Assembly: GCA_965285935.1 (NCBI GenBank)
Contig: OZ260664.1
Span: 15,996,001-16,060,000 of the forward strand
DNA length: 64,000 bases
Source of the DNA: Ophelia neglecta
Lineage: Eukaryota
Reading direction: 5' to 3'
Part shown: in pieces, positions 1 to 64,000 of the stretch
How positions within the stretch are numbered: position 1 is the first letter of the stretch
How the letters are laid out: every line of letters starts with the position of its first letter
Notes under the pieces: generated by a model
What the model was told of the DNA's origin: nothing
The model's database searches: none
What the model saw: the letters and a program-made list of their open reading frames with translations, nothing else
Translations under genes and position numbers: made by a program

Positions 1-827
1 TGTACATGCATATTACCCAATTTCCTAGACTAATAAGTAATCACTGCACGTATTTGACACATACACTTTTATATGTAAAAGCATTTAATTATTTATCTAT
101 CAGTCTATACCTTACAGAAAATCGGCACTTCTAGCCCTAGTAGGGAGTGAGGGTTCCCAGGGACTTGCCCCGCCCCCCCTTCCTTTGCTCCCCAAGCTGT
201 TCCTTAGATGAATGTTATCCACAGGGTGTGGGATAGGTGTCTCCTAACAGTTTGCCATCAGGTAGAGGACATACATGTATGTTATTATGTACAATAATGT
301 ATAGAACCATTCTGTACATCCAACAACCTCTACCCGAAGTTGATCACTTTCTTTTTGCAAAATGATAGATCCAGACCTACACCTCACTCCTATGAGAATT
401 ATTTAGGGAAAAGCATTTCAGAGAATGTTGTGAAGTAGGTGATGAAAATCTCCAGCTACCAGCTACAATTGAAACCACAAAGCCCACTTGGTGTGCCAAA
501 ATTAAGAAAATAAATGAATACTTAAACGTTATAAGTGATCATTTGCAATGACAAGTGGTACCTACAGTACAAGAGGGCACATATTTACTATCACTCTTGG
601 GTTCTAGTCAAAATATTGCCAAGGATACCATATGTGTCTGGATGGAATCTATTGGCTAACCATCCACATATTGAACACCATCTATTGCCATCAGACACTC
701 CACTTTGATGTCAATGGTCCTCCTGGGGGGTTTAAGTGGCAAATCTATCAACATATTGTGATAAACCTCTGATTATCAGACTGTCACATGCAAACCTGCC
801 CCCCTGTTCAAATCAACTCCCTGTCTA

Positions 828-1147
828 AGGCAATCATGTTTTAGTGTTGGTTTATGAAAGTTTTTGACTCATCATTGACATGACGGAAGGAAAAACTAAA
901 AATATAATGGAATAAATTGACACAAGAGGGAGAAATGAAAAAACAGGGTACAGGAACTTGCCAAAATAGCTATAAGAAGTACTTAAACTCAACAGAAAAA
1001 CAGGATAATTAAAAGTACAGGTTCCTAGATCATTTTCCTTTGAAGGGAAAAATAAAATTGGTAATTTCCAATATTGATTTTATTCCAGTTTCCAATAAAA
1101 CTGATCATGGCACTCTTGTAAACCAACATACTAAAAAATGATTGCCT
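828..1147. mobile_element. Probable MITE with ~33-bp terminal inverted repeats
   Basis: AGGCAATCATGTTTTAGTGTTGGTTTA (828) pairs with TAAACCAACATACTAAAAAATGATTGCCT (ends 1147). Confidence 0.6.
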
Positions 1148-2352
1148 CATGCCCCTTCAAAAAAGAGACTTCTTGTCACATGACTGATGACAAAATGAAA
1201 GGCACGGTTGTAATCATTATGCATGAACATGTATGATGATAAATTGTATCTTGCCAAGAGCTTTACAGTTGAGTTACAGCAGTGGCCCAAGGTCTGTCCC
1301 TCAGGCTGGGTACCCATAGTCTGTCCTGGGCCAGGTAGCCCGAGGCCTGCCCCGAGGCCGGGTACTTCACTAGTATTAGTACCCAGACCAGTGGTACAGG
1401 TTTACCACTGTGTGATTAGAACAGTGACATACTGAGGGGCTCTCTGATCCCACTCCTCAGCAGGCCTCAACAGTCTTCAGAGGGCCAGACAATGTCAATG
1501 TGGTGATAACCCTGGCCATTAAAGTGGGCCCACACCACAAATTATGATGGATGAGCTTTTCTGGTAGCCACAACACTTGTAATAAACCTCCACACATTAT
1601 GTAAAGTATATGGTTTTAGTAGCTTCCAGTAAGTAATCATTTACAAAGTTTGCATGTTTAGGTTCACATACATGAACAAGTAATGTACAACCTACCTACA
1701 AGGTAGAAATTAGACATTTGTAGATATAAACACTATTATGAAGTAATAACACTCCAGCATTATTAGGTTGTAGATGTGCACTATAAGAGAGGGGGGCAGT
1801 TTAATCCAGGGGAGGGGTGGGGGAGAAATCACACTAACCAACTATAAAATTAGGAAAGACCAAGGAGGGAATGACTAGAAGAGGGCGGATTAAGGGTGCA
1901 TGGGGTCAGATGTCAAACCCCATAGACCCCCAGCAATGTCCTCCATGTCTGCATCAGCACAATTCAGACAGAAACCAATGAAACGAACTAGTTTGTCCTG
2001 TCCCGCAGCTCTGGAACCTGCAGTGAAACATGGAAAAGACAGATAGAACATGTACTACCCAGGACACACTTCAGGTATCAGCCTAAGGGTGGATACATGT
2101 ATGACAAGTTAAGTTGAATGGAACCTGGTTAAGCTGACATTAATTATTTCTTTATCATCCAGACACAAGTTTATGTGACTGTAGCCAAGAGTTCTTCCAG
2201 CCTGCAGCTGCCCTCATCCTACATGTATAATGATGACTGAATGTCATGAGCAGTGGCTTGGAATGAATGTTATTAAAGAAGGGATCTTCTAGGTTTAATG
2301 ATGCCAGCTAAAATAGATGGAGGACTTCGAAATTGCTTTGTGAAGCCCTTAC

Positions 2353-2369
2353 ATGCATACGAAAGCCAT
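2353..2369 (-). CDS. Candidate alternative first coding exon (MAFVC+AT) of the left-hand gene
   Basis: GAAATG GCT TTC GTA TGC AT|GTAAGG. It has the same phase-2 'AT|GTAAG' junction as exon 9929-10224, and local CpG retention at 2340-2530. Confidence 0.35.
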
Positions 2370-4043
2370 TTCGTTAATAGTCCTCTAGTCTAAATAGCTC
2401 TTTGGTATGCTAAAAGCATCAGATAACTGGCGATAACGCCAGAAAAATCCTTTGATTTTTAACGACAATCAAAGCATTGGATTGCAGGACATGCATGCCT
2501 GTTTACACCAGGCATGCACGTCTGCTTACACGCTTCTCATATCCCCATCTCTGTATGCTTAGCAGGTTCAATACCTGCACTGTTGATCTCATAAAACATT
2601 CAGCTTTCATTTTGTTTCATTTATAGCTGCTTGACATGCACAGTAACTGTAGAATCCATATGATCTGCATGTTGGCAAACAGAAATTCATCTTAGTCTTC
2701 AGATTCATCCTTAAGGTTTACCTGCTCAGGAAGCACTTAATGTCACAAAAAACAACAGTTTGTAGCACTGAACTTTCGATATTGAATTTCAAACTTTCAG
2801 CCCACAGGCACGATATTGCTTTAGACAATGTTCACAATTCTTTATAGTTGCTTCTAACCCCAGTGCAAATATATCATTTCTGAGGCACTGAATGTCAAGT
2901 GTGTTGTTGCTAAAGTAATATCCCTGCCACAGGTGAACTTCTTCTTGGATACTAATTCTGAGCCACACTCTTTAATAAATATGTACATTTATTGTCTGGC
3001 ATGTACTAATATACACCTGGGCATACACCGGTACAGATGTCTGTATAATAACAAACAGCAGCACCAACAATAGTTACATAAGGTTGTACGTACATGGGTT
3101 ATAGAAAACACAATGAAAAGGAAGTGTGTAGCAGAAAATGTTGTACATGAACAGGTACAAGTACATTTTTTGTGTGTAGAATATGTCAAAGGGGGATCAA
3201 TAAATATTAGTAAATATATATTATAGCAGCAAACAACAAAATACTCATGTGGTACAAAACAGCCACAGACCAAGGATTTTTAAGATAAAGAACTGGGAGT
3301 TAGCTCTTAACTGGTAGTGTTTGGAACACATGTCTCACACTTTTATGACCCTCTCTGGGGCAAACTTTGGAAGGAAAATTTGGTGTCTATAGGACCCTAG
3401 ACTACTGACCCCTAGCACGGCAACACCCATAAAACCCCCACCTGTTAGTACAAAAAGAACTTCTTAGACAAGATTTTCCCACATTAAAATCTCCAGTTTA
3501 TTATGATATCTTCTTTATGTAGAATAAAACCTCAACTGTCATCTGTGTTTGTTCTGATTATATAAACAGTGAATATCTGGAGAAACCAGATGTGTCCTTC
3601 ATTTGCATGAAATAAATTCACATCATATATAAACTGAATAATTAACTGTGTGGTATTTCAGTGGAAAAACTATGAACTTGCATATACATGTATGTTGAAC
3701 ATTTTTAGCTCAATTATTTGTTAAATAAAAAAATACATAGGGATAAGATGAATGTACCCCTGTAAATTGAACTAAATTAAAAGCTGTCCTATCAAAATAT
3801 CATTAGAAGTCTCTCTAGGAGAGAAGGGGGGAGGGGAGTTCTGGAGTAGACCCTCCTTCTATAAACAAACATTATATAACATACCCCCAGCATAGTGGAA
3901 AATCAACTGAGAGATCGTCTCTCTGGGCCAGGCCCAGTCAGAGGTGACTGCACCGAGAAAACAGAGGTGACTGCACCGAGAAGACTCGGTAAAAACTGTC
4001 TTAGTGCTACTCTCAACTTCGTGGTTTTCAAAATAATAAAATA

Positions 4044-4222
4044 CAGTGAAACCTGTGAATTGAGACCACCCAAGGGACTGGAAAATACTGGTCTGATTAC
4101 AGAGGTGGTCTGTTTAGACATGTTATTTTACACTTAAACTAAGCAGAATAGTCTTCACAGAAGTGGTCTGAGTTGCCAGGTGGTCTGAATACAGAGTTTG
4201 GTCTTTACAGCAGGTTTCACTG
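4044..4222. mobile_element. Tc1/pogo-type MITE (CAGTGAAACCTG TIR family), copy 1
   Basis: TA-CAGTGAAACCTG...CAGGTTTCACTG with internal GAGGTGGTCT/AGACCACC repeats. Close match to 25948-26125. Confidence 0.85.
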
Positions 4223-5064
4223 TTATAGGATTAATGATATTCCTGGTCAATAAACCTATTGGACATGTATGGGACCATGTTGTTAAATATGCGAGAAATC
4301 CTTTAAAAAGGACATTTTAATGGATCAAACTGTTCCCTTCCAGTGGGGGGGAAAAGTACATTAGGAAACAAGACATGAATTCATTGGACACAGATGCCCC
4401 CCTTTCGGTGTTGTCAATAAATCCAAACTCATAATATTAGTAGACTGTGTTAAATGTTTAGTTGAATACCAGTCGCAGGTTATTTTCAAAGGCAACCTGA
4501 TGGAGAGGCTTCATGGAGAGCGCTAGAGGAGGCACCACTGATAGGAGACTCACAGGGGAGCCTCTCAGCTGAGAGCCATGCACTGGGGAGGGGCCCTGTT
4601 TAAGGGCCCACCCTTGTCCCAAGGCCACCATCAAACAAACAACATTTATAATCAAAATCCAAACAGAAAAAAAATATAGTTCCTGTATAATTACAGAAGG
4701 GTGGGGGGCATCACCAGATGGGAGGGGGGTTTAACATACATGCATTACATGTACGTACTCCTGTGCTTTTTACTTTGTGCAGATATTGTATTGGCAGATG
4801 ATTTAATGACATCCATTGCCGGACTATTGGAACATACACTTGCAGGAGTGGATTATAGGCACATGATTTGGCTGTTCAATTGGGTGTGTAATGACACTGG
4901 CAGCAGACACTTATCAATAACAGCAGGTCTTTCAGCACAGCACAGCAGGGCTGCCCAGGTCTGGAGAACCTTCCAATATACATGTAACTGGTAATCAGCA
5001 CCAGGCCAGGAAAACAGAGGATATGAACCTGTTAATGACAGCAATACAAACCACTACAAGATGT

Positions 5065-5660
5065 CCTGGGGGTCACACGAAGGGAGGGTGGTGTGAAAAA
5101 TATGTCTGCTGGGGTCACTGAGAGGGAGGGGTGGTGCCAAAATACATCTGGGGGGTCACTGAGAGGGAGGGTGGTGTGAAAATACATGGTAAAAGGGGAG
5201 AGGGTCACTGCGAGGATGGGTAGGTGTGAAAATACATCTGCTGGGGTCAATGAGAGGGAGGGGTGGTGCCAAAATACATCTGGGGGGGTCACTGAGAGGG
5301 AGGGATGGTGCCAAAATACAACTGGGGGGTCACTGAGAGGGAGGGTGGTGTGAAAATACATGGTAAGGGGGGAGGGAGGGTCACTAGGAGGACAGGTAGG
5401 TGTCAAATTCATCTGGTGGGGTCACTGGGCGGGGAGGGGTCACTACGAGGGAGGGGGGTGAGGTTGTCAAAATACATCATTGGGGGGAGCACTGGGAAGG
5501 AGGGGTGGGTGTCGAGTACTGTCTACATACAACTGGTGGGGTCACTTAAGTTGGGGCATATGTCACATTTGGAGTGTCACTGGGAGGGGGGGAGGTTGTC
5601 AAAATAAAACTTGGGGGGAGCGGCCAACAGGAGGGAGGGGTGGTGTCAAAATACAACTAG
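5065..5660. repeat. G-rich minisatellite, ~40-bp unit, degenerating rightwards
   Basis: Unit approximately CTGGGGGGTCACTGAGAGGGAGGGTGGTGTGAAAATACAT. It explains the repetitive ORFs at 5032-5677. Confidence 0.9.
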
Positions 5661-6831
5661 TGGTCTTATGTAAATAAATATGGAAACTATCTAATGGTGA
5701 TTTTAGCCAATTAGAAGCCGACCACATGAATAAATGTTTGAAATTTGCACCAATACCAGTTGGTGAATACAGCCTAGACACATTTACATTTCAGGTGATG
5801 ACAGGTGATGATTCCTATTTTGACATGACCCCTAGATCTGTTAGATAATAAGTCTGAGAACAGGAGTACAGGAGCGCCAGTAAACAATGGGAATAGCAGT
5901 AAGCCTGTCTACATTACAAACAGTGTACATGTACAGTGATGATATACATGTACATCAGTACATGTACACACAACTTACCAGCAGTGCTCAGTTACACTGC
6001 TGGCCCATGACAATGAGCTCCAATATTTGTATTACAGCTACAGCAGAAAGTCTGGCCACCTGGCAAAGTAAATTGGAGAAGACTGATTAGAAATATATAA
6101 GACCTAATTTAAGAAATGAAATCTGAAAGTGATATTTCAATGGGATATTAAGAGACCAAATATTTCACAGAGAACAAATGCCTTTGAATTTCACCTGGTG
6201 CACATGTACATGTAGGCTTGGTTAACCCCTTGAGCAAGCCTGCCATCACAGAGGACAGAATCTCAAAGAGAGTCAGGGTTGAAATGGTTAAGACGGCCCC
6301 AAGGCAGAAGGCTCCCTGCCAAATAATGCACAATACACGAAAACTCCATTATGACTCTAACTACAACTTGCTTAGTAGGGCTACTGAAGGATTCTTAAGT
6401 CACTACATGGTACTTCTTTTCAAGGCAAATGGGCACAACTGAAACAAGCAAATTACAATGAAAAAGCTTGAGGCAGTGCCTTGAACAAAAATTCAAATTA
6501 GTTGGACCTGCTGCAGTGGGGGGTAATATATCAAAATCACAAATTCAAATCTCAAGGTTATTTATTGGCTGGTGCAGAAGGGTTGAGACTTGAGAAAAAG
6601 CGTTGAAAGCTTCATGAGTTCCTTGAAAGTGTCTCTGAAGAAAATTCAATTGGTGTAATTAATCAAAATGGCATTTAAATACAGAACATGTCAATATGAA
6701 TACAATTGGGCAGTTCCATAGCTACGCTATACTCATTATGAAATATTCTACATGCATTTACACTTTCTATTGCATTTTTTAACAATGTTTTAAAGATTTA
6801 AAAGCATGGAGACAATGTTAGACAGAAACTG

Positions 6832-7129
6832 CATTCTGTGCAAAATATCTATACCTACTAGTCAGTCGGGCAAGTAGAACTAGAAGGCTACTGGTCTGAA
6901 ATATCTGATACTAGTCCAAATTATACCCCCAAGGATTCACTGTTTGCTCTATTAATTTATTCATTTAATGGAGACAAGTAAACTAATAAATGAGGAAATT
7001 TATTCAAAGTTTAATTTGTCTGTGCTAAAGGGGCACTAGTCCAGTCAGGCTAGTGCCTTGAATCTACACTAGCCCAAATAAACATTGACTAGTCAGCCGG
7101 CTTCGGACTAGTGCTTAAGACACAAACTG
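6832..7129. mobile_element. Degenerate non-autonomous DNA element rich in ACTAGT motifs
   Basis: Repeated ACTAGT/CTAG motifs clustered at both ends. Weak CA.T.TGTG/CACAAACTG termini; no TSD seen. Confidence 0.35.
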
Positions 7130-9928
7130 GCATTGTACCTTTTTATACTGTATGGCATAACAAAGTTATACTGTGCATGTACATGTATTAAGGTCACTTA
7201 TGGTACATGTATGTCCATCTCTCATCAGTAATAAGAAGGACATGTAATTATCTTGTAATATTAAATGTAACAAGATCAGCTATCTAGTATTTCGAAGCTG
7301 TGTTATTCTGAATATTGCATGTCTATCACTCATTGAATCCAAGATCACCTACTTTAATAATCAGCAGCAAATTTATGAATTCATGGTGTGTATGTGCTCC
7401 AGTAAGATTGGGCCAGAGAAAGTGTGCAAGTCTGTAATCATGTCAGCTACCTGAATAGGAGACACAAGGTGTCTGCATGGGAAGTAATTAGAGGATTGAC
7501 AACATCATCTGCTACACTGTCACAGCTACAAGGGATCCAGGCATTATTATGGGGCTGGGGGTGGAGGATGAGGTTCTCAATTTGGTATCTGGACATGTGG
7601 GCTGAAAAATAGGGAAGAAGGGGCTTTTTAAGCCTCCCAATAACCAGCCCACATACTGGGCCTGCATTCACTAGCACCGAAAACCCACCAGCCAGTACAT
7701 GAACTGCACCCACCAGGACCCATGACTCCTGGCTGCATCTGTGAAAATCACCATAAACACAGGGAACACTTACTAGTACTACATGCACTGTTACACCAAC
7801 CCAGCACACAGACGAGTGGTACATGTGTCGGAGGGTAGCTTACTATCCTGTCTAGGGGTTCATAGGAATCCACTGGTCCATAACCCCCATGTTAGGACCT
7901 ATCAACACAGTGAATGATAGTGATATACTAGAAACATCTTCATTTAAACCCACAACACATACAGTATACATGATGTCATGTACCGGTATGTACATGATAA
8001 AATACGTCAACAGCAAAAGACTTATCAGCTATTTTCCATCATACAGTATACATCTACAGAACATGTACTGTATTTATATTTAATTGTCTAGCCTTGATAA
8101 ACTTTCATAGCTTCTATTTTCATGGACAATGCAATAAACATATAATTGCTAAACATTAAAAGTGACATTGACAAGTACCTGATAATGATGGTAAGTGTTA
8201 GAATCATTAGCGACTTGACAATGAAAGCCCTATAAAATTGTGTGAGGTTAATAACATAGAAAATAGTTCAGTTTCCTACTGTCAAAACATAGGAGAAAAA
8301 TTTACATTTTCACCATAGTGACTGCCAAAATGAAATAAACATGATATGACAGATTATGTTTATTGAAAAATCAATATCACTGTGTGTAAGTGATGTCATT
8401 AAAATGTGGTATATTGAACCAAGCCTGGGTACAGGTTAGACTCAGACTGGGATTTTCCCTTGGCCTAAATACGTTCAGCCACTGTAGCTTTAATAGGTAA
8501 TGCAAACATACAATTTTCAAACAGGTGGTCCAGTACAGGTAAAGGTGTCCGATTATACCATTACATTGCAGAGCCCACCTTTCCTTTATTTAAATTGATG
8601 AAAATGTGATTTCCAAAGCCTGAATGTGCATTTGGTTGTTCCCTGCATGTATTACAATCTGTTTCAACTTGTGTTCCAACCAATTTTCATAAGTACATCT
8701 ATTTGTAGTACAACTAAACAGTCTGGAGCATGATTTGTGAGCAATAGAACGATTTGTGTCTTCTTTTCATGATCTAGTGATGATGACCATACCCAGGAGG
8801 CATCAGAGATGATAAATCTAAGTGATAGCTGTCAGAGACAGCAATTTATTAAATGTATTGCACTGGCCAGCTATATTCCACCTTGAGGGGAGAGAGGCAC
8901 TTCTATTGCCATCCATACTGGATATGTGGGGCCAGAAAGGGTGTTGGGGGGGGGGGGGGGTGGTCTCCGTAGATAAGGGTCTATTTTCACACCAAATCCT
9001 TCGACAAGTATCCTTTTTTTTTCTGAAATGTCTTGATTTAAAACATTTTGACCATTTCCAGACAATGGAAAATTGCCAAAACATTGCCTGCATTAATAAA
9101 GATCTGTATTTTGTTTGATATTGATAAGAACCAGACCAGCCTCAACGCCCAGTGTGAATGGCCATATCGCCATTTCAGGAAAACACATGCCCCTTAAAAT
9201 TGCACTATTAAAGGTAGTAGTTTTACCACTGTTCAGGTTTGACGTCAGTGCCTCCCCTGGGTATTCCACCAGATAGTATTCAAGATATCCTTTCTGATGT
9301 GCACAGCAAAATATTAGTGTATACTCTCTATAAGAACAAGCTGTGTTACAATGAAGAGGGTTACTATGAACTCAAAAGGGTAACAACGGCAGTAACCTGT
9401 GTTACCATAAAATTAAAACACTAGTGACATAGAAATAAAACCATGACACAGTAATATAAAATTAATATTAATTAAAACAGGCTGAATTTAATTAACATCC
9501 AACACATTGGTAATTTTTATTGAAATAGCTAGGAGCCATGAATTCTAATTATGCATAATTATTCAGATCTCAGCATTGGGCCGATTATAATAAAATCGGG
9601 TAATTTATGATTCCCTGTCAACTGCACCGAGTGAACTCCAAGCTCTTCAATCAAAAAAATTGACAACACATAATTATAATTAAATAACGTTGTTTGTTTA
9701 CACTGAGATCAGAAGCCGGTAAGAAGGATGTGTCGCATCTAATTAAACCGGGCAATAGCAAACAGAATTTAGCTGTCACTTATTATACGGCGAGATGGCA
9801 ATTACATTGGCACCTGCTGACAACACAACAAGATACAAGTCGGGCCTGAGTTACAACCACTGATTTGGCAGCTACACAATACATAACCTGGAAACCTGCA
9901 GGTTTTGACAGAAAATCACAGCACTTAC

Positions 9929-10224
9929 ATTTGGGTCTCCTCCGAGCTGGTGCTGGAGGAGTCTTCATCCATTTGCCGTTCTTCCTCTGCCCTGATAAGG
10001 GCTTCTTCGTCCAATTCACTTTCATCTGAAGTACTGTCATCTTGCTGGTCTAGGCTTCTGCCAGCTTCGCCGTTTTGTCTCACTCGCTTCGGGGTTGGAG
10101 GAGCGCTCAAGTCACTTTCTGACTCTTCTGTGGCGGCTCCAACGTGAACCACTGAGTTAATGCTGCTTTGGTCATCGCTTGAGGTAGAGCTGTACACGTC
10201 TTGGAATTCCTGTGCAGTTTCCAT
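9929..10224 (-). CDS. First coding exon of an unidentified gene (acidic/Ser-rich N-terminus with PKRVR NLS-like motif); remainder probably left of the window
   Basis: ATG 10224 opens METAQEFQDVYSSTSSDDQ...PPTPKRVRQ...DEDSSSTSSEETQ. The frame ends at a consensus donor AT|GTAAGT (9929/9928, phase 2). It lies in a CpG-rich patch with promoter motifs directly upstream. Confidence 0.75.
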
Positions 10225-10284
10225 CTCGGGAAATGATTCTAATTCACGTCTAATCGGGGGAAGCGAAAACAATGAACATCTTGG

Positions 10285-10415
10285 CTTCGCGCCATCTTGC
10301 TTTGTATTCCCCACCTCTGGTGCTGTGTTTGTGTCACGTGACTGGGCACTGCGCCGCATCCCTGTTAGAGGGCAGCAGCGGGGCTATGAGTGGGCAAGGC
10401 AATGATTCATATTGG
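10285..10415 (-). promoter_or_regulatory. Housekeeping-type promoter of the 10224 gene
   Basis: YY1-type CAAGATGGCG (10290-10299, minus), palindromic E-box/CLEAR GTCACGTGAC (10333-10342), CTCF-like AGAGGGCAGCA (10367-10377) and CCAAT box (10411-10415), within local CpG enrichment. Confidence 0.6.
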
Positions 10416-11794
10416 ATGCTAATCATAGAATGATGTGGAAAGCGCTGAACAATCGCTGGAACATTTTTCTAAGTAAAAACTGGCACTTTTTATGTTCAAG
10501 AAGACTGACACAGAGCTTCAAGAACTATGTAAAAGTGTCTGGTAAAAATCCAAGACTTTGTTTTTTTTATTGTTGCCAGGGAATTGCTCAACCGGTTGCT
10601 CATAACCTCTATTTATGAAATTTAATATGAAATACATTTTCTCAATGTTCCCATAGACTGTATATTAAATCCTATGGATTCTAAAGGAATATGATGTGGG
10701 CGCTCTTGAATGGATGGTCCTGTATATTAAAAAAAGGTGTTAGTATCTGTGAATTGTTAGAATCACCGTTGTGCCTGTGCCTCAATAAATTTTAGCCATG
10801 TTTAGTTGAAAATAATGTGCACATTCAGCATGTTAATCATTTAAACTCTTGTCATCTACAATTATAGTGGGTTCATTATCAAAACCGGATAAAAAATTAA
10901 GCAACAAAAAAATTGGACATAAATGCATTACTTATATCATAATTGAACTACAAAAAACCAATATTTGAATTTTTTTTGCCATAATTAATAGAATATAAAT
11001 TAATTGAATATTAGAACCTTATATAGTCGGGGAATAATATTGCCCTACTGTATGTAGGTATCCGATCTAGATAATTCTTGATTTCGGTACTAAAATAACT
11101 TGCAATAATATTTAATCTTAGCTTATCTTAGGTTTATTCAATATGGTTGGGATCATTTTAATTTCATGTATGTTTTGTTGTCATATACATGTAAACAGAA
11201 GAAAAACATGTTAAGGTTATCACATAAAATTATGGCCAAATTTATTCTCTCATTCTTTTCACAAGTGGATTGTGCCATAGATATCATACATAATTGTATC
11301 AAGATAAATATATCTTCTTAACCATTTGATGATAATCCGTAAAAAACAAAACATAAAAAAAAAGTATATGTTTGGGTGCCTCACCAAACTAGTCTAACAA
11401 AATAATAGAAGCACATATTGGTAATAAAACAATGTATAATTGCCTACAAATTACATGAGCTTGTGATCACATATAATCTGGACCCTCTTTTATTGATTTA
11501 AACCTATCTATCGCCATCTACATATATTGTGTTCTAAGTACATGTATCATTTTACAGTGTTAGCTCAATATATGTATCTATACATGTGCACACTGCTGTA
11601 CAATCTGATTGAGTCTGAATGCAACTCTATTAATATACAGATTTTAGGTGGATTACCAGATAACTAAGATCTCAAATAATAAATTAATAATGAGCAATCA
11701 TCAGTTACGCTGAAATAATTGATATTTTTTTTTACATCAAACACATAGAGAGAAATTATCTACAGCTTGTCCCAGTGGGATATATTTGGGCTGG

Positions 11795-12045
11795 GTGACA
11801 GAGGGGTTATGAACCTTAGTGGTGTCAGAGGGGAGGGGAGGGGGGGGGAGAACCCATAGCAGTGTAAGAGGAGGTGAGGACACCTAGGGGTATCAGAGGG
11901 GTAATGATAAGTACCCCCAGCACAGTCAGAGGGGTGATTAACCCTAGCAGCGTCAGAGAGAACCCCAAGTGGTGTCAGAGGGGTGTGAAACCATAGCTTT
12001 ATCAGAGGGTTGATTACCCCAGGTGGTATGACAGGGGTAGGGACC
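11795..12045. repeat. Degenerate ~30-bp minisatellite
   Basis: Recurring CCC.AG.GGTGTCAGAGGGG units. Confidence 0.7.
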
Positions 12046-12368
12046 CTTAATTTAACAATCTGCTACTAAAAGGTCAAAATTTATGTATAATGCAAATCTG
12101 GTACCAGTCACTTTTTTTTTTCAAATTGTATACTTGATAAAGGCCCCCCACCATTGATAACACTTTGCCAATTACCGTTTCTTCACTGCTTGCCGGCCTG
12201 CTTGGTCTGTATGCTCCAATTAATCCGGGCATCTCTTTTAGCCTTTTTCAAATGCTTCATATTCTAAATATGTCTCAACATGGTTGGTCCAGTGCTAAAA
12301 GTTTTTTTTTTAAATAAAATATTGGAAGGTTTTCAGCAGGGTGTGTGCAGAACCAGAAATGCAAAATA

Positions 12369-12547
12369 CAGTGAAACCTGTGTTTGTGGTCACCTGTGTA
12401 ATAAGGTCACCTGCCCACTAAGGTCACTTAATATTACCCCAATCTCCATTTATGCCTGTGTTAACTGACCTGCCTATTGAGGTCACCTACATAATGTGGT
12501 CAGTTTTTTCCAGTCCCTTGACTGACCTGATTAGGCAGGTTTCACTG
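12369..12547. mobile_element. Tc1/pogo-type MITE, same TIR, different subfamily
   Basis: TA-CAGTGAAACCTG...CAGGTTTCACTG-TA, 179 bp, with internal GGTCACCTG repeats. Confidence 0.85.
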
Positions 12548-15049
12548 TATTGTTGTTTTGGTCTAAGTATCTCACAGGAGTGGGATTAGTGTTCATCCCC
12601 CCGTGGGTATGCACTCTGACCCTTGACCCCAAACTTAACATCCGCCTGCTTTAGCTGTGCAGCCCTCCCCCCCCCCCCACCCGCCCCAATTCCATATATA
12701 TCTTCCCTTCATACTAATTTACATACTAGTAGTGATTAGAACACATCATTGAATTGAATTGAAACAAAAAGATGTCGACAAAGAACGTAAAAGGGAACAA
12801 AACGCAATTTCACGATATCAACAAAAGCGAAAACAAATATTCTAAAGATAAAGAAAATACACAGAGGACCTACACACCATAGAAAATAATCATACATGTT
12901 TTCTAAATATCAAATTGAATATTCTGTGGCTTAAACAAAAACTCCATGTTTTATCCATGTCTTTTAAATGTGAATACAAAATGTCTTTTAAAAGAATACC
13001 ACAATATGTTTCCATGCTTCATATGCCCACTGACATGAATGAACTTCTATAATGTACCCTATGTTTGTGAATACAATGACTATAATAGTTAAAAATTACA
13101 AATTCTGATTTACAACATAGACAGACACTCCTTGTAAGTAGTAGGGTTTCACTCATTACATCCATTTCTATACTACTGACTAGAGTAATTCAACACACAA
13201 TCCCTTGCAGTCATTAAGTATGGATGCTAACTTCAAGTAAACATTGCTTTAACATGATCTGCCTCCTACAAAATGACCGAATATGTGCAGAAAACTAGGC
13301 CACATAAATGGCCACATCTCTGGTAAATAAGATAACACAAATATCTAGTTAGAAATGACTGAAATGACTGAAAGGAAAGATGTCCATTTAAATAAACAAA
13401 ATATATGGCATTACTCAGCATAAAAATTAGATGGCAAAGTCTACAACCGGTACCTGTGTACGAAACGTAACAGTAATGATATAAAGTGTATGTGCAAAGC
13501 CTACTTTCATAATAAATTGCCTCTCTTTTGCTCACTCATTAACAGATAATCAGGAAAGTCTTATATTGGTCATACATCAGCCAGGGGGTTGTAGTGCCCA
13601 TTGCAGAATTGTCTTTCAGACAAACATATTGGCCTGATTGTTGAATATGAGAATTAACAACATCACAAATAAAACAACAAACAATTCTGAGCACTAATTC
13701 TGTGCCTCTTAGGCCTAAAATAAAGATTTACTGTGAGCCTGGAACCTGCTTTTGTCAAAAATGTGTGATGGCAAAATTAATTAGTAAAAACAGATACCAG
13801 ACCCACTAAAATTAATCATTGAACAGAATAACAGGTGGCCCATTGCCTGTTTAATACAAAGATCAATTCCTGCTTTAAACAATCAGTCATCAATGTCAGT
13901 TGATCAGGTAGTGGCAGGGTATACAAAAACAGAATTGTCCCTTCAAGTTAACGAAGGTGCCAAACTGAGGCAAGTATGCACAGGACACACACACACACAT
14001 CTGAGAAAATGTCTGATGATAAAAAACACATGTTATTACTAAATTATCAGTTAAAGTAAGTTTGAAAAGGTGGAAATACAATTATTGCTCTGCCAGTCAC
14101 AGCTACATGTAGGTCATATTCCAGAGAGCACTACTGGATAAACATTAACTTGTTACACCAATAAGTAGTAATTGACTTAGACAATGTATTAACAATCATT
14201 AAGTTTAGCAAATATTCAATTTTTTTGTTACGATTATATTTATTCGACTTCAAACTAACCTTGTGCCTGCAAATTGCAGCCAGTTTAATTAGTAGGAAGA
14301 ATTATGGTTTTAACAAGAAGCATGAGACTTGCTTTAATTATGTAGTTTGTTCAAATTAACATTAATGGTACTGAAACCAACATGAATGGTCTGTACTTTT
14401 TTAAAGGTGTATAATTTGATATATGCATACATGTTGGACAATTTCAGATAAGAAATTAATATTAGCTATTCAATTTAAGTAAGAAATATGTGCACACGGC
14501 TACAAACAATGACAAAAACTCATCAAAAAGGATATGACACCAGTTTTAAAATCTGGTATATAAAATGATACCAGTAGTTACATCTGGTAAGACAGCAAAA
14601 TAGCCGGCATAGATGTCTGTAAGGTAATACAGTAGTATTTGGGCCCTGAAAAATAATACCTTTTACTAAACACCAAAAACAGTAGCCAAGGTTTTGATAA
14701 TACAATACACAAAGCAACTGTCCGAGGTTTGATAATACAATACACAAAGCAAAATAAACCAAAGTGAAGCATGCAAGAGATCTGGTTTTGACAGATTTTA
14801 GGTGCGCATTTGGGTAACTACTATTTGATGGCATATGTAAATCAAGTTTTGTGGTTATTCCATTAAAAGGGCATAGAGGAGTTGAAAGCACGAAGTTTCT
14901 TAACCTGCCCATCAAAATATTAGATTATGATATGCCCTATAAACACTTTAAGGCATAGTGATACATGAAACAACATCTTTCCCTGCATTTTAAATGTTAC
15001 ACCCCTCACAATATACTTTGTAATAAAACAATCTGACACATATTTATTT

Positions 15050-15255
15050 AGAGCTATTCCATTTAAACAAGGCAGGGGGGTTGGGGGGTGGGCAGTCCTG
15101 AACATCCCCCCCCCTTCCTTTCACATTCAAGTTTTTTAAACCCAACACCCCCTGTAGTACCTTGCAACAGAATTTTCCTTTATGCCCCCAATGCCCCAAC
15201 ATCAAAGTTTCTCTCCAGTCCTGACCCCTGAAGATATTTTTAAATGGAAAACCCT
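15050..15255. mobile_element. Probable MITE just downstream of the GMC stop codon (3' UTR)
   Basis: AGAGCTATTCCATTTAAA...TTTAAATGGAAAACCCT inverted termini. Similar termini recur at ~16393-16411 and ~16550. Confidence 0.55.
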
Positions 15256-15346
15256 TTACTTATACCAAATACTATCATATACATGTATAGTTCTTACGAC
15301 ATGAAAATATGGCTAGAAAAAGGACAAAGCTATTGCTCACTCATCG

Positions 15347-15721
15347 TTAAAGTGACTTGAGGGTGACGTTAGCTCGCTGAACTGTGACTTTCCCACGGAT
15401 CATGTCCGCAGCTTTTTCTGCCACCATTATTGTTGGAGCGTTGATATTGCCTGATGGAATCGTTGGAAATATGGAAGCATCAACCACTCGCAGGCCAGTT
15501 AGGCCTTTTACCCTGAAACACAACAATTGACTGCATTAGGCCAAGCTATCTTTAAGAGTTAATACGCATTAATATAGTTTTGTGGGAGGTGACACATGGC
15601 TATACAGATGCTTCATTTAAAGTGCATAAGATTAGGGATTCTGGACACAAAGGTTAACTTAAAGGAGCTGATAGGTGTGCTATGGATAACTGAGGCTATG
15701 GGTCCAGACGCGAGTGGAGCG

Positions 15722-15758
<37 letters not shown>

Positions 15759-18700
15759 AAAGGAGCTGATACTTTAATATTATTTAACAAACTGGACAAG
15801 AAAGAGAAAACATTTGACAATGGACCTGATAACTGTACATTAAGGATTAGGATATAGGATACTGTATGAGTCAATGAAGGCATTTTGTCTTTAAGATATT
15901 TAAACGCCATTGCATTGGATGCAGAAATGAAGACATTTTGTCACAAAAATAATCAGACCGCCAATTTATGGTAAGTAGTACTGAGACCTATATGTACCTG
16001 AGCTGTGGATCTACCACGGTTGTGGCCTCCCCGGCGGGTCCCATCCGACAGGTGCCGGAGTAGTGGTATCCCGTCAGGGTGTTATGCCTCACATGACACT
16101 CCCAGTACTCTGAACTCCCATACACCAGCTTGACACAGCCGGGGTGCACCCGAGCCAATGGCCGCGCTCCCAGGATGTCTTTAAACATTTTGGTGCTGGC
16201 TAGTTTTTCACCTATTCTTATACCTGGGGAAGAAATGATAATGTATACTGAATAAAAAAATAATTGACATTATCTGTTTGCCTATGAAAATAGATTTTCA
16301 TGAGGCCTTTGTGATTGAGGGGTGTGTTGTACACAGTAGACCCTTCCAAACAGGGTACCAAATAAAGACAGTTCTACACAACACCCCTGTCCTTTTAAAT
16401 GGAACAGCCCTCAAAAATTGTCTATCCAACCATCGGTCAATGCAGTAGTAACAGTTCTTTTTTGGTAAACATTTGTATAGTTTTCATCTAATCTCAATCC
16501 TCCCCATTGATAGAGATGAAAATCCTCCTTATTTCCTTAAAAATTATCTCAGGGCTATTCCATCTTTTGTCATTTTGTTCCCCCCCCCCCCTTGACCCTA
16601 AGAAGCAATAAAAATTGCATAGCGCCTCCCTCATAGTTTTTAACGCAATGGCTCTAAGGTATTTATTTAAAGGTTGCCAATATTGAATCATGATCTAGGA
16701 TGATTCTAATGGCAGAAATCCCTCAGTTTACAGCTCAGCCTTCATAACATGATAAAATACTCTCAGAGTTCCTACCTTCTACCATTATTTTTGCATCCTC
16801 CGGTTGAGAAAGATATTGTGGGTCTATGAGCGGCTGGTCAGCCGGGTTATTACTGGCTAGGGTAATGGTCCCTCGGCTTTTTGGATGCAGAAGTATCGGC
16901 AGAAACATAAGACCATCCTTACCATCCATACCTCCATGCATGTGTTCAAAAACCTGAAAAAATACTGGTTATCTGCAGTAAAATTCTTTATTTCATCTCT
17001 AATAATAATAATTGAATTTAAAGTATAATAACAAAAAAAGAACAAGTCTGCTAGCTAAAACCCAAGTCCAGTGGGATGATTAAAGGTTACCGCTTTTGAA
17101 GCTTTGAAACATAAAATCAGCTTCACCCTGAATGCTTATAAGGGACACAAAGCTGGGTGCAGTCAAGTACAAAAGGTCAGATTTAAAAAAAAAATCTTCT
17201 TGCAGTTGGTAAGTCAGCTGTTTAACGGTGCTGGCCTCTTTCCTGAGAAAGAGACATGGAGCTTGTCTAGGGACAGACAGCTGTCAGAGGAGTTAGAGCA
17301 ATGTCCATTAGATGTTAGAGTGGCTGTGTTTATGATACTACTTAGTGCCAATGATAAGAACCTGGAGTAGATTTTTGTTGGTGTTGGGCATTAAGGTTGT
17401 GTGTGCTGAGCTGGTGCTGAGTGTTGGCATGGGTCATGCTGGGGTGTTGTTGATTCTGAACAGTACAGGAGACTAACAAGTTAGACTTGAGAGACATGCA
17501 AAACAATTTAGTGATTTATCCGAAAAAGCTTAGGGCCCCTTGGTAAATTGAACCTAAACATTACAGCAGAAACTCATCACATAAAAAAAAGCAAAAAAAA
17601 AAAAAAAAAAAAAAATCCCAAACTCGGTTTGGATGCAGAAATCACAAATCAATTTGCAGCTGCATGACGTCACTTCCTTATAATATTGGCGGGTACAGGC
17701 TGTGACCTGTTTACAGGTGCCTACCTATATATAGATGCGGGAAATCCCGCGTTATTACAACAGCGCTAAATTGAAGCAAGGGATCCAATCTGCCGCAGTC
17801 GTCATCTTGTCATGTTCAAGGCTTTGAGCAGAGATCTCTGGTGGAGAGTTATATATTTTACATTCATGGAAAGTCTCCTAAATATATCGCAGAAAATTTA
17901 TTCATATCGCTCTCCAATGTTTACAAACTGATACGGCAGTACCAACGCACTGGCGATGTACAGGCTGGGAAATCTGGAGGCAGGCAGCGCAGTCGTGACC
18001 AGCACTTGACCTCTGACGTCACAAAACGCGGTAAGGTTCGAATATGGTAATATTGTGTTAATGCCAGTACGGGAAATGAAATAACCTAAAGTTGCACACC
18101 GCGAGAAATAAAGAAAAACGAAACCTATCATGTATTTCATAGACAAAGAACATACCTTCCCTACTAGTTAGCGTTACAATGTACACACTACGAGAGTACT
18201 GGGGAAGCCACTTCCAATCTCATAGGAAGTGACGTCAGCTGCAAATTGATTTGTGATTTCTGTATCCAAACCGAGTTTGGGATTTTTTATTTTTCGCTTT
18301 TCTTTATGTGACGAGTTTCTGCTGTAATATGCTTGATGTTTTATCTTTCTTCATTAACAGCATGATTCTTTGGAGATTTATTTCTTTTTGATATGTTTTA
18401 ATGTACAGTAGTCTACACTCACTGACAGGTAATTTGTCATTTTGAAGGTGCTACAAAAGTGTGAGAAAATACCCGAGAAGAAAAAATATGATTAAATCAT
18501 TTTCCTCTACATTCACTGTGCACGTGGGCCATATTCATAGAAAAATTATGTTCAAATCATGCATATTAAATATGCATAATTTTCACATACATTTAGTTTA
18601 AAATGTGACCCATGCTCTTTACAAAACTATTCAAATATGCATATTTAGGAAGGTAACTATGAAATAAATTACTACAATATAGTGCAATCTCCATGGTTGA

Positions 18701-21700
18701 TTTCAATGTGAAGTGTTGTCTTCAAATTACCCTTCACTGTTTTCTACTGTCAGAATACCATCAGCACTACAAGAAGCAGATTCCTGGGAAGGGTTAACCG
18801 CCAAGAGATGACTGTGATTCTCGGCAGGAAAGGGTTAACCGCCTAGTGATGATTATGATTAGTTTGCGTACCTCATGCCTGATGTTAAGGTTATCGGCTA
18901 GTTTGGGGATCATGCTGCCGTCCTGACCGTTTGTGGTGGCAGCGATGTGGATCTGCATGTAAGGATACTGGTCGCTGGGGGGCTGACTCGGGACTTTCAT
19001 GAAAGCAGAACCCTCGAGGGCACAGGCCGAACTCAGCCATCCTGGATGGGACCACAGCCAACATATATTACATTACTTTATACTGAAATAATCATATTGT
19101 TACTAGCTCTTACCATAAGGTTTAAGAAGTGTTTAACAACGATATATATTCTGCAGGACCCAAATATAAAGAAATTTTCATGTTTTCTATTCATAGTTTA
19201 TATGTAAATTTATATGGCTATAATAAATAAAGATATTTAATTATTATTACTATGAATCATTATAACTCATGGTCACCTGTTATTAATTAATGTATCCACA
19301 TCTTATGCCCTTTCAATTTCCTTCACTAAAGCAGTAATATTTTAATACCTAATTCTTCACATTGCATTCATGAATTTTCCAACAATTTCCTTACTATCTA
19401 TACTTTCAGAAGTTGCTCACAGTCATTTGAATTTAATTCACTGCTGTAAGTTAATTTATGACTGTGCACACTGCACACCGCAGAGGGTTAAGCCTTGTGC
19501 AAGTGGTTTTCAAATATGAGGGCTTCCCTAAGTTTCACTCATGTCGCAGTATAGTAACCTTTTTAGCAGGCACGTTAGTTCTCACCTGTCCCAAACAGCA
19601 TGTAGTCAATGTAGGCCCATGTGGTCGAGGCTCGTTTGGTGGTGATCGTGATGGGTTCCTTGATCATGTACTCCAGCCCGTCAATCAGAACATGGTCCTG
19701 GAGGTTCTCACCCACGGGCAGATCTGCCACCAGGGGGATCTGGCCAGAAAAGGAGGGATTAGCCAGTAGATAAAGAGATCTGTGGATCACCAGAGCTCCA
19801 CTGTTATCTAACAATGTTCATGTACAAGCTAATTATCTTGACCGGGGCATTCTGTAACACTGAGAGTGTCAACCACAGCAGTGACATTCAGTGAACACTT
19901 CTAGCACAATATTCGGATAAATCCTACTACTGCAATGATGTTGAAGTGTATTTAAATTTTATCACATGTACAGTACTATGTTTTCAGTGATATTTATTAA
20001 GAGTTCATACACTTAAAACAGACTCTTGCATGCCAATATCCATCAATTGTGTTTAAATGATACTTTTGAGTGGCCAAAGAGAGGTTGCATTTATGTGTTA
20101 TTTTTTTATTTAATCCTTCCTCCTAGCTTTCATATTTGGTAGACAAAAATCGTGTTATGACTTTACCTTCATCTGTTCCAGGTGTTTCTTAGGCCCGACT
20201 CCAGACAATAAGAGTAGTTTGGCTGAACCCACCGTCCCGGCTGACAGTACTACTTCCTTGTTAGCACGGACGACATAGGTGGTCCCGTTGTGGTTCACCT
20301 CCACACCGACTGCACAATTCTTCTCAAATAAAACCTAGACAGAAAGAAGGTGAAATAATTCAGCAATAATTCATTGATGGCTTCTTATGCTTTTTCAATG
20401 GTGTGGCTAGGAGTTAGTACAATAATTACTGTAATCTCTCTTCGTTACTCCAACCAGTACAGCGCTACATGTATTATTATGTTCATTGTCTCTTGTTTGT
20501 GTATTTTTCAGCTATTTCTGTCAAAAGTGGCAAGGCTGGGGATTTTAGTTTTATCGTTTTTCTTGAAGGATTTCTTTCCTTTTTTAATGCCATTAGTTGT
20601 AGATTTTGCTGCAAGCTACCTTGCCCAAAAAACTGTCAATAGATGGCGAGATGGTTATGGGGGAATCATTAACTAGTATTAGCTTTTCAAGTCTCACCTT
20701 GTTGACATGAGCAGCGATGGCCACATGTAGGTTTTTACGTCCCATGGCAGGCCTGAGGTAGGCCTTGGCTGTACTCCAACGTGTACCTCTCTTTGTGGTC
20801 GCCTGCGTGTGCATGAAACCTGGGAGAATACAAAGGACAAGTCACATATCTATCACAGGTACCCTGCTCACAAACTACTACCCTGATAGGAGTCTGAGGC
20901 CCCACCTCAGAACTCCAGCCAGAAGTCTGCCAAACTGTGTAGACACAACCCTTCATGCTGATTGGCTTGAGAACGAGAGCACTCTGACATGCATTATATT
21001 AACCAAAATTCTGCTCACCATCTTAACTTGAAAAACAACAGGTTGCTATTTTGGAGGAACTAATCAGACAATGTAAAAAATAGCTCTAACAGAATTTACG
21101 GATTAATTTTCATATTAGTTCACAAAATGGGGACAACATTTTTTTTAATATTTCCTTACTGAGCAGAAACTACAGACTATTTTCTTTAATATACAGAAAT
21201 AAAGGCTAAATTCCATTATTGTTGAATTAATGACACCACATATCTATTAAGGTTAATATTTTAAAAATTATCATTAGATATTTACTACCTTCGCTGTTCT
21301 CTCCGTTGATGTCAGTGTATTTGTATCCAAGCTCCTTGCCAGCGTTTATGAATGCCTCCGAAATAGACGTGGCCCGTACATCGCTTACCACCAGAGGGCC
21401 TTTGTCTCCATGGTAGCCTAGTAGGTCAGAATAAAGCATACGTGAAAAATAAGTGAAACAAATTACAGTGGAACCCCTTGTGAGGGACCACCATATAAGT
21501 GGTCTTATAAGAGGGGTGGTCTCTCATCAGGGGTTGAAATACATGGCCAGTATAGCAAACCGTTTTTTGCAAAAAGGGCTTTTTGGCCATTTTTGGGTGG
21601 TCTTTCATCAGGGGTTCCACTATACCACAAACTCAAGGGGGTAAACATTATTGTTGGACCATTGTGGTGGGGGAGAGGGGGGTATAGGGGGGGTGGGATG

Positions 21701-24056
21701 GGGGATCAATCAAATATTTTTCTGCCCAACTCCCCTGACTTATATGATCAAGCAAAGGACATTGTTGTACAATTCTAAAAAGTAATTACCCTTTAGCAAT
21801 ATTTCAAACAGGACAATACTAAATCTCATGAACAAAAATTTACAGCAATGATAAAAAAAGTATATCAGTAGGTACAATAGATCTAAAGGCCATACAACTA
21901 AACATTGATTCCTGAAACAAATAAAAGAAAAAAAAAAATCTATTGATGGATTAAAGGTGCTATTGACATAATAATTCCAATGCTGTTAAACCATTCAAAT
22001 TAAATGTTGCACAGAAATACAGAATAACTGAAGTGATAATTATAAGGTTTTCTTTTCATTAATGAATTATCCATTCAGCTAACAAGAGGAGCACTAACCG
22101 GACTCCAAAAACTTGGGGTTAGTGTTGGACTCCGCCTTGATGAAGTAAGGCAGGACGTTCTCGTAGCCCCAGCCATCGTTACCAAGCTTCTTCCATTGAT
22201 CATAATCGTGCCGACTACCACGAATGTACATATTACAGTTTATACTACTCCCGCCTCCCAGAACCTTCCCAGAGGTCCAGGCACTGCGCTGAAATTTGAA
22301 ACTATTCAATATTATCTAAATAACATATTCTGAACCCCAGATGAAATTACTGTTTACATTTGTGGACTTTTATATTTTTCAAGATTACCTTATTCACTAC
22401 ATTAGAAGCCAGAGATTTATCAATTCGTCGTTGCAATGGGCTCAAATTTTTTGCGCCTTTCAAAACAAGAATGTGGGAATGCCTCAAACCTGGCACAGGT
22501 GAAAAGCATTTTTAAATATAACACCTAGAAACATTGGTAACCTATTGAAATGGCATGAGCTTTAAGCTTCATTTCAATAGGACAGATCTCCCCTTGGTTG
22601 ATGGTGATAACCAGGGTAACTTCTGTACCTTTCCATTCATTCCCTGACAAGCATGTTTCTGTGGTACTGTTGTGTAGTTCCAATCAGCCGGACTGTTGAT
22701 CAATGCACTGGCGGACAACGGTATATTCATCATAGGATCGGCAGTTTCCTCTCGACCAGCTTCTAACAGTAATACTTTAATGTTGGCATCCTCAGACAGA
22801 CGGTTTGCTAGCACAGAACCAGCAGATCCGCCTCCCACTGAAATCATCAAAATTTATCTCAAATATTTGTACGATAATTTATCATAGTAAAAAAATTATT
22901 TAATAAAGATTCGACAGAATAATTCAAAATATGATGAATTTATTATCTTAATTAATTACTGCAAAATTTCCTATTAAAACATCTAGGTCAAAGAATAGGA
23001 GTTTGTAACTTGTGTTGTCTTCTCACAGCCATAATAAGAGTTAACACAGATGACTGCATTATTACAGCAATAACACCAGACTTTAAACAAACTCCAAGTT
23101 AAGTGTTATTGTGTCACGCCAGACAAAGTAATGGAAATTGCTGAAAAGAAGTAAACCCTGGATTCTGACAGAAGGAATGATTTTGCACACCTTACTGATA
23201 TTCTTTTTTTCCATATCCCTACCTTGCCCATAGACTTTTGATAAGGAAACTGGTCATATTTTTCAGAATTCAATTCATTTCATTTCAAATTTCAAAAACC
23301 TAACATTGGTGCAATGTTTGCACACATTTCACCTGTATTTCCTATAATTTTCATGTCAGATGCACCGCCCGTCTTTTTGCTAACTCTGCCACAATGAGAT
23401 GGTGGTTATACTTACGACTATTATTAACTCTTAAATCTCTACAAACAAATTTATCATTCGAATTTTGTCCAGGATGGTTTGATATTAATATAAAATCATT
23501 CTTGTTTCCACATTCACATATTCATTCCCAGCATAATTACATTAAATTAATTACTAAATACTACAAAGGTATGAAATAAGAAAAAAGGGTAATATTGTGA
23601 ATATAAACGGATTATTATCTTTCAGAAAGGTTTAGTATGATAGGAAAATGATGTAAATCTGTATCTCAGGAATTTTTAGTGACTAGGATTTTAGGAATCA
23701 CATTTTAAAATGAATTTCGACAGAAAATTTTGTCCCTTAGTAACTATAAAGGCTGGCGTGCTATGCAAAGTAGGTCTACATAATAGATAATGAGGCCATC
23801 TTGGACATACAGAAACACTTTGGGAGCAGGCAAGTTTTGCGAATTATGCAATAATCGCAGTAAATTTGTAAACATTCCCTGTTCAGGGAAACTTCTTAAA
23901 TATTGTTACTACTATTATGTAGTAGTATTGTCTGTTACCTATGATGTAGTCGTAACTGGGGTCCAGTTTTTCCTGGAAGTTGTGATGAGGGTCCCGCCAG
24001 AAATATGCAATCACCACCAGGGTGGCTCCAAACACTACTATCCTTGAGCCGAACAT
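15347..24056 (-). CDS. GMC-family FAD-dependent oxidoreductase (glucose dehydrogenase [FAD,quinone]/choline dehydrogenase-like), 609 aa
   Basis: Exons 24056-23939, 22837-22629, 22288-22099, 21417-21289, 20819-20698, 20334-20167, 19739-19586, 19041-18872, 16953-16776, 16223-15998, 15512-15347. All introns are GT-AG and phase-consistent. Motifs: YDYIIVGGGSAG (FAD GxGxxG), [48 protein letters not shown] (catalytic His), VVDAS...GNINAP (catalytic Asn). Hydrophobic N-terminus. Confidence 0.95.
17564..18324 (+). mobile_element. Internally deleted IS630/Tc1/mariner-superfamily DNA transposon in a GMC intron
   Basis: TA|CAGCAGAAACTC...GAGTTTCTGCTG|TA, with ~100-115 bp terminal inverted repeats (17564-~17678, ~18224-18324). 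It carries a frameshifted N-terminal transposase HTH from ATG 17812 ([54 protein letters not shown]). No DDE/D domain remains. Confidence 0.85.
21466..21622. mobile_element. Related MITE (CAGTGGAACCCC TIR)
   Basis: TA-CAGTGGAACCCCT...AGGGGTTCCACT(A)-TA with GGTGGTCT internal repeats. Confidence 0.75.
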
Positions 24057-24995
24057 GTTATGCCTCAACAAACCTAAAACAAAAACAATAAAATTGCAAG
24101 CATTTTAAACTTATTCCAGCAATTATTTGTTTGCAATGTTGGTCTTTGGCTGACTAGTAAACCTTTTATTGTACAACACATACACATACATTAAAGTGTA
24201 TGTGTAGCTGTCTAACATAACATTTCATAAGAGGAAAAGAACAATGAGATAAATAACTGAAACTGCTTAGTAAACATGGAGGTGGAATATTCAAATTTTA
24301 TTTCTTTAGGGTATTTTAACATTTTTCTGGTCACATCTTTATATACATATGAGCCATTGAAATAATGTATGTAATATTAATGCTAACAACCATAATAATT
24401 ATAAATATGCAAATAAAATTAATTTTACAGTTTAACCTTCAAAAATAAATATAAAAAATATATCAAAATTACACACCTAACTACTTACCGCTTACTTTTT
24501 TTTAACTCCTCTTATTGGAAGCACAATTGTTTTTGTATTTAACAAATTTTGATGTAAGATTTTGTGGCATATGACAACATTGTATGCATTAAAAGACCCT
24601 TCCCTTTATCCCTGGAAGGGAGGAGTAGGCAGGAGGAGGTAGTTGAAGGCCTACATTCATGTCCACAACTGGCTATCCTTTTCCAAAAGAATTGCTCCCA
24701 CCCCCACCCACTACACCCCCTACCCTACCCTACCCCCCCCCCCCCCACCCCACCCCCCGTTTCACCCGTGTTACAAAGGGCTACTTCTTACCTTTTCCCA
24801 GAATAACAAACATGCATCATTTAATTAGACCTCGCACTTTCCCATTTAGGGCTGAAAGGTCCCAGAATTTCGCTGTCTCTCTCGCGTTATCGTATGACCA
24901 TGCGAATTATTATTAACTACCTTGACAAACACATGCACACCGGCTGTGTAATTTTATTACCGAAGCTGCCTGTCACATGTAACAGCAGCACTTAC

Positions 24996-25240
24996 CTGAG
25001 ATTTCTGGAATTTTTCAGTAATTTCGATGCCCGCCAACAATTGCCTGTTGCACGAGGATCAGCAAAATCACCTGATTACATCAACTGATGGAGAAATTGT
25101 GCACTTTGAGCTTAAAAACACCGGCAAGTTCGTCAAGCAGTCAGAAACACCACGCGCGGATACAACTTCCGGTGGCCTGAGGACAGGCGTCGGAAAACAA
25201 TTTTGGCTATACAGGACCATCAGGAGTCGACAATCACACG
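24996..25240 (-). promoter_or_regulatory. Non-coding first exon and promoter of the GMC gene
   Basis: Consensus donor CAG|GTAAGT at 24996/24995 matches acceptor 24074/24073 just upstream of the ATG. CpG-rich patch with ETS motif ACTTCCGGT (25165-25173). The TSS cannot be determined. Confidence 0.55.
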
Positions 25241-25947
25241 ACAGGGAAGTAGTGCATAATCACAGATCGTTCTAAGTGACTGATCATTATTTTAACGGGG
25301 GGGGGGGGGGGGGGGGAGCGAGTTGTCACTGACCGGCAATTTTTAGAGAGTTGTGTAACAGCTAACTTTTAATCACACTTGTGAAAGTCACTAGCACAGT
25401 TATTAATGATACCCGGTAGTTATTAATGTCACAGCACCCCACTAGATCTAATAAATACTCTGTATATCAGCAGATTAGTGGTAAGCTGTTACAGTTATAC
25501 TAAAAATATCATTAAGATATAGGCCTATAGGCCTATATATATAAACTGATCAGATCACATATGTTGGAAATCGGTGAACCTCGCGCCAATGCACTATATA
25601 AGAACATTAATTGTTTTGCGTCATAATATATTAGACCTCTTAAGATAGGCCCCTGCCCATGTTAATAATGTAGTCACGCGACACTGCATGGTGACCAAAC
25701 ATACACGAGTTAGCTGACTATTCGACTCGTCAACTACAATAGAAGTTAGCAGACTATTCAGTTGACGATTCGAGTTGACGATTCGCAAAAACACAACAAT
25801 TCCACTAATTAGCAATACAATCTGCATTATTTGTACGGCGGGAAGACGTAGAACCAACGTCTCAGCCACCGTGAAGACTAGCATAACAACTCTAACAGTT
25901 AGGAAACGGCAAGCATTTGACGATTGTGTCCCAGGTCAATTCAAATA

Positions 25948-26125
25948 CAGTGAAACCTGTGAATTAAGACCACCAAAGCGACTGGAAAATGCTGGTCTGA
26001 TTTTGGAGGCGGTCTGTTTAGGCAGGTTAATTAACATTAAAAGTATACAGCAAGGTCATCCAATAGGTGGTCTGTATTGACAGGTGGTCTGATTATAGAG
26101 GTGGTCTTTAAGGCAGGTTTCACTG
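25948..26125. mobile_element. Tc1/pogo-type MITE, copy related to 4044-4222
   Basis: TA-CAGTGAAACCTGTGAATTAAGACCACC...GGCAGGTTTCACTG-TA. Confidence 0.85.
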
Positions 26126-26944
26126 TATAATGCATGGATTAGGCTGAAATGTTTAGGTATGATAGACGATTGCCAGTATAGCGTCAATTATGGTAAGAGC
26201 TAATAGGTCCTCGAATTTCTTGTTAATATATATATAAGAAATTGTATCGAGGAGTGCCAATATTGTGTATCTTTGAAACAATGCCTCTCTATCCAGCATG
26301 TTAACTTTGGACAAGCTAGCAGACCACCACTGTCTGTGATGCAGATTGTTTTGCATGCCGTTTCAAAACCGTAGGGATATTATGCTGCTATTTACGATGG
26401 CCGAGTCGTTTATTATGCGTCTTTCCGCCGAGCCAAAATCTAAGAGATCAACAAAAACCTCCCTTGAGCTAGGAGGCCGATACCCAAATCTGCCGCCAAA
26501 TCTCCCGCGTGGGAAAAATGCTTCAGACTAGGCAGTCATGTGAATGGTGTGTTTAACCCCAAGACCTCCCCTACCAAGTGGAAGATTTTGTCAGATTTCC
26601 CTAACCCACTATTGACTCTGACTTTTCAGAACGCAGTATCTGATTTAGTCATTGATTTGATTTGAGTTACAAGGACATTTCATTTGTGTTACTATGTATT
26701 AAAGTTTATAGGCCACTTGCAGCTGATTATTCTTGATCACGAAAACGAGCTATCCTATATAATAATACAGTAGTGCAACATGGATTTCCCGGTTCCTCAA
26801 CAAACGGATGTGCCTGAAATCTTCACCAATTGTTGCTGAAACGTCTGTGGTTGTGCTAATGTATGTGAGATTGCGGTGCGCTGTGTTCGTTTAGCAGTCA
26901 AAAAGCTTTTGCATTTTGGAAAAATCTGTCGTCTGTATCATTTG

Positions 26945-27010
26945 CAGCCATACTTGATGCCATATTTGACGTTGCCAAGCAACAGCAGTGCATCATGGGA
27001 AATACTATAA
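26945..27010 (-). promoter_or_regulatory. Promoter-like motif cluster (RFX X-box, ZNF143/Staf site, YY1-like)
   Basis: GTTGCCAAGCAAC (26971-26983), GTGCATCATGGGAAATACTA (26988-27007; minus TAGTATTTCCCATGATGCAC) and GCCATATTTG (~26959-26968). Confidence 0.4.
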
Positions 27011-27039
27011 CAGAGCAGAGCTGTGCCTGCCTCCTTTCA

Positions 27040-27795
27040 ACATGCCATGCTGATTACTGATAAGATTCAGAGTGAGCCTGTTTTGTTGACACAATAGATT
27101 AACATCTAAAGCCAAGGGGAGGAGGCTTATCTAAGGGGGGAAGGAGGGTTGGGGGTTACCTAGCACTCTTATGCAATGCTGATGTACTGATAAAATGCAG
27201 AGAAACCTGTTTTGATGTCACAAGAGATTAACATATAGATGGCAGTATAAAACTAGACTGAGGTTACAGAGGGGGGAGGGGGCAGCCAGGGGGAGGGTTA
27301 GGCATACAGCACAAAAAGGGGCAGGCAAGGGGAGGAGGGTTATCTTAGGGGGAAGGAGGGGGGAGGGGGTTTAAATAGCACTCTCATGCAATACTGATGT
27401 ACTGATATAATGCAGAGAAACCTGTTTTGTTGTCACAAGAGATTAACATATAAATGACAGTATAAGACTAGACTGAGGTTACAGTGTGGGGAGGGGGGTT
27501 GGGTTAGGCATACAGCACAAAAAGGGCAGCCAAGGGGAGGAGGGTTATCTAAGGGGGAAGGAGGGGGGGGGGGGGTATCCAGCACTCTCATGCAATGCTG
27601 ATGTACTGATGAAATTTAGTGAACCTGTTTTGTTTACATGTTTAGATTAACATGTAAATGACATTATAACAGGAGACTGGGGCTATAGGGGGGGGGGGGG
27701 GGGGCAGCCAGGGGGAGGGTTGGGCTTACAGCACAAAATGTGGCAGCCAAGGAGAGGAGGGTTATATAAAAGGGAGGGGGGGGGGGGAGGGGGGT
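27040..27795. repeat. Tandem array of ~200-bp G-rich units (3-4 copies)
   Basis: Repeated ATGCTGATGTACTGATAAAATGCAGAGAAACCTGTTTTG...AGATTAACAT...CAGCACAAAA...GGAGGAGGGTTATCT. Confidence 0.85.
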
Positions 27796-28703
27796 ATAAA
27801 AAGTCCAGTTTGCTCGGTTCATGAACATGATTTGTATGTTTGAGTGGGAACCAAGAGAGCAGACCTATCAAGTTTGTTTTGTTCTAGGCCCCTGTCACCC
27901 TATCCATAAGTATGAAATGGGACTTAGGGTAGGGCACCAGGGGTCCGGGTTGTTTTGTTCTTTGATACAATCATTCGGGGTGGAGGAAGGAGACTTAATA
28001 AAACAGACCTGTCTGGATTGTTCTGTTATTGGCCCACATTAAGGAACCAATATTTAGTATATTTCTTCTCTTTCAATTCTTTTTTCATGATGGAATTGAT
28101 CTCTAAGTTGGCGTATGTATAGAATTGACAATGACACCTTAATGACCGTATGATCTGAAATCAATCTATTGTCAGGCGTATTGGGCGTTTCATTCCCAGC
28201 GTTCAATCAAGGATCAGGCACAGTGTCACAAACTGAACTTCTTGAAAAAGATGGTCTGTGTGATTATTGAGTGATATTGAAGTTGTCGCACCATAACTTA
28301 TAGAAATAAAAATTATCATCATATTTTATAGGTCTTTAACAAGAAATTTCTCTCCCATTTAAGAAAAAAAACTGAAACAGTTTTCTTTTGCGAATCTAGA
28401 GTCTTATCCGAAAAAACATATTTTGTCAACTTAGAGCTTATAGCTACTAAACATGAATTATGTTTAGAGGCTATATAGCTGTTATTTATGTTGTGATAAT
28501 ATTGTTTTGCAAAACCACTTTACACTTTTAAGGCTTTAAAGAATCTGGATCACCCAGGAAATGGGCTCAAAGCATCATGTGTTTCACCTCAGATACCAGA
28601 GTGGGCTCTGGGGAATGGAGTGTGTATATATATATGCAGATACAAAATTGAAAATGTTACATGAACATAGCTGGCCGGTGAAGCAGTTAAAATTAGGGCA
28701 GTA

Positions 28704-29057
28704 GATGTACTGATGAAATTTAGTGAACCTGTTTTGTTTACATGTTTAGATTAACATGTAAATGGAATTATAACAGGAGACTGGGGCTATAGGGGGGGGG
28801 CAGCCAGGGGGAGGGTTGGGCTTACAGCACAAAATGTGGCAGCCAAGGAGAGGAGGGTTATATAAAAGGGAGGGGGGGGGGGGAGGGGGGTATAAAAAGT
28901 CCAGTTTGCTCGGTTCATGAACATGATTTGTATGTTGGAGTGGGAACCAAGAGAGCAGACCTATCAAGTTTGTTTTGTTCTAGGCCCCTGTCACCCTATC
29001 CATAAGTATGAAATGGGACTTAGGGTAGGGCACCAGGTGTTCGGGTTGTTTTGTTCT
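28704..29057 (+). repeat. Near-identical copy of 27600-27961, flanked by 34-bp direct repeats
   Basis: Sequence identity is visible directly (duplicate ORFs MIGLLSWFPL...). Flanks 28671-28704 and 29056-29089 differ at one base. Confidence 0.9.
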
Positions 29058-30063
29058 GGCCGGTGAAGCAGTTATAATTAGGGCAGTAGTACGTTGTCAC
29101 AGAGCAATCACATTTCAAATGTTGAAACCAAAGAAAACTGCCTTTATGAGACAGGTGGTGCTGCTAAATAGTTACTATGTAGGCCTACACCATTTTGTCT
29201 GTGTATTTGGTTGTTTCTTATTCGGATACTTTCCTCCACTGAGGACTTTTCCACGGGTCACTGCTAGTAATTTATAATACCTCTCTCTATTATAATATAT
29301 ATAGCAAGGTACATGCACTGGGCTTGCTCCGAGACCATTATATACATACTATTAATCCACGCCACACAGGTACTTCAATTTTTTACCCTAGAGTAGCAGC
29401 CCTACATTGTCCGTACAATTTGTTCGTATGTGCCACACTTGTGTCACATAGAAGTCTTTTCGTTTGGTACGTTGTTTTCCTACCCCCATACGTTAAATAG
29501 CAAATCTTGGTTCTTTCATTGAGCATCGTTCACATAAATTCTCCTTTAAAATCTTTAATGAGTATTCATCAATGTATCTTTTCATCCCGCCTCTGCATGC
29601 TTATTGGCATAATTACTAGCTGTCGCATATGGGCTGAGGCAAGCATATTAAACATAATTTACAAGTTCCATTCATTTGTATGTTATTATATCAAGGTTGA
29701 TTCCCCATTATAGCCATACTGATTCCCCCATGCATTTTAAGGTGATTGATATCTCATCGAATAAAGCATGTCGCTCGTTCATTAATATTGTTTTCACATC
29801 CATTGTAATTTCCATAGATTTTGACTAGTTAAATGAATACAATTGATCTTTTACTGATGCACAAATACACTTTGAAATTCAACCGCATTCGACCTTTCAT
29901 GATTAATAAAACAGTTATAGGCCTACGATAATAACTGTATGCAACTGATATACGGCAGTAAAATACTAACCAGTCTTTATAGGCCTTCCTGATGAGAGCA
30001 ACAGATTCATATGAGCGAATTAGCAAGAACATATTGCCTGAAAGCGCAGCACTTTAGAGAAAA

Positions 30064-33000
30064 ATGAGTATTAAGTTGAGAGAATTTTTCATCAGAATGA
30101 TAACAGCCACGTATATGGGCCTACTAGTACAGCTTTCCGCTACAGCAGAGAGTGTGCAATATCATGGGTAAGTTGAGAATACTAAATATATACTGCAAGA
30201 CAGAAAAAAGTAATTGGTACGCGTCAGGCAAAACAGAATAGGCGATAAAAAAATAATTCAATTTCCGGAATATATTAATAAAAAGTGTCATCAATTTTTT
30301 TCCAAATTAAGAGACTTTAGATATTCAGCACACTCATGTTATGTCAGTAAAAGCACGATTTAAAGGGGTTTGGACAACGACGCTAGAATAAGCCACGTTA
30401 ACCTGATCATCTCGCGGTTATACCCGTGGAGCATCATGTTTTGTTGGGCCCTGCGTCTTATTCTATATTAAGAAATTTGCTTTGTCTACCGGGTGTCCAC
30501 CTCCGTTTTGTCTTTATTAAAAAGAGGGAAGTGAAGATCTGGGTTGCTGCTCGTACCGAGAAATCAGCATTTGAATTCAAAGTGGCGTTTGTCAATCAGC
30601 ATTCCAGTTGCTTTCCTTTAAATAAAGAGTATAATACCGAGATGCCGGCAGTGTTAGTACTGGTAGTCATAAAGTTTATTGTCTGGTCGCTATCAGCAGA
30701 TCACAGAACTTAGCTCTGTTGCCAGAAGCTGATAAGGTAAACAACAAGATCCTGTGACTAATTGGCCCTGAAAAAATCTAGAGCAGCACATGCAGTCTCT
30801 TTGTGTGCAACCAGCACTGTCCATATCATACTCACAGAGTGTCAACTTGATCAGAGGATAATGACTTTTACCTAAAGGTCAGGCCAGGTTCTGTAAAGGC
30901 CACAGCGTATATAATAACCTTTATGTTGTAAATTAGTTCGCCGAACGCTGGAGGAAGGACAACAAATGTCTATATACAGACACGGTTGACTTCAGTCGCG
31001 CTTTCGACCGAGTGGTGGGGGAGAATGTTTGGCAGAAAATGATAGCTGCCGGCATAAGAGGAAAATCATTAAGGTGTTTCAGAGCATTACAGTTAAATCA
31101 ATCGTGCGCAATCACTTAAGGGCCAGATGGGACGAATTCGCATGTATGGTAGGAGCCATGCATATATGGAGAATGCTTTAGTCCAATAATCTTCGCATTC
31201 TTAATAAACGATTTAGAAGAACACTTGATCGCTCATGCCACCATATACTCCACCATATGTCTCTACGCGGACTACTGTGTACTGTTCTCGGAAACTACTC
31301 AGGGTCTCCAACACGCCCTAAGCGCGCAAGGACTACTGCGATCGCTGGTCATTGGTTGTCAATAAAAGTAAAACTAAGATCTGTGTCTTCAAAGACCCGT
31401 CCACTGAGGCACAGACGACCTCCACGTATTCCGGAGAGCGTATTGAAGTGGTCAACCACTTCCTGTACCTAGGTCTAACTCTGACTAGCAAGTCTCCTGG
31501 CAAGACGCTAGGGAGAGAAATATGAAGCAATATGCATTGTCAATAATATCTATTGTATTGTAAAAAAAAGTAATGTAGGCATAGAGATTGTTTAACATAT
31601 ACTCTTTAACATTAGGAGCAAGCTTATGGTGAGTTATCGATCAGTTCTACTCGCCGCTCGACGACTAGTAAATGATCTCCGACATTTGGTGTCTCGTTCA
31701 TTAATATGAAGAGTGTTATTGCCTGCCTCAGATGGGAGCGACACTCCAAATTTGTCATAACTTAGACGCCGTTTCCAGAACAATACCGCAAAGGTTTCAT
31801 TTTGGAAATGATATTAAAGTATACTAGCGGTCCCCGTATTAACAACGGCATTTAGGGACCTTGCTCGGACTTTGTTCTGGCTATGTTAATCGCAGTGTTT
31901 TCCGAGACTTGCAAAATTTTGCGTACTGATCAGTGCTGAATTTATGTAAATATATATAGCTCGCTGCCCTTCGCACAGGGTGCCAAGGTAGTGGTTTCGT
32001 CATTCAGATCATAGGTCACGCGTCATAGGTCACACAGCGGCTATACTACTGATCGGAAGGATTTGACGTAGGAAAATAACCCCTAATCCAATGATTGCAT
32101 CCGCCAGGTAAAACACAAAACCGGCTGCAAACCCACCCAAAAGTTAAGGGGTACACCAAGCAGCCATATATTTGAAAGCCTTTCAGGAGTCGGCCGTATT
32201 TCGGGAGGAAACGAAATCGGCTTATAGGAATAATATTAATATATAGATATTTCTGGGAAATTTTCTTTGAGATAGGCGGCGCCACGCTAGTGCCCATACT
32301 ACTCCCCCCCCCCGCAGCAATATAATGACGAAAGCTCGCTAACAATATTGCGCAAAATGTATGGAGCTTCGGGGCTGAAATTGACAGGGAGGAGGTTTTT
32401 TATGCAGAGGCATAAAAAGGTTAACTATTGTTTGCTTTTCGCCAGTTCAGATTATATCCAGTGTTTTAAGGAAACAAATTTTTTATTATACTATCCCGTT
32501 TAATTGGTTGGGGGCTTGCGTTTCTGAAAGCTTTGTTAATTATTATGGTAACCTATGTGTATTTCAGGGCTAGGTCAGACGAACAAAGATTGATCACCGA
32601 CTTACTGAGATTTAATGTAAACCACACGCCGGCCCGTCCGCTTGTCAACTCATCAACAGCGGTGAATGTCACAATGGGCATCACCATTACCCAAATCATA
32701 AAGTTGAACGAGAAAGAGGGCACACTCACTATGCAAATGTGGACATATCTTGTAAGCATAAACAGAGAATTACATTATGCTTAAATCCATCTGATTATTA
32801 ATATATGAAATACGAAAATCTCCCCTTAGAATATATTTACCTTTTTTTTTCATAAAACAGCGTTATGATAAGAAATCGGCAGTCTGGGAAAAAAATTCAG
32901 CAGAAATTAAATTTATCGATGATGGAAATTTTAAAAATAAACGTGTGTCCACCAGGACAACTTTAATAGACACTTTCTATTATCAGGGGTGGTACGACGA

Positions 33001-36000
33001 TTTTCTAGAATTCGATGAAAATGAGTACGGGGGACTTACCTCAGTGAACTTGTCCCCGAAACAAGTGTGGATTCCGGATATAATGTTGTTTGGCTGGTAA
33101 ATAGTGATTTGATTACAAGGTTATAACAACAGTGTCTAAAATAAAAGCACAGAGTACATGAATAAGTTAAACAATCCACTGAAAGTATCACTTAATTAAT
33201 TCTATTTTTAAGGGCATGTATGTATAATATACGTATATAAGAAGCCCTGCAGAGTGTACACACTGACACTTGCATTCTTAAGGCGTGCCCACTTCAAGCC
33301 TTGGCGCCCGCCTCCGTTGCACCAGAAGAAGTGTCCTTATTGTCTATAATACGTACAGGCGCTCGACACGGCACCAACGAAGTCTTATGCGGCAGACCAT
33401 TCTCTGCTTTTTGGCTCACTTACTGTTTGTTCTTACCGACCCTGTCCATCCTGCCATCTTTTTTTTTTCTATCTGTGCTCTGTTCTCTCCCGTCTGTGCT
33501 CTATCCTTCTCATTAATGTCCTCTGTTGCCTTTTCCTCCTGCTCCCTTTACTTACCGTCTGTTGCTTTCCTCTCGTATTCTACTATAATTTTCCCTACTT
33601 TTTTCTCTTTTCATTCGGACCCCTTGTATTATTCATCAATCCTCTTATTTAACTGCAGGTCTGTTTCCCTGTATTTTCTCGGCCGTCTTTATATAATGCT
33701 TCCGTGCGACGGAAAAAAGAGGCCTTTGTATTCCACGCTGCGCTGGGCTGTCGGGAGGAAGGTTCTGGAAACATCGATGCATCGAGAACTTTCCGCCACA
33801 CAAGCCTGCTCGTTAGAAAAAACTGCAGATTGAATGTTCATTTGTGACCTTATTAAGAGTCTCTTTGTATTTGGAATGGTTAGACCACAGCATTATAAGG
33901 GTATATATGCCCGGGAATTTGCTCGGGGTAGAGGCGGAATCAGATGAATATACCACTGTGCAGTAACATACCTTAGTACACAAATAAAACGCAGTGACTT
34001 CAGTAAAGCCTCCATTTCTGTAAGCCTCAGTGTTTTATGGCTATTTACTGCGTTTTACCAAACATGGAAATGGGTTCTTTAATGTACATCACAATATTTA
34101 TCAACTTCTGGAAGACTTTTGCCCTATGTAAATATAGAAAGTAAATTTGTACAACGAATCCTACGTTTGAGCTACCTCGCGGTTTACCATTGCACGGCCT
34201 AGTGCTTCTTGTGTTTCTAAAGAATATCATACAACTTTTTCCTAGTACCAGCCAAGACTGCTCAGTGTCGCAATCGGACAGCCGACTGCTGAATGTGGAT
34301 TCCACAGGCTTTGTTAATTGGGCGCCTTCTGCTATCTACACTAGTTCTTGCCGCATTGAAGTTGATAATTTCCCTTTCGACACTCAAACGTGTTTTTTGA
34401 AGTTTGGTTCTTGGGCGTATTCGGCTGCACAGTTACAATTGGTACGTAAAACAAAACTAGAACACCTTCATTAAAATCACCCTCTTATTCCTCAAACAGT
34501 GGAACTGCTCTTAGACACCATTGAAATAAATCAACACAATTCGCAGATAATGGGTTGATAGATGTGTGTCAAGTTAAAGGTACGCAATCTTTAGTTTTCT
34601 GGAATGTGCTTTTTTTGCATACTACTTTTTTCCAGCTATATGTGAAGCTAACCCGCTTTAAACAAATTCATGGCTAAATTAATGGTTCTTCAACCTATTT
34701 ACTATATCAATAGACTACTTACAAAGTACACTCGTTGGGGCCCATCCTGGATATTTATGCAGTCTATCGTTTCTGATTGGTGAATCCTAGCCAGGCATGT
34801 GAGAATTTGACAAAGACAATCAGGTTTTGCAAGTTCCAAGTAGTGTGCACTGGTGTATTCCGCTTTTAGCATATTTGAGTGCGTACGGTGTCGTATTTTG
34901 CTAGATACAAGTTGCCGAGTGACGTGTGTAGTGTTGCAGTATGGCGGCCTTAACAAATAAACTTCGGGCAGGACACGAATTCACAGCTATTACTATTTCA
35001 TGTCATAGATTATGATTGCAGTAGACCTATATATAAAATGCAGTCCATATTTTTGGGCAAACTGCATATTGAGTACCTTTAAATGTCAGTTTGTATTTTA
35101 CGGTTTCTTACCCAAAACACATAAGTTATACAGCTGCCATCAAAATAAACGCTGGTTGTTTACCTAAAGATGATCTTCTTTGAAGGAAACACACAACACT
35201 TAATATTGTTTGACGAAACCGAAGCATGTTCAAGTGAAAATGACCTTGCTCTTTCTTAAAGCACGTGGCAAATGACGAACAATATTCAAATGGGGTTGAT
35301 CTAAGCGAATACATCTCAAGTATTGAATGGGAACTAAGAAATGTGACATCAAGAAAAAATAATGTAGGTGAATACGATCTTAATATGTAAAATGTCATCG
35401 TGTGTCATTGAAATTGTCATGATTAATTCTATAATACTACTGTACGACCATTACTGGGAGTCATTTTCCCCCTTTGTTTTATAGTAGATAAGGGTCTGTC
35501 GGCAGGCAACTATTAATCGAAAATTCTTTACAAATACTACCATGTTAAGTAAGTTGTTCACTGATAAAAAAAACAATTTCAGGTCATTCACACATGCTGT
35601 CCTGAAGGTTTTGATGATGTAACGATTAAACTCACTCTGAAGAGAAAGCCGGGTTTCTATGCTTACGTCTTGCTGTTGCCCTCCGTCGTTCTGTCTTCTA
35701 TGGTTTTATTCCTGTATTGGATTCCACCAGGAAGACCGGATAGGACAACTGTGGGTAAGATGCTGTACATAGAATAATATATATGTTTGCTTCAACTCAG
35801 ACGGTTGGAGAAACTCTCGTAGGCGAGATGCTTTATATCGACGAGTACAGCCTGTAAATTTGACTTGGTCCATCGCACTCCATCCAGGCAACTATTTTTA
35901 CAGTGCTGATAGGCCTCTGCCGTGATTCCAGGAGGGAGTACCTACACGGAGTTTGACCTATTGGCGAGTAGCGAGTTAAAGTAACAAGTTAGATTAGCAT

Positions 36001-38464
36001 TTGTCGAGTAGACAATATGCGAGTTACGAAAAATATAATACAGTAGTGGTGTGCACCGATTTGGATGGGTGTGTGTTTTTGGGAGGGGGGGGGGGGGGGG
36101 CGGGGTCGCTGGCCAAAGAGACCTCTGTTATACCATATATTATTGAGGTCAACTTTATCTAGAAATTAAACCTTAAAACTGGTGCTTAAATTCAATGGAT
36201 ACGGTCTTTTAATAAATAATGACAAATTCAAGTAACGTGATACTATGATGTGGTCAGTAATTAATAAGGACAATTTATCAAGCAAAGTGAAACAATGTAT
36301 TGATAAAACTGTTAAAAAAAATAATATAATAATATAATATGAGAAGCCGTGAGAGGGTGTCACCTACCCTGAAACAAGAAACAGTAGCCAGTGGAGCAAG
36401 TGAAGACAAGAAGTCCATAGAATAGTTAGTAAATAATACAGGATATCCCCAGAGGCTAAATTATTCCAAGTAAGTGGAAAGCATAGCAGTAGGGGTTCAT
36501 TGGGATACTGTCCCAATATACCACCAATATGCCACAATAAGTGTGTCCCAATGCTTTGTGAGTTTTTGTGTAAGTAGGTTAACGACACTTTAGACAATGA
36601 AGGAATCTTTTCCCCTACTCAATTTGCTATATGATAATGCTAATGTTCTAACAGACCGAAATTCTGCACTTATTCGCCTTTGAGGGTGTTTAACTAATAT
36701 TATTATTGTAGGTATGTCCATATGTTCCTCCTTCTTTCTTCTTCTTCTTGTGGTCGTCGAAAAGGCTCCTCCCGCGGCAGAGACAAAGCTTGGTAAGTAG
36801 TTCAAACCAGATATGTATATATATATATATAGCATTAACACACACTCACTGCTCTAGTAAGGAAATTCAGTCGAAAATTTGTATGTACAAGTAGTGCCAC
36901 GATCTTATTGCAATAATATCCGCCGGAAATAAGTCTGCTGGAAATAACATAAGTTTAATGACAATGTTAACTTATAATACGATATTCCCCCTTTGAGGAA
37001 AGAATGAAGTGAAACTAAATTTTCTTATATGCCAGGACGCACTGATGAAAGCTAGCTACTGTTTTGAAAATGACTAATAAAGGTGTTCTTAAATCTTAAC
37101 CTGTAGAAACATATAGGTAAGCATGCACTATTTGTTTATTTAAATTATTTTTATAGTTTTAATGTCTTGTTAACAATATTAAAACCAAACAAAAACTAAA
37201 GAAATAAACAATTATCTTTAGCAGGGTTTGAATTTATATATAATCATTATTCCCCTCGAAAATCATCACCCCCCTCCCCAGCGTATTTAATGGTGCGTCC
37301 CTATAGAAGTCCTGTTGCGATTTAAACCCAAATTTGTATATCGGGACAATGTTAGCTCCCATGACAACCCGCTGGTTATTGCTGAAATTATCTGAAGGGG
37401 TGCACTATTCCACCATATCTACAATTATTTATACCCCATAAAGCATCATGGTTATTCAACCAGATATAGGGACTTGGCTGAAATGCCAAGATTTCTATTC
37501 CAGGAACAGTTTTGGCAATAGGGCAGCTTCTATGTGGGACTCTCGTCCTTATAATCATGTGTAAATTAAAGATATCTAGAATCATATTTCGACCTGGATA
37601 CGGGCTTCGTGTGGATATGCTATGTAATGATAGGCGCTAAGCAGTGTGAAAGGTGCTATGTTTTGAACAGTTTTTTAAAATTTTTGGCTTCAACGCATAT
37701 GCGTGTCCTATTAAGTACTGTCCTGCATTTCCATATTATTATTTATTGTATTAATTTATCTACCTTTTGATGTGTCACAATGAGTAGAAAAAGCACCAGG
37801 ATTTTTTTCCATGTATGTAGCCACTTAATGCAACTATAAATACGTTTAACTTTACTTATTTTGACAGCCCTTGTTTTTCCTTTAATTTAACTTCACCAGG
37901 CAAATTTTGCGCCATTCATATCGTTGCTGCAGGGTTCGCCGTCCTGAACTCCGTTTTCGTGGTAAATGTGTCAATGAGACGACATCGTATGTCATCATTC
38001 ACAAGAAAGGTATACTATATCATCCTGTTTTTCTATATTCGACTCTCCTATCTCACCTCGCAGATACAATAAGGTATTGACAAGGCTCCAAATTGCAAAT
38101 TCTTGTACTTATTTTGTAGACCAAAAAACTACAACTCCTACTCGAATGTTCTTGTTTTTCTATGCATCTTTCTTATTATCAACTTGTATTGCATGAAATC
38201 GTGACTGTTTTCTAGATATTAGTTTTGAAGCTTCATGACGTCTTATGTCGGTGTTGTCGATGGACTATTGGCGACAGAACTGTTAATGTCGAAATGACGG
38301 CAAGTGGTCATCCAACTGATGACAACACTCATACCACAGCAGCTAAACCCAGAAGTCCTGCTGAAGAATGGCAAATTGTTGCCTTTATTATAAACATTTC
38401 AATGTTTTTTCTCCATTTGGCCATGGTATTATATACTATTAGTTATATTTTACCTTGGCATTGA
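30064..38464 (+). CDS. Divergent nicotinic acetylcholine receptor-like (Cys-loop pLGIC) alpha-type subunit, 435 aa
   Basis: Exons 30064-30167 (signal peptide; least certain), 32568-32751, 32987-33096, 34246-34441, 35262-35363, 35583-35754, 36712-36792, 37900-38009, 38216-38464, all phase-consistent. Motifs: EQRLITDLL, ARP, VWIPDI, Cys-loop CRIEVDNFPFDTQTC, FGSWAY, EWEL, vicinal CC, M1-M4, EEW before M4. AATAAA at 38477. Confidence 0.92.
30950..31495 (+). mobile_element. Degenerate non-LTR (LINE) reverse transcriptase fragment in nAChR intron 1
   Basis: Broken frames encode VDFSRAFDRV..W.KMIAAGIRGK, GECFSPIIFAFLINDL, LYADYCVLF (YADD-derived), VNKSKTK and FLYLG. Confidence 0.8.
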
Positions 38465-39382
38465 CATCTTTTGATAAATAAAACCTATCATTAAGGATGA
38501 AAGGTTTTTGTGGCACCATTAACCTAGCTAATGATACGTGGCTAAGAGTGAGACACGAACAAACTATCTTGTTGTCTGAAGAGCAATATACTTTACTGCC
38601 ACTCAAAATATATCAAAATGTACATTTTCATATTGAACAATTTCAGTCAATCTGTGAATACTGTTTTCGAAAAAAAAGCATAGATAATTAAGTGATGATG
38701 GTTAGTTGCAGATATTCGGAAGATTTCCATTTTTTTCATTTACGCTCTTATTTTACTTCCTAATGGGTCCATATACTGCTATTAAAGTTCTTTGTTTATC
38801 ATTGCATACAGACGGGCAAGACCAGCGCATGATCCTTGAGCAGATTTAAGCCAAGCCTGCTTGATTTGGATTTTATATGTCGATTTCCCCAGCATATGCT
38901 ATGTTTACTTCCAGTTTACTTACTGTCCCTAGTAAGAGCTCGCAATCTATTGTCTGATTTTGCCCAAAGACATGTAGCCCTGCTGTCAAAATAACTGACC
39001 TAGTGTTATGAAATCTGCAGATATAAACGGACTTTTTCTATTTCACGGATTACTTTATTCAAGAATAACACATGTCTTAAGGACTTGTTGAATGCAATAA
39101 AATATACCATCGGGCTTTTGATATGAAAGAAGTGTTAGTATCCCTTTTTTGTCACAGGAAAAGTCTAGCAAATCATTGGTATTTTTCAAATATCAGTGCT
39201 TCATAATTTGATGCCTAACAGTGACAAAGCATTACTCCACATAGCATGGTGTGCTCGTTTATTATTTTGTCAGCTTCTGTTGCTATTGTAATGGTGTGCC
39301 TTGGTGTTCCTCATTAGACGAAAATAACTCACAAGTTGTATACATTATATGTGCTATGTAAGCTCGACGGAAACAAAAGCTT

Positions 39383-39930
39383 TTAGTCTTATATCGTCCT
39401 CCACCCTCCACGATAAATGGCCTACCTCCAGACACATTTTTGGAGGAATGGTGCTGTTATTTGGGCTACCCTTACACCATTATACTAGATATCTTCACAG
39501 TTGGGGACTGCTTGGAAGCAATGGGCAAGTGCAGCATGTCAAATCTCCTACCCATGTAAAGGTACATTTACTAGTGTTGGTCATAACCAGGGAAAATGTA
39601 TGGCAACAGTGGTCACCTGGCTTTCTGTCTTGATATTTCATAAGTCAAGCCACCAAGGGAAATTAAAACAGTGACTTTCAGACAGTTCAAAAATGTTGAT
39701 CTCTCTAAATGTAAGGAGGAACTAGTTAGTTGTGGAGAGCTCACTAATACCGAGGGCTGTTGAGGCCCTAGTTTCACTTTATAATTGCAATCTTTTGAAA
39801 TTGATTGAAGATCATCATTTGGAGTATTTTATTCAGTACAAAAACAGTCAGGCTTAAATCTAAATGGTAAACTGAGGAAGGTGGTGAGGCAGACACATTT
39901 AGAGACAAACTGGGAGACAGGTGCGAAACC
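39383..39930 (+). mobile_element. Degenerate L2/CR1-type LINE endonuclease fragment
   Basis: LVLYRPPPS..NGL and QHVKSPTHVKVHLLVLVITRE resemble the YRPP and QHV..PTH..GH.LDLVITR motifs of APE endonucleases. Frames are disrupted. Confidence 0.7.
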
Positions 39931-41154
39931 CCGGCCTGACTGAAAGGAATATGTTTATCTCTCTACTGAGATTATTTCATCTTTCCTTTATCTTATCTGT
40001 CTCGTTATCAAACACGCTACATACCAAAACGTCAACAGGTTTTGCTTTTTGGCTTCATGGCGCCACATGGTTATGTAATATCGAGAGAGAACAGCAGCTG
40101 TAGCTACTTTTTTTACACTGTTCAACAACTATGCCAATCACTATGTGTAATGATTATGCGCCAGTCAACGGTTACTTTTACACCTTTGGGTTTACTTTAC
40201 TATTTACTTATAAACAAAGATAATAGTAACAATATTTATCAAGCACTCTGTGGCTTTTGATCGTTCTGCTTTATTAAGAAATATCTACATGGCAATAAAT
40301 AGTCTGTTTTCTTAAATGCATTTCTTAATATAACCTTGCAACCAGTACAAATGCCGAAAGCCCATTTCCACCAATGTTAACTATATCTTTTCTACAACCA
40401 CTGTCAAACGGCACAATGAGACAGTGGCCACAATGTGAAATAGCATCACGAATAGACCATATTCTGGGTTTTATACTAGAAGGAATTATACATAGTAAAA
40501 GTGAGAAATCAAAAGCTTAGTTTCCACCAGGGGATTGCCATTTCACGTGTGCTTGGTGGCACACTTAATCAAATATATAATATATGTGTGAACACTAGGT
40601 TTCGTTCTGATTCTCAGCAGGCAAGAAGGGATGTGATGTCACGGGTTTGCAATATACTTTTGCTTTTTACAAATACGTTGGCACGTGCGTTCAAGAATGT
40701 AGACCGTCACAACACAAGGAATACTGGCTTACAATATCCCAGTTATATAAATTATGCTTCACATAGTCATGTCGGCCAGTAATAAATAGAAGGTATAAAA
40801 TATCTGAAACAGTTGAGTATCTCTATTTAGTCCCCCTATTATATACACGTCTAATATATTCTGTGTTTTTGTGATGAATTCATTCCTCCTCTATGTGTCT
40901 TGATGAGCCTTCTGAGTTTGGTCGACTCAAAGTTCATTATCACGACAATCATAATATATCAAAAGCATATATAAACGCATTATGTAGTACATAAAGTTTT
41001 AAAAAAATGCAAAATATATTTCATGTCGCAAGTAAAAATAATAACGAAAGCAATATAGAGCTGCTTTGAACATATGAAGAGTTCAAATCATATATTAAAA
41101 AATGCAATGCTCCAACGAGAATGGTATTCATTTCACTCCGCAGTTCCGGCTGTA

Positions 41155-44100
41155 TTAAATGTGTAAAATGTTCTGCTCATCTGGTTTATCTACCAAGGAG
41201 TCTACAGCAGAAGGACTGGGTGGTTTTTCAGGCTGAGGGGCACTTGGACCGGCGGTAGAGCCACGGCCATCTTGTTTATCCGTGGCCTGGGTTGGACTTG
41301 AGATATCCCCAAGAGCGGTACTTTGAGACTTATTGTGTTTCACAATTTTACGTAGTATCCGAGCCTGGTCCTTCTCTTCTCTATTTTGCTTTTCGGCTAT
41401 TTCCTATTGAACATAGAAAATCAAGTGTATATAGGAGCTTGAGAAGTACAATGATTTCCTTTCATGCACAAAATATATACATTGCAATTACTAAATTTTA
41501 CTCTGCAATTATATCACATAGTTAAAGTCATTTTGAAGACGCTAATTGAATGCATAGTTTTGAAGGAATTTCATAATACCCACATTCTGTCGCATTTTGC
41601 GCTACTCAGGTTAACTTAAACCAACTCATATGTCACTAATAATTAGAACTTCCTGTGAAGCACTAGAAGTTTTGCGTGGTCTAACCTGTTGACGCTGTTT
41701 TTCCAACAAATAATTTATGTTTGTTGCCATTTCCCGGATGCGCGGATCCTCCTCGTTGTGTTTTCTAGAGCTCAGGCATAGCGCTCGATTGGTTGGGAAA
41801 AAATCGTAGTTCATTTCTCTTTTCTGCATAAGAAATAATCTATTGAGTAACGTAACGTAATTGATCGACAAAACACTTCTTTTATGATATTCACAGAATG
41901 TACCGGAAGATTCTTCTATTTTACCAACTTCAGAATGCCCAAGTCACCTTACATTTAAGACATTTTGATGTTCCATAATGAAAAACGTACTTTGTACATT
42001 TCATAATTGTATTCAATAGAAGGATCAGTCATAGTGTTTCTGCGTACATTGGTAAATTCTGAACTTACCAAATTGGCCACATAGTAATCCAGAGCAGTAT
42101 AGTCATTAGAGTTAGTGTTTTCCAGATAAATGAAGTAGTACATGTAAGACCACATATTGTGTTCCTGTTTGTAGTGATAACGAAAGCCCTGAATAAAAAT
42201 GGAAACAAACATAGCAGCTTTAAACTATTGCTCTCGAGATTTTGTGATTTTGTTTAATTTATGTTGTGGTAGGATCGTGGCTTTCCTCGGGATACGAATC
42301 CAAATATTCCAGCAAACCAATTATTTGATTCTAAGCCATATTTCAGCAGAATATTGGAACAGTCGGAAATGTTTGTTCCTGTATATACGATTTTCAAATT
42401 TTACCTTTATTAAAGCCAAAAATGTATTACCTTAGAGTGGTGCTCAAATTCATAGCTTGAAATGCTGCATATGAAACACAAGTCCTGCATATCCTTCCCC
42501 GCTTGATACTACAACGCATATGTACTCAATAAAAACATAGCTCAAGGTATTTCAAGATAATAATATCAATACGGATAACCATCGTGCGGCAGATACGCAC
42601 GCAGTCCGCCGGTTGGGCTGGCTTTCAATGTTTTATTTAGATAGATTGATAGATTGTTGATTAGAAATACCTTGTGTACATGTGTCATATTTATTTATCA
42701 TAAGAACATGGGTAAAAATTATTTTATATGAAATGATTAGAATTAAGATATGACTCACCTTCGTGTCCCTTAGTTCTGAAAACGTGTCCACGATGATACC
42801 AAATATAATATTAAGACCAATCGTGGTAAAGAAGATAAAGAAAGTGACTTGGTACAAGGTCAATAACCCAAATTCATAAAATGAGTTTGATAACTCGTTC
42901 AGTTGAATTATCTGCAAAAGAAGCAATATGGCACTTAAATTGAAGCAATACAACTTAACCGTTTGTGCTCCCATACAATTCAAATTTGGCACTTTTATGT
43001 TTTTTTTATCTCTTAAATATAACCATGCATATTTCTGTTTTCCAAAGGAAATATTTTGAACTAGAAATGAGGTACTGAAGTGACAGAAACAAAAGCCTAC
43101 CTCGGGGAGCATGTCTGTCATACCCCATCTTAACACGGTAACTGTACATTCATATAAATACCGACAGTACAGTTCATTCTTACTAATGAACACAGGGCGA
43201 AAGAAGGCAAACCCCACAAGGGCGTATATGTAAAGTACAATAAAACCGAGAACAGCAACCCACAGCAAAGACTTTCCTAGAAAATGATTAACAAGGTTTT
43301 AAAATGCAATGAGTAGGACGTTTAGTTTGGGATTCTGATATGTAATATTTATATGTGATTTCTAAGAGGTATATGCCTGTAGATGACTCCAGAACGATTT
43401 CGTCATTTCCTTTTAAATCTAGCGTTCTTGCTGTGTAATAAAAAAAGGTGTAAGACTAATTATTAACAGTCTAAAGTAAGGTTTACCGTTCTGGGTTACG
43501 GCTCGGATGACACCTTGCAGGAGTTCATTGATGGTGACAATGTGGAGCAAATGAAATGCAAACAAATACCCGTCCGTAAGTGTTCCACCAATTGACATAG
43601 CCAAAAGTGTCTGAAAGAAACTCAGTAATGTTAGTTTCCATTGAAATAAAATGGATACATTATTGCTTATGGTCGTTTTTGGTTACTTTGGTCTATGTAT
43701 TAAAGTTGCAAATCCTTCCTTGTCTCCGAAAACAGCTAATAGAGTATCGTTTTAAGGAACTTTGGGTATACAAAGGGCGTTTCATTATTCCACTTACAAA
43801 CTGGTAAAAGGTGGCAAAGGAAAAGAAGCGGGTTTCTGATTCCCTGCTAGTGTCTTTAGGTTCCCTCATGTCATCTTCCAATCTGATATCGCCACGCTCT
43901 TGGACAGAGCCAAAATGCCTGTGAAATTGAGAAGATGTTAATCCTATCTTATTATGCTCAATCAGGTTTCACACATTAAGAAAACATGTATATGGACAAT
44001 ACAATTTTAAGAGTGTTCATTTAATTTTGCTGATTTCTGTGCTTTATTAAAAGTTTAATCCTAGTTCAAACCTTTTAAAATAGTTCGATACATTTATAGT

Positions 44101-47100
44101 CAAGCCTGGGTTGGATAAAGACACACAGTAGATAAACTAAAACATTTGGCAGCACAAGAATTGTTCATCACAACCTTCAAGATGTTAACCAATTCATAAA
44201 CAGAGCAGTGATAATAGCACCAGAAAGCAAGAATCAACTCAATGGATTGAATCAACAGGGAACCGAAAGGGACAAAATGCAGGCCCAACACTGTACACCA
44301 GCAAGTTTTATTCTAGCAGTTGTCTCCTTTAAACAACACTCAAACGCTCATACATTGCGGGTAAAAGGGACTTATTACTGAATTATTATTATTTGAAGCA
44401 GCAACTATATAATACATCATGCTTTACCTTATTACGGTCCCACTTATAACGAATATATCAAGGTAAATATAAACAAATACATGATATAATGTTATTTTGG
44501 GGACATGCTCGCTAAGTAGACATTTTTCATTAACAAATGTCTTTTGCAAGAACCAAACCGTCAACCATTAATACAAATGAAAATTTCGTGTTTTCCATTA
44601 TGTCATTCGTTCTTGCAAAGCATACCAATTTTTCATTTTGATTTTAAATTACCTCAAGCCATTATACTGGTTATTTGAATAGCAACTTATTTCTAACTAT
44701 GCTCATCTTTCCCATACAATGATTAGATGCAGCCACACAACACATGAACTGCTTAAATTACTTAAAATAAACTATTTAAAAACTAAATCAATTATTAAGC
44801 AAAAACCATGGTCCATTCATTCCTCAAATTCAATTATTTCATCATACTTTCTCATTGCATATGACCCAACTTTTGTTACATTACTTCCCTAAGATTATAC
44901 TGATTTAATCTTATATTGTATTGAAACTTTAGAAACAACACGATTACTAAGCTGTCATTACAGATAACGAAATAAAAGAACGTATTCGAAAAAGATATAT
45001 TTTTTCTTAAAAGATACAAAGATGAGAAATGTGCGGAAGGAGAACCTTAGATATTTCCATTAAATTCAAACCATAAGTTGAACAGTAGTGATATTTTTTC
45101 TCATATTATACTCACTTCCCAAACCACCTTGATATTCGAGTTGTATCTGGAAGACGAGGGTGCTCCGACAGGAAGTAGCTAATGAGGACCAGCAATGAGA
45201 AGCAATTGTGGACGATACCTAATCCCATCAGTGCCTTGTCATACACACCTTTGTCTATCCTAAAGATGGGCCATGGACTGGAAAAAGAGAAAGCGAAATG
45301 ATGGCTACTATATATCAGTGAAATACGTCTTTTACGACGTATACTCTTATATCTAATAATTTTTAATGAAACTTACTTGCGGATCTCACGAGGTAAGTCA
45401 GAAGCAGTTGGAGATACATCATCTGCTGTGAAAGGAGCAATCCAAGTGCACAACATAAAAATGTTGATCACAACACTAAGGAATATTATAAAAACATTCC
45501 ACATTTTTCTGGAAATAAATAATAAGAATATCTCTTAGAAAGAGGAGGAAAAAAACAACGTTTACTCAATAGTTAACCATTGATACTAGTTGTAAATTAG
45601 ATCTTCACACATTGGATTTCTTTCCACTAGTCGTCAATATCGAACATTTGATCGAACAAGTTTAGATAAACAATTTTGACAATGTCTCCTTACCTTTTGT
45701 TGCAGATGATTTTTGTAATTGGGTTGGAAATGACCTTCTGGTGGTAGGAAATGTCTCTTATGATAACCTTGGACCAGAGCATAAAGTCCCTAATTTTCAT
45801 ACTAGGAGACGATCGATCAATATTCCATTTTAGTTTTTCCTTGATTTCATTCCTTATCAGATTCTATACTCCAGTAATAAATTAAGACATACCGTTAATA
45901 ATTACGTGTTCTTAATTCTTTATCACGCCTAAGGAGAGTACGTACTTGCCAATTATATTTATATACATAGTAAACAACAAGTTGTCCTAGTACACTTGAT
46001 CGTATAACAACTTACACTATCTGGGACATAGAAGTATGCCCTCTGTAAATAATCATCTTTGATAATTTCCACACTGTGAATTCTTGATTGGTAATAGTCC
46101 AACGCCCATACTACGTCATGTTGCTTCTCTTCTTCAAGCAGATTCCCTTAAGAAAAAGCAAGTTTCTTCGCTTGGGAACATTATCCGATTAACGAAAATA
46201 GGTTAAAGCAGCCAAAGCCAGTTTCATTAAATATATATTTACAAATATATAGTTAAAATCAAAAGGGTCGACTTACTACTCAAATTTTACTTTCACTTGC
46301 TTGGAATGAACGTTAGCATTATTAAGTTGACAATTCACTTGAATAAATAAAATAAGTGCTGTAAGCCTTGAGAATATGAGCAACTGTTCAAGTTATACAC
46401 AACTACATGCTCTCGTGATTTGCTTCGTGATTCTCTTATAGTGAAAATGAGAGGCTAAGGGTTGACGTCGATAGGATAAAATGTCATCAAGAGCCAAACT
46501 TAACAAAATGGATTTTATTATAGTTCGTTCATCAAAATTAAAAACTGACCCAAAGAACTTTTTCAAACACGAAATGAAAGGAAAATTACGACCTAACCTA
46601 ATACTTACCCCTTAAGACAGCTAGAAAAATACCATAATAATATTATCAATTTGATATATTCTTATTCGTTTAAATGTCAGTGCTGATGACGATAGGTTTA
46701 CGATGAGAGTTAATGTAGATGGAACAGAGGCATGATAAGAGACAGTATTCTTACCCAGATCTTCTTTTCTAACATCATGAAGTCTAGCGTAGACAATGTA
46801 GAATTGACATCCTACTTTCTTCGCTAAAGTTACCTAAAATATAAATTCATCATATACCAATATTTTCCTGACGTACTTTTAATACTACGATGCCCCGTAG
46901 CGCGGTAGAGCACTGGTAGCATACCCATCCTAAAGCCTTGGGGTCTAGGTTTCGACCCTATACCGGCGGCACCGCGTGGGCCCCTGGGCAAGAACCTTCA
47001 TCTTTCATGTTGGACTCCTTTACTGTAACATTAGTCATTTAGCGCCAGTGCCTGCAAATGGTGAATGCTCCGCAAGGAGTTGAGAATGCTCTGGACAGAA

Positions 47101-50100
47101 CAGGTCCAGTGAACGGGGAGGTAATTGTAAAGTCCTGAGAGCAGGCTCGCCTGGATCAAGTCAATAAGCCGAATACCTTGACCTTTAGCTCAATGGTATA
47201 GACTACAAGTCTTACTTCTTACGGATTTACAATGGAAATATATTCTGATAGGCCTTGCTTTCATTCGAAGATTGTTGTTAATTGGAAATTTGTTCACATC
47301 TTTTTTGAGTTTGAACTGGTATAATTTGATGGGCAAAGGGATTGCATTCATTGACTAATTTATGCATTTTTTGTCTTATTTTTTCCCATCTCCCATATAT
47401 TTTTCAATTTAGCCGATGCAAACTATAGTTCTAACGAATTATGACCTAAGGATATATTACTCACATGGCTTTTGTCATTGTCGAATATTGCAAAATGCTT
47501 GAAAGATGTATTTCGATGATTGAATCTAGACCATTTAGCCTAAAAGAGAACATAGACACGACATAAGATAGGTATTCAGGCATACGACAATGAAATAAAA
47601 GTTTTAGTGGCATTTAGCATCAACCAAGCAGCTCCCACAGACACACAGGCCCTCCTACCTTAACAATATTGCCAGAATAAGATTAACGTACCATCTGTGA
47701 TATGGCGTAGCATCTTGAAATGACGATGTTCAAGGCGTTGATATCTAGAGTATTGGCAATATCCTTAAAAAAGACAAATTTCTGAATAAAACTATTTTTC
47801 ATGTAATAGTTCAAATACTTTCATAAAGGAAAATACCGATTATGAAATATCAACTTTTCTGTCTTTGACATATTCGTATTAATGAATAGTGTATCAGTAT
47901 TTCATTCAGCCATATAAATTGTGCGCGGAATAAGTCAAATCAGATGAAAATAAAACAACAGACTCTATAAACAGCGAAGATAAATGTAATTTTATCTGTA
48001 TTATGTGTTCGCTTAATAGTGTGGCATGGGTATTTGATTTGTACATGACATTATATAAAATATATCTACTAATATATCACAGGATCAGGACACAAAACTC
48101 ACAGTTGCTATTTCCATTGCCTCCGGACCACTCTCTTCGATAAGGGAGATCAAGAGGTCAGCAATAATTTTGTACAGCTTCAGTACCTTTGTGATCATAA
48201 ATGTAACATTAGCTACAATTAGTCAATAAAAGTGCTTTCATTTTATGCTTGGATAACAACGCAGTGAAAATGAAAGAAAACGAAATATAGCATATGCTAT
48301 ATAGCATTTAATACACTCGCTGATATTTTGTCTATCGATTACCTTTCCTATTGGGCAATCAGAGAAAGAATCCCGCCTCAAAATAAAATTGATATAATCA
48401 ACAATTTTGTTATCCAGCGTCACATGGCGGTTTTCCTGGTTGCCCTAAATGAACAAGAAAACGAAAGAAAAGGATTTTTTTTTTGCAATTTATACAAACA
48501 AGAAATTACATAGGAGAAATGAGGCATATATAGTCTATTTTTTGGCATGATCGGGATGTAAACCGCATTGTTTTCTGCTAACATAGCTTTAGAAGTGCTA
48601 ACATAAAACCACCGTTCTTACATAATATTACATAGTTCGATTACCCTTAGAGCATACTACTTATAAAAAATTAATTATAGCGAGGAAAAGAAACTTAATT
48701 TAACAAAGGCAAAGCTGTAACCTGAGTGATTAACAAAACATTTTATTTGATCCATTACGGATCATTTAAATCTCGTCCTTTGGACTTTGATTTAAATGAT
48801 AAGGGAGCACCAATGTCACACTGTCACACTATACAAATATACTTACTGCACACATATCATTCAGACTTTTGAACAATGCATGAGCCAGATCTATAGAATC
48901 TGGGTCAATTTTCGTATACAGTACACCCGTGTACTGAGCTACTGAAGCTACCAAATTGAAGCCATGGAGATTATCTGGCTGTTCCCGACAATAGTCCTGA
49001 AATTTCAATTACAATTTAGGTGATAATATTTTTTATTGTAGTGTCTCCTGGTTCATATTTCACAGGCTAGTTTCAGTTTTCTTTTGTCATAAGTTTATGT
49101 GTTCTTGATGTATCGCGAAGGGGGGCTAGGCATTTTTCTTAACCGGACTGCTAATGCGCCTGCTGCAGTTTGCTTTCTCAAAATATTTCAAAACCTTGTT
49201 TCCACATAAGTGCTTTATCATTATGAAAAGGGGTTACTTTTTAAAGCAACAAAGCAACAAATATAAAAAAGTCATTGAAATTTCATTTCTTGTCTGAATG
49301 GGCTTAAGGGCCATAATTGCAATTGAAAATAAGGCATTAGTCACCATTATTAAATAAAGAAGTGACCACTTGATAATTTACATAGCAAGGCCAACGGATG
49401 AATCGCACGTATTTTTCATAAAAAGCTGGAACTATTAAATTAATTAATCCCTTACCTGCATACCACGGTGATGGCCATCGCAAAAGTTGGCAAGTACTTG
49501 CAGTATCAGTTGCACAGTTGTATCATGCAATTTGCCAATATTTTCTCCATGTGTTTCTGCATCTTGTAGATATTCGTCTACGTGATCTTTCTAATAAGAA
49601 TGAGATTAGAGTTTAAGGTTCAATAATGGAATGACAAAATAAGTCAATAACAATCTACAAACGGCAGTAGACCTTGTTGAATTAAATCATCCACCTTGTA
49701 AATTTGAGATGAAGTCATCCATGCATTATTTGCTTTTCCTTCAAGGTCATCAGTGGAGACAGAAACCTTTCCTTTTCTTTTATTCTTTGGGAAATTCCAC
49801 CAATTCAATGCGTTCTGCATTTTCAAAAAGGTGTGCTTGCATCATACAATCACACAAAATCCGTCATAACGTCAAAGTACAATTTCCTTCAGACCGGAAC
49901 ACCTAATTATACCAACCTTGGACTTCGATTTAGAATCCTCGTTATGACATGCTTCAGCTTTGACCTTTTTCTCCACCTGTCTCCTAAAAAATTGAAATTC
50001 GATGAGAAGATGATAGCAAAATTAGCCTAATGTACAAAAAAGCATAGCGTTTATGTCATGGTTTGAGCTAGTTTTTATGATTAAATAGGTAGTTGTGACC

Positions 50101-53100
50101 GTCGCTTTTGTTAATTCATGTATCAGCATTGTTTACCTTTCTTTAGTTACAATCGCAGAATGTGTCAGGTAATCTTTCACAAACATGAAGAAAACCTCTT
50201 CTCGAGTGCTTATGAAAAAGCGTAATGCAATGTCCTGTATATAAAAATATATAAGTTAACATAGTCCAACAGTTCTTTATGAAAAGGCATAGCAATATAC
50301 TTACAAATTAAAATGGTAGTTATCATTTTGAGAATTTGTATGTTGCTCCCTAACTATGCATATTGATGTCCATTAACATGTATTAAGTGCAAACCAAATA
50401 TGAACACAACTGCATTCAATATATTCATTATCCGCCCTACACTTTCGTGCATTAAATCCAAGTAGACAGATGAAAGTGGAAGTTTTAGCAATGAATACAC
50501 AACCTGTACGCTATTGTTTGCAGAATACAATATAGTGCCGAGAAGGGCAAGGCATTCTCTGAATATCCGCGTATTTTGTAGCGCCATCAATTTGCATAAA
50601 ATGGCGACCAACCCTTTGCTGGTGTATAGATTTTGGAGTTTTCGTATGTTCTTCATCCTCCTGATAAATATAAAGATTCCAGCCAGGATCGAATATTGGG
50701 AACGGAGTAAAGGCGTCCTTTGATTTAAGAGTTGTTATCACTAAAACAGTGAAATTTCTTAAAGGACTAGTACTGTTAAAGGGAAACGAATTATTGTAGT
50801 TGTTAACGGCTTATTATCTGACCTTTTGTACTTTTCACTTGTGATGGCTGATTCTATAGGGACGAGCACAATGTTGTTATGGATCAATCCACGGAGCACC
50901 TGTAGACAGGTCAATTCCAGCTGTCCATCCCCCTTATAATGTCCAGCCATCTTTAGGTTTGATGCAATCCTGAGAATATATAGTAATTGTATTTTATATT
51001 ACTGTGTTTAATACAACACAATCTTGCCTTTATTATCTTATGATAAAACATTGCCTAGGTCACGGTATATCGTTACAATTTAGGATTCTTAATTACTTAA
51101 TTAATGATTGTTGAATTACACAGTAATCAAACATTGTTACTAGAATCAAAAGATATTTAAAACGGTCCTTCCTTACTCCAACTGTTTAATAAGGGAGTCA
51201 ACGCCTTCATATCTAATGTACAAATTAGTGGATTTATCCGAAATAAAACACTGGACCAGGTTTTGAAAATCTTCTTTCAGCGGTAGCTCGGTTGCTGTGC
51301 CAAGTGCAGTGTACTCTGTAGTGAAATCAACAAGATATATTTTAGAATAAATGGCGTCTTAAGTCAAACTGATAATTTTTGCGAGCATATCCATAAACAT
51401 TAGGCCTGAGGGTAAAGGTGCTGTTGGAAACATAATGTCCGATATAATTGTGGGTTTTGCAATTCCCTGCGTTTAGACCATTGGCATTTATGATTTGACC
51501 TTGAAATAAAGATATCAGGACATCGACAGTAACAGGAGATCAGCTTGTTGTTTAACAAAGCTCCTTAAGCATAATTAAGGAAAGTCCGTACAATAAACCA
51601 TGTGCACGTCTATGTATTCGAGGTCTTCATATAATGCCCTTATACAAGGGTACACACAATTTACATGAAATAAAGATCAATCACGAAACATTAATATCAT
51701 CATTAGAATTCGGCATAGTTAATTATATGCCAACAGTTTGCTTGTTATCAGGCACTTATGTTTTACAATTCGATGATTACGGGAACTTTTTATGATCTGG
51801 TTGATAAGTGAACTCATTTAGAATTGGATTAAAAGTTTATGCCATCAGATTGGAAAATGTACAATATGATTATGTCAAACATAAAATGGAATGTAACATT
51901 AAAATATACAGTGTAAACCCAGGAACAAGGACAGGGTCAGATTCAAATGCCTGTAGGGTTCCGGTTTAACAGCTTGTGTTCAGCCATGGACACTAATCCA
52001 ACAAAACAATATTTATGTCTGCAACTTCTGGACGGCATGGAATAACATTTGACGAAAAAAAAAACATTTTAAACCAGCCAACGTTTTGAGCTAGATAAGT
52101 TTCGCCAGCCGTAGCGGATAAAACGCACTGTGACAATTTGTTCGGATGAGTATTTTCAATAAATTCTTTTTGTGTACTAGCTTCTTTACTTTATATTCTT
52201 CCCCTCATGGGGAGAGGTTTTCCTTTCAATTGGTCGTTTCAAACAATTAAACATATATATATCTTGCTACATCAATCGTTAGTAATACCGTAATCAGTTA
52301 TTGTGTTATAATGTGCCTTTGCGCAATTAAAAGGTAGTTTTCATGTGAATTAGTTTGACCTTTCTTACCTAAGTGATGATTCCCGGCACTTCTATTCCCT
52401 AGCTGGTCGGAAACTGTGTTTGGTCTGCTTAGGATTCGCATAACATTTGTTACAAAATCCCTTAACTTCTTGTTTATTGCAACCTCTCTTAGCTCGGCAG
52501 GACTCTCCTGGAACAAAATAAATACTTTACAAGATACAGTAAATTGATAAATGGTTCTCAACCGAATCGAGAAAACAGTAAACGGTATCAGCTGCATACC
52601 GACATAATATCCTGTGCTGTAGATATACGTGTTCTGTCACAATAAATGCGTGACTTGTTCACTTTACGCAAGTCACATTACTTGGTACAATCGAGCAGAT
52701 TTTATACCATTTTCCTCTTTAATATGCAGGGATATTTTTAACCAACCTATAGTTTTGTGTTTATGGAGACACTTATTCTCGTTCGTTCAATTGGATTATA
52801 CAATATTAAGTAGGAAGTTGTAAATGGAATGTCCATGGAGAACTTGAACCGTGCAGCTAATATGGGATCATGCTTACATCGCTTATCATGTTATCTTTAT
52901 GCCGTACTTCTTCGTATTTGTGTGGTATCGGCTTCAAAGTGTCTCTTATTTCCTACAAATAAATAAATGTTTTACCATTGATAAGGGTTATTTTTTTTAA
53001 ATTACGGTATCTTCGTATTTTCCTTAATGTGTTGGTTTGTCGCATATTTGGATTAACGAATACATAACTTACAGCCTCTCCATAACCACATTTTTCCATT

Positions 53101-56100
53101 ATGTTTTCCAACATTATTGTTTGCGTTCTTAACTGGATTTCTGAATCCACAGCCCCGACAATACTTGGATATAATCCCTGAAGCAGGACAGAGGTTAAAT
53201 TGCAACACGTTCAATATTATTCCAAATTAATTGAAGCCCAATAATAAGATATATGTTGTGCCATTCAAGTAGAGAAACAGTTTGACGACGTACTATATAT
53301 TTGTGGATCAATTTATCTAGGAGTTTCTTCTCCCGCTCGTAGAGAGAATTGTATTTGAAAATATCAACCATTCTCTGTAAAACAAAGAAAATACAACAGA
53401 AATAAGGAAAGTTATAGGTGAAATCTTATTCTACAGTGTTGATGCCCTGTTTATTGAAACATGTATTTGAACAGTAGATTTTGTCGATACTTGGATTGTA
53501 TGAAAATTCCTGCCTCGATGAATGGAAGAACTGAATCCAGTAGATAGTGGGATGTAAGCCACAAAAAGCATTCATCTGTCTTCTTCTCTGGTACAAAGCT
53601 AACAGGAAGTGAAAGCATGTGATTACTTATAAGTCACGTTAGCAACTAACACTAATAATACTACATCAACGGTTGTTTTCAAATATCTATAATATCTAAT
53701 ATGTTTCAGTAATCAACTTACGCTCTTCCTGCTCGCTGTCTCTTTGGCAACTTGTGTTTTTTCAAATGTTTTAAACATGTGGTTATATCGCCAATCAAGT
53801 GCCCCACGAAGTTCCATAGTAAGCTGGAAAGTAATTTTAATATTGTCGTTTCCAAAGAATTTCTTGAACGTATTGTTAGCAAATGAAGAATTGAAACACA
53901 TTCATAGCAATTATATGAGTGTATAAATTGGTCGAGCAGCGAGGAGCAAGTTGAAAAGGCGAGGGGCGAGGTGAAAAGCCGAGGGAGAGTCAAAAAAGCG
54001 AGGACAAGGAAAAACAAGTAAATTTATAAAATGCAAGAAGAAAATTGAATACATCATTGGAAAAAAGCTTGTATATTCAATTTGTCTCGAGCATGACATT
54101 ATATAAGCATTGAAAGACAATTGGCAAAGAACGGGAAACGTTCGGACACTGTGTCAGATATACATTTTACTTTTTATCCTGACCCCTCGCTTTTTAAACT
54201 CGGTTCTCGACTTTTCATCTCGCCCCTCGCTTTACAACTCGACCGATTTACACACTCCAGTTCCACATACCTTGAATGTACAATTGATGTTTCAGAGTTC
54301 ACTATTGTTGGGGATAAATTAAGCCAGGTCAGAAACTTCAGAAAGGATCTTTTTAGATTGTTGCTTACGTCCCGATTGTTAAGGATCCCTAGTGTCTCTT
54401 CGATGGGCATGATATTTCCACCAAGAGCGAGAAAGTGTGCAGCATTGTCCTGCAGGGTGTACAATATATGAGAGGGGATGTACCATGTAAGTTTATATTA
54501 AAGGATATATGTTATAAATGCTTAAAACAAGTATAGTGCCCACGGAAAATGTTTTTTTTAAAGACGGTGTTTATGGTATAGATGGGTAGGGCTGAGCCTA
54601 TTTTGTAGTTTAATATGACATGGTATTTAAGGCACATGTATGAACAAATAATGTAGGGCACATAAATAAGTGGATTGATTAGATGTAATTTATCTGGGAG
54701 ATTCGCAGGTCAAATAAATACCTTTGCACAAACAGCTAGCACACAAATGACGTCAACAAATGTTCTCAGAAGACTTTGCCCTCTTTTTGATAATAGGATA
54801 TCTACTCTGGAAAGGCAACAAGGAACATCCGTATGCAACTCACCATTTTAAAAGGTATTCTTGATACTTATTCAAATGAATTAAAATAGTATGTCCTGGG
54901 AGGGGGTGGGGCGGGGGGTGGGGGGTGGGGTACGCCATGTGACATCTCATAGCGACGTTTATTGGTTTCAGGGACATGCTGATTGAAAACACTTGTGCTA
55001 TGTTGGACAATTATGTATACATGGCCGTAAAACAACCATAATTCTCTCACAAATGTAAAAAGAAATTATGGGATTACGGGTGCAAAAAACCAGAATTTAC
55101 GCTATTTTGGCATATTTCACCGAGCCAAGATAAAGCGGAAGAATATTTTCCCACGAAATAGCCCAATTAGGGTCTAGTGAAACCTCATCGCCAGACTTGG
55201 GGAGGGGGAGGTGGGTGGAGGAGACGGGAAATACACATTTGCCATGATAATTATGAAACAAATTAGGTTGCTGCCTATATCAGCTCGCACACCTTTGCTC
55301 GACAGTGGGCAATTAGCGATTTGTGGTAATTATAAGTTTATAACGCATTTATTTGTTCCTTCTCAAATATATTTGTTTGTCACAGTTAACCTGGTGAAAT
55401 ACAAAACGATAAAGTGTGTTATAATTATTTATCAGAGCTTTTCACAGTTAATTTGGGAGTGGACAAGGGTTAAACGAGTGCTTAACCATTTATTGGCTTA
55501 AAGATTTCACTAATTTAAGAATCACGCGGGTAAAGGTTCACTGACCCCCCCCCCCCCCCCCCCGCCAAATAAACATGTCACAAGAATTACAAACCTTTCT
55601 TGGTGTGGACATTCAAATAGTCGAAATGATTTTGCGGAAATCTGTTCAAGAGCTGATTTCATGAACATGTACTGGTTTCTTTTGTTGATCGTTTGTCCGT
55701 CCATCAGGATTAAGGATAAAATGACCTCAAAAATCTCAGTTACTTGTTTGTTCTCTATGGTGATCCTCTGAAGTTTGATTACATGCCGCTGTTCTATTCT
55801 ATTGCACAAGGTGTGGTTGTGTACAAAGATCTGTAATATCAAACAATGTTCACTTCAACGTTTACCTAAAGCAAAAATTCTATCAGCCACAAAATCTATC
55901 AGCCACAAAGAACAAATTACAGGCAGCTGTTAGGGAACAAATTCTTAATAGATTATTAGTAATGAGTTAGCGCTATTATGTAAGAAGATGTAATGATGTA
56001 CCTCTTTTATAGTTTCCACCATGCAAGCCAACGCCCATCCGCAATCGAGTAAGGTATCAATATTCAGAAAGAGAAATTCCTGAATGTACTGGTTTTTGTG

Positions 56101-59100
56101 GCAAATCATTTGAAGCAACTTCAGGGAGTGCCGCATAAGAGATTCAAATTGGACATCGGATGCCTTAGGTTTAACAATAGAAAAGAAGAGAACTTTTGAG
56201 TTATCTTTGACAAAGGATATTGTAATTTTGACTGAATAACAATGAAAGTAATGTACGCACTCCATTCCTGCCTTCCTTGTCCATCTTAAGCATTTTCAGC
56301 AGGACCTCGTGAACTCCTTGATTAACCATCATTCTTTGTCCAACAAAAGACACAGTTTCTGGCCTTTCACTGTCTGACACTTGACAAAATCTGTTCAAAA
56401 TAACACATTTTATAAAACCTGTTCGTTTGAATATTAAATAAAAATGTATTAGCTTGTTTACAAAAGTGTGGCTAATCTTTATACTAAAATAGAGCTATTT
56501 TATTACAAACTGGATGCAAATTTATAATTGTGTTTTATTTACACCGATTTTAAAAAGAAAACACCACATACTGATTGAATTTAGCAAGAATAGCATTTGC
56601 CACTTGTATTTGGTCATCATGTATCTTCACAGCTACTGTCCGCATTAGAAGAGGCATGAAAATCCGGATCTCTCCCAGCATCTCACAATGCTTATCGTGC
56701 AGCAAAAGCTATATTCAAAGAATGGATTTTCCTTAAAGAAATACCTTAAGGATAGGTGAGGCATGGAAATAAATGTTTTTGCCATGAAAATGATTTGACA
56801 CGTATAACTTCCTGGCAAATAAACCAATTCAATTACCTGTGAGCGTTGAGCAGCCTTCAACAATTCTTCTTTGGCTGAGTACTCCCTGGACAATATTCCT
56901 AAAGACTTTGACGTCATTTTGGCGCAATCATAGTTTGCTAGGTCCTACAATTAGAACAAAATACATGTCGCAGGAAAAAGTTCCAACACAAAAGGGTATT
57001 GGAAGTCAGTTTTAATAAACCCTAAATAAGAATAGGATTATTCTAGCTAGCTATTACCTTTACCTTCAATACAGGCACCAATTTATCAAATCCAACAGCT
57101 ATGTATTCCTTCAATAGTAATTGAAATAGTCGATCCAATTCTTCTCTTGGTGTCCGCAGAAATCTAACAGAAAAATAAATCAGAATTATTTTATGCATAT
57201 TTAATTTTTGTGCTGTTCCTGGTCGGTAAATTAATGGGACTGATATACTGATATTTTGGCAAATTGTTGTCTGCTTTTATCATAAAATTTGAGGTCAAAT
57301 AGAAACAAATGCCTAGATTTAAAGAATAATTTACCAATTTTGGCCGTTAACTCTATCTTTAGATAATATCCTTTATCTTAGAACCGGGTATCGTGGTTAT
57401 AGTTCAGATATAAAAACATTTCGGAAAGAAAACACGCATACGCTGACTTACAGTTATGGACACGCATAAAATAATGTTTCAATCGGCCAGTAAATTCCAA
57501 AAATACATTTCGTACAATAGGGCTAATGAGTATCAAGCCATGTTCAAAAAACAAATAAAACAAATAAGGCCATAATCAAGAAATTTTCGTTAGCTAATAA
57601 CTCTCTATTCGCACCCAGATACATAGTTTCAAGTCTAACATACACAGTAAATTTTATTTGCGAAATTCTCCTGTTCTCAAAAGTTACTTGGTTTACACTA
57701 CTTACAAAAGAAAAAGTTTCATCCTCCTTGATTCAGTGCCGTATATCAAGTCACTCAAAGGGTTCTGGGTTCGTTCCACTGCTTGGTCGTTCTCCAGAGC
57801 CACTTTGAAATGAGCCATGAAAATCTTCAAGGTAAGAATTAAGTTTGCTTTTAGTAAATTATTTGAGTTATGTGCTATCACAAATGTGCTATCCAAAGAA
57901 GATAGTTGTTTTCTTCATATAACAGTGTGGTGCTACTGAAAATCTATAATACCTCGCATCTGAAGAACTGCGCCAGTCTCAGGAAATGGTCAACAATTAA
58001 AAGAGCTCTGGAAATATGTACCTACTATATCAACATGGCTAGATTCATAAGCAAAAATTTAGTGGACCCTACAATAGCACTTTCTTAACTTCTTACGTTA
58101 TGAAAAACAACAATTTATGTAGCAAATCAACAGTTCCCGCATTGAAAATAAAACTGATAGCACTTACTGATACTTGATGTCGGCCACAAGACGATTTTGC
58201 TCAGATTTCTCGTATCTTGTTTTGGACCGGTAGATACTCAGTTTGGCCGTAACATCCCGTCGCAAGGCAGAGTTTTTCGTCTTAGAGACTGCTTGGCAAA
58301 TGTCAAAAATATTTTTCCTGGCATTACGTTTTGTTTCTTACGTAGAACTGCGCCTTGTTTCACTTCATGCTTTGAAAGTTGTCAGCATGGGCAGTTTCAT
58401 GTGTGAATATTGCATTGACGTATTGTTTTGAATACTATTGTGTTTTATAGTTTAAAGAGAAGAGAGGAAAGACTAGTGTGTTTTTTGTAATACATATTTT
58501 ATACTGACGTCTTTGTTTATGAAGACATAGACTACAAAAAAGGGTATGACGAAGTGACATTTTGATTCAAATGGCAAACTGCTGTGGCATTACCTTTCTG
58601 CAGTTCAAGTGAGACGTCATTACTTGGCACATCATTATCACCCTTTAATATATCAAAGATGTAGGGGCCAATAAAGTCTGCTTTCTTAGAACTGATGTAT
58701 CCAAAAACTAGTAGGTTATACACCAGTTTCAATACCTGTGATAGCAAAGAAAGGAATAAGTTAACAAATTCAATAATATCAAATACATTTTCAGGTTAAA
58801 AGCTATTAGTCTTATATACCTACAGCTAAAATAAGCTGGTTTTTCTTCACTTCAGAGGCCACTAATACAATGTTTTCATCAAGGAATGTAAACAACCATT
58901 TGTAAATCTTTGGTAGGCGTTCTTCTAGATTGCGGTCAACCTATAAAAAAGATGAATAAATAAAGTCAAAGTCAGTTCATCAATTGGATTTCTATTTGGG
59001 GTCGGTGATGTGTTATGTGTCGATAGTATGTAAATTTCGGCTGTTTTTAACACGATGCTCTATTGCCATTGTTGGGACTGCCGACGTTATGAATCGTGCA

Positions 59101-62100
59101 TAAATAGGTCCTCTTATATTGATTTGGATGTATCGAATGTTTTACATGCAACTTACATATTGTGGTTGCTGGTTGAGCCATTCTTCAGGTGTTTTGTGTG
59201 TATCCAGGCGGTTGTAGTCATAGTTATTCCCTACACAATCTGACAGTGGAGTGTTCTCGCCAACATCGATAAATAATGCTAGATTACAAAGAGCCCACAG
59301 TTATTCATTAATGATCATTTCCGGAGGCAGACTGTGTAACTAAGAAACAATTGATAAAGATTATTTCAATAAAGAACTAAGTAATTAACAAACGTGGCGA
59401 GTTTACAGCTTTCGATTGTTACTATTATTCAGCTGCTGCTTAGCGATAAATTTGAAGAGGTAAATCAGAAAAAATTATAGTAGTGTTGTTTTCCCACGGG
59501 ACCCTCTGAAGCTAAAATTGGATGAACTATATATATTCAAAAAAAGTATTGATATGAGAAGTTATTTAACGAAAAATGAACGCATGGGATAAAATAATTG
59601 TATTAATGATTCGATCATCAAACTTGACATTGTATTGAAAGAATGTGAATGGCTAATAAACCATTAGTTCGAATAACATGCTAAGTATCAAACGGTTAAT
59701 GTATTGCGTTTCAATGATTAGACCATAAAAACCTAGCTTAGCGTCATATGATAGGTAATTAATTTATCACGAAACTGCATTTAAGCTTTAGGTCATACTT
59801 ATTATAAGATCACAGAACATAGCCTTCATCTCAGCAGAAATGGATGCACTCTCCAAAACACCAAGGCAAACCTCAAACGAGATGTAGTCCACAGCAATCA
59901 TCTCAATATTGGTTTGATTGCGTCCCTAAATAAAATTTGACTGGCCTTTTTAAGATGTGGAATCTAGTAAAGCGCTTGCTTTTAGTAAGTTCCATATATA
60001 TTAGACATGTACGACGCATATGCTACCAAATATGCACTATTGGAAAAGTAATGTTAATGTATTAATTTCCAGTGAGAAACTTACTAAACATAGGCACTCG
60101 AATAGTTCTAATTGTTCTTTCAAAAATCCAATTTCGTTTCCAGAAGATGTTCCAGCTAGGTCCTTTAATACAGGAATGAATTAATGCATCTTTATATGAG
60201 CGGTCATACTACACAGATAAGTTGCTTTAATTGGTTTAAGGAAACTAAGAAAGTGATAAACACAGAAAGTTGATTAAGGTTTTAAATGTTTACAATGATC
60301 TCACTTTGAAAAATGATTCTATCGGTTCTTTTTCGGCCGTTTTCTTTCTCCACACATAAACTTTGTGGTCTTGGCCATTGTAGGCGAAATGAAACAGTTT
60401 GTTCTATAAAACAAAACAAAATATGAGTATAAACTGATAACCCCCGACTTTGTTCCATCGGAATGAATGTCCCAACAGATCGATTCGGTACATTTGTGTG
60501 TTGCTTGTTGTAAAATGAATGTACCTTTTTTTGAACGAGCAATCGATGCCCAATGTAGTTTTGGTTCTCAGGTATTGCCACACCGTCACAGACACATAAG
60601 GCTCTCAATAATTGCAGATAGGTATTGTGCTAGACGATAAAATCATATATGAACAACTGTGTGTACGTGGAGAAGGTAAAAACAGGCATGTAAATAAAAA
60701 TACAATGTTGCGCCAGCAGGGTTTGGCTTGTTTGATTAATAACTAATTCAGTGAATAAGGTTAAACAATGTTCACTTCATTTCATAGTCTTATACAATGC
60801 GTCTGACAATGAAATAATATATATGCATATGGATTTAGGTAAACTCATAGATTACTTGAGTTTTTTCTTATGAATGTATGCATTGCTTCGAGAATATAAC
60901 TCTTTAACTAAATAAAAGATACGTGCCTCCGATTTATTTAGCAGTCGTTCAATTTGCTTTGGAGTTATCTTTTCAATCACTTGGCGTTTGTTGGAGAGCA
61001 ATTCGACCAAAAGTTTGGTGATATCAGAATCGGCATTCGCCTACAACAAATGGCAGTTAATTTTCCCTTTTACTGAGAAATACTCATCTGGTATCGGACA
61101 AGTGGGTTTTCATGTCTATCTGTCGCTTCATCGTCAAAAACCAAAACATAAGCAGTGTGTTTTTCAAGTCATATTCGTTTTTTCTCATATATAACGACTA
61201 TAGCTCCGTAATTAACATTATTTCCCAGAAAAGTAACATTAAATGGTGTTTTTAAACAATGACAGTGATATGAATATGAGACACGTCAATGAATTTAATG
61301 TGACGTGTAGTAAAATGAACTTCTTACCGCTGTGCTTATTCTTTCCTGGAAGAAGTCCATATATTTTGATATGTAGAGGCAGCTTTCTATGTTCGAACTG
61401 GTGAAACTCAACAGAAGATCGTAGATAGCGTGGACTGTCCGGTCAAAGGACCTCTCCACCTGGGCATCTCGCATGGCGTTAACGATCCTTAACAACTGGA
61501 TGCACATTGTCAAAACCTAACAATGAAGAAGTTCACACCAATGCTTTTATATGACCTATTGGGACATAGAACGTTAAAAGGAAGGAATATGATTGCTTCG
61601 TGCACAAATAACAAAAGTGAACTATTCACCCGTACTCAATACACGGTATATTTGTAACGCTTACGTTGACATTGACTTATCTCTGTATCAATAAGGACAT
61701 GGAAAGTAGGTTTATGTAATAGAAATCAGGAAAGGCATTCGACCATGTCACGTAAGGCTGGATGGACATACATGGCAACAAGAATAGTTTTCATGTGACC
61801 TACTTGCAAATCCTGGATCATTTTCCTTCTACAGTTGGCAGCTGAGACTTGTCTAAATCGGCGGTTGTCCATTTCAAATCTCTCCTCGTCCATATCATCT
61901 TCTTCTGCCACATATACTCTTAGTTCCGCGAGGGCCTAAGAAAGAGCGTTTGGTAGAAATAAAACAGAATTATATTAGAAGTTAAATAGTCAACTCCTGG
62001 TTACGAAATAATAAATGGCTTGCTAGTATCTGTTTATATTTTCAAAACATGCCAGTTTAAAGAATTCACACATAGTGCTACTCACACTGTATTCAACAAT

Positions 62101-64000
62101 TAAGTGCTAAGTGATTGTTTAGCTCCATCAGGCATCAACTTCGAAGATTACAGAATTCATCATAAATAGAAGACAATCTCATAATCGAGTTGGTATCCAC
62201 TTGCGTTTATTTGACAAAGAATTCTTTCTTTTTTCCAGAGAATTGGTTTAAACTACTTTATTGCTTTAATGCCCAGATAGACCTTGCGGAATCAACCGAC
62301 TTTCTATCATATATGCCACACCAAATATGTAATATATTCTTCTCACCGAATTCAATACTTCCATTTCCAATTCGGATAACTTCCCTTTTGACCTAAGCTA
62401 GAAACAACAACAACAAAAAACACCAACTTTCATAACAACAAAACACGCGGGTCTAGACATATTGATCCTTCAAATAAATAATTAATCTGTTAGAATATTT
62501 CTATTATGGTCGGACTTGATTACCTCTTGCAAGCCATTGAGGAATAATGGAGCTATTCCAATCACAAAGTTACAGTCGGCCAGGAGATTACTGGGAATGC
62601 ATGACACCGTGAAAGCGTCCTGGTAAAACTTCTGTTCGGTGGCAACCATCTTAACAATAAGAATAGATTAAGTTAGATTTTTCAAACACGAATAATCCTT
62701 GTCTGTTGAGAATGTCAACTAATGCCGTGCATCGATCAGTGGTTCCCCTTTGACTGTTTACTAAAATGCCATAAACATACTATGTTGTCCTGTGGTATAT
62801 ATATGTTAAACAAGTTATGCCTTAAGTATTAAAATCTTCAATAAACGAAGTTAATTTTCATGGCAAACTCTTGTATGTAGCTTCTTAGCAACTTACTTTC
62901 TTCCTGGTTTGTCGATCATCGTCATCCTGTTCACATTTAAATGTTGCTGCAAATAAATGAAATTCAACCCTTACTTAAATAAAAATACATTACTAGTTCC
63001 GATCGGCAGAAAAACAAAAACAGGGTATACATAGGCTGATCTACAAGTGAGTATCATCATGTTACCTTCTTATTTACTTATAAAGATACTAAATGCGTCC
63101 CTTAAGGTCACTTAATGATGTAATTAATGCTGGGCATGTTGAGCATATGTATATATTTTGACTTGTCTCACGATATACGTTGCCGGAACTGTGAGAACAA
63201 AAGCGACTCACCGTTTTCACAATGTATCCATCTTCCAGAAATCACGTGTTGTATTCTGACATAAGTTCCATTTTCCACGCTGCCAAATTCTCTTGTCTGC
63301 ATGGTAAAGAAATTTAAGATACTTCTGGTACGATTATTAAATTCTACCAAAAGCCAGCCAAGAAGTGATTTTAGCAAATAAGCATTTGTATTTATAGCTA
63401 TGAAACCCGTTTTATTTGATATTCTACCTTGTGCATCGCGTGAAATCTGAAGATGGTGTTTGGCAGCGCCTCTTCTGAGAGTCCCACTGAGCCATCCTGG
63501 GTGTCCACGTACAGATATCTCCTGGTTGGTACGTGCTTGATTCGAATGGGCTGACCCCACAGCATTTCTTCCCCTGGGTATAGTGGAATAAAATAGCAAC
63601 TTGATGCTTGAAATGTACGGACGAAGCCCAATGTCGTTATAGGGCATATCCTAAATAATTAGGTTTCATTTAACCCTTGACATATATTTTAACATAGCAG
63701 TATGGTCATAACATTAGCACAAAAGAGGCACACAGAAATTTAACATAAATAACTTTATTCCTGGTAGGAGAAGGTATCCCTGAGTTGCAGGACCATTCTT
63801 TTATTGTGCAATAATGCTCCCGTGTATATCATTAAATGAAAGGATAAGTGGTTTCTAATACAACGCATTTACTAATAAAGGGTGCTCCTTTCTGGAAGCA
63901 ACCTAAGTTTAATTTATAATAATGGTATTATTATTACCAGCGAGGATGCTGCTTTCCATTTCCAGTTGCCAGAAGGTTGTGCAGTTAGAAGGGGCGTACA
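41155..64000 (-). CDS. ITPR: Divergent inositol 1,4,5-trisphosphate receptor-like Ca2+-release channel (5' end beyond window; ~2,310 codons here)
   Basis: 58 phase-consistent exons: 64000-63938, 63573-63428, 63296-63212, 62946-62897, 62649-62524, 62397-62347, 61935-61804, 61516-61328, 61040-60927, 60629-60525, 60403-60305, 60162-60085, 59925-59799, 59278-59157, 58940-58824, 58735-58594, 58288-58168, 58007-57953, 57824-57706, 57163-57064, 56944-56837, 56708-56572, 56390-56261, 56163-56002, 55830-55595, 54806-54722, 54449-54271, 53823-53722, 53598-53514, 53374-53294, 53177-53073, 52952-52878, 52507-52369, 51315-51177, 50969-50823, 50660-50504, 50234-50137, 49983-49917, 49814-49695, 49590-49456, 48996-48847, 48444-48343, 48186-48103, 47763-47692, 47539-47465, 46833-46755, 46146-46016, 45863-45694, 45508-45377, 45277-45116, 43918-43798, 43610-43487, 43276-43101, 42911-42759, 42508-42431, 42188-42069, 41823-41686, 41403-41155. 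Motifs: MIR (WGQPIRIKHVPTRRYL, VRIQHVISGRWIH), RIH (LCVCDGVAIPENQ), RIH-associated (FCDGHHRGMQDYCREQ), SVEIIKD, LNIIFGIIVDTFSELRD, CFIC...HYKQEHNMWSY, FFPTNRAL. Confidence 0.93.
46892..47185 (+). mobile_element. tRNA-derived SINE in an ITPR-like intron
   Basis: A-box-like TAGCGCGGTAG and B-box-like GGTTTCGACCC. Then G.CCCTGGGCAAG central domain, ATGCTCCGCAAGGAGTTGAG, and a TGTAAAG..CTGAGAG 3' segment resembling L2-mobilised SINE tails. Confidence 0.65.
53917..54257. mobile_element. Foldback MITE in an ITPR-like intron
   Basis: ~90-105 bp imperfect inverted arms: GAGTGTATAAATTGGTCGAG...GCGAGGGGCGAG.TGAAAAG and CTTTTCATCTCGCCCCTCGC...CTCGACCGATTTACACACTC. Confidence 0.75.

Follow-up and report, generated by a model that had tools for sequence, protein, structure and literature searches.

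What can an IP3 receptor still do when its pore has no glycine filter and its ligand pocket has lost most of the basic residues? The question is raised by a gene, called gene A here, on the minus strand of a stretch of 64,000 nucleotides from Ophelia neglecta (assembly GCA_965285935.1, contig OZ260664.1), the whole of which is referred to as the window. The GGGxGD motif is held to be conserved in IP3Rs and RyRs, where single changes can abolish flux, and it is treated as conserved in the available parts of PMC2995152 and PMC7399828; here, a whole animal subfamily is met without it.

Gene A and the IP3R-B subfamily

Gene A was modelled by spliced alignment, for which a family profile and a paralogue served as guides. 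The predicted protein has 2,637 aa, encoded by 67 exons with zero internal stops; exons 1-9 lie beyond the end of the window, up to 5 kb out, and the introns comprise 63 of the GT-AG and 3 of the GC-AG type. Directly upstream, at about 16,071,400-16,101,600 (G000:C7), there is a tandem twin, also of 67 exons, whose protein is 74% identical to that of gene A and carries the same filter and pocket changes. Intron phases of the two genes are equal in 66 of 66 cases and exon lengths in 58 of 67. From end to end, the model aligns with relatives bearing PF08709, PF02815, PF01365, PF08454 and PF00520, and it has the architecture of the IP3R/RyR superfamily, namely trefoils at the N-terminus, RIH domains and a channel of six TMs at the C-terminus, in a chain of about 2,700 aa. 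The Ion_trans match on the pore exons is under the Pfam cutoff, and sequence matches in PDB are IP3R1-3 first and RyR next. In AlphaFold models, TM5, the pore helix and TM6 are retained, and the top Foldseek matches are IP3R and RyR, a relative, P0164, matching IP3R3 at E=6e-4. Gene A's own model, which includes the intron past the filter, falls under a pLDDT of 50 from residue 59, just past the filter, and gave no Foldseek match at E<=0.001. A wide fold search with the P0164 model returned TRPA1, PKD2 and other 6-TM pores with Z values as high as 10.5, and none of its rows was an IP3R; such a likeness of helical bundles is uninformative. The positions of the features, together with those of the neighbouring genes, are collected in Table 1.

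Table 1. Features of gene A and its neighbours, in positions of the window
Feature	Position	Strand	Basis or remark
IP3R-B gene A, exon 10 (part) to exon 67 of 67	41155..64000	-	spliced alignment
Exon 16; IP3-pocket 503 = Asn, 507 = Lys (kept), 510 = Gln	61804..61935	-	
Exon 17; IP3-pocket 567-569 = Asn-Ile-Glu	61328..61516	-	
Ca2+-site position 1, Asp for hIP3R3 E1882	49471..49485	-	Asp in 95 of 113 family rows
Ca2+-site position 2, Asp for hIP3R3 E1946	48847..48864	-	Glu in the twin and in the family rows listed
Lys aligned to mIP3R2 ATP-site residue K2177	45834..45851	-	R2174 position not Arg
Exon 62: TM5, short luminal loop, pore helix, filter	43101..43276	-	translation, spliced alignment
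Filter segment GMTDMLPE, aa 2385-2392	43101..43124	-	direct translation; GMTDMLPD in the twin
Intron of 189 nt, in frame and stop-free in the assembly	42912..43100	-	8 residues past the pore-helix Gly
Exon 63: luminal linker and TM6 with gate Phe and Val (hIP3R3 F2513, I2517)	42759..42911	-	
Zinc finger, C-x2-C half	42464..42481	-	
Zinc finger, H-x4-H half, and Lys aligned to mIP3R2 ATP-site residue K2584	42150..42176	-	
Cys-loop ligand-gated channel gene	32470-38460	+	Neur_chan_LBD, E=5e-20; tail to tail with gene A
Reverse-transcriptase fragment, short	31153-31362	+	under Pfam cutoff
GMC oxidoreductase gene, multi-exon	16000-24100	-	GMC_oxred_C, E=1e-7
Open frame of 152 aa, acidic and serine-rich	9928-10383	-	no Pfam match

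To which receptors, then, does gene A belong? IP3RB has been described as an understudied subfamily lost in vertebrates, fly and nematode, and one of its members, ip3rb2 (Helobdella model 162846 of the supplement), shows high enrichment in the touch neurons of the leech (Heath-Heckman et al., 2021, PMC7992859, as far as available). Family matches of gene A are found in spiralian, hemichordate, acoel, placozoan, sponge and unicellular holozoan proteins. From 120 listed matches, 12 (near-duplicate isoforms, a shorter model of the same species and two chimeras) were removed and 5 long rows were added to give 113 rows, of which 111 have the gate motif. GGG[LVIMF]G[DE] occurs in 15 of these 111, and all the 15 stand outside a clade of 96 placozoan and bilaterian rows (FastTree 99); 9 other rows outside the clade, including Capsaspora and some sponges, also have no glycine filter. 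The glycine run is thus absent from every placozoan or bilaterian IP3R-B protein sampled, and its loss, which the initial annotation had taken for a peculiarity of a single gene, is a trait common to them. Model 162846 is match P0011, whose filter, GLVGDIFS, has no glycine run, and a second Helobdella model in the available tree file of PMC7992859 is match P0003. In a second tree (mixture model, 34 rows, filter columns removed), gene A and its twin nest in the spiralian IP3R-B group with SH-aLRT 100 and stand among annelid rows (support 87 and 82, not starred) on a stem of 0.93, the nearest row being more than 1.3 changes per site away. Both trees were built without RyR rows and without the leech fragments P0011 and P0003. 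By these sequence comparisons, gene A is a member of IP3R-B, apart from IP3R-A, and the non-canonical ITPR lineage suspected earlier turns out to be this published subfamily.

The subfamily is reportedly one defined by Alzayady et al. 2015, and so is already known. No account of the IP3R-B filter or of an IP3-blind member was found in the literature searched, which excluded that paper; the loss of the filter may be mentioned there. The available text of PMC7992859 contains neither the word 'pore' nor the word 'selectivity'.

A genome search with the TM6 exon gave seven IP3R-B genes, that is, gene A, its twin and five more (the models of C, F and G are partial), and GGGxGD is missing in all seven. 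By pattern search, two glycine filters are found elsewhere in the genome, one in a canonical IP3R and one in a RyR on another contig, so that housekeeping release is supposed to be covered by these genes. A long-branch IP3R-B paralogue near 10.06 Mb (G000:C2) has the filter GFIVSHHD, unlike the other rows seen.

The pore and its rebuilt filter

Exon 62 ends with RWGMTDMLPE and a GT donor follows immediately. TM5, the loop, the pore helix and the filter are all encoded in this one exon, just as the initial annotation had it, and its central claim, that GGGxGD is lacking from the pore, is borne out: the exon reads GMTDMLPE, and GG[VILMF]G[DE] is found in no minus-strand frame of 144 kb spanning both genes. 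On the plus strand of the same 144 kb the pattern has three matches, all of them outside gene A and its twin. The assembly was compared with contigs of three public runs, which derive from a single sample and may be the assembly's own source. Do these reads restore the motif? They do not: in three of three runs the contigs span exon 62 in one piece, where the sole difference among the listed variants is synonymous, and exons 16 and 17 are identical to the assembly in all three. Between 41000 and 46200 of the window, the run contigs vary at many intronic sites, and among the 40 of 69 variants listed there are five coding ones, three synonymous and two amino-acid changing (aa 2208 and 2589).

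Could glycines be supplied by splicing? A hidden alternative exon with a glycine filter does not exist on gene A's strand in the 144 kb. Retention of the intron past the filter is unlikely as well, since an allele with a 1-nt deletion at 43000, present in three of three runs, breaks the frame, and the intron of the twin has an early stop.

Other parts of the pore had also been described earlier. The short luminal loop is really there, but it is a family trait and not special to gene A. The gate helix, which had been called intact, keeps its Phe, but the equivalent of hIP3R3 I2517 is Val, as it is family-wide. The residues of the C2H2 zinc site are present as described. In the gate helix of the twin, Ala occupies a position that is Thr family-wide.

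How many residues has the filter lost? About six had been supposed to be missing. The stretch between the pore-helix Gly and the gate measures 40 residues in gene A. The same length is met in 25 of 25 canonical rows and in 57 of the 103 IP3R-B rows that have a short filter, a count in which at least P0107 and P0108 are mis-anchored and one canonical row is not included; since the span of gene A equals that of the canonical rows, nothing is missing net. Against long-filter IP3R-B proteins, which are the nearest relatives with glycines, gene A scores highest with two residues deleted (10.8, as opposed to 8.3 with six), and so does the family (14.5, as opposed to 7.3 with five). When canonical IP3R-A is the reference, two and six come out level for gene A (12.4 vs 12.3) and five is favoured for the family (13.5 vs 10.5); as far as scores of this kind can tell, the register against canonical rows is ambiguous. 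MAFFT likewise put two gaps in the filter. The intron lies 8 residues past the pore-helix Gly not only in gene A but also in its twin and in the paralogues C, D and E of the same genome, and this shared position supports an ungapped register within the family, where a one-gap alignment slightly outscores the ungapped one before gap cost. In the AlphaFold models of gene A and P0164, the pore helix ends 3 residues past the Gly, which in gene A is at the Thr of the filter motif; in P0164 it is followed by a loop of just two residues and then by another short helix. The loss of the filter stands, but six is the size in only one possible register, and it was probably overstated: animal IP3R-B probably shortened its glycine filter by two residues.

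What would such a filter let through? The residues lining the filter of rat IP3R1 are S2545, G2546 and D2551, and R2544 is paired with D2570; G2546A abolishes flux, D2551A leaves a dead pore and D2551E makes it favour monovalent ions (PMC8149723, available part). Similarly, conduction of IP3R2 is lost by G2498S (PMC13503717, available part). In the register with two residues deleted, the alignment would put Thr, Asp, Met, Leu, Pro and Glu of gene A at R2544, S2545, G2546, V2549, G2550 and D2551, of which G2546 is the narrowest glycine of the rat filter. The position of D2570 is Gln in gene A, and the twin has Asp at that of D2551. From this, the filter of gene A is predicted to be narrower with an inner acidic ring, or else closed; Met at the G2546 position could close it because both G2546A and G2498S abolish flux. 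The filter may also bear a resemblance to those of TRPV channels.

The consensus of the clade is GL(I/V)GD(L/M/I)F(E/D), and gene A and its twin have GMTDMLP(E/D), a filter not seen in other species among the matches listed, which is weak as evidence of absence. Is such a sequence merely drifting? Between gene A and its twin, dN is 0.148 and dS 0.94 overall, giving a dN/dS of 0.16 by NG86 (0.22 by YN00), which is 0.09 over TM5-TM6 and 0.13 in the IP3 core. Over the 20 codons 2372-2391, there are 10 synonymous and no amino-acid differences. Among 56 clade-conserved columns of TM5-TM6, nine are changed in both twins and five of these nine fall in residues 2386-2391; over the whole protein, 262 of 751 conserved columns (35%) are changed in the pair. 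Judging from these codon comparisons, the rebuilt filter is kept under selection.

The IP3 pocket and the regulatory sites

The pocket was mapped through an alignment of P0081 with hIP3R3 and the ligands named in the available parts of PMC10613215 and PMC13503717, the former giving R266, R270, R503, K507, R510, R568 and K569. The second trefoil Arg of the family is located two, not four, residues past R266, and the equivalence of R270 is uncertain. As the remaining one of the 8 pocket positions we take R241. Basic residues at these positions number one in gene A and two in the twin. Among the named ligands K507 alone is kept in gene A, with the equivalence of R270 uncertain as above; the Arg neighbouring K507 is also kept, and the charge of position 569 is reversed from Lys to Glu. 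By comparison, 98 complete database rows have 8 basic residues in 80 cases, 7 in 14 and 6 in 4, and for the paralogues C, D and E the numbers are 8, 8 and 7. Conserved Arg or Lys has been lost at 5 of 7 pocket positions and at 26 of 89 elsewhere (one-sided p=0.034); the pair is divergent everywhere, and by these counts the loss in the pocket exceeds that of other conserved Arg or Lys modestly. Both this loss of most basic pocket residues and the second remodelling of the filter are, so far as the alignments tell, specific to the pair, and neither appears in the initial annotation. It is to be noted that the position of Y567 is Ser in 105 of 113 family rows, so that even for mainstream IP3R-B the binding of IP3 is only presumed.

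Gene A retains the zinc finger, the gate Phe, two ATP-site lysines and acidic residues in the Ca2+ site. The last of these (E1882/E1946/Q1949) reads Asp/Asp/non-Gln, acidic but shorter, and Ca2+ gating of gene A is not assured because Asp replaces Glu and Gln1949 is not kept.

Compared with known channels, gene A shares with IP3R-B (leech ip3rb2) the short luminal loop, the Val gate, Asp at position 1 of the Ca2+ site and the absence of GGGxGD; its IP3R-B relatives have 6-8 of 8 basic pocket residues and the clade filter, whereas gene A and its twin have 1-2 of 8 and GMTDMLP(E/D). With canonical IP3R-A (ITPR1-3; PDB 6dqj, 7t3p, 12ad, 3jav), size, domain order, the TM6 gate helix, the C2H2 zinc finger and the ATP-site lysines are held in common; unlike it, gene A has no GGG(V/I)GD, Thr/Gln for the R2544-D2570 pair, Val for the gate Ile, a short luminal loop and a pocket largely uncharged. 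RyRs are similar to gene A in pore fold and short luminal loop, and according to the available part of PMC3194816 they too lack the basic IP3-binding residues. They form, however, a class with SPRY and RyR repeats and a length of about 5,000 aa that keeps GGGIGD, while gene A is half the size, has no such filter and is IP3R-B by sequence. Homologues of IP3R/RyR are also known from parasites and oomycetes: many IP3-binding residues are gone in the parasite ones (PMC3194816, available part), and, unlike gene A, these homologues keep GGGXGD or GGGLG[G/S] (PMC3194816 and PMC7399828, available parts).

What kind of channel may gene A encode?

Two steps may be read from the tree. Animal IP3R-B would first have lost part of the glycine filter, two residues in all probability, and the pair would then have changed the filter again and neutralised the IP3 pocket on its long stem. 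We favour, with a confidence just short of an even chance, the reading that gene A and its twin encode a conducting release channel that has an altered pore and is opened without IP3, because selection holds the new filter and the downstream gating parts remain. The product would be a cation channel of the ER, putatively tetrameric, with a narrower and altered pore, and Ca2+, ATP or another ligand might open it instead of IP3. A bolder form of this reading, possible though rather doubtful, would make the IP3R-B pair an independently arisen, RyR-like and IP3-independent channel with a newly built, glycine-free filter in which Asp forms a ring and Met a constriction, and animal IP3R-B a third class of release channels with permeation unlike that of IP3R-A or RyR.

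Can the product be silent instead? It might enter tetramers with the IP3-binding IP3R-B paralogues and damp them, because a subunit that is IP3-blind or blocks the pore acts dominantly in a tetramer. Activation is reported to require IP3 on four of four subunits, pocket variants being dominant negative (PMC10952845, available part), and changes of filter glycines in mammalian receptors kill flux (PMC8149723 and PMC13503717, available parts); moreover, the genome has five further IP3R-B genes, three of them with the pocket kept, and TM6 of gene A is close to that of the paralogues. Nevertheless, we consider such a damping subunit unlikely, for the filter letters are identical between the twins at a dS near 1, which is beyond the needs of a plug, and cytosolic domains only 29-43% identical to those of paralogue D may hinder co-assembly.

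It is quite unlikely that gene A is an ordinary IP3R-B evolving fast, one that IP3 would still open with low affinity and that would conduct like its relatives. Trypanosome receptors still respond to IP3, which counts against IP3 insensitivity. The general divergence of 35% of conserved columns, the kept K507 and its neighbouring Arg, the wide variation of filter letters across IP3R-B and the divergent parasite receptors without many pocket residues (PMC3194816, available part) all point in this direction. On the other side, every one of the 98 complete relatives has at least 6 of 8 basic residues, the charge at position 569 is reversed by Glu, and the pore domain is otherwise conserved around the cluster of changes in the filter.

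Very unlikely, and overlapping with the reading of a conducting channel opened without IP3, is a pocket re-tuned to another ligand or to a protein partner as the true opener. Six changed positions share a new letter in both twins and the dN/dS of the IP3 core is 0.13, as this idea would have it, but at 77% twin identity in the region such sharing is not unlikely by chance, and there is no candidate ligand. A decaying duplicate, or an artefact of assembly or splicing, is hardly credible in spite of the long stem branch (0.93) and the two amino-acid changes among the five listed coding variants, since the frame is open over 67 exons in two copies with a dN/dS of about 0.16 and the filter is the same in the contigs of three runs.

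Whichever reading is correct, the gene pair is a natural test of an IP3 receptor that is gated without IP3, or tuned by an IP3-blind subunit, and the conventional IP3R-B paralogues in the same genome are built-in controls. The filters of IP3R-B are also natural variants for what a filter needs, in a subfamily of which one member is enriched in leech touch neurons (PMC7992859, available part).

Further filter variants are found in the IP3R-B fragments P0177, P0164, P0166, P0186 and P0259, and the filter of P0177 ends with Leu-Pro-Asp at the same place as that of the twin. An annelid IP3R-B protein, P0134 of Lamellibrachia, has 6 of 8 basic pocket residues and a filter variant of its own.

Follow-up and report, generated by a model that had tools for sequence, protein, structure and literature searches.

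Ryanodine receptors are IP3-independent release channels of about 5000 residues, which carry SPRY and RY-repeat domains and have a homologous N-terminus without the basic pocket. The IP3R-B of Capsaspora reportedly neither binds IP3, nor releases Ca2+ in assays, nor associates with mammalian IP3Rs, so that IP3R-B proteins in general are putative channels. Members of the IP3R-like family that are not gated by IP3 have been described before, IP3R-B reportedly being one group of them. The CRC channels of Paramecium are another, as described in the accessible part of PMC3213138. According to the accessible text of PMC7992859, the bilaterian ancestor had IP3RA, IP3RB and RyR, and IP3RB was lost in vertebrates and is absent in fly and nematode; the same text gives the physiology of IP3R-B as largely undetermined and records high expression in leech touch neurons.

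Here we describe gene A of Ophelia neglecta, a gene on the minus strand of the window, which is the whole stretch of 64,000 nucleotides that was analysed (G000:C7:15996001-16060000). The initial annotation had compared it with rodent IP3R1 and read it as an otherwise intact IP3R-like gene that had lost its IP3-coordinating residues.

Gene structure and selection

The part of gene A in the window extends from exon 10 (in part) to exon 67 (41155..64000, minus strand). The full model, built from exon-by-exon conservation with a tandem twin, gene B, has 67 exons encoding 2598 amino acids with no internal stop; 58 of the 67 exons overlap the window, exons 1-9 lie outside it, and the start codon is at the window-equivalent position 69004 (G000:C7:16065004). 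The models of both genes follow splice-bounded blocks of 70-88% identity between unalignable introns, and a few boundaries, in the poorly conserved exons 41, 47 and 48, may be off by some codons. The two peptides noted earlier at 61328..61935 are both encoded on the minus strand there, by exon 16 (61935-61804) and exon 17 (61516-61328). The earlier statement that 58 exons stay open, taken as an argument against a pseudogene, stands with the qualification that three introns of gene A, after exons 9, 18 and 38, require GC donors. Gene B has GC donors after exons 19 and 38, one GC donor being common to both copies. The GC-AG intron sites of gene A lie at 60921-60926 and 53508-53513 of the window, with the exon 9 donor outside it, and the exon 19 donor is GT in gene A and GC in gene B.

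Single exons of gene A gave Pfam matches to RYDR_ITPR, MIR, RIH_assoc and Ion_trans, most of them under the curated cut-off because the exons are short, and a single-exon query against the PDB gave no IP3R match. The full protein aligns end to end with proteins bearing PF08709, PF02815, PF01365, PF08454 and PF00520, four of which also gave the single-exon matches; suppressor/MIR beta-trefoils, RIH, RIH-associated and six-helix ion-transport domains thus follow each other in the order of the IP3R/RyR superfamily.

Gene B lies upstream on the same strand (G000:C7:16101646-16071364), has 67 exons and 2600 residues without an internal stop, and ends 6359 bases before the start of gene A. The two proteins are 74% identical overall and 79% in the binding core; in a DNA search with the exon 16/17 stretch, gene B was the one other copy, 80% identical and 35 kb away. 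Between the twins dS is about 0.94 and dN/dS is 0.156 overall (about 0.16, the measure that had been proposed as a check) and 0.135 in the binding core, as computed before two 3-nt boundary adjustments of the models. Haplotype differences were taken from contigs of three runs of one sample, perhaps the window's own source. Exons occupy 30% of the stretch, and none of the 14 indels listed fell in them (chance 0.007); of the 45 substitutions listed 5 were exonic, four of these being silent; a further 194 substitutions and 13 indels lie beyond those listed. By these sequence measures, gene A is intact and under purifying selection.

The introns of gene A hold high-copy repeat elements (53900-54930 and 52700, with read depth up to tenfold), and the other haplotype has a 34-base deletion adjoining the exon 31 acceptor (56712-56745). 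Elsewhere, the window contains a multi-exon GMC oxidoreductase (glucose dehydrogenase-like) gene at about 24100-15350 on the minus strand (PF00732, E 6e-15 on one exon), as well as G-rich tandem arrays at 5068-5440 and 27110-27703 with 42/174-base and 215-base periods; the sequence near 27670-27880 is repeated at about 28750-28980.

Placement within IP3R-B

Querying the genome with the S6 exon returned seven loci, the canonical ITPR not among them. Besides genes A and B these comprise five further IP3R-B genes (C7:47.67-47.71 Mb, C7:54.84-54.87 Mb, C7:41.81-41.84 Mb, C2:59.76-59.98 Mb and C2:10.06-10.11 Mb), each of which has all six basic pocket residues. C7 carries one subclade of five loci, genes A and B included; the remaining two loci are on C2, where one gene extends over more than 200 kb. 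In a FastTree phylogeny of 60 sequences and 2452 columns, with two IP3R-A sequences and no RyR as outgroup, genes A and B are nested in a spiralian IP3R-B subclade (SH-like support 1.0), and the stem leading to them measures 1.49 substitutions per site. The IP3R-B label rests on a clade that contains Capsaspora XP_004347257.1 and on the accessible part of PMC7992859; this Capsaspora accession differs from the IP3R-A accession quoted in the available text of 10.1101/2022.03.07.482538. Of the 66 introns of gene A, 49-50 are also present in the three other C7 paralogs, against 10 in the canonical ITPR; over four paralogs the range is 47-50 of 66, and 25 are shared with a partial fifth model. Its protein is 28-35% identical to the paralogs, with 44-49% in the membrane region for those on C7, and 21% identical to the canonical ITPR, with 27% in the membrane region. 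Because of its nesting in the tree and the shared introns, gene A is assigned to the IP3R-B subfamily.

Thus, of the initial reading of gene A, its intactness held, whereas rodent IP3R1 was the wrong yardstick, as the gene is an IP3R-B and not an impaired copy of the ordinary receptor, a complete canonical ITPR also being present in the genome. A comparison with rodent IP3R1 therefore mixes changes found throughout the subfamily (T267, R269 and Y567) with special ones (R241, R265, R511, R568 and K569).

IP3R-B relatives in the databases come from molluscs, annelids, nemerteans, brachiopods, hemichordates, an acoel, Trichoplax, a sponge, choanoflagellates and Capsaspora, and for two of the paralogs the nearest is Capitella, at 66-68% over the stretches that match. 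No ortholog of gene A with a readable N-terminus was found in two word-based protein searches and twin-exon alignments, which covered proteins of up to 2000 residues and are weak evidence, or in one metagenome scan. Nor did phmmer with the membrane exons against 1.84 billion representatives give a clear ortholog; 9 of the 161 proteins retrieved, all of them fragments, scored about equally with genes A and B and with other IP3R-B. A tree of the membrane region joins genes A and B with one metagenome fragment of 182 amino acids, P0001 (support 0.94), a possible relative in another animal. A separate RyR-like locus is present at G000:C1:89.14 Mb.

Loss of the basic pocket

Residues are numbered as in rat IP3R1, by ungapped alignment of exons of the canonical ITPR of this genome (C1:82.85 Mb) to rat IP3R1 PDB chains. 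This fixed R241, R265, R269, R504, K508, R511, Y567, R568 and K569, all of which the canonical ITPR retains. In gene A, R241 is replaced by Q, R265 by W, R269 by a non-basic residue, R504 by N, R511 by Q and Y567/R568/K569 by N/I/E, and K508 is kept; gene B shows the same changes except for K at 504. Exon 16 of gene A (61804..61935, minus strand; 132 nt) carries N501, R503, K505 and Q508 (61813..61836), which correspond to positions 504, 506, 508 and 511, so that R506 is also kept. The peptide noted earlier for these positions continues through the phase-0 junction into exon 17 (61328..61516, minus strand), in which the first RIH/armadillo repeat of the binding core is found (PF01365, E 3e-4) and in which N553, I554 and E555 (61385..61393) occupy positions 567-569, S-R-K in nearly all IP3R-B. 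Only the 3' part of exon 10 (63938..64000, minus strand; whole exon 64045-63938) lies in the window. Its 5' part, just beyond the edge, holds W282 (position 265) and Q284, the latter at a position that is Arg in 115 of 117 IP3R-B sequences. The region of R265, which had been placed outside the window, is thus located there, with R265 changed to W and R241 to Q. As exon 10 contains neither Arg nor Lys, no realignment is able to restore basic residues at 265-269.

Positions 265, 511, 568 and 569 are non-basic in MAFFT L-INS-i, in a second full-length alignment and in an HMM that was built from IP3R-B sequences without genes A and B. The HMM places the 265 and 511 segments at top posterior; it needs a one-residue gap for the 567-569 segment, and in no case do basic residues line up with these positions. 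At 504 and 508 MAFFT gives N and K, and the HMM is uncertain, handling this stretch as an insertion. The residue changes first read by eye in exons 16 and 17 were therefore recovered by MAFFT and, for 511, 568 and 569, by the second alignment and the HMM as well, and the profile alignment and realignments that had been proposed as checks did not restore the basic residues. A search of the flanking introns of gene A for an alternative exon with basic motifs found none, and exons 16-17 have the letters of the window throughout the assembled contigs of the three runs, which stem from one sample that may itself be the source of the window.

To place these losses within the subfamily, 121 IP3R-B sequences with a binding core were surveyed, 116 from databases and five paralogs of this genome. 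Of 140 long database proteins, 23 without a binding core were left out, and 10 of the 121 sequences were gapped at one of six sites (265, 504, 508, 511, 568 and 569). Its sequences are redundant, hence not independent, and were chosen for similarity to a limpet protein, so that the sample under-represents comparably divergent copies from other animals. All six residues are basic in 106 of the 111 scorable sequences and five are basic in the other five, so five is the minimum of the sample; gene A keeps one and gene B two. By position, basic residues were counted in 114/116 (265), 119/119 (504), 119/119 (508), 118/119 (511), 115/118 (568) and 118/118 (569) sequences, and this near-invariance runs from Capsaspora and choanoflagellates through molluscs. 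The set is near-invariant in this sample, and we did not locate it as a published IP3R-B criterion; the choice of pocket residues follows the accessible part of 10.64898/2026.05.22.727127. T267 and R269 are generally missing from IP3R-B, and 117 of 118 sequences have Ser in place of Y567; gene A likewise has none of the three. Judged from this survey, subfamily membership explains the losses at T267, R269 and Y567, and does not explain the remaining ones. The literature searched yielded neither a survey of the pocket residues throughout IP3R-B nor an animal IP3R-B described as pocket-less; an alignment of this kind could exist in subscription papers such as Alzayady 2015 with its supplements. 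The conservation of a basic pocket across IP3R-B points to an anionic ligand.

At other conserved Lys/Arg columns gene A stays basic in 29 of 34 cases, and set against these the pocket loss is significant (Fisher p 0.002 for gene A and 0.016 for gene B). Measured against the erosion of the core itself the excess is modest (p 0.035 and 0.14), and conserved columns are kept at 36/63 in the binding core of gene A versus 83/122 in the middle armadillo region, a difference that is not significant (p 0.15). Pocket loss may thus be in part general divergence on a long branch.

A lengthened loop before the 504-511 helix

Exon 16 measures 132 nt in gene A versus 81 nt in five IP3R-B paralogs, which amounts to a 17-residue insertion directly before the 504-511 helix. 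The resulting loop of 24 residues (61837..61908, minus strand; from alignment and HMM) is 17 residues longer than in IP3R-B and 5 longer than in the canonical receptor, with an acidic first half (61905-61873) and a basic second half. The acidic insert EEDDMDEERFE described earlier is present, and is better regarded as part of this longer loop, its acidity being only partly kept in the twin and the adjoining basic half kept. In that half, RFRQVSA is identical in genes A and B despite three silent changes, and it includes RFRQVS (61843..61860, minus strand), a candidate kinase site; gene A has no other RxRxxS/T motif. Since chance alone should give a protein of this length about one such motif, its position beside the emptied pocket is a lead found after the fact and not evidence. 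As a caveat, an anion site could be rebuilt from the new basic residues of the loop along with R503 and K505.

The channel end

The membrane region and tail of gene A keep 73 of 75 conserved columns, and the suppressor domain keeps 38 of 45. Exons 62-63 (42759..43276, minus strand; here and below from the full-length alignment) encode S5, the pore helix, the filter loop and the S6 gate, the last with the sequence IIFGIIVDTF as in all IP3R-B among those listed. The filter of gene A is G-M-T-D (43101-43130) and not glycine-rich as in the canonical channel, for which the accessible text of PMC3213138 gives GGG(V/I)GD; animal IP3R-B among those listed are also without this motif, having GLIGD, GFIDG and similar sequences. 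In exons 64-65 (42069..42508, minus strand), the region of the C2H2 zinc finger and ATP site, all four Cys/His are kept. The Ca2+-sensor region is encoded by exons 49-50 (48847..49590, minus strand). There, gene A has Asp at both acidic positions and keeps the His; the first Asp is typical of animal IP3R-B, and the second position is Glu in gene B and the other sequences listed. Because of the non-canonical filter and the Asp at the first Ca2+-sensor position, permeation and Ca2+ control of animal IP3R-B may differ from those of canonical receptors.

Possible function and alternative explanations

Gene A encodes an intact, selected IP3R-B subunit which has lost its basic pocket (five of six residues), and we consider it probable that this subunit forms a tetrameric ER cation/Ca2+ release channel that opens independently of IP3. 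Counting against this are the modest excess of pocket loss over the erosion of the core, the chance of a rebuilt anion site in the loop, the non-canonical filter of animal IP3R-B and the absence of Ca2+ release reported for the Capsaspora IP3R-B. The suggestion of an IP3-insensitive channel is thereby supported as probable, given a robust pocket loss in an intact and selected gene. Gene A would have originated by a duplication within the spiralian IP3R-B subclade, after which its lineage with gene B may have undergone a burst of change, followed by tandem duplication into the two genes and by constraint since. Subunits of gene A would assemble with themselves or with those of gene B and conduct ions. 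With the phosphate-binding clamp gone, gating would proceed via the retained lower machinery, namely the Ca2+ sensor and the ATP/zinc-finger site; alternatively, the remodelled binding core might receive its input from phosphorylation or from a partner protein.

A real if unlikely possibility is that the pocket loss was a by-product, IP3R-B being already blind to IP3, with basic residues that are structural or vestigial and were dropped by a fast-evolving pair whose gating is that of other IP3R-B. Gene A retains only 57% of conserved columns in the core and 68% in the middle region, IP3R-B are generally without T267, R269 and Y567, and the Capsaspora IP3R-B reportedly lacks IP3 binding, all of which would fit. 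However, near-invariance of the six positions from Capsaspora and choanoflagellates to molluscs is unlike that of vestigial surface charges, the other conserved Lys/Arg of gene A are mostly kept, and the changes are radical (R to W, R to I, K to E). It seems quite unlikely that the IP3R-B pocket serves a polyanion other than Ins(1,4,5)P3 and that genes A and B have dropped ligand gating for phosphorylation through the RxRxxS loop.

A dominant-negative partnership with the canonical receptor, the other role first proposed, is unlikely in view of the low identity between the two proteins (21% overall, 27% in the membrane region) and of the Capsaspora IP3R-B, which is said not to associate with mammalian IP3Rs. 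A modulatory or dominant-negative subunit that blunts the ligand response of its partners would most plausibly act on the C7 IP3R-B paralogs, to which membrane-region identity reaches 44-49%. We regard even this role as clearly improbable: opening of IP3Rs requires all four sites to be bound (accessible text of PMC8578705) and binding-dead subunits are dominant-negative (accessible text of PMC7939385), but strong constraint extends across the whole 2600 residues, pore and gate included.

It is very unlikely that the pocket has changed its ligand and binds a less acidic or cationic small molecule via W282, N553, E555 and the kept R503 and K505. Both copies have the same replacement residues although several of the codons differ silently, and the binding core is constrained as much as the rest of the protein; yet with the core 79% identical, six matching positions would arise in roughly a quarter of cases, and there is no candidate ligand. 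That gene A is a recent pseudogene or an assembly artefact, as its three GC donors might suggest, is extremely improbable, since the changes are common to two independent copies, one GC donor is shared by both, the listed indels avoid exons and the branch to gene A is not longer than that to gene B (0.14 versus 0.19).

An IP3R-B subunit that opens independently of IP3 would make genes A and B a candidate animal release channel of IP3R size that is gated without inositol phosphate, and the pair could provide a natural negative control for identifying the ligand of the IP3R-B pocket. IP3R-B is widespread in invertebrates.

Comparison with known systems

Gene A resembles canonical IP3R-A receptors (ITPR1-3; PDB 1n4k, 3jav, 6dqj) in architecture, zinc finger, gate residues, K508 and R506, and differs from them in its 21% identity to ITPR, its 10/66 shared introns and the lack of a glycine-rich filter. 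Nine IP3R-A pocket residues are listed in the accessible part of 10.64898/2026.05.22.727127 (R265, T267, G268, R269, K508, R511, Y567, R568 and K569); the C1 gene of this genome has all nine, and gene A keeps one, K508. Compared with ryanodine receptors, gene A is half the size, and its 2598-residue model is colinear with IP3R-B from start to stop, which leaves no room for RyR-specific domains. The CRC channels of Paramecium likewise form an expanded IP3R-like family with members that are not IP3-gated. In those channels, as far as the available text of PMC3213138 goes, the IP3-binding region is missing or unalignable, whereas in gene A, an animal gene, the domain is present, constrained and changed at single points.

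The closest likeness is to other IP3R-B, such as leech ip3rb1 and ip3rb2 (in the accessible part of PMC7992859) and Capsaspora CO.IP3R-B, with which gene A agrees in tree position, introns, domain order and size, as well as in the loss of T267, R269 and Y567, the non-canonical filter, the Asp at the first Ca2+ site and an S6 of the IFGIIVD type. It differs from them in the loss of R241, R265, the IP3R-B-specific Arg two residues on, R511, R568, K569 and the basic residue at 504, in the 17-residue insertion before the 504-511 helix and in its identity of 28-35% to its own paralogs.
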